Assembly (NCBI GenBank): GCA_963924565.1
Contig: OZ004612.1
Coordinates: 5,704,001-5,768,000, forward strand
Length of the DNA: 64,000 nt
Origin: Ascidiella aspersa
Lineage: Eukaryota
Direction of reading: 5' to 3'
The first letter of the stretch is position 1. Each line of letters starts with the position of its first letter. Both the position numbers and the translations under genes were made by a program. Below, piece after piece: positions 1 through 64,000 of this stretch. Below the pieces are notes generated by a model. It ran no database searches, was not told the origin of the DNA, and saw only the letters and a list, made by a program, of their open reading frames with translations.

Positions 1-1027
1 GACTTGTTCCTATTTAGACTATATTAGGTAGTAGTCCTAGTTTGGTCTCATCCGAAATATGTTTTATTCCGACTTTGATGTTGTTCTTATTTCAGTCTTA
101 TGGTTGGAGTCCTTGTAATTGTGTTTCATATTGCAATATGGACTAATGAATCACTAAAACCGTGCCCTCGCAAAGTCTTACAATGAGGTATAGAGAGCCA
201 CTGAGTTATAAGGGTGCGCCGGCCACATGTGTGTCTGGTTGTCATCTATTCTTTATCTTCAGCTCTACATATCTGTGGCTCCGAAGCACCTTAAACCACT
301 TCCAGTCTATTAATAGGCCGCAACTGACTCGAAACGTCAAGCTAATGTCGTAGTCGTGACTTTTCTCACTTCGTCAAAATCAGACGTTTATTTTGCAGCC
401 AGTGGCCCTCGGCTGACACCAAGCGTTGGTTGTATATTTAACGTTTAGCCACATGGTGTCGCTACAGACCACATTGAAATGTCGGAGTCGCAACAGGATT
501 TTTTTGCACTTGACACAGCGTTTAGCAAAGCTATATGGCCTGGTCAAATATTTTTTAAGAACTACTAGTGAAAACTAGCATTATTTCCTTTAAACCTCTG
601 AATTTGATATTTGGAGTGTAAATTACTGTTAAAAGTGTATCGAAAAAAACTACTTGTCGATAAACTTTAATTAAAGTTGCGTATTTTTCTGCGTATTTTT
701 CTGAAACGTTTTATTGAACAAAACTCAGCTCTTTAAAAATGTAGATGTCACTGATCGCTGTAAAATATTGCTATTTTTATTTTGGCATAATCGAATAGAC
801 TCAATTGCTCTCTGTATTGCACTACTTCAGTCGTCATTCTAGTTGGTAATGCGATATAATCTAAAAACAGTAATACTTTGGAAAATATTTACCTTAAAAA
901 ATAGAAATTAACCAAACAACCCCTGTGCGTGCTAAAATGGCTCCACAAACAATTTTGTTTTCCATTTTATGCTCTATCACTTCTAACCCGTAAAATGATA
1001 GATTCAGTCCTGCTTTTTGACTTGCGA

Positions 1028-1235
1028 TGACCTTCGCGTGTTCCCAAGGTGACCTCAGTGACCTTGAGATTCATTCAACGCCATTTGTCCTTCTTGCGAC
1101 CTTCGTTTATTGTCAGAGGCGCCTATGCAAAGCACATGTTCAGTTGAGGCTTTAATGTGAGAGCTGGTCGATAATTTTGTTCACACGTGACCAGCACTTC
1201 CCTGATTGGTCGGTTCCCGTCCAATGAGGAAGTGC
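1028..1235. promoter_or_regulatory. Intronic regulatory cluster (nuclear-receptor half-sites, E-box, mirrored ETS/CCAAT)
   Basis: TGACCT three times in 1028-1067 (one is TGACCTTGA), CACGTGAC 1184-1191, ACTTCC...ATTGG...CCAAT...GGAAGT 1196-1233. Confidence 0.45.
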
Positions 1236-4233
1236 GTGGCGGTTTTGTAGCGAGCGACTGACTTTGTCGATCTAAGTTTTGAACTTGGAGGTTGTAATCA
1301 AAGGAGATTGCTTGCACAGGGCTTGTCATATTGGTTGTTTCGGGTAAAGTTGACATTAAGTTTTTTATTAAAGTTTGGTATTTTTGGTAACCATAAACTT
1401 AGAAACTGATGCAGACTAAAATTTTTCTCAAATTTACATTTTTAAAAGCCAATGGTCGCCATTCACCAAACATTCCACATACAGTCCAGACATAAAGTGC
1501 ATCAAAACTTGATTGTGTCATAAACGGTGGCGATAATAGCACGAGGGCTACTTTCCAATTTGTTATTTACAAACCTACTATTGACAGCGTTAAGTGGACA
1601 AGACTACTAATCTACCATGTGGTCAAAAATATAATTTCTTAATCAGGAAGTCCGTGTGGATCTAAACTCAGTTTAGGCGCTTTTAACGAAATTGTCACCT
1701 CTCAATTCCAAACCCTCCAATCCTCCATGTAAAGGCGCCGTTTTTTCCTCGCGCGAATTTACAGCAGCAGCCGTTAAGGTAGCGATGCCTGGCCGAGGCC
1801 TGTTCGCCTCCAGAACCGCTTGTTTTGTCAGCGTCTTCCTCACTCCCCCACTCATTCCCACGGCTTTCATATCGGACAAGGCATTGTTGGTTGCTGGGCG
1901 AAGGGAGTCGAACCTCACACAAGCTCGCGGCTTTTTGCTAACAAGCCAATCCGCTGCCTTTTCCGTCGCCTGGCTGTTGAAATATTTTGTCTAGCCGGGG
2001 AGCGTGATGCACACAACGGTACACTGGCGCCATTTCCTTGTTCGAACCCGAACCGAATGGACTGAAGGGTGCAATACCAAGGTGCTACTGAAACAGGCTG
2101 CTCAGCTAAAAAAACAACCGAGCTTTTGGCGTGCAGGCAGGTTTTGAAAAAGGGTGGACGTTTGCACATTTCGTATAAAAAAACTTCTTGAATGTTGTTT
2201 TGCGATTTCGTGTCCAGTATCTTACTCTTCTCTTCTTATTGTAAAACGACGGTTAAATCGTTTTTCTAGCTTAACAGCGCCACCAGAGGAGTACATTGGT
2301 TGAAAATCTTACAAATTAACCTGTTAGCATGCCTCTACGACAATATCACTTTTCGGATTATTAAAGCACGCGGAGATTTGTTTTTAAGGAAAATATTCCA
2401 ATCAAAAACTGTGTTTTTCTCGCGTCGCTGGCTTGTTAGATGTTAAAACTCCTATATCACATATTCACTATATTCAGTTGTAGTATATTCAGGGGGTCAC
2501 CATCATAAGTCTACAAGTTTGCAAGAATTTAATCTAAAACCTAACCCAAAGTTTGCCGGGGCTATACGACTACTACCAATCCACACTTGACCAAAAATAT
2601 GCGATGCTGTATGTACCCCTCCTTACTACTTATAAAAAGCCAGCTCTTGTTCGCTTATTTGGCCACCAGCACTAGCAGTCCACGGCGGCCTGTGTTATGT
2701 CATAATCCGAATTCCACGTGCCACGTCGCCTTTGTTCTGGCCAAGCGATCAGCAGTGACCCGCTAAGAAAACAAATCGGCCTTAGAAGGACTTTTAATAA
2801 TTCGACGACGCTCTACGCCGGCGTCGAGGGAAAAAAGGGTAAAATTAAATACAAGGGCGGTTTAAAATACAAGGGCGGTTTAAAATGCGGTTTCTTTAAT
2901 ATTTCAGAACACGCTCTTTATGAAATACGTTCATTTTACTTTTATCTTCCTTTTTAGATCTTTCCGAAATAGTTTTTTCTGAAAATGAATACATTTAAGG
3001 TTCATTTTCAAACAGTTTACTTGTGTTTAACTATTGGTTCGAAAAGCTCTGCCATTTAAACTGGATTTTGTTATTTTTTCAACCTTCGTCCTGGTTTACC
3101 AGATAACAATTTCGATATAACTTGCCTCTTTTACAAAACATTTACCAGCATTAACCAGCCTTGGAGAACGCGCTGTCATTTCTTTTTTTAAAGGCCAGCT
3201 TACTCCATGTTTTTATATCCTTGACAGGTTTTTTTATGGCCAATTCAAAAAACTTCAGGCTCTCGTTTCAACTTATTTTTTTAATATATTAAACCTGTAA
3301 CAAATTTATATGGGCTACGCCCCGTTTTACACGAATAATTTTAAAAAAATTTGGCTTTTTTTAAACCAGTCCGTTCAATTTTTTCACCTTATCATGAGAA
3401 AATAGTCGAAATATGCCTAAGGACCATTTAAGGCTGTTCATCCATGTCTGTATTTTGTGAGCCGTTCTACATTAATCCGCCGCACTTCGGTACTTTTAAT
3501 CCAGTGCGTTTAGGTCGTATAAGGAAGTAATTCGCCGCATAAATCTCGCGACAAGAGTGACTAGCACTTTAGATACCTTAACTTACATGCGATATATCGG
3601 CGTTAAACCCTTTGACAGCACCACTTTAAAGGCGCTTAGTGACTGGTTCAACTTCCGTAATTCATAACATATGCTGATTTTTGTTTCGATACAATCCTTT
3701 TCCTCACGCCTACAATTTTTGTAAGTTTTAAGAGGCCACCCTTTGTTGTATATACAACAGCTCATGTTTTTGGCCTAAAGAAACACTGCACATACAAGTA
3801 TTTACGACCAACTCGAAACCATTCCTAATAGCTAACGGTGATTTAATATGAAAAGAACGGTTTTTACAAGTAAATATATTCTTTAACGTCACTCTTTGCT
3901 AATGAAGTTAAAAACTCTAATTGTTTTAACAATTTTCTTAAGGACCCGAAATAGAAGTGAGCATGGCATAAGAAAAATAACAAAACCCTCTTGCTAAATG
4001 TGATTTTTTTGCTCTTGAAGTGTATGACTTACAAAAGCGCAAAGTTATAAACTGTTCTAAATGTCACATTTTTTGTTATCCCAAAGAGAGTTGTTTTTAC
4101 CAACATTCGTCCACTTTGTAAAAACTGGAGTGTTCTTAAACGCAAAAGAACATTAACTCATGTATATATGAACTGTTGTTGTTACCACGCATAACCTTAA
4201 TCAAATACAGCTATTCTGGCAATTGTTATTGTT

Positions 4234-4277
4234 AACCAACGTTTCGGCAACCTATTCAAGCCGCCCTCTTCAGGGTG
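4234..4277 (-). ncRNA. Minimal type I hammerhead ribozyme motif
   Basis: Reverse complement is cACC-CUGAAGA-G-GGCGGCUU-gaau-AGGUUGCC-GAAAC-GUU-GGU: intact core, paired stem II, palindromic stem III, 3-bp stem I. Confidence 0.75.
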
Positions 4278-4505
4278 AATGCCAAAGGACCAGGAATAGT
4301 AGTGATTATAACATAAAAGACCTCTTTTAGTAACAAAAGTGTTGCTACCAGGCATTATATAAACCAATGTCTTCACCCGAAACGTTATAAACCAATTACA
4401 ACTATCAGAGAAGCTGTTTTGATTGAATATCATACTCAATATGTAAACTGTTGCTACCAGTCAAAATATTAATCAAAATCAGCTCATTTGGTAATTGTTA
4501 TTGTT

Positions 4506-4549
4506 AACCAACGTTTCGGCAACCTATTCAAGCCGCCCTCTTCAGGGTG
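4506..4549 (-). ncRNA. Minimal type I hammerhead ribozyme motif (identical second copy)
   Basis: Same sequence as 4234-4277, offset 272 bp. Confidence 0.75.
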
Positions 4550-4809
4550 AATGCCAAAGGACCAGGAATAGTAGTGATTATAACATAAAAGATCTCTTTT
4601 AGTAACAAAAGTGTTGCTACCAGGCATAATATTAACCAATGTCTTCACCCGAAACGTTGTAAATCAATTACAACTACCAGAGGAGCTGTATTTTATTATC
4701 ATCATCTTTCCTGCTGTCAAACTCTCTATCCTCTTGAAAAATTTTTGCTAAAATTAAATCTGTTTTATGAAAAAAAAATTGACTTCCAATCCAAGTATAA
4801 CAATAAGCC

Positions 4810-4853
4810 CACCCTGAAGAAGGCGATTTGAATAGGTTGCCGAAACGTTGGTT
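4810..4853 (+). ncRNA. Minimal type I hammerhead ribozyme motif, sense to the spinster pre-mRNA
   Basis: cACC-CUGAAGA-A-GGCGAUUU-gaau-AGGUUGCC-GAAAC-GUU-GGU; predicted cut after 4849. Confidence 0.7.
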
Positions 4854-5104
4854 AACAATTACAATGGCCACAAAGCTGTTTTTCATTGAAGATTATCCTC
4901 GATATATAACTTGTTGATACCATTCATAATATTAGTCAAAACCAGCTGCTTTAGTAATTGTAATTCTAACCCAACGTTACGCCAACCTATTCAAACCGCT
5001 ACTACAGGGTGAATATCATTAAACAATTACAATTACCAGAGGAGCTATTTTGCATTGAAGATCGTTTTCTTTCCTCCTACCAAACTCTCTCCTCTTGCTC
5101 CCAG

Positions 5105-5310
5105 GCGTCCTCCTCCAGATCCAGAACTTCTTCGGGATCAGCAACGGATCGGCCGGCTTCATCCAGACCGTCTTCATCATCAGCTACATGGTGGTGGCTC
5201 CCTTGTTCGGTTACCTGGGCGACCGTTTCAACCGCAAGCTTGTGATGTTGTTTGGGATGTTGATCTGGTCGGGATGCACACTAGCAGCATCCTTCATCAC
5301 CAATAAGGAC
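5105..5310 (+). CDS. SPNS1: Spinster exon ([10 protein letters not shown]...SFITNKD)
   Basis: cccag|GC ... GAC|gtgagt; contains MFS motif [11 protein letters not shown]. Confidence 0.95.
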
Positions 5311-8300
5311 GTGAGTGATTCTTATTACATAAAAAAATTACAAAATATCACGTCAGATAAATGGGAACACACTTTTTAAGGAAAGGCATTTTTATTCAAC
5401 TTTTTTTTTAATTTTTTTTAAAGGAAACATTGGGGAACATAAAATTGCCATGGAATGCAGACTGGCTTTCTGGCATATATTTTTTTAAGGAAAGGTATTT
5501 TTAAAGTGACGCTTGAATTACTTCTCAGTAACATTAACTGAAGATGATACAAGCTCGTAACGAAACGTCTTAATCAAGATGATGACTCGACTTTTTGGCT
5601 TTGCAATTTATTATCAACCTACATTACAGATCCATGAATGAATAGTGTATACACAAAGCATTTTTTATATGAAATACCACGATAGAAAAAAAGAAACGCA
5701 AAATTGTTCCGAAATGCAGACCGGCTTTCTGGCATATATTGCAATTGGCCCAAATTCCCTATGTAAATTCTCCTAATCGTCATCCAAGCCTATGTATTGT
5801 TCTTAGTCGTCTATCCTCATGAAATCAAAGTGCTGTTTACCTGCACTACATTACACATCGATAAAAAGTCGTACAGGGTTTAATTTACCTCCCAAAAGAC
5901 TGCAGACAACAGATAGAGCTTAACCACTTCGGAAGTCGAACTTGGCATGTTTCTTTATCATTTCGCTCGGCCAAGACCAACTGTAGCTATGTAGCATTGT
6001 TAAGAGACCCTGTCTTTCGCAGCTTATCGTCTGCGCTCGAATTCCGACACAATCGCGTATCGGCCGATTAAAAGCATCCAGATAAGCAACGAGTCGCCGT
6101 CTGCGCGCGCCGCATTTTTCGCCGCTAATCGGCAAGCTGCATTACCGCAGCCGACTGGATTTTGTGCGAAAAACCGTCGCTGCGGTCCCCGGGCGCCGCT
6201 GGAATTTCTGCGGTCGAATGGTGCCCGAATTCCCGCGGCGCCGTTCGCGTATTTCCGCTTAACGCGGCCCCGGTTAATAGCGAGAGAGCCGAACCCACGA
6301 AAAATGGAATTGCTGAAAAAATCGGTTAAATTATGTAAGTGAAAGGTCGCATTTTTCCCGGGAGTAGTGATTTTGATACTTCACAGTTTACTTCGATACC
6401 GATTCCCTATATCTTGGACAAAATGTATCGCGACCGGATCCGATGCAAAATGCTGTCAGTTTTCATTTATTTATTTGGCGGAAATCGTCTGAACCAAGCA
6501 TTCTATTCTATCGCTGAAGAAAATAAAAGCGTTGGCTGTAAAACCTTTAAAGGTATTTTTTCGCGGTTACTCGGGTTTGCTTCAGAGTTGAAATATTTGG
6601 TTCATCAGTTTTTATCCTACATCAGTTTAGCATCGAGTCGGCACCTATACCAACCAGGGATCGGACGAGTAGCGACACTACCACTTTAAATCGGGTATAA
6701 GCTCCGATTCGATAACCCTTCGCGTAAAGCTGTTTTCAAGCCAGAAATAAAGCTTCCAAATTGTACCTCTACCATGTGTGGTTTCAAATATATTCACGGC
6801 CTGTGTCGAAAACGCTTTATTTAACTTTTTTTACATAAACAGTCTGCCCTAAGTTGTTAAAGTTGAATTACAAAGCGACATTGCGAAACAGTGGGCACAA
6901 AAATAGATCGAAAAAAAATGCCCAGTCCCAAAGGAGCAACTGGTTAAATCTGAATCTAATTGAAGCTTTCCTAGAAACCCATGGGAAAAGATATAAGGAG
7001 CACATTTATACGGTTATCAACAACAAACAGTTTGCACGTTTTCGCGTGGCCCAAAGAAGCTTTAAAGATTAGTTTCCGTCAACAAAGTATCTTATTGTTT
7101 TTGTGCTCTGATGCCTTCGTTACGCCTCAGTGCCCACGAGGTTTGTTCAGTCAGCGCGCCTACTCTTGCGTGACGAAGCTGTTGGCAGTCGGCGTTGCGT
7201 TTTCCAAGAAACCAACGTATTGTTGAACTGTTTGAACTTTGTACCGTGCCACCGCATATTATGATGTTGCTTTATCTAGCTGGTATACCTGGGCGCCTTC
7301 AACGGGAATAATATTTTTTTTGCCAAGTTTTGTTCAGTGGTTTTAATCTGTTAACACTTTTTAGCCTTTTGCTATACGCTAAATCTTTATTCGCCTAGTT
7401 TACGTTTTTAACAATATCAGTTGTCGAACATTTCCCGGAAACACACGTTGACAATTAGCGTGTTTTTTTTCATTGGACAGCGAACTAGAAAAGGGCTTAT
7501 TCCTTAAAAGAACCGTTCTAACTTGGTATTGTCCATTAAAATATCTCCTTTCCAATTAGAAAGTAAGGTGCTTCACTTTAGCCTAATGTTTTTTGTCCCG
7601 GATTAAGAATTTTCTGCCTAGATTTTTTTAGGTATCAAAAGTGAAATAAACATTTTTAAAAGCTGCTAGAGCAATACGTTCGAAGATTTTTGAAATGAGT
7701 TAGCTTCTAGTCCCAGTTAAAGGCTCCTGAAGAATGGGCGCCATAATGTGTCGCGTTGCTGTCTTTTCTCATTACCTCACTCTGTTGCAAGTCCAACAAC
7801 CATGGCGCATCGTCAAAGTAGACCAACGCTCATCTTCAGCCCTACACTTTATTCGCTACTGTCACCCGCTGTGCATCACGTCGAGTATAATATTAAAGCC
7901 CCCCCCCCCACCCGAACGTACCCTTCGTTCCCCGACCCCCGTTGCGACGGTTGGAAGTCGTTCCTATCTTCGCCAATCCATCCGTCATTTTCAAATCCAT
8001 TTTTTTCCCGTTTGCTGCGGTTTGTAGCGATATTTATGCATCACCGTATATTTAGAAACTTGAAAAAATAACACCACTTAGATTGCTTTTTTTTTCCATA
8101 AACGAATAAAGGATAAACAATCAAAAGGGTAAACAGTTATGACATTCTTGTCAATGGTGATCTTTTTGCAACTCTGTTTTGGAGCGATCTTTTGTACTAA
8201 TTTTTTTTTTTGAGTCACACTTTGGTCAGATTTTCGCTTTAGGTTTAAAATTGCTGCTTTTGATTTACAGAAAATTAAATTATTACGATTATGCCATCTC

Positions 8301-11300
8301 GACGATTGAAATTCCATAACTAGTAAAAGCAAATAATAATCAAAACACGTACAGAAGTCGGTTAAGTTTTGTTACCATTGCAAAAAATCTTTTTCAAAAA
8401 ACCAAACTAAGCTAAGCCACTGGTAAAGTTTAGACTGCAATTGACTGAGAGAGAAATAAAGTAACCACGAAAAAGCCAGGGCCAGGGGTCGAATTCGAAT
8501 AATGTAAAATCTCAGCGGGTTACCGACAGCGTTTGAAGGAAGTTGGTTTGGAAAATTGTCCACGCTTGCACTTTACTTTGAATGAAACCAACTTTGCCGA
8601 CGAAATGAACGTGTGAATTTTTTACTGCCCTTTGACTTTAGAGAGCAAGAAATGTTTTTTTAGTGTAAACTGTTATTTTTAACATGCGTTATTGGATAAA
8701 CCACATTGGCTCAAAACTACCAAAATTTTTTGTATTTCGTTCAGAACATGCCATAAAGCGAAATTTGAAAGAACCTTTGGTGATAGAAAATCTTCCTGTC
8801 ACCATTTTTAAGTGACGTTTAGAGATCAAAAAATGGGAAATATAAATTGTCGAGAAACGATGCAGTAAAATAAACCCTCTTATAAGATGAGTGTTCGTAA
8901 AAATCCTTATTCTAACAGACTCGCAGTTTATCGGCCAGCTATCTGGCGCTTAGTTATTTTACTGAAACTTTTTGCCCTTTCAAGCGTTGTAATGCAAACG
9001 GCAGGGGCTCGTTTTAATCAGCCTTGCTTGTTCATCGCACTTAGCTTCTAATTAAAACAGGCCATCCATCCGTGAAAATTGCGCAATGCGGTAATCAGTT
9101 CAAACCAAGTTGGAAATACTAAATTCTCTCAAAACACAAACAGCAAAGATAAAAAGCGAGAGCCAATTAAGCAATCTTATACCTACTTTAACATTTATCT
9201 AACTACATTCTCATATGTTGAGCTTCAAACATGGTGACTTTACATTTTCCTAATCCGCTCGGCAAAAGTAGCCCCTTATTTATAAAAAGTACATCGTAAA
9301 CTGCTAACACAATAGGTTATGCTTGTACGAAGCACATTCTAATTAATGAGTAAGCTCGCCACAAAAGCTTGCCAATGGACAAAAATCTATATCTAACCCA
9401 GGGATGTCCAACCTGCGGCCCGCGGGCCACATTGCGGCCCGTCTGAAATTTTTGTGCGGCCCACTAGTCATTTTCACTCCCAAGTAGTATTTTAACCTTC
9501 AATATTAGCATAATTAAAATGTACCAGTTAGCTTTTAGGGGCGCACTAATAGTATAGGATGGGTAACTATCTATATATATAATTCTAAAGGCCCGTTATA
9601 ACTCTAAAGAGCAATACTTAATCTTGAAACGTAATAGGTTCTGCGGCCCATTAAATTATTTCAAGTGTCAATGCGGCCCACTATAATAAAATGTTGGACA
9701 TCCCTGATCTAACCTTTGACAAAATTGTAAACCAACTTTTGGAAAAGTGTAAACCAACTCACATTTGCCCAAAATACTTAAATCAAGTCAAGTTATTTGG
9801 AAATAGAGACTTTGCACTTAAGTGAAGTCATTACAACACTGCTTGCCACTAAACTTGTCAATGGATAAGAATCACGCCGCCCTTTGAACTAAATTGTAAA
9901 CCAACATTTGTGCTGCAAATACCAGCTGAACCCATCACGTCGATTACACAATTAGATTTGAATTCAGTCAAAGCGTCAGTTTATAGTTTTGTTTTATGAC
10001 CAAAAGCAACTCTTAGAATGACCCATAGTAACCCCGGTTTTCCCTATTCAATGAGTCTGTACTGCAAAAATAGTCCCGCATAGTTCGACGTTAGGTCTTT
10101 GCGTTCATTCGTAAAAAAGTCGACTCTGCGAAACCATCATAGGTCCGTACTTGTGTTTCTACACAAAGAGCGATCTTGCATTGTTCATTATCCTCATCTT
10201 TCTTTTTCCAGCAATTCTGGTTGTTCCTGACTCTCCGTGGTCTCGTTGGGATCGGTGAAGCCTCCTACTCCACAGTGGCTCCCACCATCATTGCCGATCT
10301 CTTCGTAAAGTCCAAGAGGACTCGGATGTTGTCGGTCTTCTTCTTCGCAATCCCTATCGGAAGGTGAGTCGAGTGTAAGATTCCAAGGGTAGCCGGTTGG
10401 AATCCTAAACATTATTTTTTGTTTGATTTCAAATAGATGATTCATTTCGTTTTTAGAAAAAAACATTTGCCGTAAAACCTTTTTTTTATTAATAAAAAGT
10501 TTATTGCTTGATAAGAAAACTTTAGAATATCTTTCCAGGAATTCATTTATCTTTGAAACGTTTTTTTACATTTAAATTGTTTAAAAAAAGATATGTGCGT
10601 GTTCTTTAAAGGATGATTTTTTCTGCGTTAGTTTACTTGTTTCTTGGAATTCAAAATGTAGTAAAAGTATTCACGTTGTAAAAGATTTTTTTACAGTATA
10701 TTTGTTTATATTCTTGATAAACTTTTTATAGTTTCTTTGATTTGCGTTGGAAATATAGGTTTCCATCAACAAAATTCCGTCTTCACAGCAGTTAGCTTTG
10801 TCTTGCTTCCATTGCGAAAAAAATGCTGTTTTGTCAATTTTTGCGTCCCGATTATTTATGTGAACCGCATTTTCATGAAGGCTTTGCACAACTGGCGCCC
10901 CACACGCATATAGGCCCCGATTTACTGCTTTTTTACATTTCTCTGGCGTATATATATACGATTTCGCGTGCGCGAAGTACGCGTTTTAATACAGCTAGAG
11001 CTCTAGCTAGCTTAAAATCTAGAAATGGGAGAGAATTCAGCTGATTGCGCATTCCAGAGTCTGGCTATAGTTCTACATGTTGGCGGTTGGCTTTATTCCG
11101 TGTTTTGAGTTGATATACACTCTACTGCGGCGAAGGCGGTAATGTTATTTCCCGTGGAGTTGAAAACTGCCAAGGTCGCCCGCTGTGCACTAAGACTTTT
11201 ACGCCGTATCAAACTCGGCATTACTGGGTCGTAGGAAGCCTTTTACGCCGTGTCAAAGTCATATTTGCTTATTCATATGTCTGGTCGCCCATGGGGCTTG

Positions 11301-14300
11301 TCTTTTTAGGCATTTTATAATCGTGTGAATGACTATATTGTAACAAGAATTGCGACGCTTTACTTTGGAATTTTCGTTTCCTTAAAAGTGTCGAGTTTTT
11401 TTACCTTAATTTAGGAATACCTTGCAAGAAAAAAAACAAGGCTGAAATACATATTATTACATTGAACTATTATCAAATTCGCGCTTTTCGTATGGGTTTA
11501 TTTATTTTTTATCCTTTATTGTTGTTTTTTTATTGAATTTTTAAACAACATTACATTGTGTCGGTCAAATCTAAAAAAATCGTAAAATATCTCGATAAAG
11601 AGCACTTCAAATGTAGTTTAAATTACCTCAGCATATAGTATTTAACCGAATCAAAAGGGAAATGGCTTCAGTTTTATGCGCTCAGACCCTACTACCCCCT
11701 GTAGATTGCATAACGAGCCTTTGCGTCGCATGTTTAAAATCGTCGATGCCGCGTATTTGGGATTTCTTCCTTATTGCCTCGATATAGTACGAAGTCTCGA
11801 ATGGAGAATAGCGAACAGATTGGACTTTGCTTTCTGTTAATACCCAGCAACTGCCTAGTCATCATATAATCAAAGGGAGCAATAAATGGACCTGTGTCCA
11901 GTTGCCTTCTTTTTGTCTACACTTTTAATTAACCTTCTTACATTTATTCGTCGAAGAAGTCTTTTTAATAAAGAAAATGTAAGCATAAGTAATGAAAAGA
12001 CGCACACAAACATATGTGTTTAATAACATCTGTGATCTAGCCCCTCGGAAGTTGCTTTATGACCAACGATTACGGCTTTCGTATCAATAGTACAAAAGCG
12101 TAAGTAAGTTAGAATTTTTTTTAAATTATAAAAAAGCAACATAAAAGCACATGCAGAAGTCAGCAATTTGAAAATAAATAACAGTTATTCAAAACGGTTT
12201 TGATATTCTACTTGGTTAAACTGCAACTTCCAACCATTCTGCATTAAAATTAAAAAAAGCAAAAAAAATATATATGCGTTGTGCGTTAGGCAAACATTCG
12301 AACAAATTATTATAATGGTAAAGACAGGACACATCAAAAATACTTCGGCAACACACGTTGCAAACACATTACAAGACCATATAGAAGAAGATGTAATAAT
12401 TGTGTTAAGGTTTCGAAAAAGATTGTTTTTTTTTTATAATTGTTGTTATTTACACGATTTTTTCGAAAACGTCCATACAATGTTTTTTTATATGGATTGC
12501 ATATTATTTTTTGGTATTACATTTAAGTGCAACGAACCAATATGCTCCCAAACTTGGATACATCAATACAGAAGCATTATAATGCCAAATGCGAGAGATC
12601 TCTTCCTTTATGATCTCACGTTCGCAAACCCGAAGCCTCTTCGCTCGGCGTTCCGCGAATACTTCACGCATGACTGCGCTCGCCGGTCACGTGACGCGAA
12701 GTGCGGGCGTGGTTAAAAAATCCGACAAAATCCCGATTCTCCGGCGTATAAATAGCAGCAGGGACGCTGGGCATTGCTGTTAAGGACCGTGTCCAGTCTT
12801 AAGGCTTGCTTGTACATTAAGTGGGCTTCTGATGTTTAAAATGAATATTGAGTTTTTGAAACGTTCACAAAATGCTACCTACTTCAGTATGGGCTTTGAT
12901 ATGTGTTCTACGTCTAACTGGGATTCTCATTTTGAAGTTTTGTTGAGTTTTATCTGACGACCTTTGTGCTGTGCGGTCGGTTTGGGTGAGTTTTGATTTT
13001 AATTTACTTTTCAGAAATAGAATAGAGCGTAGCTTTTTCAATACAGATTTTGAAGCCAGAATATTGAATAAGATCGAAATTGTTCTGTGTTTAAACGTTG
13101 GGGCAGTCCATAGTGTTCATGTAAAATAAAGATTTGTGACAGTAGAGCGATTTTCGGCGCTCCTTCAGTTATGCACGTAGAAATTAACCAAAGAAAACGG
13201 TCTACAAATACCGCATACTACAACGCACATTATTTGGGTTAGCGTTTGGTTGAGGGTGGGCCAAGTGTTATTAATAAATATAATAACACTTGACCCACCC
13301 TCACCCAAACGCTGACCCGCACCCTAACCCAAGTAATGTGTCCTGTGGTATGCGGTATTTTTTTGTTTTGTTTTTTTGCATATCTTTCTACGTGCAAAAG
13401 CGAAGGAGCGCCCGATTTTCTACCAGTTGGCTAAAAACATTGGCTAAGTGACTTAAATGGCCTTTTATTGCTTGTGTACGTGTATACCGGTAATACCCTT
13501 CTAAAAATCGAGACTTTTATGTGTTTCACGCGTTTGCCTATGATTGTAAAAAGCTTCCAGTTTTCGCGGCCATTTCACATTAAGGCCGCGCAAAAAAGTG
13601 CCGCCCGCCCTTCTCAAAAGCCCGTGTAATGCGTACCGGAGGCGAGTTTGCACGATTCGCTAAGACCCTGGCGGGGCGCGTGTTTATTGCTATTTACACG
13701 AGGCCAATCTCTCCATCGCCTCATCGCCGGTTTGCTGCTCGCCTTGCCTGCTTTATCCCCGCCCCGAATTCTTCGAAAGTAACGAGAACAGACGACGTGA
13801 CTGTTTAAGGCATCGGCGGAGAAGGTGTGCACCACTGCACGTGCACAATGCACATGCAACAAACAATAATACCGCTTTAGAAACAAACACTTCAGTGCTT
13901 AGATCGGCGGCCTTTTCTAGTACCGGCAGCTGTAAGAAGAACTTTATTATTTAAATTAGTTTTTCCTATTTTTTTTTTTAATTTACTTCCATTGTATCAA
14001 GTTGTCACCGGCAGTTAATTAAAGACTAAACAAACTAACCATGATGTTATTATATAAAGTTAAAATTTCACTAAAATTTTATGAATGAAACACGTTTATG
14101 GTATTAGGCGTTTAAAGACAGCACCTTGTAACAATGTAACGTTTTCAATATTTCTTTCTAAAATGGTCAAAATTTTGCATGTTGGAAAAAAATCTTTCCA
14201 AAGCAAGGACTGACTTGGGTTATTACCCAAAACAGGGTGAGAAATTGTATAGCACATACCTTGGGTGATCCTAACCACTTTTTTCAAGCAAGAGTCGAAG

Positions 14301-17300
14301 GTCTTGTGAGCAACTCTGTAACGATCTCGTGATGCTAAGTTTGCGAAAAAACGTCGCGAATTGATTTAAGAGACTCGTGCCGCCTAAGAAAGAAAGACAA
14401 TAGACAAAAAGCGCATGACGCGACATCGCGCTGCATTTTTGCGCAAAACGACGCGTCAGCATTTCAAGGGAAATCCCAGAAATCCGACAGAGAAGCATCA
14501 CTTCTGTCCAGTCATCATCGTTTCACCACTTTAAGTCTTTAAACGCGCCGCCCTATGATCATCAGCACTTTTATAACGCTCGTTGCTGTCGGGGTGGCTT
14601 TTGTGCCCACGCGACTAATAATTAATCGAGAGGAGCGCGCGCGATCGCGCCTGTGACGTCACATTTTGGATAAAGTCCATTGTGACGTGGGTTTCCCGGA
14701 AGAGAGTCGGCAATCGAGCGTTGCCCTGCTTGCCTCCCCCTCCGAAGTTTCTTCGTACGAGCGAGCGATTGCCCGGTATCGAGCAGGAGCAATCGAGTTT
14801 GCATAAGTGCCTTGTTTTTTTGGCCAGGTTTAAGTGCCCGCTTTATTTACTACAAGCTGTTTTTTTTGGGCGCCATTTTTTGACCGGTTTTGCAAAAGAT
14901 TCCTAGGGTGGCGTCAAAGATACAACTCGGAGACAATACTAAAAAAGAGAGTTTGAAAGTCCCCGATATTCCAAGGTTGATAGGTATCGAAATACCTTTA
15001 AAGGGAAAAACGTATAAGCTAAGCTTATTAACGTAACTACTTAGAAAAAATCGCAGTCTCTGCTTTTATAATTACACGAAAACAGATTTACAAATAATAT
15101 GTCCGGTTCGTTAAGTGTTTCTCAATCTTTTTATATCGGGGCGCACATCAATTACTTTGTTTTAAGGTATTATACATGCAAATATGCCAAAATGCGCCGA
15201 AAAGTTGGGCGCGAACTTGGCCAAAAAAGTGCCCAGGCCTTTCCATAAGGTGCCGCACAAATCGGCCAAGTGTGTTTCGAAAACCGCAGCGTTTTTTGTT
15301 CCTCGACTGGCAATTGGGCGACGCGAGTACTTTCTCTGCACTTGGCAAAATGACTGGCTGCGCGCTCGTTTCTTTGCACAACTACTGTAAGGCTAGGTCG
15401 CCTAAAGCAGCCGGTCAACTTGCGTTTTAGTTGTTTTCGCCGTTATTGGTGATATTAAACGCGCATAACCACTGTTAACGCGCGTTTTTAATTAAGATAA
15501 TTCTGAGAATTGTGATATTTTCTAAAGTTTATTACCGTGAACAAGTAAGCTACTATATAATAGTCTTGGAAAATTATAATAGTGTATAGTTGAGTAAAGG
15601 CACAAGTTAGCCAAAATAAGACTTTCAGCTGAGGTTAATGTGTATTGAATAAAGCAATTAAACAAATACCCTGTTTTTAACAGCGTAGTTTTTTATATAC
15701 TTCCACCATGATAGACGCGGTAAATTGCAACGATATATAACCGAGTTAAGGCATGTGTTGGCCTAAATTTGTTCGGTTTTGAAATCTTTCGGGCTTCCAG
15801 TTGAGGTTTACGAAATTTCAAGTTATAAAATCGAAAAAATGCCCAGTTTTCGACAGCGTACTGTCTGTGTAAGCACCTACATTCAGGATCGCAATCCAAG
15901 GCCTCATAATGCAGTTTGCAGACCAATCAACAAGGCGCCAATTGCGTACGAAGCGCGCACTATTTGCAGACCCGCTTATTCCAGGCAGTACCGGGCCGCC
16001 CTATCGCGCCGCTGCACAAATATTGACCCACTGTGCACCGGCGTCTACGCGTGCCCTGTATGTCCAGGGGGTTCCTGAATTGTTCCTGGCCAATTGGCGC
16101 CCAGAAATGCACCCCAAGCTTTCGGCCAGAGATTGTCTCGCGTTTTTTTGACTGGAGATGTCACGGTTTGCTTTCACGAGTAGCCCGAAATGTGCGACAC
16201 AATGCCTATCGTATGACGTCATAATGAACCGACTGTCTGGACGACGGAAAGGACCTAGTTTTTTTTTGCAATGTGATATTTCCCCCCATGTAAATTACTT
16301 TCTACGTTCCATAAATAAAGTCGACCAATTTTGAGTTCTAAAATTGACCAAAAAGTTGGCCCATTTTTTAGACCATTTAGAACCAAGTTTTGTTTCGTTA
16401 GTGAGAATATTTTTTTTAATTTGTCGCTAGTGTCATTAGATAATTATTTTAAGGTATTTTTTTTGCTTTGAAGTTAATTGAACTTTGTACCCATATATGT
16501 ACTTACGTAAGTTCTCTGAATTTTGATGACCTAAGGCCTTGTGAGTAAAATTTGTCAGCGGATTAATTACAATGGCCACTGGAGACCACTTTTGTTCAAG
16601 CCAATTAAACCTAAATGTAGGTCGAACGACTTGTCCGGTTTGGCGATAACCGATTGCGATAAGAGACAACTGAAGTTGTCCAGGGCTTGCCTCGGCCCAG
16701 CAGCACCGAAAAGGCCGCGCAGGAATTTCAACTTTGACTCGACGGAGTCTTGGCGAATACTTTAACCTAGTTTTTCCGCCACTTGAACCGACATTTCCAT
16801 TCGCTGGTGTAGAATTGCAGACGCCAAGCGAAAAACGAGAGAGAAAGAGAGAGACGGGCGTCGAAGTTTTGCCTTTTTCTCTTCCTTTTCTCGGTTCTTC
16901 CTTCATTAGCTGGTTTTGCGCCACGAGATTTCTGCTGGAGACCCAACCGGCGTACTTTAAGTCAAAAAACTGTTGTCACTTTTGTTTTAAACTTTATGAT
17001 TTAACTTTTGCTGGTTAGATTAAGGTAGCTAGTATAAAGTTTATTCCAGAAAATATATGGCACTATCAGCAGTTGTGTGTTACCCACCTCGTTTATTATG
17101 TTAAAGGAAACAGGGTTTGAGTTCGCATGATATCATAGCTTTGCGCTATTGATAGCACTGTAGGAGGTATATTAAACCTGAATATTCGCAATGGAATTCG
17201 TTCATACGGGAGAAGTATACGTCATTCTAACTGTATGATCTAATTTGCCTGTTTTAAACGGTGCTCATTTTGCTTGCAGTTGTGTGGTAATGGTCTTATA

Positions 17301-20300
17301 CCCGAGCTGTTACATGTTAGTATAAAAGTCCAAAGTAGTTCTGTTGAACCTGATTAAAGAGTCTTCGGCGGAAGTGTATACCAAATCACAGGTGATATTT
17401 TCATTTTTTTATTTGCGAATGGCTGAGAATTGACAACGATGTTCCTTAACTATATTAGCCTAACGACTAGTAAGAAAGTTATAGTTTAAATTACTTAACA
17501 CAGCGTGTTTTTGACCCAGTTTTGATACATGGTGCTTTGTAAATAATGTAGTTTGAAGAGGTTTTAATTAAACACTGTTTTTTTTTAAGTAAATTGGTAC
17601 TAGTCAGCTTTACTTCAATTTCAAAGTCAATAAAAATGGCTTTTCAGTTCCAAAAGCTACATCTATGCTTGCCAACATAATTCGCGCAATAAATGTTTTA
17701 AGATTTTTTTTAGTCATACCGGATTATTGCGAATCCTTAATAAAGATTTATCAAAGCTTATATTACAGTAGGTTTTAGCATTGCCATGTTAAAACTAAAT
17801 AAAGATATATTCGAAACCTTCAAAATGATTCCTACTTCCGTATGGGCGTTGATATTCTTACTACGTCCAACTAAAACCCCAACCATTATGCTCTGAAGTT
17901 AATAAAGATTATTTTTACCAAAACCTAATTTAAAAATAAACAGCCCATGTAAACCCCATGCCAAATGACTTTTACGTCTAGCTAGTTTGCTTTAAGGACG
18001 ATAGTCGTTGTAGCACTGGGTGAGGCTGACATTCGAAGCACTGTCAGCATACGAACGCGTTTACCTCAAAAATACGCTACTCTTAACGTGCGTAGAGCGA
18101 GCCAAGCGATCTCTGCAATGAATATACGTGTGGGCTCTTACAAATTGCCAACTTATCGCCACCGATATGGGTCAATGGCATCCACGAGTAAAGATACGAT
18201 TATAATTCCACGGCTCGGCACCGGCTTAAGGCCTAAGAGTCCGGCATTGGCGGCCGACTTGTGTTTTGCTAAAGCCACGATCAAAGGCGAATAGCCAGGA
18301 AGTGGCAATTACGCTCAATGCTCGGAATTTGCGGCCCGTCGAAGTGCGTAAGTCATAACAATTGCCCTCTTGAGAGTTCGATCTCGTTTTGAAGAATCGA
18401 GTGGACTTGGCGAAAACAGATTTTTTTTTAAATTAGGCTGGGTCGAAAGTTTGTAAATTTACCAATGTGTTTGTCTTTTTTACAAGTGCCAACTTATTAG
18501 ATATACCTTGTCTGCTGTGAGTAGTAGTTATATCAGCATCGTAAGCCGTTTAGTTTCTTCGTTTTTCTATTGGCTTAATTGTGAAGAATTTCAAAAAACC
18601 CGCCACTTTTTTCAATGCGTCGTACTGGTGAATAACTGGTTTAACAAGTGCTGCTCTGGTCATTAACAAATGTATTTATAAGGCTTAGTATCGTATAAGG
18701 GAAGGAAATAATCAAACAAACATTCCAACATTATTCGTTCCATAATTGGGTTCGTTTTTAACTTCACTCAGCCGGCAATATTTTACGCTAAATGACGTCA
18801 CTGGCATGATTTTGGGCAAGTATTTTACACCAAAAATGTCTAGCGGGAAGACACTAGAATGCAATCGGGCTGCTGGCCCGTTCCTAAGTAAAGAGCCCCT
18901 ACATTTTTCTATTGAAACAGCATTACACGCTTTTCCGCTTTGTTTGAATGTGCTTAGTATAAAGTCGCCTGCTACGTTTATTGTCCCTAGGGTCGCATAT
19001 CGGCTCAAATCAATCCCTCCTTATCATGACTTCTTAGATTCTTCGCCAGTTGGAATTTTGCCTTCAGGCCAACTGAGCCGCGTTGCCTTAAACAATGCTC
19101 AGGGATAATCGCCAAGTTTATTTATAGGCGCCGCTATATTTAGCCTTGTCGGGCTAAACCCGGTCTCTGAAACGGCTGAATAACGTAGATTAGCTCCTGG
19201 CGACATCCGAACTAAGGCAGGCCGACATAGTATGGCTTAAACTTCCGCTATTGGCGTTTTGCCGGCTGGGAAGGCTACCGGTTAAGCCGTGGCGTGTTCA
19301 AAATGTGGTTTACTTGGCTCTGCCTAAGTAAAGTCTTTGAACTCTTTCGGTTTTGGCCTTGTGGCGTTAAAATGAGTTAATTTCAACTTTTAGACGATTG
19401 AATTTAGGAATAAAAAAGTCCCTAACTTTACCTTTAAAAATAGTTTTTTAAATATAATACAACCCTAATCTTTTGGTTCGCTTATATCTTCCGATTAGCA
19501 AAAATTATTTGGTCGTTTTAATATAAAACACTTTGTTCCGTGTCAGTCGCGTATGATGAAGTCCCCCTATTAGCGACCCCGCCGATGCTCTCGTTATAAA
19601 AGTGTTTGCTCTGTTTGGCCAAGCACTCAAGGCGAAGGTCATACAAGGTTTGCTATTCTGCTAATTGGCACAGTACGTAGAAAGGGTGGCGTTCTTGAGC
19701 CGAGGTGGCAATGCACTGTTCGACTTGGCAGCTTGATGTTAACTGGCCGATGACGCGCTCCCGTTTGACTGTTTTACTGCGTTAGTTTGATGAAACGGTA
19801 GCTGGCTGTATAAGTACAGCTGCTGTGCGGTTCTGTATTGTAACACGGAGAGGTGCTTGCCTATGCGAAGCGCAACTGTATTACTTAACGTTTAGTTGCG
19901 GTTAGGTGTTTAGTATGTGGTATATGTGAAGTGTCCGCAAAAGAGTTTTTTTATGCTGAGAAAAAAGTGGTGACTTCGTTAAGGTTAAAGCAATGTTTTA
20001 TTTGTTTATTTTTTTCGCAGTTTCTCGGGCCTTAAGCCATTTTAGGCCTAAATATGCCCAGTCGGCGATTTCGACTGCGTTTTAATTTTACTTCCAATCA
20101 TAACAAGTAAATTAATGACACTGCATCGTCCACTACCAATGGGGCCGTATTCAGGATTCTGTTTAGTAAAATAACCAAATAAGACTTAGTACAGGGGTAT
20201 AAACTTACAAAATTAATCGTCCCAAATAAAAATAGCCTCACCCGAGATTCATTCAACGCAAGCGCGTGGTTCCATTTCACCGGTAGCCTTACTAAAACAG

Positions 20301-23300
20301 AGAGAGGCCGCTTTCTAGAAGGCAACTCGACACCCTGGCGTATTGTGCGCTGGTTCGGGACTCCACAGAGCCGCAACTTCCTACAAGAGGCAAGGGCTCC
20401 AATCCGAAGGGAGCGCTCTCAAGTCGAGCCCAGTGTAAGCCGAGCCGCCTGTAATTGCTGTTTCCCGAGCTCGGTCGCCCTTCTACTGCGCGCCGTTTTT
20501 TTCCTACTGGGAATTGGCGAGGCCTAGCTAGTCAGCTAGCAGCAGCAGCAGCTCTGGTAGTCGCCCAACAGCCCCGGTGCGATAAAGGCGGGAAAATCGA
20601 GCCTGGCCATGTGCTCCAGTGATGTGGCGCAGTCGATGCGTGCGCTCGCCAACGACAGGCTGTTATTTCAGCAGTTAATCGCCCCGTTTTCGAGCGGGAA
20701 ACGAGTTTTTACTAGATGACTTTGCGTTAACTTTGTCGCAATGTCTGCATATCTAAGTGTGACGCATTGGAGGTTTTGCTTGGTTTATGACGGTAAGTCG
20801 TATAGCACAACGCTGTGATATGTGTGGCCTTTGTGGAGAGGTTTTCGCTTTACGCGATATTCAGTTGGTACAAGATAAGCTAAGTTTCATTTTTGTTGCG
20901 CATAGACAACAAGTGCTTTCGTTTCTGAGAGCGATTCCCTTCTATTTAAACAGAAAGCGAACGTAAGCCAAAAGTTCAAGGTTTTTCTGTCTGAATATTG
21001 TTAAAATGCGACGAAATTAGGTTTAAAAATTTTAGCGCAAATCGCCGTATTTAGTGTTTCGTGGAACTCAGGTGCAAAAAACCTACCAACATCTGGCCAA
21101 GTTTTTGTGCTGGACACTCCACGCGCGAGCCGAAAGAGAAAGAGACCTTGATAAAAAAAGGCCGGCGCCAAGCTCCTATCGCAAGCTTAATCTGTAATCT
21201 TTGCAGTACAAGCCGGCGCCCGCCGCTATACTGCCGCGAACCGGGGGCCGCATTGCAGGCAGGTCTGTGCCAAGCGCGCCACCTGCTTAATGATTGATAC
21301 AGTGAGCTAATAGCGCGCTCGCCCGCCGAACCAAGCTCAGTCAGTTTGCGCAGCGCAGCGCCGGTTCAGTTCTTTGCCTTCTCGAGTTTTCCTGGCTCCA
21401 AATTACGTCATCGTTTCCGCTTTTCGTGGCGAGTCGGCGCCGGAATCGGCCGATCCTTGTGTGACGCAACAATCGGGCTGCTGGTAGCATTGGTGTGGCT
21501 GCTTTTCGATTTGTTCAGGCGAGGACGAGTTTTGCGCGCCTCTCAGGTTTATTAGTGTTGTAGAAATGGATGATTTGTCGCTGGTGGAGATTCCTACATG
21601 TTACCTGTAATCACAGTCCCATAAACCCTATTTTTGCCCTATTTGTCTATAGTCATTGTCATTTGCCTATTGTTCGAAAGTTCTCGAATATTTCGATTGT
21701 CGTGCATTGTTCAAGCCATTGTTCGGCCATTGTCTTTTAAACATCATTTTTCAAGTAGTACGTCCGCTTTCTCTCAGCCAGGCGCCTTGTGCAAAGCCCA
21801 ATCATGTCTACGCCGTTGGCGCGCAATTGCCTTCCACGCTTTGCTCTGTAGTTAGACAGATTGGCTTCTTGCACATAGCGCTTGATTCCAACCGGGCCCC
21901 TGCATCAAACCGGGCCACGGAGCTGACTTTCATCGCGACTTAAAAAGGATTTTTTCTCAGTTTTAGATCAGGAATGGACGGAACTTTTGCAGGTATAGTA
22001 AGCTTGCTAGGAAAAAAATTAGTAAAAAAATAGATTAAAATCTGTTTTTTCCAGAATTTTACGGCTGTAGACGTGGTATGCTAGACTATTTTCATTTCAG
22101 AAAAATAGAGTTTTAGTAAAATTGTGGTAAGTCCCTATTATTTTAGGCCGCTGTAGACACACGTAGATCGCTCGTATCTCTAGGTGTAAAAGGCAACCTA
22201 GTTAAAGAAAAGAAATTCGTTTGAAATCGAAATCAAAGAAAAATGTCCCGATTTTTCGACGTTTGCGAATTTAACCCTAATCCTTGTCGCATCGTGACTT
22301 TGGCAGGTGTCTTGATGCTCGAGCAAGATGATACATGGCCTAGTTATGTCCGCACATGTTTAATTCGCTGCCATGTTTGAGGGCGCTTGTACCAGGAAAT
22401 GTTCGAACCGGCAGCTGCTGATCGTAAAACCTTGTTGCGCCTATTTCGGGGCCTATATACGACAGACTTTGGACCGGGAACATGCGAAGAAATATTTCTA
22501 AATTTGCCTTTTTTTACTTCGGTAAAATTAGTTTACCACGAAACTTGTTACAAATACCGACTTAAATCTTTTTAATTCGCACTACAAACAAAAGAGAGGA
22601 ATTTTCGCAAATTTGTTCATAATAACCGTGTTTTTTCGTATAAATTTTTCCAACACAAGCAAGGTATTTTGCCAAACATGTCAAATGCTAAGAAAATTTG
22701 TTTTTTGTAATTTTTTTTGTTTTAATTAGCTTCTCTTGTTCGTTATACCGGCGTTTTCTTGTAAATTATGCAATTTTTCACCGTTAAAGCGTTAAAATCT
22801 ATCAGATACGATTCGTAAAATCTGTCAAACCCAGTTTTATAACCGTAAACGTTCCAGGACTTGCATTAATTTGAAACTCGGTCTTTAGCATTCTTATCTG
22901 GCGTTAAGGCAAAGTTAATGAACTACCGAGTACGCCGGTCGAGCTGTCACCGTTGTGCAGCAGCAAACGATCGGTGCCAGTCGCAAAGGGCTCTGTAAAC
23001 TCGCTACTTTTCTTTCTACCACCTAAGCGGCGCGTGCCTGCAAGTCTTACTGGTTGAGTACAGGCAAAAAAACCAAACTTTTATTATAAGGACGCGGAGG
23101 TCTGTAATTAGCTGTTCATTTTGTTATTAACGCTTTCAGTAGCTTTTATTACCCCAATTTTGCCCTGCTTTTTTTTAAGTTCACATTCTATGTTGATTAT
23201 ACGTCTGCTGTATCCTAAGAGAGTAGCTTCGCTGTTTGAAATTCACTTGTATTTTTTTCATAATTAAGAGCAAAAACGCACACATTTTATTCTGATAGCC

Positions 23301-26300
23301 TCATCAGAACAGCTCCTATTTCCAAAACGACCACCCGAACACTTAACAGAAGTTTAACCGGCCAGTGCATTTCTTTTTACCAGTTTACAAATGGCCGGCT
23401 CATTTTAGCAACACCCTTTGTTTTTGCACCAATAAACGAAAATGCAAGAAAGTTGATAAAAGCAAGTCTGTTTTTTTTTTTTTATAAGAACAATGGTCTG
23501 GAATTAAAAAAAATGTGACAACTCGCCTCCGGAAAGCAATCTTCCCGAAAACAGAAAAAATTGAGAACAGAAAAAATAACGGCCTTTAAAAACCTGGGAA
23601 CAAAACGGTCTAAAAAACGGAGGGAAATTTTGTTTTGAATTATTTCAAACGAAAAACTATTCCATCTAATTCAATCTACCATAACACCCACAAAAAACAC
23701 GAAACGTGGCCCAAAAGTGAAAAGTAAAAGAGAAACGTACAAAGTAATAAACAAGAAAAAAACACTGCTTTTAAAAAGAAAATGCCTGGGAACAAAACCG
23801 TTTAAAAAAGGGATAGACAAGTTTTTTTTAACTTTGCAAAGAAAAATATCCAATCCACCATAAACCACCAAGATCATGAAACATGACCCAAAAGTGAAAT
23901 CGGAAAGTGTACAAATTAGAAAACCCAGCATCCCTTCAGCGAACGGAAAGCCTTCGCCTCCTATACTCTGCCCAAGATTAGCTCGCCGTTGGCTGTTCGC
24001 CGCTCAGCAACGGGTTACGTTATCGCGCAGGAATTCGCAGCTCCCCGCTTTGTTTGCTTTATCGTCCTGGGCGCGGGCGTTTTCGGCGAGGCCTGTGCAA
24101 CGTACCAGTGCTACTCCTCCTTCTGCTACGAGTGGTTCCGGCATCTTAATTCACATGCCACCACCGGTTTGTAGTGCCGCTATGGCAACGCACGGCCTGT
24201 TTTCGCGGCACCATTCTTCGGTTTGGTTTCAGGGAGATGTTTGTCGAAAGTTTGGCGTAGCAATTGTTGGGGTTGTCTTAAAAAGCCGAGTTTCCTTATC
24301 AATTTAAAAAAAATCACGATTTTTCACACTTTTTTTGGTGTCTAGATTTAACGGGGCCACTGCTTTGCTTATATCAAGTGTAAAATTGATTTGCTGTAAA
24401 AAATGTTTACTTATACATGTGACACGGCGCACCGAGCATTCTTTTTGTATATATTACTAAACGAAAGCTTTCCATGTTGACTGCTGGGCATGTGCCTCAG
24501 GCCAAGTTACAGGGATCGAAATATTTGGCGTGTACGCGTTTAAAATTGTGGCTGCAAAATTTCGAGCGCTGCGTTTGGCAAATAGCTCGAGTACATGATT
24601 TACCTCACAAAACTTTTTATATGTTTTGTGATTTTTGTACTCACGCTGTGTTAGAGCGTAGAGCAGGGGCATGCTTAGACAAAATTTTATGTACGGTTCG
24701 TAGCTTCGGTGTAGTGCTATACAAGGCACCAAATGAGCTACTTTGTTGAGCAACTGGCCCAAATCTCAAGGCGTGGCTTCAGCAGGAAGCTTTGTTTGAC
24801 AGAACCGCCACCTTTATTTGGCCGAACCGCGCAAACTTCGAGGCCCTTTGTTGATAAACAATCGCTGCGACCGATTTTCAACAAGGCGGCTCAGATTTGG
24901 GTCGCCCCACTGAAGTTTGCTGGTCGCTTGGGAGTTTGTGTAGACTTTCGAGCGCTGTGAGTGGCGGGCCGTAATTGCCGCGTCCAAAATACTGAGCTAA
25001 GCCATATGCTCAAATGTAAACTACAGGAAGCGCGAACTTGGCCCAGTTTAATGGCCAATCCGAATAGAGACGGCCCTGTATTTTAATCAAGCTTTTGTGT
25101 TATAACCCTGTTTGTTTTCAAGGCACCAAATTAGTTGCTTTAACGCGCACATGGCCCTGTTTAAGGGCCTCTCCGAAGATAGACGACCCTGTTTTAAGCA
25201 ATACTTATGTGCTTTAATATACCATTATTTTGGCCATTATGAAGCAGATGTATCGATTTTTATTATAGTGTGCCGTTTTCCTGAAATAAAGCAAGCTTCT
25301 TTTTAAAGTAGTCTTATAATGTTGCCAATAGGGATAGAAAGGCAAAAAACCTGGCCTGGCGCCTTATAAAACGGCCTCGTTACCAGACCAACTCACTCCC
25401 TTTTGGGCAACAAGTTGACAAGCGTGTTTTATTACTCCGTTCCATTGTTGTTGTTATTTATCAGCAAAAATGTATCAATTCTCAGTAAACAACAAAAGTC
25501 TACCATTCGTTAATTCAAAGCTCAGCCAAAACGCAAAGCCAAGCCTCACAGACCAGTAACCAGTTTCACTTGCTTGCTAGTTGTGCGCTCGTCACAATCC
25601 AACGTATGGTTTCCTTCGTTTCAGCTTGTTTCGGCTTCGCGCCAGCCCGGCTATATCCTCAAAGGGAGTCTTCGAGGTCGCTTTATCTGTCGGTTTGTCC
25701 CGTAACTTGTAAAGCAGCTTGCGAAATTTCGATAAAGGGCGATCGCGAACTCTCGTTGTACACAGGGCCCAGCAACTTGCACGCGATAATTGATTCGGGT
25801 TCTAATTTCCTCCTCGTAAAATCTTAGACGAGGAAGTACTGTCGTATGGGGCGTATTTGCTTGTACAATTTTGACCACAGTCCTATAACCAGCAAGCAAC
25901 GCTTTAACTGTTTTTGTTGAATTTTCGGTTTTTGGCGGTTTCTTTGTTGTACAAGTCGTTTACGATCGTTGTAATTTGACCAGTGTGTGTCTCAATTAAC
26001 GACGGTAATCAGGTGGCACTATCTTATAAAGACAAATTATATTGAATTCTTGAGAACTTTCGCACAACCGTGCTGCATCAGGTTAAAGTAAAAAATACTA
26101 AAAATCTAAAGCTATTTTTCTACTTTGACCTGATGAAGTACGGTTGTCCGAAAGCGTCAAGATTTAAATACAATTTGTCTTTATATAGTGTCATTCAATT
26201 ACCCTCTTTATTCTAATACGGTCATTTACAAAGGCCAATTAACTATTGAAGTTCTATCAGTGGATCATCAAAACTCCCTTACCTTGTACCACACGCGCTC

Positions 26301-29300
26301 AACCTTGTGCATATCACGGCCCATTGTTCTAATGAGATAGACCTCACAACTCAAGCATCTGTGTTTCTTTTGCAGTGGCTTAGGATACATTGTTGGTTCG
26401 GGAGCAGCACAAGGCTTTGGATCATGGCACTGGGCACTCAGGGTAAGTCGACTAAAATCAACCTAGAATTTAAAACTGGTGTGTGGATGATAAGCGTTTG
26501 TTTTAGTATCTGAGGAACTTGTTTTGATGTGCTGTTATGAGTGTTTATTTTTATTTTTTTCTTAAGAAGTAAAAACGATTACAATTTTATTCAAATTTTT
26601 ATAGCAATCTGCCTGGGCCTTTTTTCGTTCATCGGTCAAGATACTTTGCGGAGCCGAAACGACTTGTGTTATTCAAGTTGTGTTCCTATTTAAAAAAAAA
26701 TATGTAAAATTGTTCTTTATCTTTATTTATGCATGAATATTGGTTTACGGAAAGTAAAGGAATTACAAACCTTAAAAATTTAATTTATAAACTTCTGAAA
26801 TTCAACAAGAAACAGTTTTAAAGTTTTTTTTTTATTGTCTAAAACAAATTTGGAAATACTCCATTTAATTATAGTAAGAAAATCAACATCACGTCATGTT
26901 GGAAATTAATAAAGAGGTGTTCGAAACGTTCAAAATGACACCTTCTGTATGGGCTTTGATATTCTTACTACGTCTTACTACAACTCTAACCAATATGCTC
27001 CAAAGTTTTAAATCACTTTCTCCTAAACCGCTCCACTCAATCAAATAACCGGAGGTTCTGTTGCCCAGGTAACGCCTGGTCTCGGCGTGATCACCATGAT
27101 CCTTATGATGGTGATCATCCCGAATCCGAGAAGAGGCGCTTCCGAGATCAAAGAGCGACCGGTCGTCCTTGAAGTGGCTGAACCCAAGGTCACTTACCTC
27201 AATGACCTCGTGTACATCATCAAGAAGTAAGTTTGATTGACTAAAGGAGTAAGTTTGATTGACTCCCACTTTGATTGACTAAAGGCTTGTTTGCAAGTTT
27301 GCTTAATTTACCTCCGTTGTTTCCTTAAAGGCCTTCTAGCTGTACAGCCCCTATGTGTTTGGCAAAATAAGATATAATAGGTTTGCATTCGGCTCTGGTT
27401 GATTTTTTTATATTTTTGTTGAAGTGGGCTTGAAGTGTGGTTTACAGGGTTTGACCACGAAAACGAGAAAACCATAACATGATAATGGCATTTAAAATGT
27501 TTCCCACTGTATTTTGTTTTCTTTTATTCAAACTAATATAGATCGACGTTAAAAATAGAAATTCACGCAACCAGAAGATTTAACAACGTTTATTTTACTA
27601 TATTTGAAAGAAAAATATCACTTTTCCTAATGCTTCTATGTTAACTTAAACTTGCTGCTTTTTAAATTTAACAACAGGCCTTTAATTCGTAGACCAAACC
27701 TCGAAAAAAACGTTCTTAATTTGAAACACAACCACAGAACTCTGCTCGTTGTGATGTAACAAGCGCCCAAATAACTCTTGTTGTTTTTTAAACCTCGCAG
27801 CAAGAGCTTCATCCTGGTTACGATCGCATTCACCTGCATGGCTTTCGTGGTTGGATCGCTGACCATCTGGGGCCCGATATACGTGGCCTACTCACAAGTG
27901 GCCACCGGCGCCCTGGCCCCTTGTACCGACGACGCCTGCGAATATGGAAAGTAAGTTACTCGGTTTCAATAAAGCAGCTGAAATTTAATTGTTTTTTTTT
28001 TAAACTGAAACGGTTTAGTAAGTTTTTAGTGTACGGTTTGTGTGATCATAATGTAAGAGGCCATCATTTATAGAAGCGTTATTACAAGCACTTGTCAGCG
28101 AAAATGTCCCTTTTCACAAACTTTTTACCCTTTTTTCTCCAGGCGTTTTTACGAATAGATAACATGGCAACTCTTAGGTCTTTAATTGGCGTTTTTGGGT
28201 CAAATATACTGATAATAGCGTATTATTTTTGTTATTTGTCACGGGAATAAATTCTCTATAGTTTTACCACTTACGGTCCTAATTTTAAAGCCTCGCAAGG
28301 CGACGTATTTTAAAACTAATCTTTAGTTTTCCTGACCAACGCGACCTCGCCCCGACTTATTCGCTCACTCCGCCACCTAGCGAGTTTTGCACAGTCCAAA
28401 GTAGCACTTGCCAAAATCCAAAGAGTATAAGGGCTTCCCTATAGGAGCTTACTGTTGGGCCCTACTCTATATAACTGACCCTTTAACTTGTCGTTTTGCT
28501 TCGACAGCGTTTCCTTCATCTTCGGCCTGGTCACTTGCCTTGCTGGTTTCTTGGGCGTCGTGATTGGGGCGGAGAGCGCAAAGTACTGGAAGGATAAGGG
28601 GAGAAAGGACGCCGATGCCCTGGTGTGCGCAATAGGTGAGTTTTGATGGAGAGCTTTTCTTGCAACTTCGAAACCTCAAGTTCGATATAACAGTAGAAGC
28701 TTGTATATATTGATGAAAGTTTCTTACTACAAAATAAATAAAAAATACAAATAAATACAGTAACCAGGCATGTAGAAAATTAGTTGTAACCAGGCATGTA
28801 GAGAAATAAGCTCATATATAAAAAGGGCTTTGGCTAATATTTAGAACTTAAATTTATTATATTTTCGCCGTTAATGTTGCCCAACATAAGCGACTTCTTT
28901 TATTACGAAAAATGTTTAAATATGCTTTTGCTATTTATATTTTTCGCCCAATTGCAATATCATTGCCCTTATAAAGATTCCCTGTATAGGTTGATCGAAA
29001 CGTCGATATATTGCAAGCAGAACATTTTACAAATGATGTCCCTATATTTGAGTGAAACAAATTTCTGGATAGTTTCTTAAAGATAGGTATACTACTCAGC
29101 TTAGCACACGGGTTTGCACGGGAATTGTCATGAAAGTACCCTTTTTCAATACTCATTGATTTTTGATGGTTTGTTTCTTCACAGGTTTGATTCTTGCCGC
29201 ACCCCTTCTGCTCATGGGATTTCAATTCGCTGAAGTTAATCTTCCCTTATCGTGGGTAAGTTCGGCTGCAATATGTGACATTACAATAAACTGCATACCT

Positions 29301-32300
29301 GTATAATAAACTGTATATAATTCAACCTGTTTGCTAAATTTGTAATTTTGTATTAAGATTTCGCTTGTTATGCTTTGAATTTTAAAACGCTTAATATTCA
29401 ATTTTTTTCTATTTTTCTGCAGTCGTGTATTTTCTTCGCGGACACCGCCATGTGCTTAACTTGGACACTAGTGGGCGACATGACCATGGTAAGATATTGA
29501 GTAAATCCCTGAAAATTTATTTGTATCAATATAAGTAAGAAGAGCTTCTCATTGCAGAAAATCTTAAGCAGTTAGCCATGCTTCTTATAATTTGTTTTTT
29601 CACCATTGTGTTCAACAACGAGTTCATTTTTTAAAGCAATGTTTTAGGGGGCGTTTTTTACCCTTTTCACGTGTTTGTTTTACCCACGATTAAATTATTT
29701 GCCCTAATAAAGGCACAATAGCTGGCTGCAAAAATCCTCTACACGAAACCTAGTTTTAAAAATCCAACCTTTAAATGAGTAGCTCGTAAATATAACAGAA
29801 CACGGTAAAAATAATTTAACTGTTTAAATGATGCCGACGTGCGTGACAACACAATACCCATTGTCATTTAGTACGTAACGATGCCGAGCCGACGGTCGAC
29901 CGCCAATGCAGTCCAGATCCTCACAATGCACTTGTTCGGCGACGCTGGAAGTCCCTACTTGCTTGGAGTGGTGAGTTTGAACTAGTTTTGCATTCATAAA
30001 ATTGTTGGCTGTCTTACTGGGTCAATTTGCAGGCTCAACCATGTGCAAGCGTTGGCTCGAATCTCATTTTTGAACACACGGTGTTCTGTGTCCTGTTAAT
30101 ATTGCCAAGTCAGACGGGTGAAGAAATAACTTACGCTTTAAATGCATAGATTTTTGGATATTTTACTCTGAAAGTTATAGTTTCTCACCCAAATTTTATG
30201 AACGAAATCTGATGCCGCTGCATGAGTGCTTAATTTTAAAGCTCTAAATACTGTTGCTTTTTAAAATATTTAAAGAACAATTTCAGTTAAATGCGATTCA
30301 TTTTCTGTAGCCTTACAATATTCAAGCATTATAAAAAATATGCAAAAAGCATAACGTAACGCTCGGTTTAAGCGCCAAACTATCCTTTTCCTGTCGTTTA
30401 TTCTTTACTTTTTTCCGCCTAGCTCTCGCGACAATTAAAGTTAAAGAAGCTGTGGCAATACCTTTATATCGAGACCTCATTCGGTAGGAATATCAAAGCT
30501 CACATACAAGTATGTGCAAATTTTTGCACTGATTTATGGCGTTCTCACCATGTTGAAAATGAATAAAGCGTTAAAAAACGTACCCAAAATGTCTCCTACT
30601 TATGGGCTTAGATATTCCTACCCTGGGCTTAGATATTCCTACCAAGTCCCAACTAAACCTCCAACCATTATCCTCGAAAACCTTCTACTACGTTGGCAAA
30701 ATTTTACCACTTTGTTATTCTCCCAACTAAAACCTCCAACCATTACGTTCAAAAACCTTCATATCCTTGAATTGTTTTAACCTTTTTTCTCTCCTCACAG
30801 CTTTCCGATTCTCTGATCGCCAACATGGACAACAGCTTCTACAGCAAGTACATCGGTCTGCAGCGAGCAATGTACGTAACGCTCTTCGCCGCCATCCTGG
30901 GAGGCGGTTTCTTCCTCATGGCTGCCCTCTACATCGTCTCCGACAAGAAGAAGGTCGACGACCAGCTGGCAGGTGCGTGACGTCACTGCTCGTGACCTAA
31001 TCGTATTTTTGTTCTAGAAATTTCGATAGTCCAAATGTGCCCCGATTCGAAGTTAGGGGTGTTATTGTTGTCTAAGAAAAGTGATGGTTTGAAGTTTTAA
31101 AAGAATGTTTTTATTGCCTTACTATAGCATGAAAAAACAAAAAAAAAATACATAAAATAATAGAACAAAATAAAACTTTGGTCTTAGGCGGTAAACAGGC
31201 TTAGAGAGTGCCGCAGTAAAACTGAATTTCAGGCCGTTATTTGGTCTTTTTTGCTATGCACCTTCAAATCGGTTGGATTTCTTACCTCTAACTAATGAAA
31301 TTGAGGACTGTTTCTTAAGCGGTCATGCACTCTAGTCTAAAAAATAAGAAAGTCATTAAAGCATTTTGTGTGAAGTGAGTTAGTGTAACGTCTTTTGAAG
31401 TACCCTTGGTAGATTCTTAGTGTATGCTTGTTTCACACGACGCCACCCCTTTTTTTCCACCATTCTTTTCCCAATTGACACGAGTAAAAAAAAATCGGGC
31501 CGTGTACATTAAAAGAGGCCATGTACAAAAAAACCAATGGGTGCAGAGGTCTTGCGTTTTTAAGTCACAAACCTGTGGCAAGCGTACATTCTTATTCGTC
31601 AGGCGTCGTCCCATCTCGTCGTAAAGCCTCCTTTGATCGGGACGGGGTTGAGTTTGTTCTCATCAGCATGGAATCCGTCGTATGACGTCATCTTTCTTTC
31701 TTCTCTTCTACTTCTCCCTTCCGCTTCCAGAACTTTCTCGCAAAACTGTTTTTTTTTGCCACGAATCCTTAAAAGGATGTTTCTTCGCTTTTAAGTAAAA
31801 AAAATGCAGTAGAACTGTAAATCACTGTGATTTTTCTTTTTCTTTTTAACTTTTTCTTATTTCGCTTTACTTTTTTCTTGAAATGCAAAATAAACTTTAC
31901 TCTTGTTGTGACGTCATCGCTGTGTTGAGTGAGGCCAGGCGGCGCCGTGACGTCATTGTGACGTCATCCAAGGTAATCTTTGTGGTCTTGCCGAGAAGTG
32001 TTTTGTGCAGTTTAAAGTGTGAATGATTCTTCTGCAACGTCCAAAAAATCATCTGACTTTGATTTTTTTTCGGGTATTTGATCAAATTTAATGCTTGATT
32101 CTTGCTTTGTAGAGTCTGATTAAATGACACTGTTCGTAAAAAATACACGCATTGCTTCCTCATTTCACTGGCCAGCTTGCGCAAGTTTTCGCAGCACACG
32201 ATTGTAGCAAAACAATTCAATAAAAAAATAAGGCCAACATCTTTAATGAAAACCTTTGAAATTCCTTACTACGTCACAATCTGTATCATAAAGTGACGTC

Positions 32301-33311
32301 ATATTCTTGAATACAAGGCTGGTACTTTGTTGTTTTGCATTGCTTTTGTAGTGTTGTTAAACGGAATGTGTTCTACTGCGGAATATTGAAGTGCTTGAAC
32401 ATTGGGAATTTATGCGTTTGTTTGCTCCTTTCTAAGACTATTTGCAACTAATGGATTGCAGTTGGTGTTATTTTTACATTGTGACTAAAAAACCTAAACA
32501 CACAGCTTTGAAAAGTCTTTGAATCTTTTTTATACAATTGTGCGGCAACTCTGCATCAAAGCATGTCGCGAACATTTTATTAGCAGATTGCAAAGCAAAG
32601 AAGCTCTTTTAAGACGGCGTCTTTACAAAGTTTGATCCGGCTGGCTGTTTGTGTTTAAACAGTTTAAAAACTAAAATTATTAAAGCGTTCAAATTATGCT
32701 ATCCTCACTTCAAACTGAGATTTAATATCGACCTGCTTCTTACTTTTTAAATTGTTTACTTAATACTTAACTTAAAGAAAAGCTTTTAATATTACAGCAT
32801 TGATATTCACGCTTAAATAAATTGGCCACTTTCCGTGCCACGGCCAATCCACTTTTGAAAATTAACGCTCACCGCTCACCTTTGCTTTTCAGGCAAGTCG
32901 CCGACTGAGAGCACGTCTTCCGACACAAACAGCACACCGCTGAGCACCGACGCCGAATGCTACAGCCGCGCCGAGCTGGACACCTGCCCCTACCCCACAA
33001 TCAACGGCGCCGAGGGGGACACCTTTCTGCGGCGCGACAGTCGCGCAGAATCCGAGGACTACGACAACTACCTGTCGGTGTCGCCCCTCGAGAAGGAGCA
33101 GGCGGCTCAGCGGCAAAACGAGGCTCGAATCCCCGCGGAAAAGCCGATCGTCGTCGTTGTGCAAGAACAGCGGGAAACGAAGTCGAAGCGGCTTACGGTC
33201 GAAGTTGGCTGCACCGGGGAACCGGGTTCGGGTCCCAATTCGAGCCATAGCAGCATTTCGAACGGTTCCGATATTGCGCTGCTGGTCGACGGGAGCGAAA
33301 GCGTTGTGTGA
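5105..33311 (+). CDS. SPNS1: Spinster-family MFS transporter (SPNS1-like), 5'-partial, spliced: join(5105..5310,10212..10363,26376..26442,27069..27226,27801..27950,28508..28635,29185..29255,29423..29488,29872..29970,30801..30972,32893..33311)
   Basis: All junctions are GT-AG and phase-consistent (1688 nt plus 1 nt from the upstream exon = 563 codons including stop). Spinster motifs present: [73 protein letters not shown]. No NYMDR (TM1) exon was found in 1-5104. Orthology to SPNS1 versus SPNS2/3 is not resolved. Confidence 0.93.
5533..5574 (+). ncRNA. Minimal type I hammerhead ribozyme motif (second family), sense
   Basis: AUUAA-CUGAAGA-U-GAUAC-aagcuc-GUAAC-GAAAC-GUC-UUAAU: 5-bp stem I, one mismatch in stem II, GUC site, predicted cut after 5569. 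Confidence 0.72.
9399..9706. mobile_element. hAT-type MITE (308 bp)
   Basis: TIR CAGGGATGTCCAAC...GTTGGACATCCCTG, perfect 8-bp TSD ATCTAACC (9391-9398 and 9707-9714), subterminal TGCGGCCC repeats. Confidence 0.92.
10212..10363 (+). CDS. SPNS1: Spinster exon ([19 protein letters not shown]...AIPIG)
   Basis: ttccag|CAA ... GGAAG|gtgagt. Confidence 0.95.
12686..12754 (+). promoter_or_regulatory. Intronic promoter-like module: CLEAR/E-box, GC-box, TATA
   Basis: GTCACGTGAC 12686-12695, GGGCGTGG 12705-12712, TATAAATA 12747-12754 within a CpG-rich island. Confidence 0.55.
13156..13412. mobile_element. Foldback MITE with 8-bp TSD (GG termini; Merlin/Mutator-like, superfamily uncertain)
   Basis: Near whole-length palindrome GGCGCTCCTTC...GAAGGAGCGCC; TSD CGATTTTC at 13148-13155 and 13413-13420. 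Confidence 0.85.
26005..26205. repeat. Inverted pair of a third hammerhead-family element (degenerate cores at 26050-26086 minus and 26125-26160 plus)
   Basis: Arms are imperfect reverse complements; the plus copy reads ttgac-CTGATGA-agtacggttgtcc-GAAAGC-gtcaa. Confidence 0.7.
26376..26442 (+). CDS. SPNS1: Spinster exon (SGLGYIVGS...WHWALR)
   Basis: ttgcag|T ... AGG|gtaagt; phase matches the previous exon (AG+T=Ser). Confidence 0.95.
26896..27008 (+). repeat. Unclassified ~115-bp dispersed repeat (representative copy)
   Basis: Consensus about ATGTTGAAAATGAATAAAGAGGTATTCGAAACGTTCAAAATGATACCTACTTCTGTATGGGCTTTGATATTCTTACTACGTC; other copies near 12832, 17785, 30550, 47601, 47720, 50950(-), 51097, 53152, 59557, 62995(-), 63142. 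Confidence 0.85.
27069..27226 (+). CDS. SPNS1: Spinster exon (VTPGLGV...LVYIIK)
   Basis: cccag|GTA ... AAGAA|gtaagt. Confidence 0.93.
27801..27950 (+). CDS. SPNS1: Spinster exon (NKSFILVT...CTDDACEYG)
   Basis: cgcag|C ... GGAAA|gtaagt. Confidence 0.93.
28508..28635 (+). CDS. SPNS1: Spinster exon ([13 protein letters not shown]...ADALVCAI)
   Basis: gacag|C ... ATAG|gtgagt. Confidence 0.93.
29185..29255 (+). CDS. SPNS1: Spinster exon (GLILAAPLL...PLSW)
   Basis: cacag|GT ... TGG|gtaagt. Confidence 0.9.
29423..29488 (+). CDS. SPNS1: Spinster exon ([10 protein letters not shown]...GDMTM)
   Basis: ctgcag|TCG ... ATG|gtaaga. Confidence 0.9.
29872..29970 (+). CDS. SPNS1: Spinster exon ([11 protein letters not shown]...[14 protein letters not shown])
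   Basis: tttag|TAC ... GTG|gtgagt. Confidence 0.95.
30801..30972 (+). CDS. SPNS1: Spinster exon (LSDSL...last TM...KKVDDQLA)
   Basis: cacag|CTT ... GCAG|gtgcgt. Confidence 0.92.
31603..31685 (+). CDS. SPNS1: Putative alternative terminal exon, short C-tail (G)[26 protein letters not shown]
   Basis: ttcgtcag|GC acceptor in the same phase 1 as the donor at 30972; open to TGA at 31683-31685; ends in the same ESVV as the distal terminal exon. Confidence 0.7.
32893..33311 (+). CDS. SPNS1: Spinster terminal exon, long C-tail (GKSPTES...[14 protein letters not shown])
   Basis: ttttcag|GC phase 1; GC-rich open frame continuous with track ORF 33078..33311. Confidence 0.88.
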
Positions 33312-34453
33312 CGTCATTGATCACGTGTTTTCCGTTTTGTTTTCGCACCTCAGACACAAAAAATTTATTCTGACGGAATGATCGAATATTTGCTCGCTCC
33401 TTTGGAAAAATTCGGATCACTGTAAAATCTCGACGCGATTAAAGGCCGGTCTCGCTGTTTTGCGATCGATCGACGGTCGGCAAATTATTTTCAAAATCTT
33501 TTTTGCGTGCTTTTGTACTCATGTTTAAGCCGTGCGATTTCTGTTCTACCAAATTTTCTTTGAAAAAACGCTAAAGCGTTAATTTCTGCTAAAATGCCTG
33601 AATTATAAAAACGCATACAAATGCAAAAGACTGGTTAAAAGTTTTTTTTTTAACATTTTTAAAGGCCGTCTTGTTACACCGTGGTGGGTTTGAGGCGGCA
33701 TAAGCTTTTTCGTCGATTTTCTTAAAAGTTCATTAAAAGCTGTTAATTGTGATTTTTATTTCTGCCGAAGCCATTCAGTTATTTGACATTTGTGCTCCAT
33801 CCGTATCGAAACTAAAATATATTCTATTTATTCTTTTTCCCTTTTCATTCGAAAATTCTTTTTTGCTACCTTATAGCCTCTAAGGCTGCTGTTTTTTGAC
33901 CAACACGCGTACGAATGTGCTTGAACTTTCTGATATGTGCTTACATACGCCGAACAGAATATTGCAAACTTTTTAATTTATCGTGCTGTGAAGCTTTTTT
34001 TTTTGGGGGGGGGGTAATTTTTGGGCTCCTATGGCTGTCGTATCTCGATTTTTCGTGTGTCTGACGTAGTAGCTGTAAGTGTCGTTTAAACAAGGTGTCT
34101 GATTGGTGCAGCAACCGCAGTACGTTGTAGACGCACAATGCCATTTCATGGTGCCACAAATAGTTAAAACCGAATGTTTATCAGTTAACTTTTAACAGCA
34201 AGGCTTTTAGGCAACTTTTTTGCGTGGTTTGCAGCGCATTTTTTCCACCTTCTTGATTTCCTAGTTACATTACATTGCTCAGTGCTAACAAGTAAGCTGT
34301 GGCTTTCAAAAATCACTCAATGCAATTTTTCACATCGTATTGTTTCGCCACTGTTTTTGTGCCCGGAGCTAATCAAAATCAACCCGCGTTTCTCCAACTT
34401 ATTCACTCGCTCTTTGACAAATGAGTTAAGCGATTATATCAGTCGTTATAGCA

Positions 34454-34781
34454 CAGGGTTCTTAAAACTGGGGTCCACGGACCCCTCGGGGGTACGTAAA
34501 CTAGTTTTAGGGGGTCAATAAAGACCTAATTGAAATATTAGGGTATACTTGTGAAGTAACAAGGTTTTTCAAAGTTTTTTTCCAAATAAAAATAAAACGG
34601 ATATGCACTGAATGTATTTAGACTCCATTTCACTTTCACATTTTTTCACCGTAATCAGCAGGTTTACGAAGTGTATTTGTATTGTGACGTCAATTTATGA
34701 CGTCATTTTTGAATTTTTTGTGGACAAGCGAAGTCGAAAAAAATTTAGAGGTTGGCGTTAAAAAAAGTTTAAGAACCCCTG
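34454..34781. mobile_element. hAT-type MITE (328 bp) downstream of the spinster stop codon
   Basis: TIR CAGGG(G)TTCTTAAA; 8-bp TSD TTATAGCA at 34446-34453 and 34782-34789. Confidence 0.9.
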
Positions 34782-36863
34782 TTATAGCACAATACTAGTG
34801 CTTGTTCCACTTCGCATTATATCCGTACGGTATGTTACCTGGTAAGACCTATGCACCACCAGTCCACCACCGCCGTGTTATAGTCTTTTCTGCGCAAAAT
34901 TTCCGATGCAAAATCGATATCGACGCCCATTGTACGGCGTTTTTTTTTCTCCAAAATTACTTCTTTCTTTTTCGTAGGATTCCTGTAAGCCGTCATTTTA
35001 ATGTTGTTTGTGTGCCAATAATGGTTAGGGGGGCTTGCGTTAAAACTTGAATGAGCTAATCTATTTTCTGGGATTTTTTTTTCAAGTGTATCATCTCTGG
35101 GTCAAGGTCAAATCTTCGGGCTTCAAGGTCACTCGCCTCAAACCGTTGTCAAATTGCTGTGCTTGTCGTATCACTCGCCCCTTTTTGGCTTTTTTCTCTT
35201 TTTGGTTGTAGTGCGTCTCGTAAATTATTATAATCGTAGAGAAAACACGTTTTCTATGTCTGAATCAGAAAGCAGTAGTTAATAACTTATGTGGTGAATG
35301 CCAGTTAGCTTTTGTATAATAAAACTTGAAAAGATTTCAAAAAAAAAACAAAAAAAACAAACATAAGTATTTGAAAGATTTCAATTAAGAAGAATGGCAG
35401 TAAACCAAGTTATTTTAACATAAACATAACATTTTTAGAAAACGTAGTTGTTTTAACTTAAACCTTTTTTAGGCAAGAGCCAAGAAGGCAGGGTTAATCA
35501 TAATCGAAATAAAGCGTTGTTCGTATCCTGGGAGTAAGTTAATAACCCCAAAGAGGTAATTTGCCATTTTTTGTGCATATCTTTAAAAAGATTCATATGC
35601 TATCTCTGAAATCAAAATAAAAAAAAAGTTCAGTCTTCTGATTTGTTTGTATCAGGTAATCCAATATTCAGATAATTTCAGTGTTGTTTATTCGCTAATT
35701 GACAGCACGTATAACTTTAAATCTTTTAAAAACCTTCAATATTTTTGCGGAGAGAATAAATACAAAGTATAAAAGCAAACACAAGAGAAAGGCAATTAAT
35801 ACAGTACAACAGGAATCCGGTTCGGAAAAAAAAGATGCCGCTAGGTAGAAGTAGAGAAAGATAGTCATTACAAGATACACCAGAAAATATGTGTAGGCTG
35901 AAATTATCCTAAACAAAAGGGTAATTAAGTTGCTCGCAAATATTCGTTTACCTGCCATACAAACGAAAAGTGCTTAATCAGTACAACAGACCTCCAAGAG
36001 TCTACTCCGTCACCAATTGACTATTTAAAAAGTGGAAATAAAATAAAAGTATCTTTTCCGGGTGTTGCAATCTTGTCTCTTTAGTATCAAATAACTTAAA
36101 ATGATTTTCAACAAATCTTGCATTGCACAAAAAAAGTTTACTATGTAATCTAGAGAAAAACAGTGCAGCACATAAATGAAACTTGGCCCACTTTAAACAA
36201 ACCGCTTGCTGTTTTGAATTTGAACCACATTTGCTTTAATTAAAAATGATGTTTTATTAAGTAAAAAAAAATCGCCTGTGACGTCACAATTAGAAGCTTC
36301 TGGAATCTAGACAACAATTTAACTTTTACTGTATTTGACAAGTCAACCACTCTTAAAAGGAATTCAACGTGCAAAGATTCTGAGAGACTCGTTTTCCGTC
36401 TAAATTGTTAATTAGGCATCTGGTCAAAAGAGGTCTAGGCAATCAGGTGAATTGCTTTAGGTGCAGGCAATCATGAAGTCATGCATTCGTGTGAAAAATA
36501 CTTCTGCATGTCAGACAGGTTCACAAGTAGAAGCAACTGCAAGCAGGGAAATAAGAAGAATAGTCCAGAAAAAAATGTGAGTAAAGATATGGAATGCACG
36601 TTTTAATAATTTGCTTTTCATTAACTGCTGTGAACTATCAATTATAAAATTGTTCATTACATTAAAAATGTAGGCTACTTACAACATACAATAAATTTCA
36701 TACCAACTTACTTTGTTTTTTTATGTAATAAAGACGCAACTATTCCAGAATACGACGATTCCAACAATGCTAGAACATGGTTAGAAGATGAAATTGAAAT
36801 CCGAGGAAGATTGCCAATTAAAAAATTCAGTAAGAGTTAGTTATTATATATTTCTTTATATTG

Positions 36864-37540
36864 GGCGCTGGTCAAGAATCTTAGCCTACTACATTTTTTA
36901 CAGTTACGAATGGTAAAGTAACGAAACAAGTTGTCAAAATTGCAATGGCAAGGGAGAAATAAAATGAGAAACTAACTATAATAATAATAACAATACTTGA
37001 CCCATCCAACCCAAAACGCTTCCCCACATCCGAACCCAATTTTGCAATGCTGTAAACGAAAAAAACATGTTATTCTCGCCCGTGTTTGGGATATCTTAAA
37101 ATATCTCCTTAATTAAGTGGCTTTATCATATATGCAAAAACATTTACGATAGAAGCGATTTTACGAATGCCGCTTCTTCTTTTTTTCTTTTTGTGATTGT
37201 TTAATCGCACAAGACATGCCTGTAATGACTTCCAATAAATTTGTATAAAGTGCACTTACGTCACTATTTACAAATGACTTGGATTGAAATAAAGTGATTT
37301 TTATTTTTATTTTTGAGTTATTGATCATAATTCCCCAGCCAGGGCAGCGTTCACATATTTATTAAATCAACGCACATTATTTGGTTTAGGGTGTGGATTA
37401 GCGTTTGGGGCTGGGTGGGTCCAGTATTATTGTATTTATTCTCCCAGTTTGTAATTTCAATTTTGAGGCTGGTTTCGTTACTGTACTTATTAAGGGGCAT
37501 AACGGTACATTGTAAACATGTGACAGAATTCTTGGCTAGG
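36864..37540. mobile_element. Older foldback element related to 13156-13412
   Basis: Inverted arms (gtaacgaaac/gtttcgttac, gggagaaataaa/tttattctccc, acttgacccatcc/ggtgggtccagt) share internal motifs with the 13.2-kb element; ends degenerate. Confidence 0.6.
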
Positions 37541-38350
37541 ATTTGAGCAGTATCTGTGGAACTTGAATCGATACCTACCCGGCATTTGTAAAAGAATATT
37601 CAGTTTTTTTCCAATTTTTCTTTTCCGCCGTCAGATCTGTGAAATTTTGCAAGACTGTGTGGTCATAAACGATTTTTGCCTTTGAAATGTAAAACAGTAA
37701 CATAAAAATGTCTGCTGACAATTTATTTTTGAACGAGATTGACGGTTTTGCCTCGAAATTGAGAGAAGCTATTTCTTCGACTTTTTTTACACGGTGGCTT
37801 TTTTTCTTTAATGAACAAAGTTGCTTCCACCTGACTACGCCACTCATTAATGCGTATAAACCATACCATTACCCGTTATCTAAAAGATAATGCGCAATAT
37901 GAATAAGTTAATTACCTAAATTAATAAACACCCCATTGCACACTAAGAAATATATGAAAGTGTGCTGACAGCTTAAAAAGCACGGCTTTATGAAGTAAAT
38001 TTACCATTGTAAATAACTACTTGGGTGGAATAAAATATGTTGTGTACAAACCCATATATTTTAAAACGACTGCATATAACAACAGACATGGCTATCTCTT
38101 CAACTTTACTCTTGGCTACAAGCTTATTCATCTGTCGAGCTAAAATACACATCACAAATGAGTTTTTCTTCAGTTTCATAAACGTAGAAAAGCACGTATT
38201 TATCACAAAATTTAAACTGTAGACGTTGATCGTGAGACATAAAAAAAACGTGCACTCATAGGAAGAATAAAAAATGCAATAACGGGAGTGCAAACAAGGC
38301 AACACAATAATACTAAGTGAAACATAAAAACGCGCTCTTTTATTCTAGAC

Positions 38351-38488
38351 CAATCGTTCCCAACCTGGCTGCTATGTAATGCTTAAAAGTAAACGTTTAT
38401 TTTGTTAAGCTTGTCCATACTGTAGCTATGTGTTCGACTGGGGTGCAATTAGTCAAAAATATTTTACTATTAAGGTTGGGAACCATTG
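38351..38488. mobile_element. Short hAT-type MITE remnant
   Basis: TIR CAATCGTTCCCAACCT...AGGTTGGGAACCATTG; TSD only partly conserved (ttctagac/ttctgcag). Confidence 0.7.
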
Positions 38489-39783
38489 TTCTGCAGAGTA
38501 GACGCACAGTTACTGTATTTATTGATTAAGTGCATTTGAACATTTTGTACGCAAGATTAATTATATTTTGGCGATAATTGGAACTAGTTGTGTTTGGTAC
38601 AAACTTTGCACCATTTAACATCACATGTGTTCCAAACTTACACTAATAGTTGAATGCCGACATCAATATAACACACAAATTGCATATTATACAAATGTAC
38701 AAAAAGGTTAATAACTACTGCGTAAAAGTAACAGGGTAGTAACACGAACTTGACAGCATTGCTGGCCATTATTCCATTATTTTTTTGCACATTGTTTGCG
38801 GGCGACATACAGAAGGCTACCATGAGTGCCAGGGGCGAATGAACATTTTTTGTTTGGTCAGGACTAAAAAATGTTAAAATATGACGCCGCAAAGAGATTT
38901 TTTGCTGAGCACGAAAAATGCGTGAATTTGGCAAATTTAGAAGGGTCAAAATTATTTCTTTTAATTTGAAAGGGTCAAATTAGCCACACAAAAATCCCCA
39001 CATTGGTCAATACAAGGATGATATTTATCAAACTGGTAAATTGAATTCACATGTGTCCCACAGGCCTGGGTTTGGGCCACGGTCATTTAGAGATGGACAT
39101 GTGCATGGTTAAAGCTTTTAATAAGACGAAACTGAATCTGCTCGTAACAATTGAGGTCAGAACTAAAAAAAGTCTTTAAAACCGTACAATCTCAAATGCT
39201 ATACGAGGTAAGGCTTATAGCAGCATTTTTGGAATAAATTTTCAACTCTTTGATAATAGGATGTCAAGCTGCTTTCGATGCCGCTTTATGGCACTGTTGT
39301 TTTACGTTTTTGCTTAAGACAATGAACTGTTATAACTACCACTTACATTTTTATATATAGGTCTAGCATTGGGTCGGAGTCTATACCCGATTCCAGGTGG
39401 TAGCATCGGTATTAGCCTGATATTTGGCAGCGAGATCATAGAGCTATTTCGTTTTGAAAAGATATTGTTACATCACGTTAATTTGAATTAAAGTTAACCC
39501 GTTCCTTACGAATAAATTAAGTTCTGACATCTGTCATGACAGAGTTATTGTTAACGTGCTGTTCCCAAAAACTGGTGCGTTACTTGATGCTGTAAATGTG
39601 CCACGACAAAAGGTGTTTTTCAGTCTTAAGACTACCACCTGCTTGTCGTTAAATCAATATTAAAAAAATAAAAAAATGTTTTGACAACTTGAAAGTCAAT
39701 CCGCATTTTTTTACTGTAGAAATCAATTCATTGGTGTTTGACTTTTATAGAAAGCATTGATTTTTGACATGTCGAAAGTGTAT

Positions 39784-42700
39784 TTAAAACGTAAGGTTCA
39801 TGAGCACTTGGTCTTCGTATTTGACTTGCCGTTTTTGTTTTTTGTGTCCGGCGTTGTTTCTGTTGGCTGCCAGCAGTTCTTTGCCTATTGGTAAGTTGTC
39901 AACAATCTGTGCGCACTTTTTCATTCGCATTTTGTGGAACGTGTCGGAGACGGTTCCCATGTTGAACTTGGTTCTTCCCAACTTTCTCAATTCGTTGAAA
40001 GCGAGATGCAGCTTTGCCTCCATGGGTCCTAAAGGAAATACACCAAGACTTTTCGAGTCTAGTAATGTTGTTTATGCCGGGTTGCCAGTCGAATTTGTTG
40101 AATGTCTTTTTGAATTGATTTGCTATTAAAAAGTATTTGAAATGCCTTTTATTTGAAAAGTCTATGAAATGTTTTTATGGGCAGCTTAAGTTATGTGTTT
40201 TTGCCTTCCTTTCGTAAAACACTTTTTTAACTATTTGTTTTTGTGTTGACCATAGAATATATACAAACCTTTTTTCCGTTTTCGAACTGTTTTCGAATTG
40301 TTTTTCAAACACAGCATGTGACCCGAATTACGGCTTTGAATACCTCAATTTTTTTATAAGAAATGTTTATATGTTTGTGAATTTATTTCATAAAAATATG
40401 TGACAGCCCTGTTAGGCTGTTATGCTGGTTTACAAGGCAGGGGTGCTACCGTGTTTTAAACTAATCGAGTTTACATGGTATAAAAAAACATGGCGGTAAC
40501 TTTTGTATTTATACATTTTCGATTCCGAAAACAGCATGGGGTCAATTTATTTTTCACAAAAGACCCAAGTGAAATCATTTCATTTATAAAAACTGTGACT
40601 TAAGTACACTCAAGCCAAGTTTTGGATCACAGATTTGATTATCTCTGGGTTAAGTGCAACTTACCATTTCTAAGGCTGTCTTTTATAAACCATTCGTCTT
40701 CCTTGCAGAGGCGAAAGAACTGAAGTAGGTCGTCTCCATTCAGGTTGTTGCGTAGTGCCCTTGTGGTTATTTTCACTGCAATAGTAAATTTCATTTGTGC
40801 CATGTTGAACATTTTAATAAAATATGACAAGAAAAACTTACAAAGCTTGTCGTGGATTTCCAAAACAAACCATGGCGTCGGCAATTCCACTGCTAATGAT
40901 GTTTCCTTTAAAAAAATTAGAAATCGATTTCTTGTTTTACTCCATTTCTAATTAGATTGACAAATATTGCATTGAAAAGAAACACCACCAAATATTTTGT
41001 TCCTATTTGCAAATAACATTCCTAAAAAAATCTACCTTTTCAATATTTGAAATTATCTCGCAGTAAATTAGCAACTCTTCTTCTTTGAAGTAAAGTTTCA
41101 AATTCGAAGGATTGTTCATTCGTGTTATACACTTCTTGAATGATTGTGCAAATAAATCACCTTAAATAAACAGATTTTTATTATCACCATTATTGTTATG
41201 CCGTGCTTTATTAAAATTAATGGAGTTTGCTGAAATTTAAAAGATGAATGTTAGCGTCTATATAGAAAGATGACCTAAATTTTTCATGTATGACTACAAA
41301 AGTATTAACCTTAGCAGTCCTACCAAAAAGAACCCCAGCAAAAACAGATTAATATTTCGCTTAGAGTAGGCCATACCATTAGTGTTCACATTAAGTATAT
41401 TCGGAATATAAGAAATATCTTACAAAACAGAACAGGGTTACGTTAGGTGAACTATCCCAAAAAGAATTTATTCGTTATTATGAACAATATGCAAACGCTC
41501 AATGCAGTACCCCATATTTTGAACAAAATGTAGATGCCAAATGACGTCATTCTTAAGCCCAAACCTTAGTATTCTAAAAAAATAGAGGAAATAGAAACGT
41601 ATAAAGGTAATTTTTGAAGTACCTAGGTCAAATTTTGCTGGGACAAAGAAGTATAGTTAACTACAATTGTTTGCCCTATTTTGTGATAAATTTACTTTTT
41701 CAGTTAGTGATTACTACTGTGTATTATAAATCATGGCCGAAATCCCTTTTTTTATTTGGTATTGGATTGGCACCGATATAACCCTAACGGACAAACACCT
41801 ACACTACCACTTGGCATCGGGTATCGGTTCAGATCCGATATTATCGGACATCCTTAGTCTTAAGTCTAACAGTTTAGAAGTTTAAAATGTTTTGAGATAC
41901 TGACCGTTTGGAATATTCTGAGTTTCACAGCCGAAATACGCCACCAAGTTTATCTTCTCCCTTCGCGATAGAAGGTGAGTTAAGACCTTTTCAACTCGTT
42001 TCACTGTTAAGTAAAGTATAACATGAGTTATAAATCTAGTCGCTTTTATTTACAAGCATGTACTGACTTGTTCCCAAGTTTTGTCGCGCAATCTTTGTTG
42101 GTTTGCTTGTAATCTGAGTAGCATTAGCTAAACGGACAGCGAGCGAAGCATTTTGCACAGCTCTGGTCAAACTTTGTCTCTTCGTGAGATAGGCCCCATA
42201 CCTCATGCTTGCATGTAGTCTGCTTTTAAAAAAACTGCCATGAAAACAATTTAGGCATTGGGGTAAGGGTAAGCGTTTTTTTGAACTTTGATTTCTTTCT
42301 CCAAAGCAATTCAAAGAGGCCAGATGAGCCCAAATTAGGAGAAATCGATAAATCGAACTGAAAAACATTCATGTATCTCTATCCGATATTTACACAAACG
42401 TTTCGAAAAGCGGGGACAATTTAATTTGTTCTTTCGATAAAATAATTAAACATATCCAAAGAAAGCGTGTGCTAATTGACCTTTGACCTTAAGCCATAGA
42501 AAACTTACACAATCAAATTATACATAACGCACTTACACTGTAATACTCTGAAATGCATAAGGTTGACATAGACCATATTCATGCAAGTGAAATGTTACCT
42601 GCAAATGCGACTACAAGTTTGTAAAAAACTGGAATATCTTGCAAAAGTCCCAGTGTGAAAGCATAGCGCTGGGTTATAACCTGCAGCGTAGACTTCGCGG

Positions 42701-43367
42701 TGAAGACGAATTGTTGCGCTGTAAACACAAGAAAACAAAACATGACTGTCCGTTGTCCCTCATAATAATGCCAGGCTGAGAGATTCCACTTAAAAACGAT
42801 ATCTCCCGACATGTTACCAATGCGAAAGCGAAACTAAAATATTGCATTTCGGTCGTTGTACTCGTAGCGTCTCCTTCGCAGTAAGAACCATTTTACTTGA
42901 TGCCTGGTCAGTTAAGGGAAATGTGGCACGAGTGCATACTGAAAACAGAGACGACAAAACCGAAACGCATTCTACTGACGTGTAGGAACCAACCATTTTA
43001 TCTCGTACGTTCTTACAATACGAAATCCCATTAACTCACTTTTTTAGGTGTTAAAAATGGCAAATAAGGCACAAAAAACAGTTGTTCCCAACTGGCCGTT
43101 AATGTACTGGTTCTTCATGTTACCTATATTTAACGAAATGTTTAATTGAATTGCCTAAGCTTTTTTGACAAAATAATATAAAGGGTTTTACGTTATTGGT
43201 ATGGAAGGCCAGTTATCTACATTATATATTACAACAAACATTAAGTTGTTTTGGAAAGTTTAGAACTTTATTCTTTCTTACCTTCCACAAGGCTCTGCAT
43301 TTTCCTCTCTCTTTAAAGCCTTTGCTTTTTTCACGGACAATTGCTTGGTGAAGATTTTTCGTAGTAC
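39784..43367 (-). CDS. Multi-exon gene of unknown function with tandem death-fold (DED-like) regions. Core exons 41905..42003, 41036..41160, 40842..40905, 40665..40775, 39784..40028; tentative 5' exons 43282..43367, 42818..42903, 42599..42718, 42537..42547
   Basis: Five core exons have AG/GT ends and join without stops: KRVEKVLTHLLSRREKINLVAYFGCETQNIPNG-DLFAQSFKKCITRMNNPSNLKLYFKEEELLIYCEIISNIEK-ETSLAVELPTPWFVLEIHDKLL-KITTRALRNNLNGDDLLQFFRLCKEDEWFIKDSLRNG-PMEAKLHLAFNELRKLGRTKFNMGTVSDTFHKMRMKKCAQIVDNL...*. The domain call is by eye only. Confidence 0.65.
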
Positions 43368-45468
43368 CTGTTTAATGTGGGAGTGTTATGTTGCATAAGA
43401 TTTGTAAACCAAACACACAGCCACGAGTAGCTCGTTTGTCTACCCAGAGTAGCCTAAGGCTTTTATAACAAAATTTCAATTGAGTCCAACATATTGCGTA
43501 AACAAGCAAATTAATGATTTGTGAGGACAGCTGGTTTGTGTTTTACGGCCCTGGCTCTCTGTAAAATATTTTCTTATAGTAACCAGTCACAATGCTAACT
43601 ACAACCAACATGTACGTGCGGCAATGGCTACTTTTACCAAAATATGAAAGTATGATAGTATTTTTGCTGGAACGCATGGAAATTTTTATTGATGACTTTA
43701 CAACACAAAGTTACGTCACAACGGAACGTCTAAAACAAGTAACCTTGAAAAACATAAGGTTATCGTTCAAAATCGTGCACAAATATGCAATTTGAATCTA
43801 AGTTTAAATACAAGGAGATGGCGGAATCACCTGGTAAATACATTATTTTACGGTACAGCGTGTCTGCAATTTTTTCCCTCAACGCCGTTCTGTACCGTTT
43901 CGGCTTACTGTCACCACTGCTTATGACTGTGGATTAGCTTCTTATTAAAGCCTTAAACCTTATAGGACACAATTACCTTTGCTTTGAGTTGGGCCAAGCG
44001 GAAAAACGGCATCGCGAATCCCAAATGAACTGCGAAAACTTGGCTGCTGGTCACTGTACAGCTTTCAAATTCGGAGGGGTTGTTTGTAAATCCTGCCCAC
44101 TGGTGTAAACACCAGGCAGCGGGCCAAAACCTTTGCAGTAAGGTCTTGATTTACTAGGCAGCCACAGGTAGAAGCCCTATGTACTACAAGAAAGCCTTAT
44201 GTCCTTAAAAAAAGTCAATTGATTAGGATAAGTGAAGGCACGCCTGAAAACGCTAAACAAGACCTCTTTACAAGTAAATCAGTCAGTTAGCAAGATTTCT
44301 CTGTTAGTGAATCTCGTGCAGCAAGCTAAACCAGTGGTTTATTTGTAACTTTTCGGAACCTTTATCTCAACCAAAATTGACACAACTGACACCACTGTTG
44401 TTAAGCGTCTATTTCCATTTATCCTAGTTCTGCTGTGCAGCGCCTGTACGGTACACTCGTCAGCCCTTCCATGCGCCTGACACGCGGCCTGAGAATGACT
44501 CTAGCTTTTGTTACGCCTCTGCGTTTGTCCAATCGTATTTGTTCAACTGGGATTTTCACAAAAGCCCTGCACCACCCATTCGAGCAGGACAAATCAACAG
44601 TTCGAAAACCCTGTAGTAAGATCAGAATCCAATACAAAGAGATACGATATATGTCCAATTTTACTGACAATACAGTGTAGCCTACGCTGTATTAACAATA
44701 TTGCGCCTGCTATTAACTGTTTAAGATTTAAAAATAAACCTCGAACCTTTTATGGAAACCAAAAAGGTGTTTTTTGGCATAGGTTTTGCAAATGACTTCT
44801 TTTGTGGGACTTTTTTTATTAATCCATATTTCCTGTCAACATTCCCGTGTTTGTGGTCCCTCCGTTATGGCGTAACCCTGTACAGTTGCCATACGCGTGC
44901 GTATTGACCATGGTAGCATCGAAAAAAACAGGAACTACAGTTTTCGCAACCAAACTTCGATTCAATTGACATAATTTTATGTTACTTTTGTTTAGGTTTT
45001 AGGCGTATTGCGAAGTCTTTTGGTGTGACCTAGGTCCTAGGTGATGTGGAAAGTGTATATAGGACAAAAGGTGCACGTTAGCATATAAATTTAGGTGGAA
45101 AAAGGCGCTTCACATTGCTATGAAAACTTAAAAATAGCCTATCGAAACTCTACCATCATGTTTGTGTTTTAAACCAATTAGGTTTTTCACAATACATTTC
45201 TACATTCAAATTGGGCGCTTTTGATTTGCTTTATTACCAACTTGCTTGATGTATCAGGTTTTGCCTGACTAGACACTATTCGTGAGTTTTAAAACGGTTT
45301 GTATCATTCAATGCCAAATTTGTTCGGCGTAACGAACCAAATATGACATTCCATAAATTGCACAGCCTTAAATTAGATTTTTTCTGCTATATATTAAGTG
45401 TTTTTCCGCGCAGTACCACAGGTCATTCATGCCATCAGCATTTGGCTTATGAAGGGCTACAAACTTTG

Positions 45469-45834
45469 CCACGCCCCCTTTTTCGTCCAATCGTTGACAA
45501 ATGACATTGAAATAAAAAAATGTTTCTGTTCCAAGAAAATCTTTTTGAATTTTTATAAACGTTTTGGTTGTTGAACCTATTTACGTCATACCTAGTGACT
45601 TGAAGGCACCCTTATGATGTCACAGAGACATAGACCACCTGATTCAGTCGCTAGCAACGTGCGCGTTGCCCTGGGCAACATCGAAAAAAGAGGAACTTAT
45701 AATTAGACTTTCGCAACAACAGATTACATTGCGCTTTAACATGCATACTTTGTGTTTGTGTTACGCTTGCTTTTCGTAGGCGGCAGTATTGCGATGTCAT
45801 ACCGTGTTGCGTAACTAATTGGCATGTATAAATA
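45469..45834 (+). promoter_or_regulatory. Promoter-like module (GC-box, CCAAT, CRE-like, RFX X-box, TATA); paralog at about 54754-55139
   Basis: CCACGCCCC 45469, CCAAT 45487, GTTGCCCTGGGCAAC 45665-45679, TATAAATA 45827-45834; all retained in the diverged paralog. Confidence 0.5.
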
Positions 45835-46000
45835 GTTTACTGGAAGAGGGCGGTACATTTTTGTTCGGTTAAAATTTTAACTAGCCAAGGGTGGCGAAAC
45901 GCGAAGAAAACTGCTAAAAAGGCACACTGTGTTTTTCTTATATGTTATGCAGTAAAATCGAAAAAAAAATAAGAACTATACGACATTCGCAACCTTTTGA

Positions 46001-49000
46001 ACAACGTTGTGCGGTAATTTATTTTCCATTTTTTAACGATCCTATTTTATATGAAAGTTGATATTTGACTTTTTTATGCCTTGCCTTGTGACGTAAAGTG
46101 GCCATGTGACTATAGTAGGAAAAACAACACGCCTGCTTTCTTTTCCCTCGTTTTGGTGTCGTAAACCCTGGAACTCTTTATGACACCCTCCAAATCGTCT
46201 AGTCTAGGCACCTGTTGCGCTTGTAAAATACTTTAATGCGTAAGGTCGTAGTAGTAACGAACAATAGGCAGGCACGCTTTTTGAAACATGACTTTTGTTA
46301 TCAATGTTATGTTGTTGTTTGGGATTCGGTGTTTGGCAACCATTTTGGCGTTAACCACTGCTGTTCCCGTAACAACAACTAATCTTAGGTGATTTTTTTT
46401 TGAAGCACGGTTGTGCAAAAGCTCGTCAACAGCGAAATGCGACTTGTCAAACGTGTCACATGTTTTTAGCTTACAAATAATTAAATTGGCTTGAATGAAT
46501 TGATCCACCCCTCGTGACACACCCCTAAATAAACCGACCAACCACAAGTCAGAAACTATTTACAACTGGTGTAACTTAAATATTATACTTCTCCGAGTAC
46601 CCTGTGGTCCTGGACTTGCGCCGCCATCCAACTGCTAAAAATACACAGTAGTGACTGTTGCACATTTGTTTTCACAATAGTAAAAACCGTTCAGATATCG
46701 CCATGTTTAATGACGTCATTCCTGACGTTGTGCACACGTTGGGTGATGTCACACACCACGCAGTGTGCAGTCGCGAACAGCGTGCGTCACGGACCTTGCA
46801 AATGTAGGATTAATAACAGCAACTATAGGTATTTCGCAATAACATCTATATTTGATACTGTGGTATTTTTGTAGATGTTTTACGTAAGACGGCCACAACA
46901 TTTTTGTGGTGGGCCTTACACAAAACAAATGCTAACCAACACACCTTGTTTAATTATAAACCTTACTTCATACGTGTTCTAAATTGTTAAAACAAAATTA
47001 ATGTTTTTCTGCAAAAAACATGAGGAATCTATTATAGGAAGATAATTGATTGACATGCTGCGTAAAAATGTTCCAAATGCATAGTAACCAATTGCACTTA
47101 TGTTTTAAAGGACACATGTCTTGCTTGACATTTAATGAGCTTGGTAAACTGTTTTTAGGCACACAAACCCACCCAGTTATGTACAATTAGGTTTAACTTG
47201 TTTTAAATGAATATAAATAAACTTGTGCCAAGAATTCATAAACCCTGGAAACACCGCCACACGAATTTTACCGTTTGTTTATTTATTTATTATTGTTAGA
47301 TTTTTTTGGTTGTTGCGCCATATTTCAACTTACAGCCCCAGCATTAAAAGCGGCACGGGCGTCACAAAACACGCTTGAATGACTTAGAGAACAGCCCCCG
47401 ACACGCCAAAACAACCGACAAATCAGAGCAAGGTACTAGAGTTTGCCATCTTCTAATTGGTTGAGCTTCGAGAGCGACTAGGTCTTGTGATAGCCTCGCT
47501 TCGGTGTAGCGCACGTGTTGATCAGAAATCACAATGGAGATGTCTGGTATTTCTTTTACCAAGAAACCTGCGCACTTAACCTTGTTAAATTGACAAATAA
47601 GATGATGAAAATGAATTAAAAGATACCCGAACCGTTCAAAATGCTACCTACTTCTGTGTGGGCTTTTTGGCCATTCTACGTCTAACTTCAACCTCCAGCA
47701 ATTATCTTAAGATTTATCCGAAACGTTCAAAATGGTACCTACCTCTGCTGTGTGGGTTCGATATTCTTACAAACCTCCAACCATTTTGCTTTTAAATCTA
47801 AATTAAAACGGGAATCAGGAATCAGGACTAATACCAACCTGATTTTTTGCCCAGTATATTGTTGTTTATAACATTACGTAAAAAATTGTTCAGGCCAGTG
47901 ATTTCAAATTTTGTTTGCAGGAAAGACCTCTTAAAAATCGATGGGTGGATTACAGGCCTATGCTATTGTAAAAAACACAATATTGTAACGGAGTTTAATG
48001 GAATGGGTGCACTTGATTTGCCTTTGATCAATCAACCTAGTGTGGGTTTGAGTATTTAACGAGAAGTAACTTTCTTTTGTACCCAAACTCGAAGCAACGC
48101 CACAGCCACACTTTGGAACCACAGGTTAAGGAGAAAAGACTACTGCACTGTCATGCAGGAAAATCTCAGTTGTACTTTTCCAGAAGACCTTAACTTTTTT
48201 TTATTTTGTAAAGTCTAGCTTTATGCATGTTGCCCAGGACAAGTATTTTCTATTGGATCTTCCTTGTTCAACCAATTAGATATTGGTAAAATACACTTAT
48301 AGGGACACGTGCCTTACGTGGCCATTTTATTAACTTAATTTTTATTACAAGTTTAACGCAACCTTTTTTTGAACCACAAACGCTTACCTCGAAATACTTA
48401 AAGCTTAGTTTAAACGTCTATAAAAAGAGATATTTTACGCTTGTACAAAGCAACATTCTCTTTTGATATTTTGCCGCTTGTAGACGGCTATAGTCAGACG
48501 GTAGACGGCTATAGTCAGACATTTGTGTTGCTTTTTTTAGTTGCTGTTCGTAATTCGGTGTTCCAGTGGAAAGCAACCGTTTGTAATCTGTAAAAAAACA
48601 AAACGACATCACAAATCATTCAATATGCTTGGATGAATTGGGCCGCCCCTCTTGACACGCCCCTAAACAAACCGACCAACCACAAGTCAGAAACTATTTA
48701 CAACCAGTTGTATTGGTTTGGTACGCTCAAGAGTCATTTGGACTTCGCCATATTTCCCACAGTCACCAAAACCATCTGCTAAACATAAATAGTAGTGACT
48801 TGCCAATTTGCTCACACAATAGTGGTTTAGATTTCGCCATGTTTTATGACGTCGTTCCTTACGCTGTGCACACGCTGGGTGATGTCACACACCACTTACT
48901 GTTCAGTCGCGAACAGCGTGTGCCTTGGACCTATGGAATATCAAGTTAAAACAGGAACTATAGCTGTTTCGCAATAGCTGAAATTTGCCTGCACGGTCAT

Positions 49001-51369
49001 TTTTGTAGACCTGTATGGATGTTTTTTTAATGTCGGCCACATAATTATGTGGTGGGTGTTTTTTTCCTTACGAAAACGTTTTGCTGGTTAATACATCTTA
49101 CTTAATGCTCTGTGTAACCATTTCCTTGAGAATATAAAGTAAATTCAATTGCGACACGGACAAAGCGTTTTCCTCGTTGTTGAAAACTTGCTTTAAGTAC
49201 AACACCGTCGGCGAATCAATTATTTGAAATATGTTTGATTGGCATGTTGAGCAAAAAATTACGAAACACACATTACCCAACTATATATTTACGTTTTGTA
49301 GAACATTTACTGGGCTTTCCAGTTAACTTGATAAACCGTTTTCACGCTTAAAAAACGATACAGCTTGGCCAAATTAAATTGTTCTTTTTACCTGAATTTA
49401 AATAAAATCATGCGAAGGTTTCATGACACCTAGAAACGTTCACATTTGATGTTGTCGGTTTTGGGGGAGAAATTTGATGTTTCGCTATACTTGAAATTAG
49501 AGTCGCAACCCTAAAATCTTCCATGACGTCATATAACACGCTCGAATGACGTTCATACCCATACTTGCTGTAACACACCTCCAACACACCCAACTAACCA
49601 ACCAACCACATTTGTCAGCTGCTTCTTGATGGTTAGGCCTTAACAACCATTGTTGTCACATTGGGAACACCCCTTGCCACACATTACCTAACCGACCAAT
49701 CCGCATGGAGTATGGTTTGGACTTTAGTCGGCGCCGAACAGGGAATTAGTTTAAATTTATCGCTGGAACGTGGAAAGTTTTATCGTTTGAATTATTTTGT
49801 TTATTAAAAATGCGAAGTCATGCGTCCTATAGACCCGGGATGGGGAATCTGTGGCCCACTTGCTTTTCAGGGTGGCCCGTGCTAAAGTATTATTTTAAGG
49901 TTTCCAGGACAGTAACAATTATTATATGTGTGTGAACAAATATTACTTGAGTTTATGCAATTTTGACGAATGAATTCAACCTTCCGTATTTAATATTATA
50001 ATGACGTCAAAGCCATAAAAATTGCTTAACATTAAACACTTGCTATATTTTTGACATCAAACACTTTTCTAAAGTATCCAACGCAGCAACAATTAATAAA
50101 TTTGCATGAACAAATATTGCTTTGAGTTGACTTACGCTTTTGATGAATTTTCTTAAGCCTTCTCATTAAACATTATAATGACTTGAAAGTTATTGCCAAA
50201 CACTTACTATATTTTCGAATTCCTGTAGCTGGCTATAGTCATATTGCCCAATTCATTATATGCACATAGTACCAAGTGTCCTAGCTAGACCAATGCGTTG
50301 TAACTTGTAACACGTAATGTGTTAGAACCTGCCATAAACATTACTTTGAAGCACTGTTTGCTTGTTTAAAAAGTTAGAAACATTGTTATGCCATGCGGAC
50401 AGTGTTACATCGCAACTGAACCGTTGGACATTTTGCGTTTCGAAACAGATGACTACCTAAATGTACTCAGCACATAAAAAAAAAACTTTCAATCTGTTAG
50501 ATAATGACAACGCCACTAAATTTCACAAGCACAGGCTTATGGTGTTTATTTTTTAAAAGAGCAAACACTTAACAGTACAAATAAAGTGTAATAAGCAGAA
50601 GCATCGGAATAAATAAAAAAGCTTAAATATAATGCTCCAATAAAGGAAAGGACAATATCAAGTATTGTGTCGGAAGAGCATTCGTCAAACTGGTTTCACC
50701 ATTTGTCGCCTTTTACATAACCAAATAAGTGAGCTGTAAGTGATACGATGCCAGTGAATTGTTGTGATAACGCCCCTTTTCGCAACGCCCCTTTTTGCCA
50801 CCAATAACAAGCAGCGAGGCACTTTGGACTTTGGCAATAGGAAGTGAGTCACGGGTTGTTGCGTAAGAAAAAAGCGCCGAAAGTGTGGGGTAGTGTCGCA
50901 AAGTTTAATCTATCTAAACAAACCCCGTGAAACTATATGATAGCAAAACGTTATAAGAATATCAAACCCCATACAGAAGTAGGTATCATTTTGAACGTTT
51001 CGAATACCTCTCCTTTATTCATTGTCAACATAGTGAGAAGGCACTGATTGAAAGTGTATATATACTGCTGAGACAGACGTCAGAAAGAAGGAAACAAACA
51101 AAGAGTTATTCACAACGTTCAAAATGACACCTACTTCAGTATGGGCTTTGATATTCTTATTACGTCTTACTGCAACCTTTAAACAATATGCTCCAAAGTA
51201 TATGAAAGCAAAAAGTAGCAACATAATAAATACGCGAGCAATGTGTGTTATCGAAGCTGTCGATTCGGAATGCACGATACAGGGTTGGCACCGCGACGAA
51301 GAGGCCTTTGTGGTTAAACAGTAATCCTCTTTCAGTAGAACTGTATTATTCAACTAGGCACGTATAGTA
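46001..51369 (+). repeat. Recent segmental duplicate, copy 1
   Basis: Near-identical to 57946-63414 (offset 11,945 at the start and 12,045 at the end); matching ORF-track peptides in both copies. Confidence 0.95.
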
Positions 51370-51392
51370 TAGTTATATTGAAATTCATTCGC

Positions 51393-52300
51393 CCGGCCTT
51401 TTGGTGTCACATTCGTCCACTATGTTAATTGCGTATCTGGCTTGCCAACCCGGGACCTTTGTCACTAGTGCCAAGTCCAGTTCCTGTGCTACCAACAAAT
51501 GGTTTTCGTTTAAGTATTCGAAGATTTCGTCCAGTGCAGACGGCCCCTTTCTTCCCCTGATGATTTGATACACGTCGAAGAGAAATCGTGCAGTGTTGTC
51601 TAAAAGTAAAACAAAATTGTCCGATAAAAAATAAATCGATTGCCGCTTTTTCAAATAATGCTTTTCAAATTCGCAGCAGCGCTGCCAAGTCGAACTCGGG
51701 ACTCGACTAAGACGACGTAAGAATATCCGAGTCTCGTTTCGATGTGCGCACGCGCAGTACCAGTTCACAAATGCTAAAGCCGAAAGGTGAAACAGCATAG
51801 GGTTAAATATTTCCTTATCTCTATTTTTGGTAAATAGCTGGAATACAGGCTGGCTGTAGAGTCGAAGTCGAACTCTGCACTGTTTTATCATTATCCCGTG
51901 TCTTTGCGTTATGTATTTAATTCAACCACACGTGATAAATCTGTAGCAGTACAAAACTGACCCTTTTTATAGGTTTGTTGAGAAAAAGCACCACGCAGAT
52001 GCCTAAAGCCACAATTTAATGGGTTTAAAAAATTAAAGGAGAAATTTGGATAAAAAACAACAAATTGTTTGCTTAAGTTACCTTAATGATTCGCTCGATG
52101 TAAAAGTTTTAGTTTTGTTTTCGTCTATAAATGTAAATAAATTAATAGGAAAAAACAATTACGTTGGTGCTTCTTCTCCAAGTCTTCAAGGCGTGTTTGC
52201 GAAATGAGAAAGTTCACTGCTAGAGTGTGGACTTGTCCTGTCGTGAGTTGGACGCTTGGGTACTTTTCGATGTTTCTGAAAAATACTCCCGCTTCGTCCA
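51393..52300 (-). CDS. Death-domain-like exons (gene fragment or pseudogene): 52163..52300, about 51661..51773, 51393..51599
   Basis: ttgcag|TG...CAAC|gtaatt encodes DEAGVFFRNIEKYPSVQLTTGQVHTLAVNFLISQTRLEDLEKKHQ. Downstream, RIFLRRLSRVPSSTWQRCCEFEK and ttttag|DNTARFLFDVYQIIRGRKGPSALDEIFEYLNENHLLVAQEL resemble DD/CARD helices. The last two pieces lack canonical GT donors. Confidence 0.55.
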
Positions 52301-52954
52301 CTGCAAAAAGTTAGATAGCCCCATATTGGATTTTGCTAATGCGAGCGTGAGGCAAAATACCATATTACTAAGACCACCGACATAATAACACCAAATTCGC
52401 ATCAATGACCACGACAGAATAAGATCTAAAATATTCTAGATAAGACCTATAAACATGACGAATTAAGCTCCAAATTAATCAGAATAAGACAAAATTACAT
52501 CCAGGACTGTAGCGAAAGGGTATGGGATGATTGGGGGACACATGTTTGGCATTGGCTGTTTTTTTGCCTCTGTTTAGGCTCATAGGCGGTAGTTGGTGGT
52601 GTTAGCAATTGGGCATCGGGGAGTTGGTGTTAGTTATGGGTGGTGTTTGGGGTTACATAAAAGGTTGTATTGGCCTTTTTTTGGCCATTAAGTTATGATT
52701 CCGATTTCGTCATTTTTTCGCCTTATTCCTAAGTGTCTTTTATTCCGAAGTTGACGTTGTTCTTAGTTTGGTCTCAAGGCTGGAGTCTCTTTAAAGATAT
52801 GCAACTATAAACCTATATAATAAAAAATTGCAAGTAATTTAAGAGAAATAGAGGTACAACTCAAAAATATGGGGCTCGCTTCGCTCGAAATGTGGCAACG
52901 TTTCAAAATATTTCTAGGTGCGCCCCCAAGTCAAAAAGGTTAAGAAACACTGTT

Positions 52955-55900
52955 CTAATTGGTTGAGCTTCGAGAGCGACTAGGTCTTGTGATAGCCTCG
53001 CTTCGTGTAGCGCACGTGTTGATCAGAAATCACAATGGGGATGTCTGATATAGGTTATTGCATGGTGTTTTTAATATTTTTCCGAATTTCGGTATTTCCT
53101 TCACCAAATGCTAAAAACCCGCGCACTTAATTTTGTTATATTAACAAATAAGATGTTGAAAATGAATAAGGGATTTCAGAAACGTTCAAAATGCTACCTA
53201 TACCTTCGTGTAGGCTTTTATATCCTTACTACGTCTTACTACAACCTCCAACTATTTTGCTCCTAAATCTAAATTAAAACGGGAATCAGGAATTGGGACC
53301 AACCTTATTTGTTTGCCCAGCATGTTGTTGTTTATAACATTACTTAAAAAATTGTTCAGGCCAGTGACTCCAAACTTTTCTTTGCAGGCAAGACCTTTTA
53401 AAAATTGATTGGCATTTCACAGGCTTATGCTATTATGAAAAACACAATATTGTAACGGAGTTTAATGGAATGGGTGCACTTGCGCTTTGCCTTTAATTAA
53501 TTCACCTAGTGTGGGTTTGAGTATTTTACGAGAAGTAACTTTCTTTTGTACCCAAACTCGAAGCAACGCCACAGCCACAATTTGGAATCACTGTTTTAGG
53601 CGGAAATAATGCTGCACTGTCATGCTGGGAATACTCAGTTGTAGTTTTTCGAACATTATTTTTACGTTTTAAAGCCTAGCTTCATGCATACTGCCCAGGA
53701 CAAGTATTTTCTTTTGGACCTTACTTGTTCAACCCACTGGATATTGATAAAATACCCTATCAGGGACACGTGCGTAATGTGGCTATTTTATTAATTTGAT
53801 GACCATTTCAATGTTTAACTCAACCTTTTTGGAACCAAGAACGCTTTCCTCGAAATACTTAAACAAAGAGTTATTTGACGGTTGTACAAAAACATGTTCT
53901 CTTGATATTTTGTCACTTGTAGCCGGCTGTAGTCATGTTGCCAAAATACAGTATTTGTACTACTTCTTTTTTTAGTTGATGTTTGTAAATCGGTGTTCCA
54001 GTGGACATTGTTATCTGTAAAAATCAAAACGACAAATCAACCATTCAATATGCTTGAATGAATTGTACCGCCCCTCTTGACACGCCTTTTGTACCGCCCC
54101 TCTTGACACAATGATGTCACTCACCACGCACTGTTCAGTCGCGAACAGCGTGAGCCTTGGACCTTGCGAATGTCGAGTTAATAACCGGAACTATAAGTCT
54201 TTCGCAACCAAAGTTCGATTCAATGGACATAATTTTATGTTACTTTTGTTTGTTTAGGTTTTAGGCGTATTGCGAAGTCTTTTGGTGTGACCTAGGTCCA
54301 AGGTAGGTGATGTGGAAAGTGTATATTAGGACAAAAGGTGCACGTTACCATATAAATTTAGGTGGAAAAAGGTTGTTGCCCATTGCTATACAAACTTAAA
54401 AAAACCAACAACATATAACTGTACCATCATGTGTCTGTTTTAAACCAATTCGATTTTTGACAATACACTCGTACATTAAAATCGGGCCCTTTTGCTTTTG
54501 TTTTATTACTAAGTTGCTTAATGTGTCAGGGTTTACCTGACCACCGATCCGGCACTGTTCGTGATTTTTGTTATAAATTTGTTTCAATGCCCAATTTTCT
54601 CTGTCGTAACGAACTAAATATGACATTCCATAAAATGTGCAGTTGTGAACTTCGCTCGATTTGTTCTGCTATTCGTCAAGCGTTTTGTACAGAGCGTAGT
54701 GCGTAGTACCTTTATGCGATCAGCATGTGGCTTATGAATGCCTACAACCTTTACCACGCCCCCTTTTTCGTCCAATGGTTGACAAGCAAGAACATTCCTG
54801 TTCATGTATTTTTGATTACTTGATACTTTTCCAAGCTATTCTTCTTTCGATTTTAATAAACATTTCGGTTGTTAAGCTCATCTACGTCATAACTGGTGAC
54901 CTAGAGGCGTTCCATGATGTCACAGAGACACAGACCATCTGATTCCGGCGCTACCAATGTGAGCGTTGCCCTTGGCAACATCGAAAAAGAGGAACTCTAA
55001 TGTGTTGACTTTCGCAACGACAGATTACATCGCGCTTTATTATTCATACTTTGCATTTGTGTTACGTTTGTTTTGTAGGCGGTATTATTGCTATGTCATG
55101 CCGATGCCATGTTGCGTAACTGCTTGGCATGTATAAATAGTTTACTGGACAAAAGGGCGTTACACTTTTGTTCGGTTAAAATTTTGACTGGTCAAATGTG
55201 GCGAAACTTGGAAGAAAACTGCTAAAAAAGGCGCACTGTCTTTTTTAATTGATGGTATGCAGTAAAATCGAAAAAAAAGTGTCGAACTATACGACATTTT
55301 GTTTTGAACGACATTGCGCGGCAATTTATTTTGCATTTTTTAACGATGCTATTTTATATGAAAGTTGTTTTTTGCCTCTTTTATTCCTTTTCCTGTGCCG
55401 TAAAGTTGCCCATGTGAGTATAGTACGGAAAACAACACGCTTGCTTTATTTTACCTCGTTTTGGTGTCGTAAACCCTTGAACTCTTTATGACACACCTCC
55501 AAACCGCCTATAGGTGTACTAGTCGTGTGTTGTTTTCGTCTGGTCTAGGCACGTGTTGCTCTTGTACTTTGATGCGTATCGTTAAGGTTGTAGTAGCGAC
55601 ATAACAAACGGCAGACACGCTCTTTAAAACATGACTTTTGTTATCAGTGTTATGTTGTTGTTGGGAATCGGTGTTTAGCAACCATTTCGGCGTTACATTT
55701 GTAAACCACTGTTGTTCCCATAACAATAAATAATCCTAGTTGCCTTTCTGTTACTCTTAACTGATGAAGCACGGTTGGCGAAAGCTGGTCAACAGTGAAA
55801 TACAATTTGTTGATAGTGCCACATGTTTTTAGTTTACAAGTAATTAAATTTGCTTGAACAAAATGAGCCACCCGAGCACACCCCTAAATAAACCGACCAA

Positions 55901-57940
55901 CCACAAGTGACGAACTAGTTACAACATGGCTTAATAGTATGATTGTCCAGAGTGTCCAGAACTTGCGACACCATCCAACTGTCAAAAATAAACAGCAGTG
56001 ACTTGCACATTTGCTCTCACGAAAGTGGAGACATTTCAGATTTCGCCATGTTTAATGACGTCGTTCCTGACGTTGTGTACACGCTGGATGATGTCACACA
56101 CAACGTACGGTTCACTCGCGAACAGCGTGCGCCTTGGACCTTCGAAATTATAACAGGAACTATAGGTCTTTCGCAATAACAGCTGAATTTGCTTAACCGG
56201 TCATTTTTGTAGATGTTGTATGGATGTTTCTTTGTTAAGTCGTCCCACACACTTATGTGCTGGACCTTACGAAAACGTTTTGCTGGTTCATACTTTTCAC
56301 TTAAATAAAAGCAGCCTTCCACTGTATAACCACTATCTTAAGCATATACAATAATTTCAATTGCGGCACAGACATTGGTTTTCCTCGTTGTTGAAACCTC
56401 GCTGTAAGTACAACACCGTCGGCGAATTAATTATTTGGAATATGTTTGATTGACATCTTGAGCACTAAAGTACTAAACACACATTACCCAACTATATATT
56501 TACGTTTTGTAGGACATGTGTCTTGGCTGTTCAGTTAACTTGATAAACTGTTTAAACGCATAAAAATCGATACAGTTCTGCAAAATTAAATTTACTTTTG
56601 AACTTAAACAAACTCATGCCAAGGTTTTCTCAAACCTGGAAAGGTTCGTATGTGATGTTGTCGGTTTTAGAGAAAAATTTGATGTTTCGCCATACTTTGA
56701 ATTTCGAGTAGCAACCCAAAAATCTTCCATGACGTCATATAACACGCTTGAATGATTTTTGTACCCGTCGTCGTAGTGACACACCTCAAACCCACCCGAC
56801 TAACCTACTAATCACGAACGGTCATGGAACGCCCTTGCCACACACCACCTAACCGACCAATCAGCATCGGCCATCGGGATATGGTTTGGACTTTAGTCGC
56901 ACCGAATGGGGAACTAGTTTAAATCCACTGTTGGAATCCTTTTGTTTAGTAAAAATTGCGAAATGATGCCGCCCAGACTAGGGTTTGGAATATGTGTAAA
57001 GGTGAGCCGTTTCAACGAATTTCTAAGTATCTAACACTGCAACAATTAATTATTAAATGTGTGTGAAGAAATATCACTTTGACGTAACTTTCGTATTTTT
57101 AGCGAATGGTCTTCAGCGTTATTCATTGAACATTGTAATGACGTAAAACTCCATAAAAATGCCCAACATCAAACACTTGCTACATTTTCAAACTCATCTC
57201 GTCAGCTATTGTCATGCTGTCCGATTAATGTGACGCAGAGTGCCAATCATTTTGTCCCACCTCTGTCCTAGACATATGCGTTGTAATACGTAATGTAAGA
57301 ATTTGCCCAAAAGCTATTTTTTGAACCACTGTTTGCCTGTGTGCAATTTGAAACCTTCATCCGAACAGTGATGCACGGCAACTGTATCAATGAACATCTC
57401 GCGTTTCGTTACAGACCACTGACCAAAACTACTGAGCAATCCACAAAAATAAAAAAAGTGTTGGTTACATTCGAATGGACAAATTAAATTTTTATTTAGT
57501 GAAGAACTGCCTGCATGACTACATTTTTTCAGCCATGTTTTTCATTTTAAAATAGTAACAACGCCACTAAATTCTCCCAAGCACAGACTTCTTTTGTTTA
57601 TTTTTTAAATAGGTCAAATACGAACAAGTAGAAATAAAGTGTAAGCGGAATAGGTAGAAGCATGGGAATAAATATAAAAGCTTAAACAAAAAGCTGTAAT
57701 AAAGAAAAGGACAATATCAAGTATCATCTCGAAGGAGCATTCGTCAAATTTCTTTCACCATTTGTCGCCTTTGGCGTAGCTGTAAGTGTTACGATGCCAT
57801 GAAAATGCTTTTGAAAACGCCCCTTTTGGCAACGCCCCTTTGTTCACCAATGACAACCAGCGAGGCGGTTTTGGACTTTGGCTATAGGAAGTGAGTCACC
57901 GGTTGTAAAGTAAGAAAAAACTTAAAGCCAAAGTGAAGGA
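52955..57940 (+). repeat. Older diverged paralogous block of the same array
   Basis: 52955-54050 aligns to 47451-48620; 54186-55860 aligns to 44929-46500; 55850-57940 aligns to 48620-50890. Confidence 0.9.
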
Positions 57941-57945
57941 AGCAT

Positions 57946-60900
57946 ACAACGTTGTGCGGTAATTTATTTTCCATTTTTTAACGATCCTATTTTATATGAA
58001 AGTTGATATTTGACTTTTTTATGCCTTGCCTTGTGTCGTAAAGTGGCCATGTGACTATAGTAGGAAAAACAACACGCCTGCTTTCTTTTCCCTCGTTTTG
58101 GTGTCGTAAACCCTGGAACTCTTTATGACACCCTCCAAATCGTCTAGTCTAGGCACGTGTTGCGCTTGTAAAATACTTTAATGCGTAAGGTCGTAGTAGT
58201 AACGAACAATAGGCAGGCACGCTTTTTGAAACATGACTTTTGTTATCAATGTTATGTTGTTGTTTGGGAATCGGTGTTTGGCAACCATTTTGGCGTTACA
58301 ATATGTAAACCACTGCTGTTCCCGTAACAACAACTAATCTTAGGTGATTTTTTTTTGAAGCACGGTTGTGCAAAAGCTCGTCAACAGCGAAATGCGACTT
58401 GTCAAACGTGTCACATGTTTTTAGCTTACAAATAATTAAATTGGCTTGAATGAATTGATCCACCCCTCGTGACACACCCCTAAATAAACCGACCAACCAC
58501 AAGTCAGAAACTATTTACAACTGGTGTAACTTTAATATTATACTTCTCCGAGTACCCTGGAGTCCTGGACTTGCGCCGCCATCCAACTGCTAAAAATACA
58601 CAGTAGTGACTGTTGCACATTTGTTTTCACAATAGTAAAAACCGTTCAGATATCGCCATGTTTAATGACGTCATTCCTGACGTTGTGCACACGTTGGGTG
58701 ATGTCACACACCACGCAGTGTGCAGTCGCGAACAGCGTGCGCCACGGACCTTGCAAATGTAGGATTAATAACAGGAACTATAGGTATTTCGCAATAACAT
58801 CCATATTTGATACTGTGGTATTTTTGTAGATGTTTTACGTAAGACGGCCACAACATTTTTGTGGTGGGCCTTACACAAAACAAATGCTAACCAACACACC
58901 TTGTTTAATTATAAACCTTACTTCATAGGTGTTCTAAATTGTTAAAACAAAATTAATGTTTTTCTGCAAAAAACATGAGGAATCTATTATAGGAAGATAA
59001 TTGATTGACATGCTGCGTAAAAATGTTCCAAATGCATAGTAACCAATTGCACTTATGTTTTAAAGGACATATGTCTTGCTTGACATTTAATGAGCTTAGT
59101 AAACTGTTTTTAGGCACACAAACCCACCCAGTTATGTACAATTAGGTTTAACTTGTTTTAAATGAATATAAATAAACTTGTGCCAAGAATTCATAAACCC
59201 TGGAAACACCGCCACACGAATCTTTCCGTTTGTTTATTTATTTATTATTGTTAGATTTTTTTGGTTGTTGCGCCATATTTCAACTTACAGCCCCAGCATT
59301 AAAAGCGGCACGGGCGTCACAAAACACGCTTGAATGACTTAGAGAACAGCCCCCGACACGCCAAAACAACCGACCAATCAGAGCAAGGTACTAGAGTTTG
59401 CCATCTTCTAATTGGTTGAGCTTCGAGAGCGACTAGGTCTTGTGATAGCCTCGCTTCGGTGTAGCGCACGTCTTGATCAGAAATCACAATGGAGATGTCT
59501 GGTATTTCTTTTACCAAGAAACCTGCGCACTTAACCTTGTTAAATTGACAAATAAGATGATGAAAATGAATTAAAAGATACCCGAACCGTTCAAAATGCT
59601 ACCTACTTCTGTGTGGGCTTTTTGGCCTGTCTACGTCTAACTTCAACCTCCAGCAATTATCTTAAGATTTATCCGAAACGTTCAAAATGGTACCTACTTC
59701 TGCTGTGTGGGTTCGATATTCTTACAAACCTCCAACCATTTTGCTTTTAAATCTAAATTAAAACGGGAATCAGGAATCAGGACTAATACCAACCTGATTT
59801 TTTGCCCAGTATATTGTTGTTTATAACATTACGTAAAAAATTGTTCAGGCCAGTGATTTCAAACTTTTGTTTGCAGGAAAGACCTCTTAAAAATTGATGG
59901 GTGGATTACAGGCCTATGCTATTGTAAAAAATACAATATTGTAACGGAGTTTAATGGAATGGGTGCACTTGATTTGCCTTTGATCAATCAACCTAGTGTG
60001 GGTTTGAGTATTTAACGAGAAGTAACTTTCTTTTGCACCCAAACTCAAAGCAACGCCACAGCCACACTTTGGAACCACAGGTTTAGGAGAAAAGACTACT
60101 GCACTGTCATGCAGGAAAATCTCAGTTGTACTTTTCCAGAAGACCTTAACTTTTTTTTATTTTGTAAAGTCTAGCTTTATGCATGTTGCCCAGGACAAGT
60201 ATTTTCTTTGGGATCTTCCTTGTTCAACCAATTAGATATTGGTAAAATACACTTTTAGGGACACGTGCCTTACGTGGCCATTTTATTAACTTAATTTTTG
60301 TTACAGGTTTAACGCAACCTTTTTTTGAACCACAAACGCTTACCTCGAAATACTTAAAGCTTAGTTTAAACGTCTATAAAAAAGAGATATTTTACGCTTG
60401 GACAAAGCAACATTCTCTTTTGATATTTTGCCGCTTGTAGACGGCTATAGTCATACGGTATTTGTGTTGCTGCTTTTTTTAGTTGCTGTTCGTAATTCGG
60501 TGTTCCAGTGGAAAGCAACCGTTTGTAGTCTGTAAAAAAAAAAAAACGACATCACAAATCATTCAATATGCTTGGATGAATTGGGCCGCCCCTCTTGACA
60601 CGCCCCTAAACAAACCGACCAACCACAAGTCAGAAACTATTTACAACCAGTTGTATTGGTTTGGTACGCTCAAGAGTCATTTGGACTTCGCCATATTTCC
60701 CACACTCACAAAACCATCTGCTAAACATAAATAGTAGTGACTTGCCAATTTGCTCACACAATAGTGGTTTAGATTTCGCCATGTTTAATGACGTCGTTCC
60801 TTACGCTGTGCACACGCTGGGTGATGTCACACACCACTTACTGTTCAGTCGCGAACAGCGTGTGCCTTGGACCTATGGAATATCAAGTTAAAACAGGAAC

Positions 60901-63414
60901 TATAGCTGTTTCGCAGTAGCTGAAATTTGCCTGCACGGTCATTTTTGTAGACCTGTATGGATGTTTTTTTAATGTCGGCCACATAATTATGTGGTGGGTG
61001 TTTTTTTCCTTACGAAAACGTTTTGCTGGTTAATACATCTTACTTAATGCTCTGTGTAACCATTTCCTTGAGAATATAAAGTAAATTCAATTGCGGCACG
61101 GACAAAGCGTTTTCCTCGTTGTTGAAAACTTGCTTTAAGTACAACACCGTCGGCGAATCAATTATTTGAAATATGTTTGATTGGCATGTTGAGCAAAAAA
61201 TTACGAAACACACATTACCCAACTATATATTTACGTTTTGTAGAACATGTACTGGGCTTTCCAGTTAACTTGATAAACCGTTTTCACGCTTAAAAAACGA
61301 TACAGCTTGGCCAAATTAAATTGTTCTTTTTACCTGAATTTAATTAAATCATGCGAAGGTTTCATGACACCTAGAAACGTTCACATTTGATGTTGTCGGT
61401 TTTGGGGGAGAAATTTGATGTTTCGCCATACTTGAAATTAGAGTCGCAACCCTAAAATCTTCTATGACGTCATATAACACGCTCGAATGACGTTCATACC
61501 CATACTTGCTGTAACACACCTCCAACACACCCAACTAACCAACCAACCACATTTGTCAGCTGCTTCTTGATGGTTAGGCCTTAACAACCATTGTTGTCAC
61601 ATTGGGAACACCCCTTGCCACACATTACCTAACCGACCAATCCGCATGGAGTATGGTTTGGACTTTAGTCGGCGCCGAAGAGGGAACTAGGTTAAATTTA
61701 TCGCTGGAACGTGGAAAGTTTTATCGTCGGAGTTATTTTGTTTAGTAAATAATGCGAAGTCATGCGTCCTATAGACCAGGGATGGGGAATCTGTGGCCCA
61801 CTTTGTTTTCAGGGTGGCCCGTGCTAAAGTAATTTTTTAAGGTTTCCAGGACAGTAACAATTACTATATGTGTGTGAACAAATATTACTTTATGCAAATT
61901 TTGACGAATGAATTCAACCTTCCGTATTTAATATTGACGTCAATATCCATTGACGTCAATATCCATAAAATTGCCTAACATTAAACACTTGCTATATTAC
62001 CGTGTAAAAGTGTTTCTAAAGTGTCCAACGCAGCAACAATTAATAAATGTGTACGAACAAATATTGCTTTGAGTTGACATGCTTTTTTGACGGATTGTCT
62101 TAAGCCTTCCTCATTAAACATTATAATGACTTTTGCCAAACACATACTATATTTTCGAACTCATGTAGCTGGCTATAGTCATGTTGTGCAATTCATTATA
62201 TGCACATAGTACCAAGTGTCCTAGCTAGACCAATGCATTGTAACTTGTAACACGTAATGTGTTATAACCTGCCATAAACATTACTTTGAAGCACTGTTTG
62301 CTTGTTTAAAAAGTTAGAAACATTGTTATGCCATGCGGATAGTGTTACATCGCAACTGAACCGTTGGACATTTTGCGTTTCGAAACAGAGAATTAACTAA
62401 ATGTACTCAGCACATCAAAAAAAAGAAAAAAAAGGTTTGGTGAACCCGATTGGGCAAATCAAATATTTTTTTTAAAGTAGAGTGCCTAAATGGCATACTT
62501 TTTCAGCTTACTTTCAATGTGTTGCTATTGACAACGCCACTAAATTTCACAAGCACAGGCTTCTGGTGTTTATTTTTTAAAAGAGCAAACACGAAACAGT
62601 AGAAATAAAGTGTAAGCGGAATAAGCAGAAGCATCGGAATAAATATAAAAGCTTAAATATAATGCTCCAATAAAGAAAAGGACAATATCCAGTATTGTGT
62701 CGGAAGAGCATTCGTCAAACTGGTTTCACCATTTTTCGCCTTTTACATGACAAAGAAGTGGTGAGCTGCAAGTGATACGATGCCAGGATATTGTTGTGAT
62801 AACGCCCCTTTTCGTAACGCTCCTTGTCACAACGCCCCTTTTGCCACCAATGACAAGCAGCGAGGCACTTTGGACTTTGGCAATAGGAAGTGAGTCACAG
62901 GTTGTTGCGTAAGAAAAAAGCGCCGAAAGTGAGGGGTAGTGTCGTAAAGTTTGATCTATCTAAACAAACCCCGTAAACTATATGACAGCAAAACGTTATA
63001 AGAATATCAAGCCCCATACAGAAGTAGGTATCATTTTGAACGTTTCGAATACCTCTCCTTTATTCATTGTCAACATAGTGAGAAGGCACTGATTGAAAGT
63101 GTATATATACTGCTGAGACAGACGTCAGAAAGAAGGAAACAAACAAAGAGTTATTCACAACGTTCAAAATGACACCTACTTCAGTATGGGCTTTGATATT
63201 CTTATTACGTCTTACTACAACCTTTAAACAATATGCTCCAAAGTATATGAAAGCAAAAAGTAGCAACATAATAAATACGCGAGCAATGTGTGTTATCGAA
63301 GTTGTCGATTCGGAATGCACGATACAGGGTTGGCACCGCGACGAAAAGGCCTTTGTGGTTAAACAGTAATCCTCTTTCAGTAGAACTGTATTATTCAACT
63401 AGGCACGTATAGTA
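57946..63414 (+). repeat. Recent segmental duplicate, copy 2
   Basis: Begins acaacgttgtgcggtaattt and ends aggcacgtatagta, as copy 1 does. Confidence 0.95.
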
Positions 63415-64000
63415 ATAAACAGCAGTCGGATTGAGGAAGACCTCGGTGATAAATAAAAAAAGGAAAAACACAAAGAACATTGCAGTGTGGCCGCAAGTAG
63501 CCGGTTTATTAATTTTGACACGTGATACCGTGCAGACATAGCAGGAAAAAGCATCAAAGGTCACAATAGTTTACAGTCTTGTGAAAAACGCGTATTTACA
63601 CCGCCGGCCGTCTTGCGGTGAATTGCCAAGTCTGAATTATGCTGTTCAAATACTTCTGCAACGAACAAAACACTTCGGCCACGCCTCATTCTGCGTGTAC
63701 AGCTTCATTATCAGCGTTCGCGACAAGATGTGTATATGAATATGTAAACCAACAATGCCATACAATACAGCACCAACGTTGCGAAACAAACCTTCTGAAT
63801 TTGTTTTTTGTTTGGATGGCAAACCAATGCGTACGAACAGCGTACAACTTTGTTATCGTAAAGGCAAGAGTGAATCGTATATTTACTGGACGGTTAATGT
63901 TTGTTCGCAGCACCGACGTTAATAACATACCGAACCATAGAAGCCATACGGTACGTTTTTCCACACATTCCTCTTCTCGCCTTGGTTGATTGGTCGCGAG

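Follow-up and report, generated by a model that had tools for sequence, protein, structure and literature searches.

Two predicted C-terminal tails with a common ESVV ending in a spinster transporter gene of the ascidian Ascidiella aspersa

AP adaptors recognize sorting motifs of the tyrosine and the dileucine type. Alternative C-termini are a known design among transporters, and the gene described here would follow the pattern of DMT1 (SLC11A2), likewise a 12-helix transporter in which alternative last exons lead to different C-termini (available sections of PMC3103463). In DMT1-II the sequence YLL drives retromer-dependent recycling (available sections of PMC4584283 and PMC13004025). The accessible part of PMC13004025 also gives [FYW]x[LMV] as the VPS26 consensus, and reports that SNX27 binds [DE][ST]x-hydrophobic ends and so links cargo to recycling.

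Among the spinsters, vertebrate SPNS1 is lysosomal and proton-dependent and SPNS2 is a plasma-membrane S1P uniporter. How a spinster is sorted to the lysosome versus the surface finds no explanation in the papers found, though SPNS1 and SPNS2 differ exactly there. The Drosophila spinster/benchwarmer gene produces at least five transcripts (PMC2171373, in the sections available), and in Xenopus and bird SPNS2 records (P0201–P0207, P0034, P0216) the last helix is followed by either of two conserved tails. The alternative tail of Xenopus SPNS2 ends S-I-L, which is class I PDZ-like. The literature searched, with subscription papers and supplements lying outside it, held nothing on spinster tail isoforms, PDZ binding or an ascidian spinster, and the available portions of PMC6929180, PMC11698090 and PMC1796609 are silent both on the sorting of spinsters and on the stop-motif cluster described below.

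The window, that is, the whole 64 kb stretch of Ascidiella aspersa DNA analyzed here, contains a gene which by homology is a spinster (SLC63) transporter of the MFS type. Pfam MFS_1 was above cut-off on two of the four shared exons scanned, and all seven PDB matches to exon 3 are SPNS1 or SPNS2. In a midpoint-rooted tree of 26 rows, all of the spinster family, the Phallusia spinster (79% identity) is sister to the ascidian gene with support 100/98; the window gene falls in a tunicate clade of 13 rows (100/100), which is sister to vertebrate SPNS1, SPNS2 and SPNS3 jointly (98/99). Searched against the whole genome, the last shared exon gave one match and exon 3 one strong match plus another at 35% identity (E 1e-3), so that the gene appears to be single copy. 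Used alone in the homolog search, the last shared exon found no matches.

The exon model consists of 12 shared exons bounded by AG/GT, whose joined core of 525 amino acids contains no stop, followed by one of two tail exons. Coding exons 1 and 2 map upstream of the window (L004 194–299 and L003 3595–3797). Exon 3 (5105–5310, + strand) was placed by Pfam MFS_1, tblastn, the exon model and residue mapping, and eight further shared coding exons, located by tblastn with four ascidian spinsters and by their AG/GT ends, occupy 10212–29970 on the + strand (10212–10363, 26376–26442, 27069–27226, 27801–27950, 28508–28635, 29185–29255, 29423–29488 and 29872–29970). The last shared exon (30801–30972, + strand), which has a phase-1 GT donor, matches residues 492–536 of SPNS2 as well as SPNS1 chains and by homology would encode the final two membrane helices. 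An internal Met in exon 2 corresponds to the position at which the Phallusia record starts, and a later-starting form occurs in Clavelina; N-terminal spinster variants without the dileucine-like motif discussed below may thus also exist. Two high-copy repeats are found in this part of the window, one near 34450–34780 inside the 3' UTR, where DNA depth reaches up to 94,000 against 48 in data set X1, and a second (30506–30706) in the intron that precedes exon 30801–30972.

Exon 30801–30972 joins in frame either to an acceptor at 31603, giving a tail of 27 residues, or to one at 32893, giving a tail of 139. The coding parts of the two tail exons are 31603–31685 (27 amino acids including the split codon) and 32893–33311, both on the + strand, and the former is unique DNA with one genomic copy. 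Both frames are open, their products are 552 and 664 amino acids long in the gene model, and both end in ESVV, as an earlier note on this DNA had claimed. CAG precedes each acceptor, and nine (31603) and ten (32893) of the 12 positions scored are pyrimidines, the range among the ten other acceptors of the gene in the window being 8–12. The short tail runs from a basic patch with serine through FDR (31632–31640) and FVLI (31653–31664) to ESVV (31671–31682) and a stop. The long tail carries YLSV (33069–33080), S-x-x-x-L-L (33267–33284) and ESVV (33297–33308), again followed at once by the stop. In 1500 shuffles of the intron a candidate acceptor yielded an E-[ST]-x-[VIL] ending in 2% and any class I ending in 51%. 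We are highly confident that the two-tail structure is a real feature.

The Ciona intestinalis ortholog, spinster homolog 1 (76% identity over 450 aligned residues), is represented in RefSeq by isoforms X1 (XP_002119843, 677 aa) and X2 (XP_018670661, 552 aa), which part at the same junction as in Ascidiella into a long tail versus one of 26 residues, both ending E-S-x-hydrophobic. RefSeq X-isoforms are usually backed by transcript evidence. In both the Ascidiella short tail and the X2 tail, FDR lies equally far from the junction, the core is [FY]-V-[LI] and the end is E-S-V-hydrophobic. Their global score of 27 was reached in 0 of 2000 shuffles, and in 10 of 2000 when the last four residues were held fixed. 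Scanning the intron for YAG acceptors followed by a frame of at least five residues gave 24 candidates, among which 31603 matched the X2 tail best (27; runner-up 6), and none of 600 shuffled introns attained this score. When the short tail was compared by BLASTP with the complete X2 protein, the X2 tail was not recovered; it was found by the tail-to-tail test alone. The expectation that the short frame would be conserved in a related species is thus borne out, and on the evidence of one other species, Ciona, the hidden exon is supported as a conserved alternative tail. The long tail has 35% identity with that of Phallusia (E 2e-13). In the contig set X3, introduced below, differences numbered 4 in 514 positions around the short exon versus 16 in 284 in the intron ahead of it, a drop that is weak when set against the downstream piece (p 0.054).

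Elsewhere among the tunicates, when the C-terminal region of the Ciona protein served as query, one of 12 matches, X2 itself, had a short tail, and all four members of the Clavelina cluster carry the long tail. At tunicate locus L002 the long ESVV tail is present and the search for a short exon was not significant (70/600 and 26/600 shuffles). A stretch there, 3891–3975, has FD equally far from its acceptor and FVL in another frame, and was rejected as a short exon on the shuffles. The 23-residue tail of P0130 resembles the window short tail (3/2000 shuffles; 21/2000 with the end fixed), but it is unlike that of Ciona (284/2000) and was therefore not counted as a homolog. P0130 belongs with P0013, P0128 and P0129 to a deep-branching spinster of the tunicate clade whose 3' end comes in two versions from the same junction onward, an immediate stop or the 23-residue tail ending ESVC. 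Comparison of the short tail with the tails of SPNS1 and SPNS2 was not significant (173/3000 at best, for the SPNS1 tail). Of the 65 matches in a HMMER search, most were fragments of exons translated on into introns; the search contributed one further long tail (P0135).

Two sets of RNA-derived sequence cover the locus: contigs X3, recognized as RNA by depth pattern, without a library record, and raw reads X4, chosen by species label. X3 acts like spliced RNA, with implied exon lengths of 172, 99 and 67 against actual lengths of 172, 99 and 66, and covers the 172 bases of exon 30801–30972 at depth 62. On the long exon, X3 coverage sets in with a contig at 32890, at the common CAG where both paths meet, with depth 77, and this marks the long splice as the main one; the long form is spliced and dominant in the RNA contigs. 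From 31504 to 32919 three further contigs have depths of 8.6, 8.3 and 9.1, while other intron pieces have 0–3.4. The first of these begins 99 bases ahead of the acceptor and shows no break at 31603. Such coverage agrees with a minor form entering at 31603 and continuing through the long exon, and also with slow removal of the last intron or its plain retention. In X3 the short form would not exceed roughly one ninth of the long form.

The RNA check proposed in the earlier note thus came out in part: the long splice is seen as the contig from 32890, while among the joints listed, which fall mostly in the repeat near 34500–34760, there is neither a 30972–31603 nor a 30972–32893 joint. X4, of which about 6% of the run was used, has depth zero over 31109–31912, an outcome whose chance for a form making up 7–12% is 0.04–0.38. 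X4 sense-strand reads also cross the upstream intron 29501–29902 at depth 3–4, which suggests retention or precursor. One might conclude that the short exon is unused in Ascidiella, as a frame open by chance or the remnant of a decayed exon, and that the RNA over it is unspliced precursor. The missing short joint, the zero depth in X4, the reads in the upstream intron and the lack of a clear equivalent in L002 all agree with this. Against it, acceptor, frame and stop are intact, the similarity to a Ciona isoform that parts at this junction was equalled in 0 of 600 shuffles, and X3 depth is raised from the short exon onward. We consider it very unlikely that the exon is unused, and infer that the 30972–31603 splice is used in this species.

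The position of 31686–32892 would make it 3' UTR in the short form and intron in the long form (+ strand), as X3 contig depth suggests. AATAAA does occur after the short exon at 31889 and 32219, as had been noted, and again at 32816 (+ strand); use was seen for none of the three. Three such sites compare with 1.8 expected from the 95 in the window, which is chance level, and X3 depth does not fall past 31889 or 32219, although contigs cannot show ends or levels; no peaks of transcript starts or ends are listed. The suggestion that the short exon has its own polyadenylation therefore finds no backing in these data. The long-form 3' UTR, probably common to both forms, extends over approximately 33312–35215 (+ strand); X4 sense-strand depth is 9–25 to about 35130, and the last of the X3 contigs listed reaches 35215.

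Both stops are located inside TGACGTCAT, at 31683 and 33309, just as reported earlier. This motif contains 14 of the 986 TGA in the window and 6 of the 47 in 30973–33320, and the probability that both stops would lie in it by chance is about 0.014 at the local rate and 0.0002 at the window rate. The palindrome TGACGTCA occurs seven times in 30973–33320 (2.35 kb; at 30978, 31683, 31909, 31948, 31959, 32294 and 33309, one of these being 5 bases past the donor) versus 22 times in the 64 kb window. Several of these 22 copies sit in repeat copies with identical flanks.

One could assume from these stops that the short exon began as a copy of the long exon's 3' end together with its stop, maybe with its own poly(A) site. 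ESVV and TGACGTCAT are identical at both stops, each tail has a hydrophobic run 6–9 residues ahead of its end, and the two Ciona tails both end K-E-S-x-x. Nucleotide similarity upstream of the endings was matched by 6–33 of 2000 shuffles in three of four scoring schemes, but by 272–400 in the fourth, and in those three schemes 9–11 of 270 real exon windows match as well. The alignment also requires two frame-breaking gaps and ends at the stop motif, with no similarity past it (330/1000). At the protein level there is no similarity beyond the last four residues of the window tails (401/2000) or beyond the ending of the Ciona tails (812/2000). The serines of the two ESVV are encoded by TCC and AGC, which belong to separate codon families, the L002 long tail stops at a TAA outside the motif, and the steady X3 depth after either AATAAA speaks against a separate poly(A) site. 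Thus of the earlier proposal of a duplicated terminal exon a marginal nucleotide resemblance remains, which weakly suggests such an origin; duplication as the full explanation seems to us rather unlikely. We think it most likely that the two ESVV endings have been kept by selection for the same partner.

Fourteen long-type tunicate tails, among them two pairs of close relatives, were available for a census of motifs. The end is [ST]-x-hydrophobic in 13 and [DE]-[ST]-x-hydrophobic in nine, so the class I PDZ-type ending, found on both window tails, is kept across tunicates as far as sequence can tell. Each window tail corresponds at its free C-terminus to the SNX27-type definition [DE]-[ST]-x-hydrophobic and is a predicted ligand. 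Y-[LIF]-S-[VIL] is present in 8/14 long tails, that is, in all eight outside the Styela-containing clade and in none of the six inside it, which upholds YLSV as a predicted YxxPhi signal. Seven of these eight also have S-x-x-x-L-L near the end, the conserved residue by the leucine pair being the serine four places ahead. An acidic residue is canonical at this place, and the serine is perhaps phosphorylated. Two other motifs which had been taken for endolysosomal signals do not hold up as conserved: the GGA-binding type DxxLL is in 2/14 long tails (the window gene and Phallusia only) and YPTI in 1/14. These counts point to YLSV and to the leucine pair preceded by serine as the likely candidate signals of the long tail, rather than to the GGA-type motif or YPTI. 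The short tail carries a conserved core of its own, which was overlooked at first: FVL in the window gene fits the VPS26 consensus, and Y-V-I of Ciona is one step outside it.

A further S-x-x-x-L-[LI] is found N-terminally in 11/12 tunicate proteins and, given a weak GTGGGG donor, spans the exon 1/2 junction of the window gene. This dileucine-like motif would be common to both forms, so that an all-or-none switch of location is unlikely and any shift would be graded. Overexpressed human SPNS1 without residues 1–55, its C-terminus blocked by a fusion, was located in lysosomes and at the surface like wild type (PMC11725778, in the part available), which implies that the tails may matter little. 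Both observations, together with the low share of the short form in X3, are in keeping with a reading in which the short form is made yet differs from the long form in neither task nor location, the conserved ending has a single partner, and splice choice alters mainly 3' UTR length or expression level. It is difficult to reconcile this with a long tail that keeps a tyrosine motif and a dileucine amid poorly conserved sequence and a short tail that keeps a different core, and we regard it as possible but doubtful.

On balance we lean towards a modestly probable scheme in which two acceptors give a main long form directed to endocytosis and the lysosome and a minor short form directed to recycling and the surface, both being likely SNX27-type PDZ ligands. 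The minor mRNA would enter at 31603, continue across the distal exon and share the 3' UTR of the long form. AP adaptors would bind the tyrosine motif and S-x-x-x-L-L of the long tail, leading to endocytosis and lysosomal delivery. Retromer would recognize [FY]-V-[LI] in the short tail and return this form to the cell surface, while both tails would bind an SNX27-type PDZ domain through ESVV. With the N-terminal dileucine-like motif in both forms, the difference in distribution would presumably be one of degree.

The transport mechanism itself may differ from that of SPNS1. The proton sensor was defined after section 7 of PMC11725778, with S442 left unmapped; at the positions of human SPNS1 E87, D94, S97 and R300 the window gene has Q, N, A and Y, and each of the four sensor residues is missing from all 13 tunicate rows. 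Lacking this luminal sensor, the gene does not fit the definition of an SPNS1-type proton-coupled lysosomal exporter. Both partners of the D94–R300 salt bridge, which is common to SPNS1 and SPNS2, are replaced in 13/13 tunicate rows. The sites of these changes lie in exons 5105–5310, which encodes the Q, N and A, and 27801–27950. Of the SPNS2 residues, Q130 and A140 are present in the window gene, and D137 and R342, which form a pair in SPNS2, are absent. According to the available sections of PMC11725778, SPNS1 E87Q/S97A is active at neutral and low pH; taken with the missing sensor residues this predicts that the ascidian spinster is independent of acid, in which case location could decide function. 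An oyster row is also without all four sensor residues, and two other invertebrate rows keep one each, so that the absence is not special to tunicates and is no proof of a surface role.

One may go further and suppose that in tunicates, the invertebrates closest to the vertebrates, the single spinster is a pH-independent lysolipid carrier in which splicing splits an SPNS1-like lysosomal job (long form) from an SPNS2-like, S1P-exporting surface job (short form), the two having later become separate vertebrate genes. We think this improbable. If the short form does export lipid at the surface, it would represent a way in which the roles of SPNS1 and SPNS2 could part before gene duplication; otherwise it would be an ordinary minor isoform. 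Ciona, where this pair of tails is also annotated, would offer a simple test system, with one transporter body bearing two natural tails and candidate signals singled out by conservation.

For Ciona, RefSeq already records the two-tail structure, which is described in no paper within the literature searched; the Ciona X1 and X2 isoforms are database predictions for which this literature gave no functional description. The Ciona endings are similar to each other and not identical, whereas those of Ascidiella are identical. DMT1 is of a family unrelated to spinster, and the Ascidiella tails, as known from their sequence, additionally end in a class I PDZ-type ligand. Finally, Ascidiella has apparently one spinster gene where vertebrates have three (SPNS1, SPNS2 and SPNS3).
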